This document shows, piece by piece, positions 1 to 64,000 of a stretch of DNA of 64,000 nucleotides; position 1 is the stretch's first letter; every line of letters starts with the position of its first letter. Origin of the DNA: Macrostomum hystrix (taxonomy: Eukaryota > Animalia > Platyhelminthes). Location: positions 6,634,001 to 6,698,000 of the forward strand of contig CATNEN010000003.1 in NCBI GenBank assembly GCA_950097015.1. Direction: 5' to 3'. The notes under the pieces are model-generated. The model was not told the DNA's origin, searched no databases, and saw only the letters and a program-made list of their open reading frames with translations. Both the position numbers and the translations under genes were made by a program.

Positions 1-3000
1 GCGGCCCCGTCAGGTCTCTGCTGACCGCCGTGAAACTGGTCCCACAATGAGCGCACCTCCCTGTCGTAATCTCGCCATTCGGGAAGAATCCGCTGAGCAG
101 CCTCAAGCTTCGGCTCCTTAGTTTTGGGATTGTTGCACAGGTCGATGGTTTTGGCCTGCTTTTTAGTAGCCGGGTCGCACCAGGTCTCGCAGTAAAGCCA
201 TTCCTGAGGTAGGCTGTAGATAGCCACCTGGTATCATTGGAGGGGGCGGGGGGTGGAGGAGCGATTTAACTTAATTACAGCATTAAAATCCCTAATCCAT
301 GTCCATGTCCATAATAAATAATCCCAAAAAATTATAAAATTTCGAAACCGAACCAAATGATCTTGAACCAAAATACAAAAATCGGGAACTAATATTCATA
401 AATCCCCAAAAATCGAAAAGTTGGTTCCTAATTCCAAACGAGGATTATCAATCAAAGATCCATAACTGATATCTCGCAGTTCCTTACAGATCCCGAAAAA
501 AAAGAGATACTAAAAAATCAACAAAATCCAGATCCTGATCCCAACTCAGGATCCCATAGATTCTAAAAATCGCTAATCCAAAAGATACTCAAAATCCCAA
601 AATCAAGATACTTGAGAAAATAAAAATCCCAAAGCAAGATCCCAATCCCAAAGATACTAAAAATCCCAAATCAAGATCCCAATCACAGAGATACTTAAAA
701 ACCGAAATCAAGATCCCAAAGATACAAAAAATCCCAAATCAAGGTCTCAAAGATACTCTAAATCCCAACTTAAGATCCCGAATATTTTCAATATCCTAAC
801 TCAACATACTGAAGATAAAAAAATCCCAACGCAAAGTTCCCAATATTTCCAAATGAGTCTTCGGAAGATCGAAAAGTCCTAATGGCATTGTGAAATATCC
901 CAAAGATCGCACGCAAGAACGCGCAGCTCATCATCCAATCCCTAACCTGGTGAATCATATAGTTGGGCAAGTCCTGATCTAGATTAGCCAACGAATTGGG
1001 ATCCTGGGACAGGCCTTGGTACTGGCCGCGCAACCTATCGCCGGCAGCCAGCCTACGGAATCGAACCAAATCGACCAGGTAGAGAGCCGAGATGTGATAG
1101 GGCCGGTTGCCAAGGTGATTGGCCCAGTAGCCGGTCTTCCAGAATCTGAAGCCGTCCATATCGCGCCGACTGTCGCAGAACGGGGTGTAGGCGTAGGGCG
1201 CGCCGCGAATGTCCATATCGGCCAGCTGCTGCATGTCGGTCCGGACTATCTGATCGGCGTCGACAAAGATAATCCGTTTCACGTCAAGCGGGAATAATAC
1301 GTCGAGGAAGAGGATCTTGTAGGCCCAGATAATTCTCTGCTTCTCTGTTTGACGATTCAACCATCGAGGCCATTTGTACTGGACTAGGCTGTACTCAAAG
1401 TTGTACTTCTCAGCGTAGTAGGGTATGAACTTGATGAACGAAGGCGATAGAAAGCTCTTTAGAAACCAGAATTTCACCTTGGATTTGGTGTGCTTCAAAA
1501 CACTGAGCATCATTAGACTGAAATGAAAAAGATTTTTAATGTTTCAATATATCGCGGTCCTTAGTTTAACCATAAAAATTTGGTAGCTAGAGACAGTAGC
1601 ATGATATTTTTCGATACATATCGGGTCACTCGTTCTTTTTCTGGTTTGGGACTTCAAAAATAAGAGCTACATGATTTTCGATACATATAGGATAAATAGC
1701 TGTTTTTCGCTTGTGGTTATGGTCTTTAAATAAATGAGTTTGACTTCTTCGATAAATATTTAATAGTTCAATTTCAGATTCTGACAGGGCTCTTAACTAA
1801 AAGACACAAGCAAGACAATTTTCGATACATATCGGGTCACTCATTCGTAGCTTGTATTTTAGGTCTTCAAATATAATAGTAGATAATAATTTTCGATATA
1901 TATAGGATAAATCTAATTCCGTTTGTAATTTTAGTTTTTAAAGACTGCAGACTCGAGCTAGACAGTTTTCGATACATATCGGATCATAGTATTGCAGCTT
2001 GAAATTAATAATCTCAAAGACACAAGCTAGATAATTTTCTATACATATCGGGTCGATAAACACACTGCTTGCGACTAGATTATAAAAAAGCTAGGAGCGG
2101 GCGGTAAATATCAACGGATATCTCGATACATATCGAACCACTAAGTTTCAGTATAATAAAAAATATTAACAAAACTAAGCAGACTAACCGTAAGAAACGC
2201 TCGTAGAGATGACCGGACGCGACAGAGAAAATATTTAAAGTCTTGTCGCGATCCTCAGCCGGTATAGTGGGACTGGCGGTGAAGGCACTGTAGATTTTGT
2301 ACGGAATTAAATTAAAATGACTTTAGTGACAACAAAAAAACACTAAAAGAACACACTCCTACTTACTTCAGTAGAGTAGATAGTAAAAAGAAGTATTAAA
2401 TATTAAATACAACAAGACAACTTATATTCCCATGAAAAAAATTGCATGCTTAAAAGGCAAAGACGATTTCTCTTGAAAGTATCATTGAAAACTGACAGCT
2501 TAATTTTTTTTCCAGAAAAAAAGGTAGAAAACAAAGAAGAAATGAACAATATAAGATTGTCTTTTCACAATAGCACTGTGAAGAGACGTTTGGAGAAGAA
2601 AAAGACGTAAAAGACCATATTTTTTAAAAGTAGCTACTAAATTAAAATATTTTTTACCTGATACCGATTGCACTGAAAATATGATGCATTGTTAATTTAT
2701 AGGCACAAATGCAGAACGTTTAACAGAAAGTTTAACAGAAAGTTTAAAAGGAAAAAAAATTCGCGTGGATTTTCGAGGGAAAATACATTGATAAGAGGAT
2801 CTGATAAGGAAAATACATTGATAAGAGGATCTGATAAGGAAAATACATTGATAAGAGGATCTGATAAGGAAAATACATTGATAAGAGGATCTGATAAGGA
2901 AAATACATTGATAAGAGGATCTGATAAGGAAAATACATTGATAAGAGGATCTGATAAGGAAAATACATTGATAAGAGGATCTGATAAGGAAAATACATTG

Positions 3001-6000
3001 ATAAGAGGATCTGATAAGGAAAATACATTGATAAGAGGATCTGATAAGGAAAATACATTGATAAGAGGATCTGATAAGGAAAATACATTGATAAGAGGAT
3101 CTGATAAGGAAAATACATTGATAAGAGGATCTGATAAGGAAAATACATTGATAAGAGGATCTGATAAGGAAAATACATTGATATGAGGATCTGATAAGGA
3201 AAATACATTGATAAGAGGATCTGATAAGGAAAATACATTGATAAGAGGATCTGATAAGGAAAATACATTGATAAGAGGATCTGATAAGGAAAATACATTG
3301 ATAAGAGGATCTGATAAGGAAAATACATTGATAAGAGGATCTGATAAGGAAAATACATTGATATGAGGATCTGATAAGGAAAATACATTGATAAGAGGAT
3401 CTGATAAGGAAAATACATTGATAAGAGGATCTGGGAGAGGATAAAATATTGATATGAAGATCTGGGAGGGGAATCTGAAATTAGGATTTGGGAAAAATTG
3501 CAATTTCAGAGGAAAAAAAGCCGACTCACTTGGAAATGGAGCCCCAGATGCTGGACTGCGCCTCCTCTTCTCCTAGTAGACTTTCTTCCAGCCTGTCAGG
3601 CTTCTTAGCCACCCTGACGGTGATGACTTTGGATCTGAACGAGTCAACCAATGCGACCGGATCGCCGTTAGACGCTTGGCCATCCGTGTTGTCGTGTCCG
3701 GCAATGTCGTATATATCGGCCGATTTGCCAGCTCTCAGTCTCAATAACCAAGCGTTCGGTGCGGCTTTCAATTGGAAATAGCCCAGATTGTACATGACAA
3801 TCGTGTCCTGCAGTAGAGGCTGCTCGGCTGTACCCAGGGTGAACTGCAGGCCGCGAGGAATCTGATTAGTAGCCGAATCCACACAATGACCCTCAACCAG
3901 GAGGTATTCTAATTCGTAATCAGCGTGAACACCGCTGCCACTAACAGTCGACAGTTGAATATTATCCAAATCGTGCGGCGAATTCACGACCTCCACCATC
4001 CAATTGTGAGGCGTGTCAATGCCCAGGGTGAGGATCGGCTGAGAAGGCATGCCGTCGAATGTGACGGAACTGCCGGCAGCCGATAGACTGCCGTCGGCAG
4101 CAAATGATGGAGCCGCGGACAGAGAATACCTGATTGTGTATATTCGGGTGGGGAGTAAGTGTACATTGGGGTGGGGAGTGAGTGTACGTTTGGGTGGGAG
4201 TGAGTGTACATTGGGTTGGGTTGGGTGAATGTACATTGGGTTAGGTTGGGTGAATGTACATTGGGTTAGATTGGGTGAATGTACATTGGGGTGGGTTGGG
4301 TGAATGTACATTGGGTTAGGTTGGTGAATGTACATTGGGGTGGGTTGGGTGAATGTACATTGGGGTGGGTTGGGTGAATGTACATTGGGGTGGGTTGGGT
4401 GAATGTACATTGGGAGGGAGGTTGGCCCACATAATAATAAACTGCAAGACAAGCCACCAGGCCCCGCGGATTCGAGCTCAGGGACCTTGGTGCAGAAAAT
4501 GAAACACACCTGTAGAAAGTTTTCAGCGGCGCCTCGGATAATTTTTCTCGGCAATTAAAAGCCACGGTGACTCGAGCATTCAATGCCTGGCGTAGCACCA
4601 ACAGAATGTGGGACATCTTCTGAGCATCTCTGGACAGAGGATCCACGATTGCCGTCACCTCCAGGCTGGGCCTATCCGAAGCCTCTGAAGGCTCCAGCTG
4701 AAGCAGAGCTCCGGACTGCAAGCCGCTGGGCAGGGTTAGTCTGCGAGAGGCGCCAGAGCCACCAACGCCGCTGCCAGTCGATGCCGAGGAGCCAACAGCG
4801 GCCGGATGCGAGATCAACAGGGCCGATAGTCGCATTGAAAGGTCGGACAGATCGCCTAAGCCAAGATCTGGCAGGGCGTCCAGAGCTTCGGCAACAGCTC
4901 GGCCAGCCCTGCTCAGGGCCAGGCGCTCCAATAGGCGAAGATCGGCGGGATCAACCTCCGACTGGGGCAGGGGACCGACTAGGCGGCCATTGGCTACTAG
5001 AGCGATGTAGGGCGAAGCGTCGGCGTCGGCGGAAGCGGATGCTGAGGTTAGGCCGAGCTCTTCTGAAGCGAACTTTGATAACCTGGGAAGAATTGATTAT
5101 AGGAAATGTTTTCGTGTAAAACATATAGAAAAAAATATTTACTACAGATACTACTTATTTAATATTTTTTAAAAGTACTTATAACTGGATCTACTTTAGA
5201 TGCTACCCACTGGATGTACTTTAGATGCTACTGACAGGATGTACTTTAGAGCTACTTACTGGATGTACTTTAGATACTACTGACTGAATGTACTTTAGAT
5301 GCTACTGACTGGATGTACTTTAGATGCTACTGACTGGATGTACTTTAGATGATACTGACCGAATGTACTTTAGAAGCTATTGACTGAATGTACTTTTGGA
5401 GCTACTGACAGAATTATAATTAAAACTAAATAGAATCGTTATAATTTTTTTATAATTAAAAAACTACTGACTACGTGTACTTTTAAATGCTATTCTGGAT
5501 GACCGGATGTACTCTAGATTCTAACGGTTAAATGAACTGTAGATAACGACCAAGTTATTAAATCGATACTAAATTAGGATAAACGGTAGATACTACTAAC
5601 AAGCCAACCTGATCAAATCCTGTTTAGTAGCATCGGAGTCGGCGGCCGCAGCGAAAGCATCCCAATTCATTCCGTGAACAGCCAGCTCTTTCAAAGCGCC
5701 AGATTGAGTCGCGCTATCCTCGCCATTAACAGTTGGCCAGTTCTCCGGTTTGCACAATTTGCTAACAAAATTCACAGCGTGCTTAGCTGAGCCGCTGTTT
5801 GACAGGGAGCTAGCAGCGGCTTGAATCGCTCTAGCCAGCAATAGTGTCGGCTGGCCAGTGTGAAACACGCCTAATCTTAATTGGGCCGAGGATTTCACTA
5901 AGCGAAGAGCTTCGTAGACTTGCCTGCGACAACCGGCGGTGGCTAGATCGCAGGCTAGCCAGATTGTTGCGGCTCTGGTGGCAGAGTCGTCGTTCTTGAC

Positions 6001-9000
6001 GAAGTAGCTTTAAATGAAGACGGGTTGGGTTTTGAGTTTTTTATAGGTGCTGCAGTTGATGGGGTGAAATGAGTGAGTGACATTTTTGGTGTGAAAATAA
6101 GAGTGACATTGATGGGGTGATAGGAGTGACATTGATGGGGTGATAGGAGTGACATTGATGGGGTGATAGGAGTGACATTGATGGGGTGATAGGAGTGACA
6201 TTGATGGGGTGATAGGAGTGACATTTTTGGTGTGAAAAAAAGAGTGACATTGATGGGGTGATAGGAGTGAAATTGATGGGGTGATAGGAGTGACATTTTT
6301 GGCGTGAAAATAAGAGTGACATTGATGGGGTGAAAGGAGTGACAGTGATGGGGTGAAAGGAGTGACATTGATGGGGTGATAGTAGTGACATTGATGGGGT
6401 GATAGGAGTGACATTGATGGGGTGATAGGAGTGACATTGATAGGGTGATAGGAGTGACAGTGATAGGGCGATAAGAGTGACGTTGATGGGGTGATAGGAG
6501 TTACATTGATGGGGTGATAGGAGTGACAGTGATGGGGTGATAGGAGTTACATTGATGGGGTGATAGGAGTGACATTGATGGGGTGATAGAAGTTACATTG
6601 ATGGGGTGATAGGAGTGACAGTGATAGGGTCATAAGAGTGACGTTGATGGGGTGATAGGAGTGACAGTGATGGGGTGATAGGAGTGACAGTGATGGGGTG
6701 ATAGGAGTTACATTGATGGGGTGATAGGAGTGACATTGATGGGGTGATAGGAGTGACATTGATGGGGTGATAGGAGTGACAGTGATAGGGTCATAAGAGT
6801 GACGTTGATGGGGTGATAGGAGTGACAGTGATGGGGTGATAGGAGGATATAAGCTAAAGAAAAAAATCAAAGGAGTGACAGAAATTACTCATTTAAGATG
6901 ATAAAATAGCAATCTGAAGGAAAAGACAGCGACTTAAGAATTGCATCTAAACATTTTATTCTGCATCACTCACTTGACTTGTCCAACAGATTTCAGCTGA
7001 GTCTGAGTGAGCGGTTTCCCTCCTTGCAGCAGTCGTTGGTTTAATCGTTTAACAAAATTTGGCCTCTCGTTGATAAAGTCCACAACATTGTGAGTGTCTT
7101 TAAGATGGCCAGCGGCCACTTCGCGCTGTAGCTCAGTCGTCTGGCGAATGATCTCGGTCAGGACCTGATTGTCGCGAGTGTACAGGTCAGAGGCTTGGTT
7201 GCGAATGAGCTATTGTATGCTCAAGACAGTGTTTTTTGCAAGGGAAACGTGTACATACGTTGGGGCTAGGGTTTTGTCTGGGTGAATGTATATTCGGGGC
7301 AGGAAGTTGATTCGGGCAGGCCGGAACATACATTCGGGGCAGGAAGTTGATTCGGGCAGGCCGGAATGTACACTCAGGGCAGGAATTTTAATCGGGCAGG
7401 CCGTAATGTACATTCGGGGCAGGAATTTTAATCGGGCAGGCCGGAATGTACATTCGGGGCAGGAATTTTAATCGGACAGGTCGTAATGTACATTCGGGGC
7501 AGGAAGTTAATTCGGGCAGGCCGGAATGTACATTCGGGGCAGGAAGCTGATTAGGGCAGGCCGGAATGTACATACAGGACAGGAAGTTGATTAGGGCAGG
7601 CCGGAATGTACATACAGGACAGGAAGTTGATTAGGGCAGGCCGGAATGTACATTCGAAGCAGGAAGTTGATTAGGACAGGGCGGAATGTACTTCTGGGGG
7701 CAGGAATTTTAGTTATGGTAGGCCGGAATGTAAATTCGGGGCATGAATGATAGGCTGGAACTTTTTCGAACAAATTTCAACTTACCGTCTCTTCGAAATT
7801 GCTCACAGCCGCTTTAGTGTCCAATAGGCCGCCGTTGAGCAGAACAACTGGCGCTGAGGACAGACCAGATCGAGCGAGGAAAGCCTGGCCGGCGGCAAGC
7901 TGATCACTATAATCTGACGACTTATCGCCGAGAGCATCCTGCGAATCCACGTCCGGGTAAAGACCTTTAAAGTACTGATGCGCGAATTCTAGATTGAGAC
8001 TATAGCCCTGCTCAAGTGTGACAGAATAGATGTCTGTCAGGTAGCTCAGGGCTGGCTTAGTTGAGCCCTTGTCGTGGCGCACAAAGTTGAATGAGCGAAC
8101 CAGGGCTCGACCGACTTCGTCCTTGGGTGCCCAGACTAGGCCTGGCGAATTCGATTGTAGGGCGCGAATATTGGAGCAGTTGGCATTAGTGAGCAAGACC
8201 AATTTGATCCTCCAATCCAAGAGGATCAGTAGATGGGGATCAGTAGATGGGATCAGTAGATGGGATCAGTAGATGGGGATCAGAAGATGGAGATCAGAAG
8301 ATGGGGGTCAGTAGATGGGATCAGTAGACGGGAGTCAGTAAATGGGAGTCAGTAGATGGGATCAGTAGATAGGATCAGTAGATGGGGACCAGAAGATGGA
8401 GATCAGAAGATGGGGATCAGAAGATGGGGGTCAGAAGATGGGGTCAGAAGATGGGGGTCAGAAGATGGGGGTCAGAAGATGGGGGTCAGAAGATGGGGGT
8501 CAGTAGATGGGATCAGTAGATGGGAGTCAGTAGATGGGATCATTAGATGGGGATCAGTAGATGTGAGTCAGTAGATGGGATCATTAGATGGGGATTAGTA
8601 GATGGTAGTCAGTAGATGGGATCATTAGATGGGATCAGTAGATGGGATCAGTAGATGGTGATCAGTAGATGGGGATCAGTAGATGGGAGTCAGTAGATGG
8701 GATCATTAGATAGGGATTAGTAGATGGGAGTCAGTAGATGGGATCATTAGATGGGGATTAGTAGATGGGAGTCAGTAGATGGGATCAGTAGATGGGATCA
8801 GAATATGGGTATCAGAAGATGGGGATTAGTAGATGGGATTAGTTGGTAGTGATATCTCAACTCACCAATCCGTATCGGGATGGTGTGCTGTACAAAAGCT
8901 TCGCAGTAGCGAATCAGATCAGCGCACTCTTTCACAGCCGGATCGACAAACACCACCAAATTGAATAGGTTCCTGGCTATGCGTCTCATTGTGCCAGGGA

Positions 9001-12000
9001 AAGCGGGCTTCAACAGATCCTGAACACTGCGCGGCCATTGAGCATACATCGGACTCTGCTCCAAATCGTTCAAATAGACAACACCCGGATCGCGAAAATC
9101 TAAAGCGAATTTCTCTTCGGAAGCCGAAGCTGAGGATGTGGCGAGAGCGCGCAGTACTAGACCAGCCACGCGAGAGGCAGGAATGCCCAGCTCCGCTGCT
9201 GAGTCCATCAGACTGGCTTCTTCGGTTAGCGACTGGTTGAGGATGAGGGATTTTGACTAGTATATTTGACTGTAAACTATTTCATTGTTTCGGATTAGTC
9301 GCTTTAAAGGGGATTTTGAATTTTCGATCAAAGGCATATACTAGTTAGGATGGGAATTTTTAAACGGGATTCTATAATTTGGACATAGATAAGTTGGATA
9401 CAATAAACTGGGATGATTTAGATTCAAGATTTGGATCTAAAGATTATTAGGATTCTAGATAGGGATCTATAGATCATTAGGATCCTAGATTGGGATCTAT
9501 AGATCATTAGGATCCTAGATTTGGATCTATAGATCATTAGGAACCTAGATTGGGATCTATAGATCATTAGGATCCTAGATTGGGATCTATAGATCATTAG
9601 GAACCTAGATTTGGATCTATAGATGATTAGAATTCCAGATAGGGATCTATAGACCGTTGGGATTCAAGATTGGGATCTATAGATCATTAGGATCCTAGAT
9701 TGGGATCTATAGATCATTAGGATCCTAGATTGGGATCTATAGATCATTAGGATCTTAGATTGGGATCTATAGATCATTAGGATCCTAGATTGGGATCTAT
9801 AGATCATTAGGATCCTAGATTGGGATCTATAGATCATTAGGAACCTAGATTTGGATCTATAGATGATTAGAATTCCAGATAGGGATCTATAGACCGTTGG
9901 GATTCAAGATTGGGATCTATAGATCATTAGGATCCTAGATTGGGATCTATAGATCATTAGGATCCTAGATTGGGATCTATTGATTATTAGGATCCTAGAT
10001 TGGGATCTATAGATCATTAGGATCCTAGATTGGGATCTATAGATCATTAGGATCCTAGATTTGGATCTATAGATCATTAGGAACCTAGATTTGGATCTAT
10101 AGATGATTAGGATTCCAGATAGGGATCTATAGACCGTTGGGATTCAAGATTTGGATCTAAAGATTATTCGGATTCTAGATTGGGATGTGTAGATCATTAG
10201 GATCCTAGATTGGGATGTGTAGATCATTAGGATCCTAGATTAGGATCTATAGATCGTTAGGATTATATGGGACTCTTGATTGCAATCCAGCAGGAACCCA
10301 CCTGCAGCATAGCATAGACATCGTAGAATTCCAGGTCAACAGGCCGGCCATTGACCAGCAGTAGCGAGGAGCCAATCGGCAAGCCAAGCTGCTGTTGCAC
10401 AAGTTGCTGATTGAACTCCAACTGAGTTCTCAGACTGGGCAATACAGCAATCTGTGACAGAGCCTTAGCCCTGACAGGATAATTCTGGCTCAAATCGCGC
10501 AGCACATGCAGACTATCTTCTTTTGTAACGGTGAGCACCCTTTGAGCAGCCTGATAGCTGAGATCCTGCAGTTGCCAAGCTTTCAAAGGAGCGATCTCTG
10601 TGGAACTGTCGAGTAGGTGCTGCTTGAACTGGTTCAACTCCTGGGTCAGGTTGGGATGCAGTGCTCTGAAAGGATTAAAGAAAGGGGATAGTATTTTATA
10701 GTAAACCGTTTATCTAAAAGCTCATTCTAGAAATACTCAAACTCAACGATACGTAGCGTGTTCTATCTATCTTATCTATCTATTTGCAGGGGGGCCCGGG
10801 GCACTTGTCGCACAAGCGACGGAGCGGCACGCCCCCAGACCGGCGAACTAGGCGCTTTTGCGCCCATCGCGCTGCCTCCCCTGAGCAGGCACCACACACA
10901 GCAGCACAGACCAGCCGGGGAGGGCAGGAGGCACCCAGAATAGGCAGCAGTGCGGCCCCCACCCCAGCCCCACACGCACAGAGCAGACCAAGCCGGGCGG
11001 AAGGCTGATAAGAAATCAGTCCTCAGGGGGGGGCGGGTGATGAGTGTACACTTATCCAATCGCGCTGACGGAAATCCAGAAAGCGCGCGGCGGTGTACAC
11101 CCGCCCTCCAGCCACCCCCCGCAAGGTCTCACGCGCCAGCGCCAACGCACACAACTCACACAACGCAGAACAGGCACACAGAAGGTAGGAGCGAAGCTAT
11201 TATTTCAAGCTTTGATTGCACGAAATATGGTGCACCTCCGACGGTCGCTACTGTCCAAACCCCCCAACAAGTCCTGAAATTAATCGTGACTTGAAGGGTG
11301 AATCGAACTAGCGTCCATTGGAGTGCGAGGCAGCGACGTTAGCCGCTGACCCACTCGCCCCCTACGTAGCGTGTTACACCCTAGCTGTAGCTAAGGTGAC
11401 TGGCAGAGCGGTCCAACGCGTTTGCCTCTCGCACCAAGGTCCCTGAGTTCGATTCCGCGGCGAGACCGCATTCATTTGGGGCGCAGCCGCGGAGAGAAGG
11501 CTTGGGGACTTGTCGTGCAATTTATGCTCCCTATAGGGGCCAACCTCCAAGGCACAGTGAGTGTACACTGCTTGACGATGAGAAAGTCAGGGCAGATGCC
11601 TGCGTACAATATCTGTGTGCGTGTGTGCTCAGGAGTCAGCGAAATGGGCAGAATTGCCTCCTCGCTGGCTGCGAGTCTAGACTAAACTTACGACCCACTT
11701 TCTAAACTAATAAATGAGTACCAAAAGTATCTGAACTCCAGGGCACACGAGGGTCAAAGCCGCCAAGCTACAATTAATTATGAGCTCAATCCTATAATGA
11801 TTAGGTATAATTTATAAAAAACGCGACTCACCTTAGCTTTGAGAACAGAAAGCCTTGAACTTCGTCCTCTTCGGCGTGTTTTTGACCATCGTCTTTGCTG
11901 TCTAAATGTTTTTTATACAATAACTATACGATTTATGGGTAGCATTAGTGCATAAAAGGCACAAAAAGCTATTGCGAATACATTTTTAAGGTACTTTAAT

Positions 12001-15000
12001 CTTAAAAGGCAAACCCGAACCTAAAGCAATCTAATTAGCAAAATAAAAAATGTTTCTGTCACCGATATAATCATACTGTAATCTATACACAAATCTATAC
12101 TACTTATTTTGCTATCGTAGAAGATAAAATAAGCTAGCTATTTATCTTACCTACTGATACTGGACCTGACAACAGAAAAACAGTTCAAACCAGTTATTTC
12201 TGTACAATACTTACAATATTGTAAGAGAAGGATTTGAAGAATAGGCCGAGAAATCGGTAGGAAACAGTCGAAAGGCCTAAAAGAATCGAACGAGGGACAA
12301 ATGGGAAACAGCCGAGAATCATGGGAAGAATTGGCCGAAGAATTGGTAGGAAACAGCCGAAAGGCATTAAATAATCGGTCGATGGATTGATTAGAAACAG
12401 CGGAGAGAGTTTTAAAGAATCGAAGGAAGAATTGGTAAGAAACTGCCGAGAGGCATCTGAAGAATCGGCCGGGGGTATTAGAGGGAAACAGTCGAAGGTC
12501 ATTGAAAGAATCGGCCGAGGGGATTGATAAGAAACAGCCGAGACAGATTTAAAGAATCGAAGGAAGGACTGGTAAGAAACAGCCGAGACAGATTTAAAGA
12601 ATCGAAGGAAGGATTGGTAAGAAACAGCCGAGACAGATTTAAAGAATCGAAGGAAGGATTGGTAGGAAAAAGCCGAGACAGATTTAAAGAATCGAAGGAA
12701 GGATTGGTAAGAAACAGCCGAGACAGATTTAAAGAATCGAAGGAAGGATTGGTAGGAAAAAGCCGAGGAATTAGAAAAATCGACCGAGGAACTGGTGGGA
12801 AACAGCCGAAACGGTATCGACAAAAACCACCCGCCCCACTCACCTTCCACTTTGCTATCGTCCATAGCCTTGTACTCTGTACTTTTAATAGCTAACTCCA
12901 CGCCATAACCGCTAAGTCGAGTCTTCTTCAGCGGTTTATCAGCGCTACCAATCAACGGCGCGTGCCTAAATGTATAGCTGAGCTTGCCAGCATCGGCTAG
13001 CGTCGTCATAGCAACGTGCCAAGCTGGGAACTCAGCCGAAGCCAATTTGGCGTAGAGTACAACGGAAGGCGCACGATCAGTTTCAGACTGTGCCTTGTAA
13101 GTCTTATCAGTTCGATAGATTAGCAAAGGCTGGCTAGCATTGACAGTATCCAACAAGCCAGCTAACTGATCTGGTTTGCAAGCCACCTCCCCGCCTGGCA
13201 ATACTGCGAAATTGTCGCCGTATTCCGATTTGCACCTGGCCGCATAGTCGCTGCTGAGTCCCAGTTGAGCATTCATCTCCAGGGCTGGCGAAGCAGCGCG
13301 CAGTGATAGCCATAATCTGAGTAGGTCTGAGCGACTTCCGGGAGCTAAAGCTTGCGCTTCAGTTATAGCCAACTGATACTCTGCACTGTCCGTCACTAAA
13401 AATAACAGTGAAGTCGAGAGTAAAAGTAAAAGCAATTCCTCGTCATCTAGTTAGCAATGTTTTATTCCAACGTTTCTCCCTTTATTCTTCAGTGAAGGAT
13501 TTATAAGGGAACAGAAGGATTATAGAGGATCAACTGAAGGATTATAGAGGATCAACTGAAGGATTATAGAGGACCAGCTGAAGGATTATAGAGGACCAGC
13601 TGAAGGATTGTAGAAGACTAACAGAAGGATTATAGAGGACCAACTGAAGGATTATAGAGGACCAGCTGAAGGATTATACAGGACCAGCTGAAGGATTATA
13701 GAGGACCAGCTGAAGGATTGTAGAAGACTAACTGAAGGATTATAGAGGATCAACTGAAGGATTATAGAGGACCAGTTGAAGGATCTGAGAGGACCAGCTG
13801 AAGGATTATAGAGGACCAGCTGAAGGATTGTAGAAGACCAACTGAAGGATTACAGGGGAACAACTAAAGGATCAGAGAGGACCAACTGAAGGATTGCAGA
13901 GGACCAACTGAAGGATTGCAGAGGATCAACTGAAAGATTATAGAGGAACAACTGAAGGATTGCAGAGGACCAACTGAAGGATTGCAGAGGATCAACTGAA
14001 GGATTATAGAGGACCAACTGAAGGATTGCAGAGGACCAACTGAAGGATTGCAGAGGATCAACTGAAGGATTATAGAGGACCAACTGAAGGATTATAGAGG
14101 ACCAACTGAAGGATTATAGAGGATCAACTGAAGGATTATAGAGGACCAGCTGAAAGATTATACAGGACCAGCTGAAGGATTATAGAGGACCAGCTGAAGG
14201 ATTAAATAGGACTATCTGAATCATAAGAGAGGACCAACTGAAGGATTATAGAGGACCAACTGAAGGATTATAGAGGACCAGCTGAAGGATTATAGAGGAT
14301 CAACTGAAGGATTATAGAGGACCAGCTGAAAGATTATACAGGACCAGCTGAAGGATTATAGAGGACCAGCTGAAGGATTAGATAGGACTATCTGAATCAT
14401 AAGAGAGGACCAACTGAAGGATTATAGAGGACCAGTTCAAGGATCAGAGAGGACCAGCTGAAGGATTATAGAGGACCAACTGAAGGATTATAGAGGACCA
14501 GCTGAAGGATTAGATAGGACTATCTGAATCATAAGAGAGGACCAACTGAAGGATTATAGAGGACCAGTTCAAGATCAGAAAGGACCAACTGAAGGATTAT
14601 AGAGGACCAGCTGAAGGATTATAGAGGACCAGCTGAAGGATTAGATAGGACTATCTGAATCATAAGAGAGGACCAACTGAAGGATTATAGAGGACCAGCT
14701 GAAGGATTATAGAGGACGAACTGAAGGATTATAGAGGACGAACTGAAGGATTATAGAGGACCAACTGAAGGATCAGAAAGGCCCAACTGAAGGATTATAG
14801 AGGACCAACTGAAGTATCAGAGAGGACCAACTGAAGGATCAGAAAGGCCCAACTGAAGGATTATAGAGGACCAACTGAAGTATCAGAGAGGACCAACTGA
14901 AGGATCAGAAAGGCCCAACTGAAGGATTATAGAGGACCAACTGAAGTATCAGAGAGGACCAACTGAAGGATCAGATAGGACCAACTGAAGGATCAGTGTC

Positions 15001-15350
15001 AAGAAAAAAACAACTTTCTAACTTACATCCAGACAAGTCGCTCCTTTTAGCTAGGTTGTCCAACAATTTCCAGAATAATTCAGTATTTTGTTGGTGCAGA
15101 AATTCACTGAAGATTCAAAGATGCATTTAGTGATGGCTATGTAAGGATTTTTTACAATAGGAAGGTGAGTCTCTGTAATGACTTACCTAGTTTCAGCTAA
15201 CAAGGAGGTAGATTGCCATTTAGCGAACATGTTCACTGTCACGTATTTAGATCTAGCTAAGATTAATTGCGGCAAGATCAAAAAGCTGATTAGTATTGGT
15301 AGCATTGTTGGCACCATGCCAACATGGGGCATTATGCTGGCTCTTCTCAT
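1..15350 (-). CDS. UGGT: UDP-glucose:glycoprotein glucosyltransferase, 14 exons, 3' end beyond window start
   Basis: Exons (minus strand, all GT-AG, phases consistent): 15187-15350, 15027-15106, 12844-13395, 11832-11901, 10302-10665, 8866-9232, 7786-8141, 6974-7164, 5609-6007, 4510-5082, 3530-4129, 2189-2287, 947-1517, <1-227 (>1530 aa). Hallmark motifs: signal peptide then [84 protein letters not shown] (DxD), [23 protein letters not shown]. Confidence 0.96.
947..1517 (-). CDS. UGGT: UGGT exon 13, GT24 catalytic domain
   Basis: ORF 788..1513 core; acceptor ttcatttcag at 1518, donor CAG|gttagg at 946. Confidence 0.95.
1540..2137. repeat. degenerate ~70-bp tandem repeat with conserved palindromic core (UGGT intron 12)
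   Basis: ttttcgatacatatcgg-like core at ~1607, 1675, 1746, 1819, 1890, 1965, 2035, 2121. Confidence 0.7.
2781..3432. repeat. 30-bp near-perfect minisatellite (UGGT intron 11)
   Basis: aaatacattgataagaggatctgataagga, ~21 copies. Confidence 0.97.
3530..4129 (-). CDS. UGGT: UGGT exon 11
   Basis: [43 protein letters not shown]; splice sites identified. Confidence 0.92.
4150..4415. repeat. ~25-bp minisatellite (UGGT intron 10)
   Basis: gtgaatgtacattggggtgggttgg units. Confidence 0.9.
5180..5410. repeat. 25-bp minisatellite (UGGT intron 9)
   Basis: ctactgactggatgtactttagatg units. Confidence 0.9.
6057..6845. repeat. 23-bp minisatellite (UGGT intron 8)
   Basis: gatggggtgataggagtgacatt units. 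Confidence 0.93.
7280..7745. repeat. 40-bp minisatellite (UGGT intron 7)
   Basis: ccggaatgtacattcggggcaggaagttgattcgggcagg, period 40. Confidence 0.93.
8221..8842. repeat. 13-14-bp minisatellite (UGGT intron 6)
   Basis: agatggg(g)atcagt units. Confidence 0.92.
9420..10265. repeat. 30-bp minisatellite with 240-bp higher-order structure (UGGT intron 5)
   Basis: gatcctagattgggatctatagatcattag; variant block recurs at 9601, 9841, 10081. Confidence 0.95.
10763..11362 (-). mobile_element. tRNA-derived SINE, family A, copy 1 (UGGT intron 4)
   Basis: 13-bp TSD tacgtagcgtgtt (10750-10762 / 11363-11375); Pol III A box (AGTGGGTCAGCGG) and B box (AGTTCGATTC) at head; (TAGA)n tail; near-identical copy at 54396-54983. 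Confidence 0.9.
11394..11681 (+). mobile_element. tRNA-derived SINE, family B
   Basis: A box TGGCAGAGCGG, B box GAGTTCGATTCC; related copies or fragments at ~4460-4495, 39930-40020, 43100-43365, 44270-44330, 49020-49240, 53810-53870, 60660-60705. Confidence 0.8.
12240..12815. repeat. 45-bp minisatellite (UGGT intron 3)
   Basis: gaaacagccgagacagatttaaagaatcgaaggaaggattggtaa, period 45, degenerate flanks. Confidence 0.88.
12844..13395 (-). CDS. UGGT: UGGT exon 3
   Basis: [24 protein letters not shown]; acceptor tttttag, donor G|gtgagt. Confidence 0.92.
13495..14997. repeat. 22-bp minisatellite (UGGT intron 2)
   Basis: ggaccaactgaaggattataga units, ~1.5 kb. Confidence 0.95.
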
Positions 15351-16110
15351 TTGCTGAAAATGTTTAGTTTGTTTAGTAATTTCTTACTTAATTCTATGAC
15401 TAAAAAGTGGGTGACTGGATGACTAAATTAATGGGTGAGAAATGTATGACCCAAGAAGAGTTTTCTGCAGTTTTGTCTTAAGTTTGAAATGTCTTAAGGT
15501 ACATAGTATTGTAATAAGTTTGAAATGTAATTAAATTTTGAATTATTTTATGTTTTTCAAACATAAGCACGCATATGGGTGTTACTGTGTGTTAGTACAA
15601 AAGTATTTATTTTATTTTATTTCAACAGTTTATCTGTAGAATTTCAGCAGCAAGTGCAAGGGTACTGATAAGAATATATCTAATAAAATAAGTTTTAAAA
15701 CTTGATTTATGTATATAAGTTAAAAAAACAATTTTAATTAGACAAGCTAGATTATTTCGAATAAGGTTTCGAATAAGACTGAAAAAATACAGAGAGCTAA
15801 TAAGGATTTGTTATGCATATTCAAATTACACTATAGAGTAAAATACAAGTATGTGTAGATTGCGTCTCGGATTTATTGCATTCATACTATTCATAATATT
15901 GGGTTCGAACTAAGACAAGGCCTCTTCATTAGTTTATCAATATGTTTTTTACGAATCTCTGTTGAGTAAAATAGAATTTATGTAGTGGCCATCTTAAAAG
16001 GTGCCATTCGGGTAGTAGTACCAGGATAATGATTCTATTGCAATCAATTAGCAGTTTTTGCTGTTCAAGACACAAATGTCAATCAAAATTCGACCTTCAA
16101 ACACAGATGG

Positions 16111-18063
16111 TTATTCGCCGAAATAGTCCAGATCAGTCATAGATGGCCTATTAGCGACCATTGAAGCCAGACTTAGATTATTATTGGAGACGATAAGCTT
16201 GCTCTGCGGAGTCAGCGGCTCGCATAGTCTCAATACAATTGACCTTGGCCTACAACAAAGTTTTCGAACCATCGCCAATGTCCTCTCAGCGAAGTCGACT
16301 GTAGACAGCATCAGTATATAGCGATTCTCGACTTCATGTTCTAGAACTCGCGACACTACAGACGATAAAAGGCCGACAACAAAGTTAATGAATAGAATCG
16401 GCACAAACAAAATATAGAACATGTGAGTCACATTCAGGTCGATGCGATCGTCTTGCGGAATGAAAATCGACGAATCGACTATGTTAAGCGACACCAAGAA
16501 AGTCTGGTAGAAAGCAACAAGGAATTGCGGAAACGTGTCCGAACGGCTTGTAGAATTGTTAACGCTGGAGAAGATAAAACTTGATTGAAACATTCGGGAG
16601 AATATAGCCATCAGTGCTAAGTAGAGGATGATGAACAACGTAAACGCGGCAAGACTATTGTAGAAGCTACTCATGAGGGCAGTCAGAAAAGGAACTACAC
16701 GAAGATAGCAAACTAGTATACAGACGCTAGCCAAGAGAAGTATTATGTTGCATAGACCGCTCGCCGTATAGATAAAATGACTGAACATGTCACAGGTGCG
16801 CTTAGCATCCACGTAGATCCACAAGAGTAGAACAGCAGCGGGAAAGGCAACTACGTTAGGCATTGTCCAGGTTAGCAAGTCCCAATAGTACTGCCTTGGC
16901 CACTTAGGATAGCCAACTTGGTTCCTACAGCAAGGCGAGATTTGGACGATCAAAAAAGTTATTATGAACAGAAATTAGAGAACAATAAGTCTGAACATGT
17001 TAACTTGCCTGATATATTCTTTTCGAACTATTCCAAACAGAGAGGAAGCGATCCCGATTGCGGTCACTGCAATCCAAGTGGTTAGCAGTACAAGTGTACC
17101 AACTGGAAATGAAGCGGTGCTGCCGGCGCACGTCAGCTTGAGATAATCATTAACCTTGGGTCCGCTGAATACTACAGTCAATGTGGTTAGTAACAATCCT
17201 AGAAAAATAATGCTGTAGATAAAAAACTTGTTTGAATCGAACAACAATTCGACCCACTGCTTCCAGATAAAGCCGTGCTGAAATATTCCTAGCTTTTTTA
17301 GCTCCGGTAGAGTTGATTCACCGTACAAATCATGCAGCACGCATAGCGGACTAGTGAAGTAGCAAGGGTTTTCACCGACAGCATCGGATACGTCCAATGT
17401 GATGTGCTCAGTAATGCCAACAGCTTCAGACTTCATGAGAGACTGGGGTGTGTGGTAGTAAATAATGTACTCAACATAGTTAGCAAGGCCAAGATAAACA
17501 CCCCAGCTTAGGGGCATCATACCAGCACAACACCTGGACTGCAGCATAATGGCTTGTTGATTGTGATCAAACAGCTTCTTATGAAATAGGTCGATTAGAT
17601 CGAAAATCTCGGCATCCGAACCTGTACCGAAACGGTGCTTCGAAGAAAAGTTAACAGCTCCCATCAGATTGTGGTAGGCATTGAATTCGAACTCGGTCAT
17701 GCTGGAAAAGTCGACTCCAGACTCCTTCATGAACAGGAGACACTGTTTAGCATTGTAGAACATGGCGACAAAGAAAGGATTTGTTGGAAACGGATGGACG
17801 TTGCCGCACATTGCTACAGAACTGCTGAAGCTGGGACCGCAATGCCTCCATCTACCGCTAACGTCTCGACTCTTCAAGAAGGTTTTCCAGTCGACGAGAT
17901 ATGAAAAAGCCTTCAAGTCTTCAACATTGTCTTCGGCCAAGCATTTGACGAACGCCAACCATTCCTTGTTAGTAGGGAAAAAATCGATTATGTCGATCTG
18001 GTATTCAATCATTTCGAACTCTTTGTCCTTGACCTCTTCGGGAAAAATAGCGTTCTGTTTCAT
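16111..18063 (-). CDS. divergent TRPV-like (ankyrin + 6TM) cation channel, paralog 1, 2 exons, ~622 aa
   Basis: Exons 17009-18063 and 16111-16924 joined by an 84-bp GC-AG intron; ankyrin-like repeats (NPFFVAMFYNAKQCLLFM, MPLSWGVYLGLANYVEYII), hydrophobic helices, pore helix/filter VAFYQTFLVSLNIVD, S6 FVPILFINFVVGLLS resembling TRPV5/6. Confidence 0.72.
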
Positions 18064-20184
18064 ATTTGCGTTCAGGCCGCACTTCGAGATGCAGGCTAGT
18101 AGAACTACAAACTTGCTGGGTTTTGCCAGATTGTAGTCTGCACGTTGACTCTTAGACGACAGTTTAAACTGCTAGTCAATCAGATTTCCTCATTGGCCCT
18201 GCTCTGCTCTGTGGCATTAGCCAAGGATTGGCTAAGCTTCAACCAATATTCAATCCTACCAAACTGCAATATTTGCACAGCAATCGATACGGGAAAATAT
18301 TTAGTGGTACAAAAGCTTCAAAGATTACTGGGCAGACAAAAAATCTGACAATTCAAAGCACAGTGGTGTTTAATGTGACTGAAAATAAACTTGACATGAT
18401 CGCTGTCAGGTGATAAAATAATGCAAGTGCGCACCAGCCATAGTGCCATTGTATTATAAGTCGGGGCATTGTGTGCTGATGGCTAACTGGATCGGACAGG
18501 CCAATTATTAACTGTTTAAATATTTACTCTCCAACCAGCTGAAGTGGGACTGCAACGCAAGCAATGGTTTAGCTATCAAAGCCAGCCTTACATTTTATAG
18601 CTAGAAAAACAAAAACTGGACCCATGAAGCGTGATTAGTTTACTCTGGTTGCTATTGGCAACGGATTGGTGTAGGGCGCTCACTCACTCACTTGGTCTAT
18701 GGTGCTCCCCGACAGTCTCGGGGAGCACCGATCACTCAACTGCTTTCATAGCTTAATCCAATGGGAACAGATAGTAATTAATTAGATTTACGTTGATGGC
18801 TTTCAGGATTTCCTAAAAATGCTTCCGTGAAAGTTACTAAATTCGCAAATCCAAAATAATTTCTAAAATAAACAAAGGCCATTCTATAAGTTTTAAAGGT
18901 AAAATGAATCACCTAAGGCAAGGAAACATTGCTTGTCATAAAATTCCACAGGAAATGACAAAAACAGGGACAGAGTGACGCATGCTTCAACATATCCTGT
19001 GGGTCAATAAAGTGAGCTGAAGTTTGAATGTCGATAGTTCAATGAGTTAACTGTCTGTTCCTTTAGTCAGGTGATCAAATATAATAGGACAACTCAATAG
19101 GTTCGAGCACGACTAACCTTGGATCGAGTAATAAACTTCAGATTTGTTCATTTTTGGTCGAAATTATCATCGATAGAATTGACCGAAAAGATTGTATCTA
19201 ATTTCCTAAAAGTATCATATTATTTGCTCAATAATCAACAGAGAGTGCGGAGCTCAAAGAACATGTTCAACGTGAAAACTGGATAGGGAGTGAAACGAAA
19301 GTTAAAGATAAGCAAAGATACGACGGCTTAATACGATGTTTTTTTACGCAAGGCACTTTACGAAAGTCCAAAGTGACGTACATTCTTATGCAAATATTAG
19401 CTTCAAGGTTGACTTTGATGCACTTTACTGTCTTGGCAGAGTCAAAAAAGCAAAAAATATTTCAACAAGTAGTTTAAAGATATTTTAAAGTAAATCTGAT
19501 TATATGCTTCTTTATTTCTATACAATTTACTCATAGAACGGTAGTATATGGAATCATAGTACGAGCAAACACGAATATTGTTGCGATTTTTATACTACAT
19601 GACCAGATTAAGAATTAAATTGACAGACGTTGTTGACAGACATTGTTCTATGTGATGGTTTTAAACGACAATATATTCATAATAGGAAAATTCATAAATT
19701 CATAATTCATAACAGGAAAATTTTATCGTTAGTAAGCAGCACGAACAGCATAACTGAAACTATAAACTCGACACAATTTTTCATACCACGCAGCGCGAAG
19801 AGAGTACGCGGGCGCCGGCTGAAATAAAACCCAGCTCAAGGCGGAGAGGTGGGTGCCTGGGCTGGGTGTTTACACCCAATCAGCGAGCGCCCATTGGACA
19901 CTTCAAATAACATATTTACCTCGCGAAGTTAACTAACGAATCGATAGTAAGTAAAAACTTTAACACAGTTGGATTCCATGCTTGTTTAAGTTTTTTAAGC
20001 AATAAAAAACACAGCCAAACTAGCTCGTACACAGAAAAAAGCTTGTAATAGAATACAATCCAGGAAAAATGAGACAATTTTTTTACTCATCGCTGAAAAG
20101 TTTAAATAACAATAGATGAGAAGCCACAAAATGAAGGGAATAAACCTTGTCAAGAAAATAACTCGGTTTGTCTTTAACGGAAGG

Positions 20185-22110
20185 TCAAGACGGAGTCCTT
20201 TCAAGCGCAGTCGATTCCAGGGTGTCATTGCAGAAGACAATCAGCTTACTATCAGGACTCAAAGGCTGGCAGATGGACAAAACTATAGATTTGGAGCCCA
20301 ATAGGCGTCGAATCAGGCGATTAACCACGTAGAATGTGCGCTCCGAAAATTCCAAAGCCTCCAGCTTTAATATGTAGCGATTTTCGACATCGTGCTCCAA
20401 AACTTGAGACACAACCGATGACAGAATTCCGACGACAAAGTTGATAAACAGAATTGGTACAAACAAGATGTAGAACATGTGGGTAACATTCAAATCGATT
20501 CGATCACTCTGCGGAACAAACACAGTCGAATTGACAATATTTAACGACACCAAAAAGGTCTGGTAGAAGGCGATAAGAAATTCCGGAAACGTGTCCGCCC
20601 TGCCAGTGCCAACATCGCTGGCGCTGGAGAAGATAAAGTTGGACTGAAACATGCGCGCGAATATAACCGTTAAGCAGAGATAGAAAATTATGAACATGGT
20701 GAATGATCCCAGACTGTTATAGAAACTGCTCATTAGAGTTGTGAGCGAGGGTACGAGGCGAAGATAGGCTACGATCAGGCTGACACAGGCCAATAGCAAG
20801 AATATGTGACACAGGCTACTAATTGTATAGATCAGCTCTTTGAATGTTGTGCAGCTCCGATCGGCGTCTACATAAATCCAGAGTAGGAACGCAGAGATGG
20901 GCAAGGCAACAGTATTAGGTAGAAGCCAACCAACCAAGTCTCTGTAGTTCTGCCGCGGTATCTTAGGGTAACCGACTTTAGATCTACAAGTATTTACATG
21001 GTAGGTAGTTGCTGTGCATGGAGTCTTGGACGCACTATCTAAGCGCATTTTTTAATGTGCTTACCTGAATTTTTCCTTGCGTACAATTCCAAACACTGCT
21101 AGTATTAACACTGTCGTTGAAGCGATTAACCAAGCAATTAGGATACCAACAGTTCCAGTAGGATATATATATGGATTATTATTGCATCGATTCTTTAGGT
21201 AGTCGTTTCCACTGCTGCCCGTAAAGACAACAGTCATTGTTGTTAGCAAGATGGCTAATAGCAAGTAGAAGAGAATCAAGACTCGATTGCGGTCATACAA
21301 GACGTCGACCCACTGCTTCCATAAGAAGCCATTTCTAAATATGTCAAGCCTTTTCAACTCCGGCAGAGTGGATTCGCCGTACTTGTCAAGTAGGACGCAA
21401 ATCGGACTAGTGAAAAAGCTCGGATTTTCACCTGTCATCTCCGACACATCCAAAGTGATGTGTTCGTTTATACCAACCGACTCTGAACGTAGGACGCAAT
21501 TAGGCGAAAAGTAGTACAGAATGTACTCAACTTGATCCGCTAAACCCAAGTAAACACCCCATGACAATGGTGACATGCCGTGATGGCAGACGGACTTGAT
21601 CATTCTACTCTGCTGCTCGCGAGTAAACAAATTACGATGGAATATGTTGACTAATTCTGTGAAACTTGCCGGAGGAGCCTTCCGACATCGACGGATGGAC
21701 ATGAAGCGTACAGCACTCATGAGTACGTGGTAGGCTGTCAGACCATGCTCAGTTAGCCGAGAAAAGTCTAAACCTGACTCGGCCATGAACAGCAGGCATT
21801 TCTTGGCGCCAAAAAACATACCAACAAAGAATGGATTTGTCGGATATGTATGCTTGCCATCGATAAAGTCTTTTGGACGACTGTAGCCATCTGGGCAGTT
21901 GAGCCAAACGCCATTAACGTCCCGGCTCTGAAGGAAAGCAATCCAATCGATATTCTTTGAGAATGACTTTAAGTCGTCGACATTGTCCTCAGCCAAGCAC
22001 TTAAGAAATGCTAGCCAGTGCCCTTCCGTTGGCAAGAAATTAATTAAATCGTATTCAAACTCGCAAGATACGGGTAGCTCTGACGACGGCGATATTTTTG
22101 ACATCGACAT
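20185..22110 (-). CDS. divergent TRPV-like channel, paralog 2, 2 exons, ~614 aa
   Basis: Exons 21065-22110 and 20185-20983, 81-bp GT-AG intron at the same position and phase as in paralog 1; collinear protein similarity throughout. Confidence 0.72.
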
Positions 22111-22365
22111 GGTTACCACATTAAACTTGGTTCCGACAAAAATAGCTGTTTGATTCTGTAGATTTTAAAGCCAACGAAGGACTTTTTTACTGTGCCTGAC
22201 TGAAAATGCCACTGCCAACTCACATAAAAGCGACGTGCAGGCATAGAGCCACTCTTATTGGCTGGCAGGACACCAATAAAGAATTCATTTCGCCCAATAT
22301 CTATCGCGGCAACGAATCAAAGCTTCTGGTTTAGAATGCGAAAATTCATAGATGATTTGCATTAA

Positions 22366-22981
22366 CAGTAGGACTACCAAGCCATTTTGCCGCTCGTTTT
22401 TATACAATGGGGAGGGGGAAATTCCCCCCCCCTGAGAAAATTTTTTGGCAGCGCCTGAAAGCTAACCGCGTAGGGTGGTGACTGATTGGTTGACAGACTA
22501 GGCGATGGTGTACTGTAGTTGAGCTGCGCCTAATTTTTAGGCTTCAGCAGTGAAATTTTAGAAATTCGCGTCAGGGAGTCCAGAGTGGCCTATTTCACCA
22601 TTTTTGCATTTGAAGGTCCCGCAGTCCGTCTAGATAAAGGTAGGTGACCACCAACAACGGAGATGATGCAGGCACATTCGGGTGACATGCTGATAAAGTT
22701 TGAAGGTCTGGAAAGGCCGCACTGAGGCGCAGTGCAAATTCGTGTATAGGGGTGTATGAAATACACTAGCTCTTATGGGTACATACATCGGACCTTCGGC
22801 CAGAAACATTGAATATCTCGACGGTCTGAAGAGCTGGCGACTTGTTTCTTGTTTCAGAAGATGCGCAACAAAAAGTTGGCCCGTGTTCTTAAGTTTCGTG
22901 TGCTTGCATTGTTCCGTTCGGGTGCAGCAAAAAAAATTGTCAGGGGGGGAGAAAAAATCCCCCCCCTTGGTAGTTCTACTG
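22366..22981. mobile_element. non-autonomous DNA transposon flanked by TTAA
   Basis: ttaa|cagtaggactaccaag ... cttggtagttctactg|ttaa; subterminal G/C-run inverted repeats; related partial copy at ~40430-40621. Confidence 0.75.
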
Positions 22982-23631
22982 TTAAATCAATGACTTATGC
23001 TTACTTAGTAAGCATTTCACCGACCCCAGGCAGACCGATGCTCACACACAAGCAATCAAATTCTACTCTCTATCACTAAATCGACAAGAAAATCTAATTA
23101 TTGTGAGTGCTGAATTGCCGTCTACTGTGCACACAATGAGGCAGGGGCAGCAATCGAGCTTATACCAGCTTAAGGGGAAATTGGGATTTATGGGCAATAA
23201 TTGGCAATTAATTCTTGGCAAATCATCAAACAGCAGCCGTAAGCTAATCTGTGTTAGATCAATTAGACAAATAATTATCGACGGCTGTTTACAAAGCAAA
23301 CATAAACCAATAGGAGTCAAATAATCTGTACTAACCATGGGATTGTTTACTACGGGTAATGAAAATACTATGATTAACAATTTGATTTCATTAGTTTATA
23401 CTTGTTTTGACAAAAAGTACGAGTATACTAATTGTCTGTAATTGACTAAAAATTTACTTTGGCTAATTAATAAAACAAACACTTTTCCTAAAATTTATCT
23501 TCATTGAATTAAAATTAAACAAAAATCATTATCCACTAAACAAATCCTTATACTTCGACGCAAAAAACAGTAACAGTAATTCATTACTAATTAGGAAGGT
23601 TATTTTAGTCTTTTTGTACAATAATTCTTAG

Positions 23632-25680
23632 CAAGGCCAATATCCTAGCCAATACAAGGCCAATATCCTAGACAATACAAGGTCAATATCCTAGCCAATA
23701 CAAGGTCAATATCCTAGCCAATACAAGGCCAATATCCTAGCCAATACAAGGTCAATATCCTAGCCAATACAAGGCCAATATCCTAGCCAATACAAGGCCA
23801 ATATCCTAGCCAATACAAGGCCAATATCCTAGCCAATACAAGAACAATATCCTAGCCAATACAAGGCCAATATCCTAGCCAATAGAAGAACAATATCCTA
23901 GCCAATACAAGGCCAATATCCTAGCCAATACAAGAACAATATCCTAGCCAATACAAGGCCAATATCCTAGCCAATACAAGGCCAATATCCTAGCCAATAG
24001 AAAAACAATATCCTAGCCAATACAAGGCCAATATCCTAGCCAATACAAGGCCAATATCCTAGCCAATACAAGGCCAATATCCTAGCCAATACAAGGTCAA
24101 TATCCTAGCCAATACAAGGTCAATATCCTAGCCAATACAATCAATATCCTAGCCAATACAAGGCCAATATCCTAGCCAATACAAGGCCAATATCCTAGCC
24201 AATACAAGGCCAATATCCTAGCCAATACAAGGCCAATATCCTAGCCAAGAAGAACAATATCCTAGCCAATACAAGGCCAATATCCTAGCCAATACAAGGC
24301 CAATATCCTAGCCAATACAAGGCCAATATCCTAGACAATACAAGGTCAATATCCTAGCCAATACAAGGTCAATATCCTAGCCAATACAAGGTCAATATCC
24401 TAGCCAATACAAGGCCAATATCCTAGCCAATACAAGGCCAATATCCTAGCCAATACAAGAACAATATCCTAGCCAATACAAGGCCAATATCCTAGCCAAT
24501 ACAAGGCCAATATCCTAGCCAATACAAGGCCAATATCCTAGCCAATACAAGAACAATATCCTAGCCAATACAAGGCCAATATCCTAGCCAATACAAGGCC
24601 AATATCCTAGCCAATACAAGGCCAATATCCTAGCCAATACAAGGCCAATATCCTAGCCAATACAAGAACAATATCCTAGCCAATACAAGAACAATATCCT
24701 AGCCAATACAAGGCCAATATCCTAGCCAATACAAGAACAATATCCTAGCCAATACAAGGCCAATATCCTAGCCAATACAAGGTCAATATCCTAGCCAATA
24801 CAAGGCCAATATCCTAGCCAATAGAAGAACAATATCCTAGCCAATACAAGGCCAATATCCTAGCCAATACAAGAACAATATCCTAGCCAATACAAGGCCA
24901 ATATCCTAGACAATAGAAGAACAATATCCTAGCCAATACAAGGCCAATATCCTAGCCAATAGAAGAACAATATCCTAGCCAATACAAGGCCAATATCCTA
25001 GCCAATACAAGAACAATATCCTAGCCAATACAAGGCCAATATCCTAGACAATAGAAGAACAATATCCTAGCCAATACAAGGCCAATATCCTAGCCAATAC
25101 AAGAACAATATCCTAGCCAATACAAGGCCAATATCCTAGACAATAGAAGAACAATATCCTAGCCAATACAAGGCCAATATCCTAGCCAATAGAAGAACAA
25201 TATCCTAGCCAATACAAGGCCAATATCCTAGACAATAGAAGAACAATATCCTAGCCAATACAAGGCCAATATCCTAGCCAATAGAAGAACAATATCCTAG
25301 CCAATACAAGGCCAATATCCTAGCCAATAGAAGAACAATATCCTAGCCAATAGAAGAACAATATCCTAGCCAATAGAAAAACAATATCCTAGCCAATAGA
25401 AAAACAATATCCTAGCCAATAGAAGAACAATATCCTAGCCAATAGAAAAACAATATCCTAGCCAATAGAAGAACAATATCCTAGCAAATAGAAGAACAAT
25501 ATCCTAGCCAATAGAAAAACAATATCCTAGCCCATAGAGGAACAATATTCTAGCCAAGAAGAACAATATCCTAGCAAATAGAAGAACAATATCCTAGCCA
25601 ATAGAAAAACAATATCCTAGCCCATAGAGGAACAATATTCTAGCCAAGAAGAACAATATCCTAGCCAATAGAAGAACAAT
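23632..25680. repeat. 23-bp minisatellite, ~2 kb
   Basis: aatatcctagccaatacaaggcc units with polar variant gradient. Confidence 0.97.
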
Positions 25681-26337
25681 AACCTACCTAATTCAAACAG
25701 TAGTATTTTAAATTGATTATGCTTTACGAAATAATGAAAAAATAAGATGGTTCTCAAAGAAGATAAGCTACACACAATAATTTTAATTTGCATTTTTTTG
25801 TTTTCGTGAAAAGTGAAAACAGTGAAAAGTATTAAAAGATACTTACAAATGAAACTGACAGTTGATTAAATGAGAACAAGTACTAATTTGTCTACAAATT
25901 ACAAAACGAACAATAGAAAATATGATACCGTTCTTTACACTCTACCAACAGTAGAGCAAAATGAAAGATTTGTTGGAAAATAATAGAAACTATACTGCGA
26001 GAGTTGGACAACTAACAAAGATAATTAGTGAAAATCGGAACTTACAACAGATTATCTATAAATTTTGGAATCTTCAAATACAAAAGGCTAAGACAAGAAG
26101 ACAATATAAAGTTTATTAGAGTGATGTTCCAGGTCTGATATAAGAAAAAACTATCTTTGTTGACAAATAAATGTCTACTTTTTACGGGAAATAAATTCAG
26201 AAATCTTCTTCGAACTAAACTAAACTGAACTGAACCAAACAGGATTATGAAATCATATGAGTATGAAATCCCAGGATTCTGAAATTCAGTGATTCAGATA
26301 TTAAGAAATGTAGAAATATAACAAAGCTTTAGTGTAC

Positions 26338-27782
26338 CTAAGCCGCCATAAAAAACTGATAGCCCTTAGGCACAAACGGTGGCGGTCGATGCTCAACTGA
26401 GAAATAATCACCGGCGCCCATTCTGATTGGCTGATGGCGTTGCTGACGAAATGCTCCAGTGAACATGCCAATGGAGGGGGTCAGGCCCAGCTGTACGCCA
26501 TATCTGGCCAATACAGCATCGGCTAGCATTGCGATAGTGAATCTGGAGCAATTGCAGGTTAGAATTGCTTCTAGTAGGCAGAGGTGCATTGCCTGACCAG
26601 GTCGGAGTGCCAGCAGACCAGTCAGGGTTAAACTGAAGCTCAGCAGAAATGAAAGCCAAAAGAATAGATCGAATCCAACGGTTGATCGCCAGGCTAGAAG
26701 TGGCAGCAGCATAGCTCGACAGCAACCAGCGACTAAAACTAGCTTGGCTGTTTTGTGCACACTCAGACTGCCTCGATTGACAAATTCGTTTGATAATATA
26801 GCTAGTATCTGCGAATGGCACAGGGGTAACAAGATTATGCACTAGGCGATATGTGTCGAAAAAAATATTATTCAAGGGTGAATTGCGACTAAATACAGGT
26901 ATGGTATACACTTGAACTTTAGCTAAAAACTGTACGGGAGTAATAATTGGGGAGATAACTGAATGGGGATAAATAAGGGGGAGAAATTAGGGAGAGAAAT
27001 TTAGGGAGAGAAATGGAAGGAGAGAAATGGAAGGAGAGAAATGGAAGGAGAGAAATAGTGAGAGCGAAATGGAAGGAGAGAAATAGTGAGAGAGAAATGG
27101 AAGGAGAGAAATAGTGAGAGAGAAATGGAAGGAGAGAAATAGTGAGAGAAATGGAAGGAGAGAAATAGTGAGAGAGAAATGGGAGGAGAGAAATGGAAGG
27201 AGAGAAATGGAAGGAGAGAAATAAAAGGAAAGAAATGCAGGGAGAAAAATAGAAGGAGTATAATGCAGGGAGAGAAATAGTGAGAGAAAATGGAAGTGGA
27301 GAAATGGAAGGAGAGAAATAAATAGAGATAGCGAATGAATAAGGCTAAAAAAGCACAAAATGACATACCATGGAGCCAGTCTGCAGAGCTGACACTAACA
27401 ATTTAGCATAGAATTCCATCTCTTTAGCAGCCGAGAATACAGCAGCGGACAGATCAGAGTCAAGATCCCTGGCCTCCAGCCACAGAGCGTAGGTCTCGCA
27501 GATGACTAATAGCACAAGGCAGCGCCAAACACCGCCATGCGGCAGCTTGTGATTATGCAACAAATGCCGCATAGCAGATAGGCGATGAAGTAGAATATCT
27601 AAGCCAAGCAATAATCTGTCGCATTCGATGTACCGATCGGCAGGTTGGCCGCAATTGTTACACTTGGCCAATTGAACTACATCAGCGCTATACTTTGTAT
27701 ACAGACTGGGTACCGGACTGCCGCATTCGATGCAGGTGTACTGCATTGATGGACTTGGCAATGACTCATCGCTGGATGCCAT
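26338..27782 (-). CDS. ARV1: ARV1 (ER lipid/sterol homeostasis protein), 2 exons, ~294 aa
   Basis: Exon 27369-27782 (ARV1 homology domain YTCIECG..LYTKYS..QLAKCNNCGQPADRYIECD), donor ATG|gtatgt; exon 26338-26808 after cattcgcag acceptor, hydrophobic helices. Confidence 0.85.
26960..27320. repeat. purine-rich degenerate repeat in ARV1 intron
   Basis: gagagaaatggaag / gagagaaatagt units. Confidence 0.85.
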
Positions 27783-27904
27783 TGGCTGAGCAATAGCTGA
27801 AAATTTTTTTTTAGTTTTTTACTATCTTTTCTACTTATAGTAATCGAGTTAGAAAATATTTCTAAAATTTTATTTCTTTATATTCCATAACGAGTGTTTT
27901 ATTT

Positions 27905-28445
27905 CTCTTGATCCAGGATCTTGATCAAGTCTTGATCCAGGATGTTGATCAAGTATTAATCCAGGATCTTGATCATGTCTTGATCCAGGATCTTGATCAA
28001 GTCTTAATCTAGGATCTTGATCAAGTCTTGATCCAGGATCTTGATCCAGGATCTTGATCAAGTATTAATCCAGGATCTTGATCGTGTCTTGATCCAGGAT
28101 CTTGATCAAGTCTTAATCTAGGATCTTGATCAAGTCTTGATCCAGGATCTTGATCAAGTATTAATCCAGGATCTTGATCATGTCTTGATCCAAGATCTTG
28201 ATCAAGTATTAATCCAGGATCTTGATCAAGTCTTGATCCAGGATCTTGATCAAGTATTAATCCAGGATCTTGATCATGTCTTGATCCAGGATCTTGATCA
28301 AGTCTTGATCAAGTCTTGATCCAGGATCTTGATCATGTCTTGATCCAGGATCTTGATCAAGTCTTAATCTAGGATCTTGATCAAGTCTTAATCTAGGATC
28401 TTGATTAAGTCTTGATCCAGGATCTTCATCAAGTCTTGATCCAGA
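27905..28445. repeat. 24-bp GATC-rich minisatellite upstream of ARV1
   Basis: tcttgatccaggatcttgatcaag units. Confidence 0.92.
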
Positions 28446-29817
28446 TATTTTAATGAATAAATCTAGAGTTTAGAAAACAATTGTTTGTTAGAAACCAACA
28501 AAATGTAAAGATATAATATACTTTTTTGTAAACTACATAACAATGCATGTTATGTAGTTGTTATGTAACATAACAATTGCAGCCTTGCATAAAGAATTAC
28601 GAGTTACTACCTCGTAGTTGTGGTAGTCTCTGGACCGAATAGTGCAATCCTGATAGTTCTGATAGCTTATATTCTCATGTGAAAGGACTTTTTGCATTAG
28701 AATTTTTCCATAAGCTAAATAAAATTTTATTGCTCTGAAATTATATTGCCTCTCATAGGAGCTACCAATTATCTTATTTAACTAAGTGAACAGTTTAAGT
28801 AATTTGTAAAGAGATTGTTAATTAATAGATGAGCCATTATGACATCAAATAAAGTCAGGGCCAATGGATAAAATATAAAAAGCAACTAGGAGCAGCTAGT
28901 TTGTTATATACCCTATTGACATATTGATGGACAAACTAAGCACTTTTGAAATGGGCAAGAAATATAAAAGATGAAGTGATAATTCTATTCAATTTATTTT
29001 ACTTGCAGATAAAATGTGACCTAGAAATGATAAGTTTACATTCACCATAATTATTTATGAACTGTAATATATTGATTATATGGACTCCATTTATTGTTTC
29101 TTGTTTTCATCTATGTAAACAAAGCACCTCAATGGAATCTAATAGAAGCATGACACGTGATTGTTTACCACATGACCACGGATAGTTTAAACTAAAAAGT
29201 AAGTGGATAATCCCTATGAAGTCTACATACATACTATTTTCTGAAAGGTGGCCTATACAACAAACTAGTTTGGCATACATTTGGGTCTTAAATGGCTGTT
29301 AGTGTATACTTGGCATACATTTGTATCAAGTTAGCATGCAATCCTGTTTCAACCTGGAGTAGACAAAAAGTATAGCTATCCACTTGGAATATGCAAGTGC
29401 ATGTGACTGTTAATTAAAATGAGTAAGTCTTGTTTTCAAATAAAACTAGACTACATTTTTAGCCAATTATGTATCAAATTAATTGTACATGTTGCAAAAC
29501 TTCCTTTCGCTTCTAAATCGGCTTTTTATTTAATTAATGTTTTTCATTTTTCTTTTGATTGGAATTGGCATACAGTACAGTACTGTATATGGACTATGTT
29601 ATACATATAAGTGAGACTTGAGGGCTAAGTAAAATTGCCTATATATTCAAAATGATTCTGAATCAGCTGAATGTGGCCAAGGCCCTAGGGCAGAGCTAGC
29701 CCATGGACCTAAAAATACATTAAATTTCTAAACTGTACAATCTATAGTCAGGAAAGTGGCAACTTGGTAAAAAAAACTTGCCACAGTTTTTTAAAGACAC
29801 TCTGCCACCTTCTAGAC

Positions 29818-30109
29818 CAGGGGTCGGCAAACTCTGGCCCACTGGCCAGATCTGGCCCTCGAAGCTCCCAAATCCGGCCCGTTGCCCCTACCGACACTTA
29901 TAGTATCTTGTTTCATCTCTCCTGTGTCACATCTCTCCTGTGTCGCATCTCTCCCGTGTCTCTTCTTTCCGAGTGTCTCATCTCTCCTGTGTCGCATCTC
30001 TCCTGTGTCTCTCCTCTCTCCTATCCCACAATACTACAATCAATGCGGCCCGCTGTATTATTTTACATTTTCTCTTTGGCCCGCTAGCTAATAAGTTTGC
30101 CGATCCCTG
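29818..30109. mobile_element. hAT (Charlie-like) MITE
   Basis: TIRs caggggtcggcaaact / agtttgccgatccctg; 8-bp TSD ttctagac on both sides. Confidence 0.88.
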
Positions 30110-32360
30110 TTCTAGACTATGGTATACAACTACATCTACATGAAACTAAATTTTCTGATTATTTTTATTGTCATAATTCATTAAAACATAATAACTAATG
30201 TTCTCATGGTGTACAATATTTGATAGCACATATATTTGCATGTACATAGGCCCTTCTATGACTACAATTCACAAATATTGAATTTTAATCATGACCACTT
30301 TTTCTGTGCCTGTTTTAGTTCCAGTTCACATTCTTGACAAAATAAAAAGAGAAATAAGGTAATAAAAAACTTTGATTGTGACAGACAAGGAAAGTAATTA
30401 TTAAAGTAGGCCTAACTATTACAGCTGCTTTTATTAGGAATACATGCATATGTATCAAATGACATCACAACAAATACGTTCTAGAGAAGAGCAATCTAAA
30501 AACTTATTGACTGGCACTGATTTATTTGACAACCATCATTTATGAACAGAAACAAAAATAAACTTTAAACAATAAATTGTTTAAAAATAATAAATTGGCC
30601 AACTAAATTAGAAAGTATTTTAAGCACTATATAAAAATGTGTTAATTTTCAATCAATTCATCAATTCATAATTCTAGAGGCTCTGGTAAGAAATAATAAA
30701 AAATTCAATATTTTTGGTTTTTTGTGTCACAGATCTTGATTGTCTGAGTTAAAAGACACCTCACTCATCAAAATTGGTCAAGTAATAAGAAAGTTATAAA
30801 AATTTTTATCAACATTTTAGTTTTTTTGTAATGTATTTTTCCTATAAAGGGCTGTGATCCAGATGACTGGATAGATTTGACTTAGAAAACAAAAATTGCA
30901 ATAACTATTTTATTGTTTTAATGGATTTTAGAAATTCCAAAAGCATATTGTTTATTTTTTGTTATCTACATTATAGAATATATATTTCTTCTATTAACAC
31001 TCAGTATTAAAGTATTAAATTTTAAGTTTACGTTGAATAGGATTACTATGCTAACAAAATGTCTTTATTTGTTTACAATATAACACTCTTTTGGCTTTAA
31101 AGAAGTGGCAAAGCCATACCTATTCCATAGCTTAACAAATAGACATTGCATAGACATCAATTTACTATTTAAAGTCAATTGCAAAAGCCATCTGAAATGT
31201 GTAAAGGGGGTACATTAGAAAAGCATGTTTTGGGAGATTCCGCTAAAAGAAAATAGAAAGGTTTGAGCATATCATATTCTACATAAAATTCTACATAAAA
31301 TTTTAATTGGATACACATGGTAAACATTATAAACAATGATTGAAAAAAGAAAAAGAAAATTTTAAACCAAAAAATTCGCAAAGTAAAAAACTGTCTTTTA
31401 CTATGAGTCCCTAATAATTCATCACAATTAATAGGAGTATCTGTAGAATCTGTGAAATATCACAAAATGCAAGTTTAATTAGTACAGTGCAATCACTGTA
31501 ATGCAAGTTCACTTAAGCCAGTAGAGGTTTTTCAATTCAAATTTAGCATTATACTCTAAAACACATTTCATTAGCTTTTAAAGCTTTTAAAACAGTAACC
31601 AAATCATAATTCATAATACAAAATCCTTAAGTGTATTTAGATAGGCCTATATACACTAGACTTATAACTTAATTAAACATTTTTAAACACGACAAAACAT
31701 AGACTAAGACTAGTAGTAGTGTGTACTAGGCCTAGCCTATACATAAATATATGATTACAGTCAGTCTTACACGATATAAAGTAGGTAGCTAGTGAATACT
31801 GAATATATATATTTAAATGCATGACATGAAAAGCCCTTTTGCATGAAACACAGCGCAAATATAGTAGCGGATTACTCGATTCTCAAAGACCAGCATTGAA
31901 TCGTATCGTATCAATGTGGGCTGTTGGTTTGGGTTTGGGTATATGGTATGTACCGTCACAATGATGTGCTGTCTAAGAATTTAAAGTTTTGTTTCTGAAA
32001 AAAAAATTAACAAAGCATAAGTATTTGCTATCCAAGATTTGATTTTTTATTTCAGTAATTCTTAATTTTTATGCTTTAGTGATAGTAAATTATACAATTC
32101 AATATACTATTCAGTTTATTGTTGAAACTTGAAAGTTAAAAAGCAATACATTTTCGTGTAAATATTCAACCCATCCGTATATTTTGATTTGCGTAACAAA
32201 GTGGATCGATTAGCTAACTGCGCTAAATGAAAAGTGACCGCTTTTAGATAGCCTTATTCATATAAACTCGAAGGTTAGATTAAACGGAAATGGAACAGTT
32301 ATGTGCAAATATAACGTTTACATGTCGATATAAGGAAAACCTGCAGCTCAGTCTCTCAGT

Positions 32361-33085
32361 AGTTTAAATATTTACAAATTAAAATATGCTCATAAATCGG
32401 ACTCCACGACATGAAATCAATTAGCACGTAAAACATACGTGTAATGCACGTCTAAATTTGGTATAAATAACGTCGAATACAATACGCTGATAAAAAAGTA
32501 AAACGCACAGTTTCCATTCCACAACAGCTACTGCTGTGAGCAATAAACTGTTCGCGTTCGACAAGCACTTCCTAGTCATTGTTCTGAACAAGCTGTACAC
32601 AGTCTTTGAAAGTGCCGCCGAAAAGCTGCGGCGGCTATGCCCCTGGCTGTTAATCTTGAGGCAGCATTTGGCTATTTTACTTCTGTGTTTGTCATACACA
32701 TGACACACATGCTCAGTATAACAATGCAAAAAAAGCTGCAAAAGCTAGACGCACCGCGTTTGAACTAAATGGATGAATACTCGTAGCTTAAGGCGATCGG
32801 GCTAAAAGTAGAATGCCATATTGTATAGTTACATTTTTTCTTTGCATTTCATTAATTTAAAATGCAGTATTACTTTCCTGCATCCACGCCAAATAAACAA
32901 CCGCTAGATTTCACTGAAAAATTACTGCAAATCACTGCAAACTAACGAAATTTTGATGCCGCTAGTTGCACATGTACGTATTCAAAATTTAGACGTGCAT
33001 TACACGTATGTTTTACGTGCTAATTCATTTCATGTCGAGGAGTCCGATTTATGAGTATATTTTAATTTGTAAATATTTAAACTCG
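32361..33085. mobile_element. MITE-like element with ~100-bp terminal inverted repeats
   Basis: 32361-32459 is the near-perfect reverse complement of 32985-33083; no clear TSD. Confidence 0.7.
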
Positions 33086-33219
33086 TACGATGGATAGTCG
33101 ATTTAGATTATTCCAAAATATAAGCCTTCGTTGTATATCACTGCACAACACGTTATTGTTCTTTTTAGTGAAACGAAACATTCTTAAATTAAGGTTTCAG
33201 TTCCTGTGGGTTCAAGCCG

Positions 33220-33978
33220 TCAGTCGAATGGTGACAGGCACTCGCACAGACCGCCTCTGCCTGAGGAGGTCATTGTGTCATCAGCCAGGGCGGAGTGGGA
33301 CCCACGGCCTCTGCACACCACATTGGCGTTCACTTGCGAGCTAGGCTCACCAATGCTCCAGAGGCTCCGGTCCAGGCTGATGTTGCACGCCAGCCAGTGC
33401 CAACCGTCGTGAGGCTCAGCACTGCCCGCAGTCTGGAAGCCACCCAGCCAGAAGGACATTCCACCACTGAAGTTTGTGTACAGAATGTCGACATGGGCCA
33501 TTTCAGTCGCATCCATTACGTCGGCCATGATCACCAGACCGCTCTCCGACTCGCAATTCTGTCGATGAACAGACCAGACTCCAGTCGCGAAATTTAACTT
33601 GTACTTCACTCCGCACAGGCCGTGTCCGTAGCCATTCGGACACAGCTGGCCAGCCTCGAGTCCCGGCTGCTGCTTCACAAACACCTGGCCTCTCCTGGAG
33701 CAGCTGCAGTCCCTCACCGACTTGCTGCACTTGTCGAACACGAACAGCTGACACGGACCGTCAGCCATGGTGAAGGCCTGGCAGCGCTGCTCCCTGCTGC
33801 ACAGCATTGAACACTCAAGGTGCGCCCAGCAGGTAGCATGAGTGTGAGTGTAGTCACTCCTAATGCACAAATATCCGAATGTCAAAGTATATTGTGTGCG
33901 GCAGCCTAAGCAATCAAAGGCATTAGACAATAAAGCAAGGTAAAATACGATTCTAGGAGCAGCAGAGAGCAGCAGCAT
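33220..33978 (-). CDS. secreted PAN/apple-like + C-type lectin protein, copy 1
   Basis: Signal peptide, ECSMLC...CQAF....C pattern, CTLD with FWLGG, WHW, GEPS, terminal LCEC; intronless 252 aa. Confidence 0.85.
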   Translation of the reverse strand: MLLLSAAPRIVFYLALLSNAFDCLGCRTQYTLTFGYLCIRSDYTHTHATCWAHLECSMLCSREQRCQAFTMADGPCQLFVFDKCSKSVRDCSCSRRGQVFVKQQPGLEAGQLCPNGYGHGLCGVKYKLNFATGVWSVHRQNCESESGLVIMADVMDATEMAHVDILYTNFSGGMSFWLGGFQTAGSAEPHDGWHWLACNISLDRSLWSIGEPSSQVNANVVCRGRGSHSALADDTMTSSGRGGLCECLSPFD

Positions 33979-34922
33979 GACTGAATAGAATAGACTCAGA
34001 AGTAGTCTAACGTCTGCTTCTCATTGCTGCTTAAGTATAGTGAGTATAGTGCTGTGTCAATGGCGCGCTTTCAACAATTTGCGACAGAAAACAATGCTTT
34101 GCAACCGCTTTTTTTTCAATTCCTGCAAGCTATTGGACCTCCCTTCCAGTAAAACGCGGGCATGGAATGTTGTCTAGGCAACTTAAAAAACAAAAAGCTC
34201 GATCCTCTTCATTTAACATTTTTAACCACATCGCTCAGAAGTAAAAATGAGGGAATTAAAAAGTTGCCGGCATTTGCTTCGCCTCGAATTTTTTTCTGTA
34301 ATTAGGCAGCAAGCCAAGTTGTGGCAATTCTGTTCGATGGAAGTTTGACAAAAAACTGAAAAATATTTTTGCTTTTAAAAACAAACCATGCATGTTGTGG
34401 GCGATTTCTAAAACTAAAGGAAAGAAAATCGATATGTTTCTTAGAAAGTGATCACACGGCCCATAAAAGTAATAAAAGTAAAAAGTAAAAAACAACTAAT
34501 TTCTATGTTTACGAAGCAACTTGGCCTCTTAACATTGCTTCATAACATCTGAGTGGCGAAAAGCATTGAATGTTTGCTTTAAATTTAGTGTCTATATTTC
34601 TACTCAGTGTTGATGTAAAACGCGAGGTTCGTTCCCCACTTTTAGTGTGTTACAGTCTCTCCTCTGTCAAGCTGTCTTCTCTTGTACTTCATGTAGCACG
34701 CCTGGCAGATAGTCTGTCGCACGTCACTCAAATCACTTCACCTGCTGGAATCTCTAAAAGTGGAGCCCCTTACTCTTGTCAACCTGTGCGAATGCGTCAG
34801 ACGATCTTTACAGCCGGAAGAGGGTCTATAAATACAATGATCAAATTCGGCAACAATCAAAGTTTTAACATTCAAAAGTAACTTTTCAAGCGATCTGCAG
34901 CAGCAACAAAACAAGTTGAAAA

Positions 34923-35150
34923 CAAGTTGATGTCAACATCAACGTGGACATCAGTAAGGTAATCGACTATGGCCTGAAGAAAATCGACGACGCGTTCTCT
35001 TGCTCAAAATACGATGGCGTGAAGGGAGCCGGATGCTGGCACAACAACCCCGGGAAACGGGACCTCCTGTGCAAGAGGTGCCCGTCAAGGCGCTGGACCT
35101 ACCGTCACAGCTTCCTTGGCGGCACATGCTACTGCTGCCACTGCCCTTGA
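34923..35150 (+). CDS. small Cys-rich (8 Cys) defensin-like peptide, start codon unresolved
   Basis: GC3-rich reading frame ending CYCCHCP-stop; TATA box (tataaata) at ~34827; no in-frame ATG. Confidence 0.45.
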   Translation, partial: QVDVNINVDISKVIDYGLKKIDDAFSCSKYDGVKGAGCWHNNPGKRDLLCKRCPSRRWTYRHSFLGGTCYCCHCP

Positions 35151-35684
35151 CCTCATTGTCCATGGACATGGATTCAACTCTGTAGGCGATGGAATTCCTG
35201 TTATTGATAAGTATAGCAAAAGCCTTACACGGCCAAATCATGGTGACACTGTATATTATTGGTTTTCAACTTCTATTTCAAACTAAGTAACTTCAATTTC
35301 GTCCGCGAGTACGGCCTGCCCAAGTTAGAGTAAATCAATTTCATAAAAAGTAACTTCTATTTCGTTAGCACTTTTTTCATCCTGCTTCAAACAATAATAT
35401 ACGCTCGTATAGTCAATGATGGGCCTGTACTTTCAATATATAGTTTTGACGTCTCAGCCAAGACACCAAGTGGGAGACAAACAACAAAAAGAGTTCGTAT
35501 TGTCGCTCCAAAAAGATCGGAGCTTCAAGAGCGGCTGGATGTGAAAGTGTCGGCGCTAGAAGTTGAAAACCAATATACTCAAAAGACAATTACAGCATTA
35601 ATACTCGTGTTGTGAATGTGTTGAATCACGGGTAAATCAGATACTTTGAATAATAACAATAATTATTATAAATTATTCATAATA

Positions 35685-37256
35685 TACTTTTTTGCGATTG
35701 AATTCGTCCAAACTGCAAAACCTTTCGTCCACAAATGCTTTCTTAATGGGAGCTAAATTTAGATCATACCATAGACAACCGTTTTCACGCAAAACGGTTC
35801 ATCCAGTTTGTAAAACATTTCGTCCCCTAGACTAGAGACCGAGTGTACTGTTCCTACCATAGTTAACACCCAATTGACAGTTCGCTTTTGCTACCACTAA
35901 AGCTACAGCAACGCATAGGCCTATCTTCCATTCCGAACCCGGCAAAACAGTCGAAGATGAACCGAGGCCCCTACCATCCAGTGTCAAACGAAGACCGCAG
36001 GCGATTAGCCTTGGCTGTTGAAGAAGGCCGCGATTGGAAACAACTGGCCGATATCCTTGGGATCAAGAGAAAGACAGCCAAAACGATTGTCGACACCTAC
36101 GTTCAAACCGGGCGCATTGAGAAGTTTCCATCAGCAGGTGGCCGTCCGAAGAAGAAACTGCAAGAGCAGCAGATTGAGTCAATCATCGAGTTCCTCGAGG
36201 CAAACCCGTCCGCGACATTACAAATGATGCGGAACCATCTGATGCAACTTGGCAATGAAGGTCAACTTCCTCATGTCTCAACCATAAGTCGAGCACTTGT
36301 CAAACAGCTGGTGACTTTGAAGCTGGCTAGGCAGATTACGTTTGATTGGAACGACCCAGTTGTGAAGGCGGCGAGATGTGAGTACGCACAGTGGATGATG
36401 AACGAAGGACACGACAGGAACCAGATTTTTCTCGATGAGTTCGGGCTGAACCTGTGGACGGCGAGAACTCAAGGATGGGCATATCGAGGCCAGCCTGCGG
36501 TGAGAACGGTATGTGGCCAGCGCGGACAAAACCTGACTCTCTGCTTGGCCATATCTCCGCAATGGGGACTTGTTCACTATGCGCTGATGGAAGGAGGTTT
36601 TCGAGCTCAAAATTTTGCAGACTTCTTAGTAGAGCTGGATGTCCTGGTGGAGGCTGAGTGGGTGGCGATCTTTGATGGGGCCCGCGCTCACCTTCAAGTC
36701 CCTGGACTTTCACCGCAACACAGCACCTATCAATTGCCACCGTACTCTCCGTATCTCAACCCAACTGAGCGCGCAGGGTCTTCCCTGAAGGCATCAGTGA
36801 AGAGGGCACTGTCAGTTCCCGCTATTCAGCACGAGCTCTCTAATCGGCAAGCTGCTGCTGCTGCGAACCTGACTCTGCATGCCTGGCGGATGCACATTTT
36901 GAAGAGAGAGGTCGAAGCTGCACTGCACGTGATTACACAGGAGAAGTGCCAGCAATGGACCAATCACACTGTGGGTTACTACGGCCGTTGTTTGGACTAC
37001 GAAGACATTTTGAACTAACATTCTAACAAGAGACACTGTTTTTGCTTTGTTCAATATCTCGTGATATCAAATAAAGTCGCTCCGTTTAGCTGTTAGCTGT
37101 TTGGACGAAGGGTTTAGACGAAATGTTTTACAAACTGGATGAACCGTTTTGCGTGAACACGGTTGTCTATGGTATGATCTAAATTTAGCTCCCATTAAGA
37201 AAGCGTTAGTGGACGAAAGGTTTTGCAGTTTGGACGAATTCAATCGCAAAAAGGTA
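35685..37256 (+). mobile_element. IS630-Tc1-mariner DNA transposon, full length
   Basis: ~139-bp near-perfect TIRs (35685-35823 / 37117-37256) flanked by TA; single transposase ORF. Confidence 0.92.
35957..37018 (+). CDS. IS630/Tc1-like DDE transposase
   Basis: N-terminal HTH motifs; IFLDEFG, IFDGARAH, LPPYSPYLNPTE catalytic motifs; uninterrupted ORF. Confidence 0.92.
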   Translation: MNRGPYHPVSNEDRRRLALAVEEGRDWKQLADILGIKRKTAKTIVDTYVQTGRIEKFPSAGGRPKKKLQEQQIESIIEFLEANPSATLQMMRNHLMQLGNEGQLPHVSTISRALVKQLVTLKLARQITFDWNDPVVKAARCEYAQWMMNEGHDRNQIFLDEFGLNLWTARTQGWAYRGQPAVRTVCGQRGQNLTLCLAISPQWGLVHYALMEGGFRAQNFADFLVELDVLVEAEWVAIFDGARAHLQVPGLSPQHSTYQLPPYSPYLNPTERAGSSLKASVKRALSVPAIQHELSNRQAAAAANLTLHAWRMHILKREVEAALHVITQEKCQQWTNHTVGYYGRCLDYEDILN

Positions 37257-37957
37257 TATTAAACCGGTAGCCACCAGCACGTGGAATGTCTAAGTGTTGC
37301 CCTGATTTTAAACTGCCCAGGAATGGCATCGCACAATGGGAGTGGATCGTTTATTAGATGATACAGTTGACATTGATGACAGTTGTCAAATACAGATTTT
37401 AACGAAAATTAAGAATCTTAAAATGAATCTTTTAAGAATCTTAAGCACCTTTTTAGATAGCAGGAAACTAAATAATCTATAAGACTTCGTGAGAGAAACA
37501 GCATGTGCCAATTTATAATCTACGATGGTAGCTCGCAACTATATTTAAAATTTCTTTAACTGCAATTCTCATCATCATCCCTTCTTGTAACGAAGAAAAT
37601 GTTTCTAAAATATGCTCTTAGAAATGCGAGAATCAGGCAAGCCAGTTGTTATACTTAACGGGGCCTGAAGCATATGAAACAGCTTCGAGCTATTCATTTG
37701 CATTCCTTGTCAAACGCGACGATTCGTGTAAATTGAGTCACTTTAGAGCCACGTTTCTACTCCTAAAATCCTTGAAAAAAGCAAGAAAACTTTGCAAATA
37801 TATCCCCTTTCATTCCACTGGAAAATTGCATACATCCAATTAGTGAAAAGCGCGCCTAAGGGCCTAAAAGTTTTGAGCTTTCAGCTTAAATAATATAGGT
37901 GCGTTTAATGAACCCGCTTTTTAGCAAATAAGTGGCACGCCCACGTCAAGTTTCAGA

Positions 37958-38718
37958 ATGCATGTAACGTTTCATTTCGTCGCGAAATGTCTCTTGACAT
38001 TTATCAACTATTATTCAACTAATCTGTCGAATCTGCTACAAATCGAGTCGAGTCGGCTACAAACAAATCACAGGCTTTCTTTGTGTTAAAAAAGAGTTCA
38101 TCCAAACCATTGGTACTCAAATGACTGGCCTGGAGTGCTCAATGATGTGCAGCAGCGACCAGCGCTGCCAGGCCTTCACCATGGCTGACGGTCCGTATCA
38201 CCTGTTCGTGTTCGACAAGTGCAGCAAGTCGGTGAGGGACTGCAGCTGCTCCAGGAGAGGCCAGGTGTTTGTGAAGCAGCAGCCGGGACTCGAGGCTGGC
38301 CAGCTGTGTCCGACTGGCTACGGACACGGCCTGTGCGGAGTGAAGTACAAGCTGTACAATGAATCAAGGACATGGGTTTCGAGCAGACAGAAGTGCGAGG
38401 CGGAGAATGGTCTGGTGATCATGGCTGATGTTACTGATTCCCAGGAAAAGAACCACATGGACTCTCTTCCCGGTAAATATGGAAGCGGCAAATCTTTTTG
38501 GTTGGGAGGCTTCCAGGGCCCTGGCAGCGAGGAGCCACGCGATGGCTGGTTCTGGGTCGCCTGCAACATCAGCGTGAACAGCTCGGTGTGGGGCAGTGGG
38601 GAGCCAAACAATGATGGCAAAGAGTGGCAAAGACGCAGACAGTTGCCATTGGTCTGAACGACGCGAACGAGAATTCCGACGACTTTGCTCTGTGCGAGTG
38701 TCTGTCGCCTTTCAATTG
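37958..38718 (+). pseudogene. PAN-like + C-type lectin copy 2, frameshifted
   Basis: ATG at 37958 is out of frame with GFLCVKKEFIQTIG..ECSMMC (frameshift near 38000); small deletions near 38610-38625 relative to the intact copy at 42064-42825. Confidence 0.8.
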
Positions 38719-41700
38719 ACGAGTATAGAACGAAAAAACTTTGTTTTTCTTCTGTGTTCGATTTCTTTAGAGTTTAGAGTTATTGATTATCTCTCCTTGA
38801 TTAATAATCATTGTGGTGATTTCATGAGTACTAAAACCAACAGCATACTGAAAAGTGTCGCATTTTGCAGTTATAGCGCGATAATTTATTGTCTAATTTG
38901 TCTAAATTGAAATTTCTGAAAAATTTCGCTAAAAATAATGTACTTTCTAGTTACTTCTCTAGTTACTTATCAGTCTCTTTTTTCCACGCCTTCATTTCGT
39001 TTTCTTTTTACCAACGGTGTTAGAGTGGTCCGTTGCCAGCGATCAAAGATCCTTTCCGACGAATGTATGGTAGGCGGGCACAGCAAAAGAAGATAGGATT
39101 AGGCTGGTCATTGTGAGCGAGATGATGGTGGACGCAGGCAGTGTGAATGGTGGTGAGGTGCTGGCATGCACTTCGATGCAAATGCAACGACACAAGATCT
39201 GCGACTGAAGAGTGAAGCTAGATTCGGGCGAATGTGGCGAATACTCACACAGGCGGTCGTGAGAGCACTCAAAGATTCATTCATCGAGATTGGTGAATCT
39301 CGATGGCCACTAGAAGGCGCGGTGCGTCTGAAGCCTGCGTACGAATGTGCAGTCAGTCCGTGGGAATGCTGTTACTCATTAAAAAGGTGAACTGAAGCAA
39401 TGCAGAGTCGAGTGTCTTTCTAAAAGACACATTTTTTCAAGTTCTTTGCTCGAAGCTACTAGGCTATACAACTCCTGGTTTTAGTAATTTTAGCACTCCT
39501 ACCATAGCCAAATAAGGCTTATGCATGCAGTGTTTTTTTAAATAAATTTTGCGGGCCTTTCCCCGTAGTATTTCTACTGTTAAACCAATTCTGTTAGGTA
39601 TCCGAAAAAGCTACCTCGAATTACTGTTCGTTTAGCTGCTAACAAGTACGAAATTCATTTTTTCTTGCCTGCAGCAAAGCAGACCTTAAGGTTCTGCAAC
39701 AGTCATTTTAGAGGGTCACTGTCGTGTTGGGCTCAGATTATGGTGTCCTCGAAGTGGGACCCAAATAAACTACTCAAAGTAGTATGAAGGTTTGTACGCA
39801 AAATTTAACATCATGCATGGCTTCATCTTTGAGTGTAGGATTGCTGCTTGCCCGATTATTTTCTGAATGGTACACACGTGGACAAATAGAGTGGACAAGT
39901 ACTTTTGTTGCTATGGGCACAGAATTGCCCCTCGAAGGGTGTAAATTGAACGACAAGCCCCTAAGCATTCTCTCCGCGGCCGCACCCCAAATAATGTGGC
40001 CTCGCCGCGGAATCGAGCTCTTTTGGCGATTGTGAAAAGATACCTGTGAATATCATTGGCATAAACATCTGTGCAGCCTACCTCAAGTCAGGCAATGCTG
40101 ATTGTTTATATCAACCGAACAAAAGTATTGATACTAAACGTTAAAGCAAATACGAGTATTTAATGCCTTTCGGCATTCGTAAGTATAGAGAAATATTACT
40201 AACAGTATCCCCCCAGACTTTTTTGCTGCACCCGAACGGAGCATTGCAAGCACACGAAACTCAAAATACGTGCCAAAACTTTTGTTGCGCATCTTCTGAA
40301 ATTGTTTCAAGAATCAAGTCGCCAGCTAGCGGAATGGGCGACTCCCGCCTCCCCGCTGCGTCCGTCGGACCGCCCTGCAAGTCGCCAGCTTTTCAGACCA
40401 TCGAGATATTCGAAGGTCAGATTTTTTTATAAGCGCTAGTGTAAATCATATGCCCCTATAAACGAATTAGCACTGCGCCTCAGTGCGGCATTGCCAGGCC
40501 TTCAAAACTTATCAGCATGTCACCCGAATGTGCCAATATCATCTCCGTCTTCTGTGGTTACCTAGATAGATAGATCCTGAATTTTTTTGGTATAAAAAAA
40601 GCTTTGTAGTCCTACTGTTAAGGGGCCTACTAGTTGCTTTATCAACATAAAAATTGAATGCCTCTATCGTGTGCAAATTCATGCAGTGCCATGCACAGAG
40701 CTATCTGTGTATTAGACATAAACTATAGGTTGGGTTAACAAAAAATGAAAAAGAACGATAAAAAATTACAAAAAAAATTGAAGCTGCAGTTACGAGAATG
40801 CGGTCCTTCTTTCTCCTAGACAATGTCTTCTTGAAAACAGCGCATCCTTGATTACGACTTGCTTCCCAAGAGCGACAATAAAAATACATCCAGAGAAAAA
40901 TAATTGTTGACGTGTTAGATTCTTCAGCTGCTGATGAACAACAATTAACGTTAATAATCTCGGGATTGAATCCAAATCTTATAATTTCATGAAGGTAGGC
41001 ATACGCTTTTCCGGAGCGTCATCTCAACAGCAGATAGATTTTTGGCATTGAGGTGGTCACTTCTCTCACTTCTTCTCTGGTCCCTTATAAAAGCGCAGTT
41101 TTCATCCAAGCAATATCAATGTTATCAGGCCTAGCTAAAAGGCGACAGACACTCACAGAAAGAAAAAAAGCTGTAGGAATTTTCATCAACGTCATTTAAT
41201 TTATTAGATAGGTAATAATACTTCCCAACCACATTCTCGAAGCCATTGTAGTTGTTCGGCTCATGATCAGCCCACAGCGAGTTGTCCACGCTGATGTTGC
41301 AGGAGGCCCACAACCAGCCTCCATATGGCTCCTGACTGCCCGGATTCTGGCGGCCTCCGAGCCAGAATGACGTTCTTCCAAAGCTGCTTCTGATAGCATC
41401 GATGTGGTTCATCTCAATAGCATCTTCTACATCGGCCATGATCAGCAGACCGCTCTCCGACTCGCACTTCTGCCTGCTCATCAGCCAGTTCATTGATTCA
41501 TTGTACAGCCTGTACTTCACTCCACAGAGGTCGTCTCTTCACTCTTCTCTTCACTCGTCTCTTCTCTTCACTCTTCAGTCGCAGATCTGGTGTCGTTGCA
41601 TTTGCATCGAATTGCATGCCAGCACCTCACCACCATTCACACTGCCTGCGTCCACCATCATCTCGCTCACAATGACCAGCCTAATCCTATCTTCTTTTGC

Positions 41701-42627
41701 TGTGCCCGCCTACCATACATTCGTCGGAAAGGATCTTTGATCGCTGGCAACGGACCACTCTAACACCGTTGGTAAAAAGAAAACGAAAAGAAGGCGTGGA
41801 AAAAAGAGACTGATAAGTAACTAGAGAAGTAGCTAGAAAGTACATTCTTTTTAGCAAAATTTTTCAGAAATTTCAATTTAGACAAATTAGACAATAAATT
41901 ATCGCGCTATAACTGCAAAATGCGACACTTTTCAGTATGCTGTTGGTTTTAGTACTCATGAAATCACCACAATGATTATTAATCAAGGAGAGATAATCAA
42001 TAACTCTAAACTCTAAAGAAATCGAACACAGAAGAAAAACAAAGTTTTTTCGTTCTATACTCGTCAATTGAAAGGCGACAGACACTCGCACAGAGCAAAG
42101 TCGTCGGAATTCTCGTTCGCGTCGTTCAGACCAATGGCAACTGTCTGCGTCTTTGCCACGGCGTTCTCTTTGCCATCATAGTTGTTTGGCTCCCCACTGC
42201 CCCACACCGAGCTGTTCACGCTGATGTTGCAGGCGACCCAGAACCAGCCATCGCGTGGCTCCACGCTGCCAGGGCCCTGGAAGCCTCCCAACCAAAAAGA
42301 TTTTCCGCTTCCATATTTACCGGGAAGAGAGTCCATGTGGTTCTTTTCCTGGGAATCAGTAACATCAGCCATGATCACCAGACCATTCTCCGCCTCGCAC
42401 TTCTGTCTGCTCGAAACCCATGTCCTTGATTCATTGTACAGCTTGTACTTCACTCCACACAGGTCGTCTCCGTAGCCAGTCGGACACAGCTGGCCAGCCT
42501 CGAGTCCCGGCTGCTGCTTCACAAACACCTGGCCTCTCCTGGAGCAGCTGCAGTCCCTCACCGACTTGCTGCACTTGTCGAACACGAACAGGTGACACGG
42601 ACCGTCAGCCATGGTGAAGGCCTGGCA
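38166..42627. repeat. ~1.05-kb inverted duplication (arms 38166-39217 and 41566-42627)
   Basis: Arms include the hub, the CTLD and ~500 bp of non-coding 3' flank; nearly identical in reverse complement. Confidence 0.92.
41131..41537 (-). pseudogene. orphan C-type lectin module (copy 3), 5'-truncated at the hub
   Basis: Begins at DDLCGVKY, open CTLD with FWLGG, EPNN, LND, FCEC; no signal peptide or N-module; abuts the duplicated arm. Confidence 0.8.
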
Positions 42628-42825
42628 ATGGTTCTTTTCGCTGCATAGCATGGCACACTCAGCGATGCTCCAGCAGTCCCTGATGACACGCCTGTACTTG
42701 TTTTTGATGCACAAGAGTCCATCGATTGGATTGAAATATCCACGTCGCGAACAAGTGCTTTTGCTTGACATTGCTGTGAGCAGCGCACCGAAGATAAGCA
42801 CCATGGACCAGAATCTGATGTTCAT
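42064..42825 (-). CDS. secreted PAN/apple-like + C-type lectin protein, copy 4 (probably chimeric)
   Basis: 253-aa intact ORF with signal peptide and EPN motif; CTLD near-identical to copy 2. Confidence 0.87.
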   Translation of the reverse strand: MNIRFWSMVLIFGALLTAMSSKSTCSRRGYFNPIDGLLCIKNKYRRVIRDCWSIAECAMLCSEKNHCQAFTMADGPCHLFVFDKCSKSVRDCSCSRRGQVFVKQQPGLEAGQLCPTGYGDDLCGVKYKLYNESRTWVSSRQKCEAENGLVIMADVTDSQEKNHMDSLPGKYGSGKSFWLGGFQGPGSVEPRDGWFWVACNISVNSSVWGSGEPNNYDGKENAVAKTQTVAIGLNDANENSDDFALCECLSPFN

Positions 42826-43099
42826 GACAGTCTAGTTTTTACTTTGGCAGAACTGCGGAAAACTGCGGAAAGGCGCTGGAGAGGTCACAATGAGCAGAGC
42901 ATCCATTTAAGTAATTCTTTATTATTCGCCCAACTCTCATTGGCTCCAGCCTGTTGAAAAATGGCTTTGAGCAAAACCAGTGCTGCAGTGCCATACAGTT
43001 AAAACGTCATTACATTCACTCTGGCTACGTCGTCTAGCTGGAAACTTTTCCCTTTCGCCAGGGATGCCACTTCTGACGATTGCTGAGTATATTTTCTAT

Positions 43100-43365
43100 T
43101 GGGAGGATGGCTGTCTGCAATGGCACACCATTTGGTGTCAGTAGACCTGCAGCCAGCAAGAGGCAATTCTGCTGATTACGCTGACACAGGTGTGTGCATC
43201 TACCCTAACTTTCTCATCGTCAGGTAGTATACATCAGGGGTTTGCCCTCAAGTACGTAAGTTGCACAAGTCCTGAAGCCTTCTATCCGTGACCTCGCTGC
43301 GTAATCGAGCTCTGGGACCTTGGTACGAGATGCAAACGTGTTAGACAGCTCTGCCACTTTGCCCT
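43100..43365 (-). mobile_element. SINE family B, degenerate copy
   Basis: similar to 11394-11681. Confidence 0.7.
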
Positions 43366-44997
43366 TCTCAGGTAAAGCTGCTCAATAGGTTGCTGAGAAT
43401 AATTTCAAACGACTAATGTCGTGTAGCTCGATTCTGTTACGTAAAATGAGTATAGTGATTTTAGAAGAATAAAACTTCACTAACAGTGTATAATAAATAC
43501 ACCCCATAGTACAAAAGTCATGGACTTCTAGAATTCTAAATTTTAGACACTAGATACAGGTGTTCTAGATGTCCTTAGTAAAACTAACTATATATTTACT
43601 ACACCGTTTGTTAAACGGTATTTTTCAGTGTCACAGTTCAGTGTATCAATCCTTTTAGTAAAATTCAGATTAAAAGCTATTGTCATAAATCAGCTATATT
43701 TAGCGTGGATGTTTCAACTAACAGGTAAGCTATGCGCATTATTCGTTGCGAGGTAAATGGAGACTGATGTATTTGCGCAAAAAAATTGGCCTTCATTTAA
43801 CGCAGAGTCTGCGTTGTTTGCCGAAAACACAATGCGAAATGCTGCAAGATGAACTGAAAGATGAAATCTGAGAAACATCGGTTTAGAATGCAAGCTTGGG
43901 ACTTTGAAATTATAAACCGGAAGAATTTTTCTGTTTTAAATTAGATTGTGTGGATTCACAATACAATCGCGAATACAATATTGGATGATAAAGCTATCAT
44001 TGGGAGACAGCTAGGGTGATTTGCAGAGTGGTCTAACGTGTTCGCTTCAATCTTAACTGTCAGCTTTCGCAAAACATCTAAATAAATTCAGACTTCGTGA
44101 GAGAAACGGCATGTGCAAATTCATAATCTACGAGGTACTAGAGTAGCTCGAAAAAAATATTTTAAAATCCTTTAACTTCAATCATCGTGATCATACTTCC
44201 TTGCAACGAATAAAGTTTTATAAAAAATGTTCTTAGAAAAGCGAGAATCATGCAAGCAAGGTGGGTGGTTACTCTCTCACACCAAGATCCCTGAGCTCGA
44301 TTCCGCGGCGAGACCACATTTCATTTGGGGAAAACGTGTTCTTTTTACTGTTAATGACCTTGTTTGTTTGTTAAATAAGACAGGTGGTTTCTTCTAAAGT
44401 CGGCCTTGACTAATGAAACGGTGCGAAGTATAATTAAGTAATAATCAGGGTTTTCTAAAGTACGTTTTGAACACCCAGAACAGTAATGCACCATTTTTAA
44501 TGGCCTAATCACAAATATACAAATGATGCTTGAATATCACTTGTTTTATAAATATATCGCGACGTCATATTTCGATGTCAAGTCAAGAGCATAGTCAAAC
44601 AGTTAGCTTGAGCAATAGCTAGACTACAGCATGTCACGAGGTCTATGCTTATTATAAGTTCATTTTAAGAAACTCGCAACATGCAGTGTGCACATAAAGG
44701 CCAGAAATTTTCTAGAGGCTGTTTGTCCGAGATAAGCGCTTGATAACAGTGGGTTGGGGGTCGGTTGTAGTCATACCCGAATATGACTACATTCCGTTCT
44801 AAACCCGCCTCGAAGCGAACCTCTGCACTTTGATTTCGTACCGTACAAGTTTTATCACGCGCCAAATGCATGCTGGCTCCTGCAACCTGTATAAAAGGCA
44901 CACGAAACAGCACCGCTCCGAACTCTACGCTAAACTCTACCCTGATTTCTTTCGACTTTAGTTTTCATAGCCTTCTAAAACTAAGGCAACAGGAAGA

Positions 44998-45957
44998 ATG
45001 GTTCGTCAAAGCGTTCAGATTGCACTGGTGGCTTTGACCAGCCTAATGCTGCTGCTGACGCTGGTATTCAACTACCTGAGCACATCGGAACTCGGTTACA
45101 AACTGGGCCTGTTCTCAAACGACAGCAGAGTGCCGTGGACCCAGAGAGGCGACCTCATTGCTAGCAAACTGACCCCACCCGGCTGGGCATTCATCATCTG
45201 GGCGGTGATCTACACATACCAGGCCGCCATGTTGGCCTACTGCTGGAGCCTGCTGTTCCGCAAGAGCTACAGCGGCGAACCCCTGTGCTGCATTCCCGGC
45301 CTTCTACCTGTCGGCTTTCTCATCTCCCACTCAGTTAGCAGCGGCTTCAACATCGCCTGGATCTTTGTCACTGACAAGGTTCAGTACGACAAGAACAATT
45401 TGATTCCGCAGACTGTCATCCTGTTCCTGCTGGCCATCTCACTGTGGGTGAGCCTGATCTTCTCCCTCAACCAGCTGGCCGCCAATAGGAATCGACTGCG
45501 TCGAGAGGGACTGCAGCGGGAATACTGGCTCGTGATTGCCCTGGTGCAGAACGCTTGTGGCTTCTACGTTGGCTGGACCTGCATCGCCAGCTTCCTAAAC
45601 TTGGACATCGCCATCATCAACCTGAAAGGCTATGCCCCAGTCAGCAGCGCTCTGCTCTGCCTGTGCCAATTCTGCGGCCTTCTGGGCGCCTACCTGACGG
45701 CCGACTTCTCGTTCCTGGATACCTACACTCGCTTCTTCTTTGGTCCCTACCTGACCATCCTATGGGCATTGTTCGGTGTTGTTGCCGGAAACTACCAGGC
45801 CGGATCGCCGGCCTCCGACATGAGCGTGGAACTGCTAGCTGTGCAAATCGCCTTCCTGCTGGTGAAGATCGCTCTGGCCATCTTTCGGCAGAAGAGGAGC
45901 CCGCTGCCAGACAACACCCACAGCGGACGCATCACGGACAAGGAGGTGGAGATGTGA
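44998..45957 (+). CDS. multi-pass membrane protein, TspO/MBR-related
   Basis: 319 aa, about 7-8 hydrophobic helices, TPPGWAFIIWAVIY motif, GC3-rich codons, TATA box at ~44890. Confidence 0.8.
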   Translation: MVRQSVQIALVALTSLMLLLTLVFNYLSTSELGYKLGLFSNDSRVPWTQRGDLIASKLTPPGWAFIIWAVIYTYQAAMLAYCWSLLFRKSYSGEPLCCIPGLLPVGFLISHSVSSGFNIAWIFVTDKVQYDKNNLIPQTVILFLLAISLWVSLIFSLNQLAANRNRLRREGLQREYWLVIALVQNACGFYVGWTCIASFLNLDIAIINLKGYAPVSSALLCLCQFCGLLGAYLTADFSFLDTYTRFFFGPYLTILWALFGVVAGNYQAGSPASDMSVELLAVQIAFLLVKIALAIFRQKRSPLPDNTHSGRITDKEVEM

Positions 45958-46362
45958 AAAATTTGGCACGTTCGAAGCGGCAGCGAGTGGAACAGTTACA
46001 CATTTAAATTCACGGACCTGTTTTGCAATCGCTAGATTTGTTATTTTTTGACATACTACTCTTGATTCTACTTTGTTATTCTGCAAGAACCCTTTAAAAA
46101 GAAAAGACAATCTGAAAAAGTACAGACTGTGATATAACAAGACAATAAGTTTTTCATATTGTTTTTTAAATAAATTCACTTCCTAATTACTATCTTGTAC
46201 AATCATGTAATTAGTAATTCAGAAGATGCTTTGATGTTTAACTTTCTACGAACAATATCTGCTTTAGTCTAAGTTTATTAACTCTTAAGTTATATACAAG
46301 CTGGATATCGAGGCGGGCATGCAGGGGACACTTAATGATCGGAGGTTTGATTCACGATCCCA

Positions 46363-46445
46363 GCATTAGCTGGGATAATTGAAGGTGGGTGTGGCGTCCC
46401 CCCCCGTCCACGGACTGAACAGCCGTACGCAGCCTTCAGATACCA
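46363..46445 (+). mobile_element. SINE family C fragment (empty site for the hAT insertion at 59573)
   Basis: matches 59540-59572 + 59934-59980 with a single ggtgtggc. Confidence 0.65.
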
Positions 46446-47427
46446 ACCTCCAAGGCACAGCGAGACCCGTGAGGTTTTGCTGGAAGGTTTTGTCTTTGAA
46501 CTCATCGATCGAACGTCAGACATGCAGCTCCTGCTGTGTTTAGCAATTACGAGCTAGAGCTGGTTTCTAGAGAAAATTCTAAACTTGGGGCCCTAATAAA
46601 TGAAATTGGCCTTGGATTCGAACTCAGGGCGTTCGGCGCAAGAGTTCAGGCGAGGCACCGCTCCACTAACACACTCAACTTTCTATTATTCTACCTGATA
46701 TAGATTAGAAATTTGACCCCAGAAAACCTTAGACCATTGTAAGGTGGTTCGATTTAGCCTGGTGCACGATTCTGTGCCAGTGAACTGATAAGGAGCCTCT
46801 CTAAAGGAAATGTACTATACTGGCCGAAGATAACAAAATTACCGTTCCCATAAGGCTTGCTAAATGTCTATCTCTTTAAATTTATGTTTGCCCGCATAGT
46901 TCAAAGTTCTAGGGCCAAGTCAATAGCTATGTGTTAATTGAAGCAACTACCCAGTTTTTCAGAGCTCTTGGCTTTTGAGTCCGATAGTGATTAGTTTGAT
47001 CTGGTCGGAAAAGATTGAAATCTACAAAAAAACACTTTATCAAGGTCAGTGGGCGAAGCGCCAACGGTGAAGTTTGTCGTACGTTGAAGACACGTTTTTT
47101 AGAAAAATTCCTCTACTAATACAAAAATCTTACATTTCTAGAACTTTTCTCGATTTCTCGATTCCGTTGTAACTGATCCATCTTTTCAAGGTGTTACGAG
47201 TACAATGCAAACCGTACTAATAGATTGTTGTTGCTTCAAGCAGAATTGGCCCGGGACATTGCGCTCTGGGCCGCATTGAGATTGGAGATTGAAAAGCTTC
47301 TGATAGGCTGCTACCAGGCATAGCCTATGAGCTCGTGAAGTGATTTGCAGGCAATTAATATTTTTACATCGGCGCAATCAACAATCAACACGACGGAACT
47401 GTCTAGACAAAATATCCTAGCTGTTCA

Positions 47428-48189
47428 ATGATGTTTAAAGTGAAGTTGTTTTTTATGATTTCCATATGTTTAGGAGCGAGTGTAATTGTATTGTGTGATT
47501 TCAACTGCCGAATCACATTTCACTCCCAACTGGGCTACCTGTGCATCAAAAGTGAGTTCACTAGAACCATTGACTACTTTAGGACTCACCTTGAGTGCTC
47601 AATGTTGTGCAGCAGGGAGCAGCGCTGCCAGGCCTTCACCATGGCTGACGGTCCGTGTCAGATGTTCGTGTTCGACAAGTGCAGCAAGTCGGTGAGGGAC
47701 TGCAGCTGCTCCAGGAGAGGCCAGGTGTTTGTGAAGCAGCAGCCGGGACTCGAGGCTGGCCAGCTGTGTCCGACTCGCTACGGAGACGACCTGTGCGGAG
47801 TGAAGTACACGTTTTTCTATGAAACGAGTAATTGGCTAGTTCATCAGAATATTTGCGAGTCGGAGAGCGGTCTGGTGATCATGGCTGACGTAGAGAATGC
47901 AACTGAGATGGAGCATGTGGATGCACTGTACACCAAGTACAACACCGGGACTGGAGTATGGCTTGGTGGGCGCCAGATACGGGACAGCGTGGAACCGGCT
48001 GGTGGCTGGTACTGGGTCGCTTGCAACATCAGCATCGACAGCTCGCTGTGCTCGACTGGTGAGCCAAACGACACTCCACATGATGAGAACGCCATTCTCA
48101 GAGGCGTGACTCGGAGTCAGCTGACGGATGCTTCTGTGCTGAGGACTGGCCTGAATGGCCTGTGCGAGTGTCTATCCCCGTTCAACTGA
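47428..48189 (+). CDS. secreted PAN/apple-like + C-type lectin protein, copy 5
   Basis: 253-aa intact ORF, signal peptide, shared hub, VWLGG, GEPND, LCEC. Confidence 0.87.
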   Translation: MMFKVKLFFMISICLGASVIVLCDFNCRITFHSQLGYLCIKSEFTRTIDYFRTHLECSMLCSREQRCQAFTMADGPCQMFVFDKCSKSVRDCSCSRRGQVFVKQQPGLEAGQLCPTRYGDDLCGVKYTFFYETSNWLVHQNICESESGLVIMADVENATEMEHVDALYTKYNTGTGVWLGGRQIRDSVEPAGGWYWVACNISIDSSLCSTGEPNDTPHDENAILRGVTRSQLTDASVLRTGLNGLCECLSPFN

Positions 48190-48569
48190 GGCGTCGATTA
48201 ATTCAAATTCGTGTTGCTGTCGGTAAAGGAACGCAACTTCGACTTACGAAATGCCCTTTTATCTAATGCGCGTATAATTTATCGCAATAACTCGAACTTA
48301 AACTTCTTAAAGTGTCCTAGAAGTTTAAATATAGAAATTATCATGGAAATTTATCATAAGATGCTATACGCTCAGGATTTATGGGTTATCGAGAAATACG
48401 AGATAGTCGACTCGACTTATTTGTTATACATATTTATATTGCGTAATTGACTACCATTTGATTGGTTCATAAGTTTTCGGTCGTTGCTATTTTTAGAAGC
48501 TTCCGCCCAACTCAGCACGTGACTTGCGTGAGCCAATAAATGTGAGGCTAACAATTAATACTTATAATT

Positions 48570-48742
48570 GGCCAGATGTGCAGACGACAGCACAGCCGCG
48601 GCTATCGCGCGGCGCATCTAAAGGCTGTTCAGTCCATGGACTGGGGGATACCTACCCTCAATTACCCCCAAGCTAATGCTGGTACCCATTTATCAGCTGG
48701 GTTGCAGTGTCTTGGTGAGTGGCTTCAGGAATCGAACCCCCG
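48570..48742 (-). mobile_element. SINE family C, internally deleted copy
   Basis: reverse-complement similarity to 59440-60040. Confidence 0.65.
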
Positions 48743-49240
48743 AAGTTTAGGTCGTGAGTCCGTTAGCAAAGTTTAAACAGTAATCATTTTTTAACGTTTT
48801 TATTTTGTATACAAAAGGACATCTGAAGGCTGTATAGGTAATGCGCCACCAAACATAGAAGCAAGGCAAATATCATTTATCTCGTAGAGCATGAAAATTT
48901 AATGTGTCTAGCTTCTATGTACACTAGGCCAATAGCTGCATGTTGATTAAAAATACTATTGATCACGAGTCAGTTGTGACGGTGGACAAAATTAAACAGA
49001 AACTCTTAAAAAATGGAAAGTTAACGCGTCTGCCGCTCGCACCAAGGTCCCTGAGCTCGATTCCGCGGCGAGACCAAGGAACAGTGAGAGTGTACACTGC
49101 TTGACGATTAGAAAGTCAGGGCAGATGTACACAACCTAGCAATCTAGAACATCAGTGGCACATCATTTGGTGACTCTAAACCCACAGCCAGCGAGGAGGC
49201 AATTCTGCCCATTTCGCTGACTCCTGAGCACACACTCACA

Positions 49241-49954
49241 AATCTCACCTGTCATCTCACTCGAATCTCACCTGTCATCTCACTCGAATATCACCTGTCA
49301 TCTCACCTGTCATCTCACTCGAATCTCACCTGTCATCTCACTCGAATCTCACCTGTCATCTCACTCGAATCTCACCTGTCATCTCACTCGAATCTCAACT
49401 GTCCTCTCACTCGAATCTCACCTGTCATCTCACTCGAATCTCACCTGTCCTCTCACTCGAATCTCAACTGTCATCTCACTCGAATCTCACCCGTCATCTC
49501 ACTCGAATCTCACCTGTCCTCTCACTCGAATCTCACCTGTCCTCTCACTCGAATCTCAACTGTCATCTCACTCGAATCTCACCCGTCATCTCACTCGAAT
49601 CTCACCTGTCATCTCACTCGAATCTCACCCGTCATCTCACTCGAATCTCACCTGTCATCTCACTCGAATCTCACCCGTCATCTCACTCGAATCTCACCCG
49701 TCATTTCACTCGAATCTCACCTGTCATCTCACTCGAATCTCACCTGTCCTCTCACTCGAATCTCAACTGTAATCTCACTCGAATCTCACCTGTCATCTCA
49801 CTCCAATCTCACCTGTCATCTCACTCCAATCTCACCCGTCATCTCACTCGAATCTCACCCGTCATCTCACTCGAATCTCACCTGTCATCTCACTCGAATC
49901 TCACCCGTCATCTCACTCGAATCTCACCTGTCATTTCACTCGAATCTCACCTGT
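49241..49954. repeat. 23-bp minisatellite
   Basis: aatctcacctgtcatctcactcg units. Confidence 0.95.
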
Positions 49955-50439
49955 CGTATCCCCTAATCATACCTAACTAAAAATGCGTCACAAAATTCAA
50001 AAAGTGTCATTTTTATCGCAATGTTTCTGTCTAAATCTCCAGTCTAAAGTGCTAATTTAACCGCAAAACAAAACTAGTAAGGCATCACTGCTGTTGGTAG
50101 ACTGCAAACCGATTGGTAGCAGAAGAAACAGCGGGGGCAGACACAGGAAAGGGGACTAAAAGAACTGCCAAGAAAAGGGAAAAATCTTTAGACTAAATTT
50201 CCCCATTTCGCTTCCAATTCCTCTCTAACTCCCGTTAGCATTTTCCTGAGCTAGTGGGCTACCTAACCAAGGTTGGGTGACAGCACGTGGTTGCATTCTC
50301 ACGGGTTCTTATAGAAATTTAGCTCACATACCAGCTCAACTGCTCAACCTAATAATATGTTCAGTTTGGGTAGAGGCACATTTGCTTCTCTTCCAAGCTG
50401 ACACAAAGTTATGTCAATTACCTAATTTTCTGTCTTCCA

Positions 50440-52137
50440 TCTCATGATCTCACACCAACTCATTTCTCATGATCTCACACCAACTCATTTCTCATGATCT
50501 CACACCAACTCATTTCTCATGATCTCACACCAACTCATTTCTCATGATCTCACACCAACTCATTTGTCGTGGATCTCACACCAACTCATTTGTCATGATC
50601 TCACACCAACTCATTTCTCATGATCTCACACCAACTCATTTGTCATGATCTCAAACCAGCTCGTTTCTCATGATCTCACACCAACTCATTTCTCATGATC
50701 TCACACCAACTCATTTGTCGTGGATCTCACACCAACTCATTTGTCATGATCTCACACCAACTCATTTCTCATGATCTCACACCAACTCATTTGTCATGAT
50801 CTCACACCAACTCATTTCTCATGGATCTCACACCAACTCATTTCTCATGATCTCACACCAACTCATTTCTCATGGATCTCACAGCAACTCATTTCTCATG
50901 ATCTCACACCAACTCATTTCTCATGATCGCACACCAACTCATTTCTCATGATCTCACACCAACTCATTTCTCATGATCTCACACCAACTCATTTCTCATG
51001 ATCTCACACCAACTCATTTCTCATGATCTCACACCAACTCATTTCTCATGATCTCACACCAACTCATTTCTCATGATCTCACACCAACTCATTTCTCATG
51101 ATCTCACACCAACTCATTTCTCATGATCTCACACCAACTCATTTCTCATGATCTCACACCAACTCATTTCTCATGATCTCACACCAACTCATTTCTCATG
51201 ATCTCACACCAACTCATTTGTCATGATCTCAAACCAGCTCGTTTCTCATGATCTCACACCAACTCATTTCTCATGATCTCACACCAACTCATTTGTCGTG
51301 GATCTCACAGCAACTCATTTCTCATGATCTCACACCAACTCATTTGTCATGATCTCACACCAACTCATTTCTCATGGATCTCACACCAACTCATTTCTCA
51401 TGATCTCACACCAACTCATTTCTCATGGATCTCACAGCAACCCATTTCTCATGATCTCACACCAACTCATTTCTCATGATCTCACACCAACTCATTTCTC
51501 ATGATCGCACACCAACTCATTTCTCATGATCTCACACCAACTCATTTCTCATGATCTCACACCAACTCATTTCTCATGATCTCACACCAACTCATTTCTC
51601 ATGATCTCACACCAACTCATTTCTCATGATCTCACACCAACTCATTTCTCATGATCTCACACCAACTCATTTCTCATGATCTCACACCAACTCATTTCTC
51701 ATGATCTCACACCAACTCATTTCTCATGATCGCACACCAACTCATTTCTCATGATCTCACACCAACTCATTTCTCATGATCTCACACCAACTCATTTCTC
51801 ATGATCTCACACCAACTCATTTCTCATGATCTCACACCAACTCATTTCTCATGATCTCACACCAACTCATTTCTCATGATCTCACACCAACTCATTTCTC
51901 ATGATCTCACACCAACTCATTTCTCATGATCTCACACCAACTCATTTCTCATGATCTCACACCAACTCATTTCTCATGATCTCACACCAACTCATTTCTC
52001 ATGATCTCACACCAACTCATTTCTCATGATCTCACACCAACTCATTTCTCATGATCTCACACCAACTCATTTCTCATGATCTCACACCAACTCATTTCTC
52101 ATGATCTCACACCAACTCATTTCTCATGATCTCACAT
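50440..52137. repeat. 25-bp minisatellite, ~1.7 kb
   Basis: ctcatgatctcacaccaactcattt units. Confidence 0.97.
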
Positions 52138-52539
52138 CGAATAATCTCCAATGATCTTACAATGACTCGTTTCTCACATAGGCTTTTTTCTCACACTAAT
52201 GTCGCAGTTGACATACTCCTATGACCCATATTTTTCTCACCTCAACATTCCCCCCTAAAAGAACCAGCCACAGAAAGAATGAAAAAGTCAATCGATCATA
52301 TCTCAGAATTGTGTTAATCAGTCGTATCGAATAACCTAAAAGACATGGAATTTCAAATCGCATCTCCCAGACTCCTAAAAATTTAGTGCCGACTCAGATT
52401 TTCAAAGCCGCTGTGTATCGATTAGTTTGTGTACAACATAGCCTCACAAAAATCTGGTTGTCTCATCTTGTCTTGTCCGTTATTAGTTCAAAATTTCCGC
52501 CAAAACAGGTGAGAGTTGCTTGCCTTTTGTGGTAATCAA

Positions 52540-52968
52540 AAGAGGAAGAGAGGGAGAGGGAGAGATGGAGAGGGAGAGACGGAAAGGGAGAGAAGGAGAG
52601 ACGGAAAGGGAGAGACGGAGAGGGAGAGACGGAAAGGGAGAGAAGGAGAGAAGGAGAGGGAGAGACGGAGAGGGAGAGACGGAAAGGGAGAGACGGAGAG
52701 AAGGAGAGGGAGAGGGAGAGAAGGAGAGAAGGAGAGGGAGAGGGAGAGAAGGAGAGAAGGAGAGGGAGAGACGGAGAGGGAGAGAAGGAGAGGGAGAAAA
52801 AAAGAGGGAGAGAAAAAGAGGGAGAGAGGAAGAGAAGGAGAGGGGGAGAGGGAGGGTGAGAGAAGGAGGGAGAGAGAAGGAGGGGGAGAGAAGGAAGGAG
52901 AGAGAAGGAGGGTGAGAGAAGGAGGGTGAGAGAAGGAGGGTCAGAGAAGGAGGGTGAGAGAGAGGGAA
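52540..52968. repeat. GA-rich low-complexity tract
   Basis: almost pure purine strand (ggagagagggagaagg...). Confidence 0.9.
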
Positions 52969-54395
52969 GATAAGCACAGGGGAAAATGAGAGGAGAGAGG
53001 AAGAGAATGAGCTGTTAACACGAGAGTCATACAAGCAGTTAAATTTAACAAAGCATGCATAGAACAATCATTAGATTGTCATCAGACAAACGGCAATATA
53101 AAACGAGAATGAGTAGTAAAAAATCTGACAAAAATCAGTGGTCGCGGTAATAAAAACAAGCTGCATACCTACCCACAGGTCTATACAGAGTTTTCGGGTC
53201 ACAGAGAGAGCTAGGTATTGTGCTCATTGAGCACTATATGGAAAAAACAGTACCCAGGACATAAGAATCCTTGCACAGTAGGGCAGAGTCGCACCGCAAT
53301 GTTTATTTTTTGACCAGCTGGTTGAAAAAAAGCATAAGGAAGGCTGCTCACACATATTCTCTCTTAGAAATAAAAAAAATAGTTTGGGATGAAGAACAGT
53401 TTTTTCTCCTTTTGAAGCCGGCAAGGCAGAGAAGCGAGAGCCTGATTTTGATGCAAATCAAATCCGAATTTAACAGAGAGAAGGCGAGACAACAAAGCCT
53501 AGCAGACAAAAAATGCATGGCAGAATTTCAAAGCCGAGCAAACAGATGGATTATTGAGCACGCATTTGGATAGCGACACTGGAACGAAGATTAACAAAGC
53601 TGCCCAGATACAGGACATCAACATCGCTTAGCGGCTCACTACGAGTATTTATTGGCACGATTTTTAACTAAGTAAAAATCTCATTCAAGAACACCCTAGC
53701 TGGCTGAAGATCGTGGATGAAATTGCTCTTTTTTGAGCATGCCGGATGTTGTTATTTGAGGAGCATTAAATTCGGAAAGCTTTTTATTCATAGCCGAGAA
53801 AATGTGCACCCGAATCGAGCTCAGGATCCTTGGTGCGAGAGGCAAACGCGTTGGACCGTTCTGCCGCTCGTCCTACCTTCATTTCGGCCTTGTTGGCCAT
53901 GAGGCCATGATGCCTTGAAAATGCATGCAACGCTATTGGTGCGAATGCGATCGCTTTTTAGTTAGTGTGGGAGGATTTTGCATAATTCAGTTTATTTTTC
54001 ATCAGCAACTTAATATCCGATTGCACGAACTATCTTTGACAGTTCTAGCCTAACTCTTCATATATCTGTATATTAGAAATTCGATATGAAAGTTGATACT
54101 GCAGTCTGATAGTCCAATATTTCAAGTAACCACATATCTATTTTTTTCTGTATCTCCCAAAACATTCAACCAATCGCCATGAAGATACGGAACATAGGTT
54201 AACATCTACAGCTCTATCCGAATTAACTTCCAGAATAACAAATCGTGAAGTATTTGAAATACCCCGTGGTCTTTCCCAGGTGCAAAACAGAGCGGTCTTT
54301 TTACGGTTAACAAAACAAAGACTGATAAAACAGTTTTTTACGTTACACTTCTAGTTACGAATGTCACCTTATCTTCGCACTACCGTCAAAGCAGT

Positions 54396-54983
54396 GAGGG
54401 GCGAGTGGGTCAGCGGCTAGCGTCGCTGCCTCGCACTCCAATGGACGCTAGTTCGATTCACCCTTCAAGTCACGATTAATTTCGGGACCTGTTGGTGGGT
54501 TTGGACAGTAGCGACCGGCGGAGGTGTACCATTTTTCGTGCAATCAAAGCTTGAAATAATAGCTTCGCTCCTACCTTCTGTGTGCCTGTTCTGCGTTATG
54601 TGAGTTGTGTGCGTTGGCGCTGGGGCGTGAGGCCTTGGGGGGTGGCTGGGGGCGGGTGTACACCGCCGCGCGCTTTCTGGATTTCCGTCAGCGCGATTGG
54701 ATAAGTGTACACTCATCACCCGCCCCCCCCTGAGGACTGATTTCTTATCAGCCTTCCGCCCGGCTTAGTCTGCTCTGTGCGTGTGGGGCTGGGGTGGGGG
54801 CCGCACTGCTGCCTATTCTGGGTGCCTCCTGCCCTCCCGGCTGGTCTGTGCTGCTGTGTGTGGTGCCTGCTCAGGGGAGGCGGCGCGATGGGCGCTAAGC
54901 GCCTAGTTCGCCGGTCTGGGGGCGTGCCGCTCCGTCGCTTGTGCGACAAGTGCCCCGGGCCCCCTGCAAATAGATAGAGATAG
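54396..54983 (+). mobile_element. tRNA-derived SINE, family A, copy 2
   Basis: 14-bp TSD accgtcaaagcagt (54382-54395 / 54984-54997), A and B boxes, tagatagagatag tail. Confidence 0.9.
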
Positions 54984-55271
54984 ACCGTCAAAGCAGTTAA
55001 TCCATCATTTAAAAAAGAGAAACCTTTTTCATGAGATTATATTGTACGCGTTTTTGAAGAGCGAGTTTTTTTGGAATGGCGACATGCTGCTGCTATGCTT
55101 GAACTAATACTATTAAAACATGGGCTTAGCGGTTCAAGTCACATTAATGAGTTGCAATACTAGAAATACCTACTGTTTTATAAAAATTCTAGTCATGAGA
55201 ATCTTAGAAACATGATTTTTTCGTTGGCTAAGAGGCTGGGGTCAAGCGGTTGCTAAGAACGCGACTGCTGT

Positions 55272-58226
55272 TTACACATCCGTCTCCATGCCAACTGGGA
55301 AGGCGATCGTCTCGAGAAGTTTCGCCACAGACGGCGAGAGGGACATTGTTGACGACGGTTGCGCCAGAGCCTGTCGCGGTGGCGGCAGCGGCGGCGGCTG
55401 AGACGACGATGTGAATTGAAATCCGGCTGAGCAGAAATCAATGTCACTACCGCTAGAGGACCGATGCTGCTGACTCAGCTGATGCTGCTGCTGCTGCTGT
55501 TGCTGTCGCTGTTGATGTTGCTTCTGCTGTCGTTTAAGCCTTTCAAACCGACGCCTCTCAGGCAGCGGCAGTGTATTCGCCATCCTGTGACTGTCCATTG
55601 AGCAGGCCGAGTTCCTGAGGATCAGCTGACCGCAGAGCCGCAGACGATCTGGCCTGAATCCGGTCATCCCGCTCGCCTCATCGTCGATGCTGTCTTCTTC
55701 GATTTCGCGACTCGACGGAGCGAAGTCAGCCGAGCAGACGTAGCGTGGCAGGTCGTAGGGCGAGGAGTGCACATTGCCGCCAATGCCGACCACGGAGGCG
55801 GGCACCAGGTCGGGCGGGATTCCGCAGCAGCGCGTTGGAAACAGGGGACGCCTATCGGTGCTGGCGCTAGTTGGATGCACCCCGGTTAGCAGCGGCGATT
55901 TTCTAGCGAAATAACAGGCGGGATTCGCTCCAGAGCTTGACGTTGCGCCGGAACCGCAGGATGTCGATGTGCCGACGGGACCGACCGCCAATGCCGTCGC
56001 CGATGCTGACGCTGTCGTCATTGCTGAACAGGTTGCGGTGGCACTGCACCGGCCACCAGAGCGACCCTGAGATCTGCCGATGCTGCCACTTTCTCCGCGA
56101 AGAAAGAAAAACTCAGCGAAGCGTCGAGAGTTGGCCACAGCCACAGCCACTGTGGCCACCGCGAGAGCGACCACAACAGCTCCGGAAGCGACGCCGACAA
56201 CCAGTAGCACGGAGGCGCCAACAAGGTCACCGCGACTGCTTCCGCTACTGCTACTTCCGCTTCCGCTGCCGGGGCCGTCGTCTGCTCCGCTGCCGCCTCG
56301 AGGACGCCGATCGCGGAAGAGAATAATAGCATCATTGTTGGTACCGTTGTCAGCCGCTGCAGCAGCAGAAGCAGCCGACGAGACAGCCATGCGTGGACAA
56401 TTTTGTCGACGAAAATCCATCAGAGGCAGATTGCGACATCGCAGATGGCGATATGTAACCGCAGGCAGGGCCGCAATAACTTGACGCCATCGAGCTGGTT
56501 CGAACAGTTCGCAGTCGCAGGCTAGCTGAGCGTCGCCCAGAACAATTCGGACGCCTCGTCTGGCTCCGACGTCGAGCAGAGCATCTGGCAAGTTGGTGAG
56601 GCCGCAGTCGGTGAGGTTCAGCAGGCGCAGACTAGTGAAACGGTGCAGGCCGGATAGTTTGGAGGCTCGACTGAGCCGGTTGCCGCTGAGGTCGAGTTCG
56701 TCAACCAGATCAGCTCGCGTCGGTGCCTCCAAGTCGGTCAAGTCCTGGATTCTGTTTCCGGCTAGGAGCAGGCGGTAGCGTACGCGGTGGACACCAGCCG
56801 GCAGTTGGCGGGGCAGAGACGTCAGCCGGGAGGCGCCGGTGCAGTCTACGGTGAGGCTAGAATCGGCGACTCTCTCGATGCAGCGGCAGCCTGTGGTTCG
56901 AGAGAGAAAGAGAGCTGACTGTATAATAAATTTTAGTCATCAAGGAACAGTAAACTCCAAAAAAAAATTTGAATCTTCAGCGTCACCTGACGGGCAGTCG
57001 ATCCGATGATCGCACTGAAGCTCTTCACCCTTCAAAGTCATCAAAGTGGGCGCCTTTCCAAGCCCAACGACACCTTCGCACGGCATGTCCAGCCAAGCGT
57101 CGATAGCTAGAGCGTTCCTTCGAGAAAACAACCCCGCCGAATTTGGTCCGTGGTTCGAGTCGCCAGCCGTAGCGGTCGAGGCGGTAGTGAAGTATCGCCA
57201 CGCATGCAAGACCCTGCAGTCGCAGGCTATTGTGCTGCCTCTGTTGTCCACGTGCAGGAATGGTTGAAACGCGTCACGGTAGAGCTTCAGCCGGGCTACC
57301 ACGGCGTCTGGAGCGCCATCCAGTGAGGGCATCGGAAGGCCCCAGAGGCGACTCACGCCGAACGCCTCCGAACCGAGCTGGTTGTGGGTGAGTCGCACAG
57401 TGAGGCGTAGATAATATGAGGCGTCTGTGGAGCGACGAAATTCGCGTTCCCGTTCAACCGCGCGAATGTCCTCCAGGGTCCAACGCCAACGAAGCATATT
57501 AGTGAGCAATGTGACCTGGTTATGGCTCAGGTTCACCTCCTGTAGGCTAGCTAATCTCACAAGCGAAACGTCGACCTGCTTGATTCGACACCGAGCTGCG
57601 TTGAGCGTTTTCAACCGGCTCCGTCTGGGGCTTGGCAAATGCGTCACGAAGATCGACTCAAGCATAGCATTCTCAGAGACGTCAACCAGCTCCAACGTGT
57701 CCAGATAGAGCAGCTGTGTCAGGTCCAGCTGGGTCAGCCGGTTGCCTCTCAGGCTGAGGCTGCGCAGGCGTCGATGGCAAACCGAGGGCAGCGGTGGCTC
57801 CAGCGGAAAGAAAAACTCGGCGACGCCATTCTCGGACAGGTCGATCGTCGTCAGGTTGACGAATCGGCACAAGTCGCGCAGCGGAACTGAACGCAATCCG
57901 GCTCTAGTCATGCTGAAGCTGGCCACCCGACCTTCAGCGGCAGCCGGCAGTTGGCAGCCGTCGTTGCTAACGCCGCCGCCACCGGACGCGTGACTGACTG
58001 CTCCAGCAGCTCCAGATGTCGTCGGAATGTTCTCCGGCTCGCAGCGACGAACCGTCAGAGCCACATTCGGCGTCAAGTCGTCTCCGTCGACGCCGCTTGG
58101 TTCCAGGATCACGTGACGACAGGACCGCCAGGCGCAGCTGCTACCGTCGACTAGAACGGTGCCAGTTGGTGTGATGGACAGCAGGAGAAGTGCCAACGGC
58201 ATCAGTGCTTGAAGCACCGTCGGCAT
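55272..58226 (-). CDS. LRR type-I transmembrane receptor (Toll-like ectodomain, no TIR), 2 exons, ~952 aa
   Basis: Exons 56987-58226 and 55272-56890 (96-bp GT-AG intron, in frame: CPSG|CRC); signal peptide, LxxLxLxxN repeats, ACDC LRRCT, CPxxCxC LRRNT, second LRR block + LRRCT, TM helix, low-complexity cytoplasmic tail. Confidence 0.88.
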
Positions 58227-59439
58227 GTTTCTTTACTTCCAGCAGCAGCACTGCGAATGCAGTCCTTCTTCCCGGATGAAAACTCTACACGTTTTTGTCC
58301 GTTCACTCGCCACCCGATGCATGCGCGGTGTGTCAGCAGTTCCCAAGCCATCTCTGATTGGTTCTGCACTTTCAAGTCCTGTCTCTATCAGCATTTCCTT
58401 TCCAAACAGACTGACAAACACTGCCTCTGGTCCGTCACTCATGTTTGGGATCGTTTAAGAGGCCAAGTTGTAAATTTCTTATGAGCAGAAAAAGACGCAT
58501 ATTTTGCTATCCTTTTTTGTACAAAAATCGTACTTTTGATCCATGATGTAAAGTCCGAAATCCCGAGAGGCAAAATCTGACTTCTAGCTAGTTTTTAATG
58601 CTACTCAAAACTGAGGATTTAGGTGAGGATTAAAAAATCTGTTTTTTTAAAGCGTGGTTTGTACTTAGCCAGTTATACGTAAATAATTTACTTCGAATGC
58701 TTCGAATTTCGTGTCAATCAAAACTTTCTCCGACGAAAACTAGACTAATAATTACCTGGTAATTAGACAAATTGATTGATTGGCCTAGCCGGCTAAATCG
58801 TTACAATCTAATTTGATTTGCAAACACATTTCGCTCTCATTATGGCTCTAATTGATCAGCGAATTTTGATTGACATTGAAAAAACTAATATAAACGATTC
58901 GATATTAAAACAACTTTTTTTAACGAAATCCACCTGGCTAGAAAGTCGGCTGAGAAAGCCGTTAATAATTCATGCGGCCCTTCAAAATGTCAGTTGAAGA
59001 AAATCTACAGGTAGGAATGAAATTGATTAATGATCCCACTGGCAAACACGCGGAGGCCCACGAAGGGGACATTGGACTATGTAGGTTTGGGTTACCTAAG
59101 GCTTGAAGCAAATTAGAACTAAGCAAGAAAGTTTTGGCTTGCATAAGATTGGATTACACTCAAGCTTGAGAACACGGCGTTAGTTATTGTTCCACCTGTC
59201 TCTTAGAAATTCAAATTATTAGTCCAAAGTTAAAAAATATTTTTGTGTTACTTTCTAGATCAGATTTCTTTTATCTTCGTTTGAGTTGAAATATTTGAAT
59301 TTGTGAAATTTTACGCGCCGCACGATTCAATTACTGCATGGCGATATAGTGCGAAAAGTTTATGTTAGCCTGTGAGCGCTTGTAACGAGAAAAAATGAGT
59401 AGAAAATTTTTGGTAAAAACAAAAAAATTTTAGGTAGAT

Positions 59440-60040
59440 CGGGGGTTCGATTCCCAACTCCATTGGGAAAAAATTGTGTCTTTAAGCAAGACACTAACTC
59501 TGCGTTGCTTCAGTTCACCCAGCTGTTAAATGGGTACCAGCATCAGCTGGGGTAATTGAGCGTGGGTGTGGCCAGTGGCGGCGCAGGACCTCCAGCTGGG
59601 GGGGAGAGCGGTGGTTGGGTGGTCACCCCCCGGCTGGGTGGTCACCCCCAGAAAAAATTATCAAAAAAAAAGGATTCGTTATCGCCCAGGCCCAGTTCGC
59701 GGTTCGCCCTCAAAGGGTGACCACCCTTACAGCCTACAGGCACTACCGGGTGACCACCCCCCCTGAGGTCTCAGGTGACCACCCCCATGCCCCATGGGGT
59801 GACCACACTTTTGAAAAAATATGGTAAAGTACCCATTTTTTTTAAGTGGGTGGTCACCCCCTGAGGGTGGTGAGGGGTGGTCACCCGGGGGCAGCCCGCC
59901 CCCCCCCCCCCCTGCGCCGCCACTGGGTGTGGCGTCCCCCCCAGTCCATGGACTGAACAGCCGTACGCAGCCTTCAGATGCGCCGCGCAATAGCTGCGGC
60001 TGTGCTGTCGGCTGCACATCTGACCATCTGGCAATGGCCG
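59440..60040 (+). mobile_element. SINE family C (CORE-like central domain) interrupted by a hAT MITE
   Basis: B box ggttcgattcc, tgtgtctttaagcaagacact...cacccagctgttaaatgggtacc; other copies at ~46363 and ~48570. Confidence 0.7.
59573..59925. mobile_element. hAT-type MITE
   Basis: 15-bp perfect TIRs cagtggcggcgcagg / cctgcgccgccactg, 8-bp TSD ggtgtggc, many internal ggtcaccc/gggtgacc motifs. Confidence 0.9.
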
Positions 60041-61603
60041 ATTGAAAGATCAAGATAAACTATATATATAATTCGGTAGCGTTTAAAATTAAAAGTCTTA
60101 TAATATTAATCTAGAAGTAACTACGAGTACATAAGAAGAGCAAGATCACACGCAGCGATGACTTTGAAGACAAATTGCAAATAAAACCTTTGAATTTATT
60201 CACCACAAAGACTGGTGAATAAATTTGGCCAATCATCAAGAGGGCCGGATTGAGTGCTGCATGTCGTTCTGCGATCGAATTAGTAGACGTGGAGACATCG
60301 TGTAGGCACGATTCTGTCGTCAATTACAGCGGATTTTGAAACGTTTGAATTTATTCTGAAAGAGATCGATTATAAAAAGTAAAAATATACTAGAATACAA
60401 TAAATTATTTGTGCTTGAGAACTGACTGCTCCATAAATCAATGCAAATATCTGATTTTATCAATCACGGTGTTTCAGCGTTTTTGTTATTTCTAGGGATG
60501 ATTCTGAGGAATAAAAATATAGTGGGGGATTTTTACGATACAGGAATTTTTAGGATTTTGGATTAGCGCAAATACAGTCAAATTTTGTTTGAATACGAGT
60601 AAATAATTATGTCTGAGCATAGTTCACAGAACCATTCTCACACACTCACACATTGAATTGGTGACAATGAGAAAGTCAGGGCAGATGTACACACCTGTGT
60701 GCGAGTGAATTTAGAATGAATACCAGGTCAATTTTGTCAAACACCTGTTGCACTCATCAGCATGCAGTCTAACCCACACTCCAATTATAAGGGCTAGATT
60801 CCATTGCGGTGTCCATGCCCAGCCCTAGCCCGCTTGTCTGCAAGTAGGCCGCCAAGCCTTATGGTGCTTCAGCATCGCTTGACAAATGTCCTTCAAGTCC
60901 TTCGCCGGTGGGGGTGGGGTTAGGGTGGACTCTTAAATCGATGCTCTCTTCTCCTTTCTCTTCTCCATGCAGCTCCTTAAAATGCAGCCGGCGCAGTCAC
61001 TCTATTTAGGCCTCCAAAACTGTCTTCCCCCCTATACTTCATCAGTTGGGACAGATGGAGAGACGGCACACATACTACAGGTTCTGCTTTCTCTTTTCTT
61101 TAGCCATACCTTAGACTCTCTCCCAACCCGCAAGTCTCCAGCATCTGTGTCTCTCCCAGGTCCCAAAAATACATCCCAATTCACACGTCTACACACACCC
61201 ACACAAGCACCCATCCAGCCTCTCAACTTAACAGAGTCAGTGCAAAATGAAGCTTTGGCCGAAGCTATAAAATAGTGAATTTGAGGCAGCGGCAGAGAGA
61301 GAGAGGTCTATCAGATTTTAAGAACTTGCTTGCCTCGCCATTGGGGAGAGGGTGTCGAGGTGAGAGTGGTTATTGAATAAAGATGCTGGAAATAATTATG
61401 GTTTACTGTTCCAATATTGGTTGGGCCATTGTTTATAAATTAGTTTAGAAAAAACTATTATACTGTATATACATCAGTCAGGAGGCCCACTAGTACCTCT
61501 AGAATGTAAAAAAACTGAATATCCTATTTATAAAGCACTTTTATTATTAGAAAATTTTTTTATGACGTTAATTGATGCTTATAAACGAAAAAGGTGAATA
61601 TTT

Positions 61604-62947
61604 GAGTGAATGAGTGAATCTGAGTGTGAACGAGTGAATCTGAGGAGAGTTAATGAGTGAATCTGAGAGTGAGTGAGTGAACCTGAGGAGATTGAATGAG
61701 TGAATCCGAGAGTGAATGTGCGAATCTGAGGAGAGTGAATGAGTGAATCTGAGGAGAGTGAATGAGTGAATCTGAGAGTGAATGAGTGAATCTGAGGAGA
61801 GTGAATGAGTGAATCTGAGGAGAGTGAAATAGTGAATCTGAGGAGAGTGAATGAGTGAATCTGAGGAGAGTGAAATAGTGAATCTGAGGAGAGTGAATGA
61901 GTGAATCTGAGGAGAGTGAAATAGTGAATCTGAGGAGAGTGAATGAGTGAATCTGAGGAGAGTGAATGAGTGAATCTGAGTGTGAACGAGTGAATCTGAG
62001 GAGAGTGAATGAGTGAATCTGAGAGTGAATGAGTGAATCTGAGGAGAGTGAATGAGTGAATCTGAGAGTGAATGAGTGAATCTGAGGAGAGTGAATGAGT
62101 GAATCTGAGGAGAGTGAATGAGTGAATCTGAGGAGAGTGAATGAGTGAATCTGAGGAGAGTGAATGAGTGAATCTGAGAGTGAATGAGTGAATCTGAGGA
62201 GAGTGAAATAGTGAATCTGAGGAGAGTGAATGAGTGAATCTGAGGAGAGTGAAATAGTGAATCTGAGGAGAGTGAATGAGTGAATCTGAGGAGAGTGAAT
62301 GAGTGAATCTGAGGAGAGTGAATGAGTGAATCTGAGGAGAGTGAAATAGTGAATCTGAGGAGAGTGAATGAGTGAATCTGAGGAGAGTGAATGAGTGAAT
62401 CTGAGGAGAGTGAATGAGTGAATCTGAGGAGAGTGAATGAGTGAATCTGAGAGTGAATGAGTGAATCTGAGGAGAGTGAATGAGTGAATCTGAGAGTGAA
62501 TGAGTGAATCTGAGGAGAGTGAATGAGTGAATCTGAGAGTGAGTGAGTGAATCTGAGGAGTGTGAATGAGTGAATCTGAGGAGAGTTAATGAGTGAATCT
62601 GAGAGTGAGTGAGTGAATCTGAGAGTGAGTGAGTGAATCTGAGGAGAGTGAATGAGTGAATCTGAGAGTGAGTGAGTGAATCTGAGGAGAGTGAATGAGT
62701 GAATCTGAGAGTGAGTGAGTGAATCTGAGGAGAGTTAATGAGTGAATCTGAGAGTGAATGAGTGAATCTGAGAGTGAATGAGTGAATCTGAGAGTGAGTG
62801 AGTGAATCTGAGAGTGAGTGAGTGAATCTGAGAGTGAGTGAGTGAATCTGAGGAGAGTGAATGAGTGAATCTGAGAGTGAGTGAGTGAATCTGAGGAGAG
62901 TGAATGAGTGAATCTGAGAGTGAATGAGTGAATCTGAGAGTGAATGA
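61604..62947. repeat. 20/23-bp minisatellite
   Basis: gagtgaatgagtgaatctga(gga) units. Confidence 0.95.
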
Positions 62948-63627
62948 GATAGATAACGAGTGATTCAAATTAAAAGTGTGAATCAGATAGTTATTCACGC
63001 CCCTACTAAAAGGATTGGGTCGGTCCCGACACCTCTAATCCATCAAGTCCAAGCTAAGGCCCAATCAGGCCCCATGTCAGAGCGGCTAAGATCGGTCAAA
63101 AAAACGATGAGCCAAAATTACTGGACAAACACGCGCGCAGCTTAGATTATTTATACAATCTCGTAGGAGACAGTTCAAGCGAAAGCGAATCCCAAACAAT
63201 CTTAAATCCCGAAACTAATGGTCAAGCCTTCATCTGCCTGAGTTCCAAGGAAAAAAGAAGAGAAAAAGCATGTTGCCAAGAGAGTGTGAGAGAGAACCAA
63301 AGAACCCGTTCATTCCAGATCTTTATCGACGAGTGTGGGTAAAAATTGTGGGATTCTGTTTTCTTCCATCTTCTAAACGAAGCAGTTTTACACAAGATTG
63401 CTCTTTCAATCTGGCCTGGTTTCGCATCCTTGCAAATTTCTTGCCGGCTCTAAGCAGTATCATTGAGAATAGAGAAATTAGTTCGAATGAAAATTTTACT
63501 TTGTTGCATTTCGCGATTATATCAAATCATTCGGGATATCAAATCATCAAATTATTTGTTTATAAGCTATTTTTAGCACCTAAGATCAGATTTCCAGCGT
63601 CCGATAAGATAATTTTATTTGTTAAAT

Positions 63628-64000
63628 AGGGTCATTTGTCATGCGCTGATAACGTGATCTGTGCGTGATGCTAATTTTAGCATCCAATGCTTGCTAGCAC
63701 ATACTCGTAGCAAGCTTCGATTTGTCAAACAGGGTCATTTGTCACGCGCTGATAACGTGATCTGTGCGTGATGCTATTTTCAGCATCCAATACGAGCACA
63801 CGGCAAGCTTTGATTGTTAAAAAGGGTCGTTTGTCACGCGCTGATAACGTGATCTGTGCGTGATGCTATTTTCAGCATCCAATACGAGCACACGGCAAGC
63901 TTTGATTGTTAAAAAGGGTCGTTTGTCACGCGCTGATAACGTGATCTGTGCGTGATGCTATTTTTAGCATCCAATACGAGCACATGGCAAGCTTTGATTG
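63628..64000. repeat. ~92-102-bp tandem repeat running off the window
   Basis: gggtcatttgtcacgcgctgataacgtgatctgtgcgtgatgcta... starts at ~63629, 63731, 63824, 63916. Confidence 0.9.

Follow-up and report, generated by a model that had tools for sequence, protein, structure and literature searches.

Probable ectopic gene conversion at a near-identical domain-junction block in a PAN/C-type-lectin-like gene family of the flatworm Macrostomum hystrix

In the R64 Rci/sfx shufflon a single gene is expressed, whose N-terminal part is constant; the system has 19-bp sites and its own tyrosine recombinase, and flipping takes place within a clone. Plasmodium var and MHC genes, the latter through exon-limited conversion, form mosaic families in which conserved homology blocks guide ectopic recombination. 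The fibrinogen-related proteins of the snail Biomphalaria (FREPs) are reported to owe their diversification to gene conversion together with point mutation (PMC12074976). Concerted evolution limited to part of a gene has been called merohomogenization, and is described for the KLRC/NKG2, KLRA/Ly49, KLRB and PIR leukocyte receptors (Fossum et al. 2011, PMC3210942).

The Macrostomum family presented here is a new example of an already known kind of evolution. It shares with the shufflon repeats in both orientations between alternative coding segments, with exchange in frame, and differs in its whole-gene copies, its 184-nt coding repeat, the lack of a recombinase and the duplicative nature of the exchanges. 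As in var and MHC genes, new combinations fall at a short conserved block between variable segments, and the trees of neighboring segments conflict; unlike them, the family has a single dominant block instead of a number of blocks, and it is not known to act in antigenic variation or presentation. As with FREPs, the family comprises invertebrate lectin-type proteins, here probably secreted, and conversion among numerous germline copies is credited with their diversity. Diversification within individuals is claimed for FREPs (PMC12074976), and for the Macrostomum genes only germline exchange on an evolutionary scale. FREPs combine IgSF and fibrinogen domains, whereas the Macrostomum proteins combine PAN-like and C-type lectin-like domains (CTLDs). 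A further likeness in pattern is to the leukocyte receptors treated by Fossum et al., several of which are also C-type lectin-like: clustered paralogues are homogenized by conversion over part of the coding sequence, and the rest is old and different (PMC3210942). In the families described there, it is the ligand-binding domain that is homogenized while the signaling part stays distinct, within pairs or small groups of multi-exon genes, and homogenization follows speciation (PMC3210942), a timing that protein data suggest may also apply to Macrostomum. In the Macrostomum family, what is homogenized is a 184-nt domain junction, in at least 43 genes that lack introns, and the parts that putatively bind ligand stay different.

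The window is the whole stretch of 64,000 nt analyzed (M. hystrix assembly GCA_950097015.1, contig CATNEN010000003.1, positions 6,634,001 to 6,698,000). It contains five family members, namely three intact genes, one pseudogene and one fragment (Table 1). A33 shows the family layout of a hydrophobic N-terminus, a PAN/apple-like domain and a CTLD. The preliminary description counted four full-length copies; this holds for A33, C42 and D47 and fails for B38, which has neither start codon nor signal part and carries several stops upstream. B38 retains an N-module remnant of its own type, an intact hub (the near-identical block discussed below) and a CTLD copied from that of C42, whose end is broken by deletions of 7 and 3 nt. 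The four copies were rightly said to carry three CTLD types, since B38 and C42 share one. E41, a fifth copy absent from the earlier list, retains ~35 nt of the hub's end, the rest being replaced by a short purine-rich simple repeat.

Table 1. Members of the lectin-like family and associated features, in positions of the window
Feature	Positions	Strand	Basis
A33, intact single-exon gene, 252 aa	33220..33978	(-)	ORF, family alignment, PAN and CTLD profile matches
Hub of A33, 184 nt	33600..33783	(-)	
B38, pseudogene	37998..38657	(+)	
Hub of B38, 184 nt	38166..38349	(+)	
Young inverted duplication or conversion tract, left arm (hub, CTLD, ~560 nt of 3' flank)	38166..39217	(+)	
E41, CTLD-only fragment	41131..41520	(-)	ORF, alignment, Pfam Lectin_C below threshold
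Inverted duplication, right arm (hub, CTLD and 3' flank of C42)	41566..42627	(-)	
C42, intact gene, 253 aa	42064..42825	(-)	ORF, AF2 model, CTLD fold
Hub of C42, 184 nt	42444..42627	(-)	
D47, intact gene, 253 aa	47428..48189	(+)	ORF, family alignment
Hub of D47, 184 nt	47626..47809	(+)	

The four local hubs bear out the earlier report of a near-identical stretch of ~180 bp around a central block of ~110 bp. Each measures 184 nt, 176 of the 184 positions are invariant, and the longest run identical across all four is 111 nt, synonymous sites included. Pairs differ at 3 to 6 positions, and a 107-nt core matches every copy without mismatch; a two-base private variant patch is common to A33 and B38 only. 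Identity among the local copies falls to 48-71% in the 100 nt on either side, except downstream of B38 and C42, where the flanks have not diverged because they belong to a recent duplicate. The two arms of this duplication differ by 12 substitutions and 2 indels in 1052 nt, and the outer edge of the left arm coincides exactly with the 5' edge of the hub.

An initial genome-wide look yielded 145 candidates. Across the genome, the 107-nt core matches at least 43 places with three or fewer mismatches, 19 of them exactly, while the reversed-pattern control has no match; the hub-bearing places lie nearly all on one contig. The family is large, intronless and specific to Macrostomum, and encodes small, probably secreted, PAN/apple plus C-type-lectin-like proteins. 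Genome-wide, 30 genes are intact, each of them a complete ORF that runs from its own start through hub and CTLD to its own stop. The hubs of the main class differ by only ~1.3% (~98.7% identity) in at least 43 genes, with 56 variable sites, of which 31 are singletons. Further hub classes exist, some of them on other contigs, and are specific to clusters. One class, at C3 5.27 Mb, is a mosaic in which the 5' two-thirds equal the main hub and the 3' third is ~20% different.

The hub was proposed to be conserved beyond the reach of protein-level selection, and the genome-wide data agree. Median pS (NG86) is 0.73 in the N-module, 0.05 in the hub and 0.60 in the CTLD, which disposes of a hub dS comparable to that of the flanks. 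The hub pN of 0.021 corresponds to a dN/dS of ~0.4. Among the 30 intact genes, third-codon-position identity is 0.90-0.99 over the 60 hub codons and 0.3-0.5 in the flanks, even where the amino acids are conserved. The 5' edge is sharp, with 311 of 406 pairs ending within one 15-nt bin. Within the hub, the same codons persist in an inner core of ~50-90 nt even in classes from other contigs whose origin precedes the species split; where the amino acid is the same, codon identity in this core is 0.85-0.99, versus 0.46-0.66 in the flanks.

The hub does not correspond to a protein domain: it codes for the final three strands of the putative PAN domain, the linker and the first CTLD strands, and is thus a scaffold joining the two domains. 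In Pfam, PAN_3 and PAN_4 give only below-threshold matches (E 0.03-0.05), while the family profile finds the PAN domain of Eimeria MIC5 (1hky, E 5e-4), and the AF2 secondary structure of C42 residues 31-103 fits the PAN beta-beta-alpha-beta-beta-beta topology. None of the 30 family members matches Pfam Lectin_C at E 0.01 or better; only the E41 fragment does so, at E 0.0044 and 18.2 bits against a gathering cut-off of 22.6. The profile finds mosGCTL-1 among PDB sequences (E 3e-4). The C42 model (mean pLDDT 92.2) shows the CTLD fold: Foldseek against the PDB returns mannose receptor CRD4, codakine, langerin and DC-SIGN at E 4e-10 to 4e-8, with TM-scores of 0.74-0.85 per target and 0.64-0.67 for two oligomeric chains. 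The variable part of the CTLD includes the sugar-site loops. At the EPN/QPD position, the 30 genes carry EPN (14), EPD (6), DPN (3), QPD (1) or other tripeptides (6), and C42 itself combines EPN with LND. At the WND position Asp is kept, but Asn occurs in only 2 of the 30, so sugar binding is only putative.

Separate trees of N-module, hub and CTLD uphold the proposal that the hub is a recurrent site of recombination or conversion with re-assorted flanking modules. The N-module and CTLD trees are incongruent, and the hub tree is star-like without any supported branch. AU tests reject N-module clades on CTLD data (p = 2e-5 and 1e-48) and, with N-module data in turn, three of the four CTLD clades (p = 3e-4, 2e-3 and 6e-3; the fourth, p = 0.108). 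As these trees conflict, exchange at the hub is real, the N-modules and CTLDs having been re-assorted across it. Protein data further suggest that the CTLD lineages are older than the split from M. lignano. Under LG+G4, a somewhat liberal setting for these trees and AU tests, monophyly of the CTLDs from the M. hystrix genome is rejected (p = 0.0012), though a smaller test was not significant (p = 0.21), and L072 is the partner of M. lignano P0005 with 99% SH-aLRT. A single CTLD lineage is likewise rejected for the main-hub genes (p = 0.012), whose hubs nevertheless differ so little, and main-hub genes are mixed with those of other hub classes in a clade marked 95*. Between L072 and P0005 the orthologous hubs differ at ~11 of 62 residues as read by eye, so the hub does change over that time span. 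On these protein trees and AU tests, homogenization may have come after speciation.

The exchange at the hub looks non-reciprocal. Near-identical modules recur in different genes: the CTLDs of B38 and C42 are 98.9% identical, those of L014 and L031 97.7%, and the N-modules of L010, L012 and L018 ~99%. The shared CTLD tracts of L014/L031, L005/L013 and L005/L009 lose homology 8-70 nt past the stop codon. The hub is as well preserved in broken copies as in intact genes, with mean differences from the consensus of 2.27 (11 broken or odd copies) and 2.37 (30 intact genes), so hub conservation is independent of gene intactness. GC3 is 0.80 in the hub versus 0.60 and 0.69 in the flanks, and variants away from the consensus comprise 65 GC-to-AT and 17 AT-to-GC changes, a pattern that fits GC-biased conversion. 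The share of pairs at least 90% identical is 10% directly 3' of the hub, 6% farther along, 1.7% at the gene end and 2.2% in the N-module, and this decay away from the hub fits tracts anchored in it. Similarity also switches at two smaller conserved islands within the CTLD, and the hub is therefore not a unique joint. Taken together, duplicates, tract ends, conservation in broken copies and raised GC3 fit ectopic gene conversion confined to a homology island.

The idea that inversion between inverted hubs swaps modules, as in a shufflon, is not supported by these data. Inversion is reciprocal and makes no duplicates, yet near-identical modules abound; a single crossover would bring the 3' flank with it, against which tracts ending so soon after the stop codon argue. 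Nor is alternating orientation a family trait, since neighbors within 12 kb are opposite in 11 pairs and the same in 6 (p = 0.33). One of the three alternations in the window is the recent inverted duplication. Unprogrammed crossovers between hubs, inverting DNA between inverted neighbors and acting unequally between direct ones, might still be the main route of re-assortment, with conversion merely keeping the hub uniform. Plausible substrates exist in the inverted 184-nt repeats, which lie 4-5 kb from one another and share 97-98% identity, 11 of the 17 close neighbor pairs being inverted, and some shared tracts are long, continuing ~560 nt past the stop (B38/C42), ~250 nt into the flank (L038/L035) or ~680 nt upstream (L010/L012). 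We nonetheless judge this route unlikely in view of the duplicative sharing, the short tract ends, the non-significant excess of inverted neighbors and the paralogous head-to-head clusters c and d, which are collinear between two inverted hubs at 95-97% identity (one informative pair). A programmed shufflon-like or somatic system, in which the hub is a dedicated joint and N-modules and CTLDs are swapped within an animal's lifetime to give combinatorial receptors, is very improbable. All hubs share one reading frame, which would leave any hub-to-hub exchange in frame, their edges are sharp, and the sugar-site loops fall in the variable part of the CTLD. The observation that no recombinase is evident stands, however: Pfam detects no site-specific recombinase among the window ORFs, and the only DDE enzyme is a DDE_3 transposase of a Tc1/mariner element with 145-nt terminal inverted repeats and at least 17 near-full-length copies scattered over many contigs (the remaining ORFs are UGGT exons, an LRR protein and unknowns). 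There is also no single expressed gene with alternative segments, A33, C42 and D47 each being a complete ORF. Dead copies conserve the hub equally, breakpoints fall at other islands as well, and germline conversion explains the pattern fully. The related proposal that the hub or its inner core serves as a dedicated joint for lectin cassette exchange, whether somatically or, in the germline, at a regulated high rate, is very improbable, if marginally less so.

Two further accounts dispense with exchange as the cause of hub identity. Selection on the nucleotide sequence itself, as an RNA element, small-RNA target or DNA-binding site and with no copying between genes, could explain the sharp edges and why inner-core codons are identical even where a hub class sits on another contig and antedates the species split. 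We consider it improbable: the RNA fold of the D47 hub is ordinary on both strands (z +0.91 and -0.86), Rfam yields no match, the hub is retained no less well in pseudogenes and fragments than in intact genes, its tree has the shape of a star instead of repeating the gene tree with short branches, hub classes are cluster-specific with one mosaic, and dN/dS is not near zero. Homogenization by short-read polishing or assembly collapse is scarcely credible. The published M. hystrix assembly, if it is the one used here, is a canu assembly of PacBio reads with Arrow and Pilon polishing, and Pilon can spread a majority base among repeats shorter than the reach of a read pair; it could exaggerate hub identity slightly. 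Polishing is unable, though, to make 98.7% identity from synonymous-saturated sequence, the singleton variants and cluster-specific classes survive, and the block edges match the protein stretch that is also most conserved in the M. lignano relatives.

Repeated ectopic gene conversion, combined with purifying selection on the scaffold, is probably what keeps the hub near-identical in at least 43 paralogues. Repair would copy non-reciprocally among paralogues, mostly within one chromosome, perhaps where double-strand breaks are mended by synthesis-dependent strand annealing or in a comparable way. As the flanks (about 45-66% identity) are too diverged for heteroduplex, tracts would normally end at the hub edges, making the island self-maintaining. 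An occasional tract may extend from the hub through the smaller CTLD islands or upstream and replace the neighboring module, yielding mosaic genes with new N-module/CTLD combinations. The process is presumed to operate in the germline over evolutionary time, with diversity of the lectin repertoire as its putative selected outcome. The conversion model explains the sharp 5' edge only with added selection or rejection of flank mismatches, and the inner-core codon identity on other contigs needs inter-chromosomal conversion or nucleotide-level constraint.

For Macrostomum annotation and assembly, we note that reads and transcripts of the family will cross-map in the hub. The locus would represent a new diversity-generating mechanism only if reads reveal ongoing or somatic exchange; were the dedicated-joint reading true, this flatworm would have a conversion-based receptor diversification comparable in logic to chicken Ig conversion or to that claimed for FREPs. 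The homology island is unusually clean, with a hub that spans a domain junction rather than a domain amid synonymous-saturated genes, and it offers a natural setting in a lophotrochozoan in which to measure how long ectopic conversion tracts are, what homology threshold they have and how GC-biased the process is. It also shows a lineage-specific lectin repertoire of a free-living flatworm, built from old modules that were probably re-assorted by conversion.

The window's lectin-like copies, designated by approximate position in kb, differ in completeness. The preliminary description had counted four full-length copies, of which A33, C42, and D47 are indeed intact, while B38 is a pseudogene that lacks both start codon and signal part and whose C-type lectin-like domain (CTLD) is broken at its end by 3-nt and 7-nt deletions. 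The segment at 38166-39217 of B38 is an inverted copy of 41566-42627 in C42 (98.9% identity), spanning the hub, the CTLD, and about 560 nt of 3′ flank. This copy starts exactly at the 5′ edge of the hub (38166), upstream of which B38 and C42 are unrelated. The fifth copy, E41, is truncated within the 3′ end of the hub; immediately upstream (41521-41620, minus strand), a short purine-rich simple repeat replaces the N-module (the signal and PAN/apple-like part) and most of the hub. The near-identity of the hub reported for the other four copies is confirmed: 176 of 184 positions are invariant, including an identical run of 111 nt. The 100 nt adjoining the hubs have only 48-71% identity in ungapped comparison, the B38/C42 duplicate excepted.

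Coordinates of lectin-like copies, hubs, and other features (window positions unless a contig is named)
Feature	Position	Strand	Description
A33	33220-33978	-	intact single-exon gene, 252-253 aa
C42	42064-42825	-	intact single-exon gene, 252-253 aa
D47	47428-48189	+	intact single-exon gene, 252-253 aa
B38	37998-38657	+	pseudogene, open frame
E41	41131-41520	-	fragment with CTLD only
A33 hub	33600-33783	-	184 nt
B38 hub	38166-38349	+	184 nt
C42 hub	42444-42627	-	184 nt
D47 hub	47626-47809	+	184 nt
Tc1/mariner DNA transposon	35680-37261	+	complete, between A33 and B38; 145-nt terminal inverted repeats
Further lectin-family clusters	C1 21.87-21.90 Mb, C9 0.49-0.66 Mb, C3 5.27 Mb		loci L057-L073

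Several other elements occupy the window. The Tc1/mariner open frame (376 codons) encodes DDE_3 and HTH domains. Near-full-length copies of the element number at least 17 genome-wide and are spread over many contigs, with 94-100% identity. Because several of these are about 100% identical, the element was probably active recently. It is an ordinary transposon unlinked to the hub. Tandem arrays with periods of 23 and 25 nt lie just downstream of D47 (49139-50105 and 50395-51750), where GC skew is strongly negative (-0.25 to -0.57). Between C42 and D47, an open 319-aa frame (44998-45957, plus strand) looks like a multi-pass membrane protein by eye and has no match in Pfam. Exon-sized ORFs of a UDP-glucose:glycoprotein glucosyltransferase (788-13435, minus strand) contain Glyco_transf_24, UDP-g_GGTase, and Thioredoxin_12 domains, and an LRR protein ORF is found at 56940-58226 (minus strand). 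Dispersed short repeats of 41 nt (44276-44316 and 49036-49076) and 44 nt (37482-37525 and 44090-44133) are 93-95% identical. The former ends in a tRNA-like ...GATTCC...CCA stretch and may be a fragment of a SINE-like element; a tRNA-derived element was rejected, since an ARAGORN scan of the window detects no tRNA.

The only close relatives of the family are Macrostomum lignano proteins, named in UniProt as C-type lectin or Apple domain-containing, and we found nothing specific on this family in Macrostomum in the literature. Neither domain reaches the Pfam threshold. Among solved structures, the family profile finds C-type lectins at E 3e-4 to 1e-3 and, at E 5e-4, the PAN domain of Eimeria MIC5. 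The AF2 model of C42 is poor when built from paralogues of this genome alone (mean pLDDT 53); widening the alignment with M. lignano and remoter relatives raises the mean to 92.2. Foldseek pairs the C-terminal half of the better model with mannose receptor CRD4, codakine, langerin, and DC-SIGN (E 4e-10 to 4e-8; TM-scores per target 0.74-0.85 in most cases). The hub, as modeled, is a junction rather than a domain: residues 67-128 run from the final three strands of the PAN domain through the linker into the first strands of the CTLD. Across 30 genes the sugar-site tripeptide varies (EPN 14, EPD 6, DPN 3, QPD 1, others 6) and the WND-type Asn is absent in most; "lectin-like" is therefore the safe term.

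The hub pattern is a genome-wide property and not a local device. All 220,453,370 bases in 42 contigs were searched, the window being positions 6634001-6698000 of contig C3. The 107-nt core of the window's hubs has 43 matches with up to three mismatches (19 exact; 21 forward and 22 reverse), 41 of them on C3 between 3.9 and 11.8 Mb; the reversed pattern gave no matches genome-wide. From an initial look at the genome came 145 candidates, and the hub-centered loci yielded 30 intact genes (244-263 aa) plus 13 copies that are broken or odd. At third codon positions, identity among the 30 genes is 0.90-0.99 along some 60 hub codons and 0.3-0.5 on either side, conserved amino acids included; one five-codon CTLD bin combines 82% amino-acid identity with 43% third-position identity. 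Median NG86 pS is 0.05 in the hub, vs 0.73 in the N-module and 0.60 in the CTLD, so the claim that synonymous sites are frozen in the hub holds across the family. With Jukes-Cantor correction, hub divergence is at least 24 times below that of the flanks.

The published M. hystrix assembly (about 220 Mb, 42 contigs) was produced from pooled worms of the inbred line SR1 using canu, followed by Arrow and Pilon polishing (PMC10468722). Pilon can erase rare variants in repeats, but it cannot turn saturated sequence into 98.7% identity, and 31 singleton hub variants survive together with cluster-specific hub classes. In the M. lignano proteins, too, conservation is highest in this stretch. Polishing is a very unlikely origin of hub identity.

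The swapping of N-modules and CTLDs about the hub, as proposed in the preliminary description, is upheld by separate trees of the regions: those of N-module and CTLD are in conflict, and that of the hub is a star. L010, L012, and L018 have nearly identical N-modules, and their clade is rejected on CTLD data (lnL difference 136, p-AU 2e-5), as is that of L013, L026, and L033 (p 1e-48). Conversely, N-module data reject three of the four CTLD clades tested (p 3e-4, 2e-3, and 6e-3), the fourth giving p 0.108. Of the gene pairs in which similarity switches, 27 do so across the hub, 7 across a second conserved island, and 16 across a third; the hub is therefore the largest but not the sole exchange point. 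Judging from these comparisons, modules have been re-assorted.

As to how, the exchanges look like conversion and not the inversions that crossovers between hubs were claimed to produce. The same module recurs nearly unchanged in different genes, that is, exchange is duplicative and therefore not the product of inversion, which is reciprocal. Homology in L014/L031 (97.7% identity) runs from the 5′ hub edge to 8 nt beyond the stop, and in L005/L013 and L005/L009 it ends 60-70 nt beyond the stop; such tracts do not reflect a single crossover, which would take the whole 3′ flank along. Tract ends vary, and those of B38/C42, L038/L035, and L010/L012 extend into flanking DNA. Paralogous head-to-head pairs at 8.11 and 8.23 Mb on C3 are collinear between their inverted hubs (95-97% identity), and in this one informative comparison between paralogous clusters no hub-bounded inversion is seen. 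Nor is alternating orientation a trait of the family: neighbors within 12 kb are opposite in 11 cases and in the same orientation in 6 (p=0.33). A two-base hub variant is common to A33 and its inverted neighbor B38 alone, although the CTLD of B38 is that of C42.

Conversion tracts anchored in the hub and variable in length would yield a declining share of gene pairs with at least 90% identity away from it; the observed share drops from 10% immediately 3′ of the hub to 6% beyond that and 1.7% where the gene ends, and is 2.2% in the N-module. The 5′ hub edge is sharp, with 311 of 406 pairs ending in one 15-nt bin, which would also need selection or mismatch rejection in the flanks. Conversion is also favored by the broken copies, which preserve the hub no worse than intact ones do, differing from its consensus at 2.27 positions on average vs 2.37. 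GC3 is 0.80 in the hub vs 0.60 and 0.69 in the flanks, and hub variants off the consensus are GC-to-AT in 65 cases vs 17 the other way.

Searching with a fully degenerate back-translation of a hub motif of nine residues gives 58 places, at least 50 of which use identical codons. About 20 lie outside the main class, the hub version of the window (contigs C1, C9, C11, and C38; C3 at 4.55 and 5.27 Mb), and each cluster has its specific version. The class at 5.27 Mb is a mosaic, its 5′ two-thirds being main hub and its 3′ third about 20% different. Outside the main class, codon identity at positions with an unchanged amino acid is still 0.85-0.99 in the hub's 5′ half, against a background of 0.46-0.50 (N-module) and 0.61-0.66 (CTLD). 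Across clusters, codons are unchanged in an inner core of about 50-90 nt, reflecting either low-rate inter-chromosomal conversion or a constraint at the nucleotide level. The hub is unlikely to form a structured RNA, a possibility rejected on fold z-scores of +0.91 and -0.86 and the lack of a match in Rfam.

Clear orthologues in M. lignano exist for at least two clusters. In a CTLD tree enlarged with the other classes and M. lignano, L072 (C9) pairs with protein P0005 (99% SH-aLRT), L058 and L059 (C1) group with P0003, and main-hub L012 and L034 share one 95* clade with other-class genes. Monophyly is rejected both for this genome's CTLD copies (p-AU 0.0012) and for main-hub genes (p 0.012), in protein-tree tests whose AU model (LG+G4) is somewhat liberal and whose CTLDs are themselves mosaic; before the other classes were added, the CTLD-age test was not significant (p=0.21). 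CTLD lineages would therefore predate the species split, with the main hub uniting several of them, a probable signature of homogenization after divergence. Adding to this signature, the hubs of orthologues in the two species, read by eye, show about 11 differences in 62 residues.

The window's lectin family does not show the tested defining features of a shufflon, and a programmed exchange system is unlikely. Block-guided mosaicism is familiar in other variable multigene families. Like snail FREPs, this is an invertebrate lectin-type family diversified by conversion (PMC12074976). The hub pattern is part-gene concerted evolution, for which Fossum et al. coined "merohomogenization" with reference to KLRC, KLRA, KLRB, and PIR receptors (PMC3210942), here joined with block-guided mosaicism.
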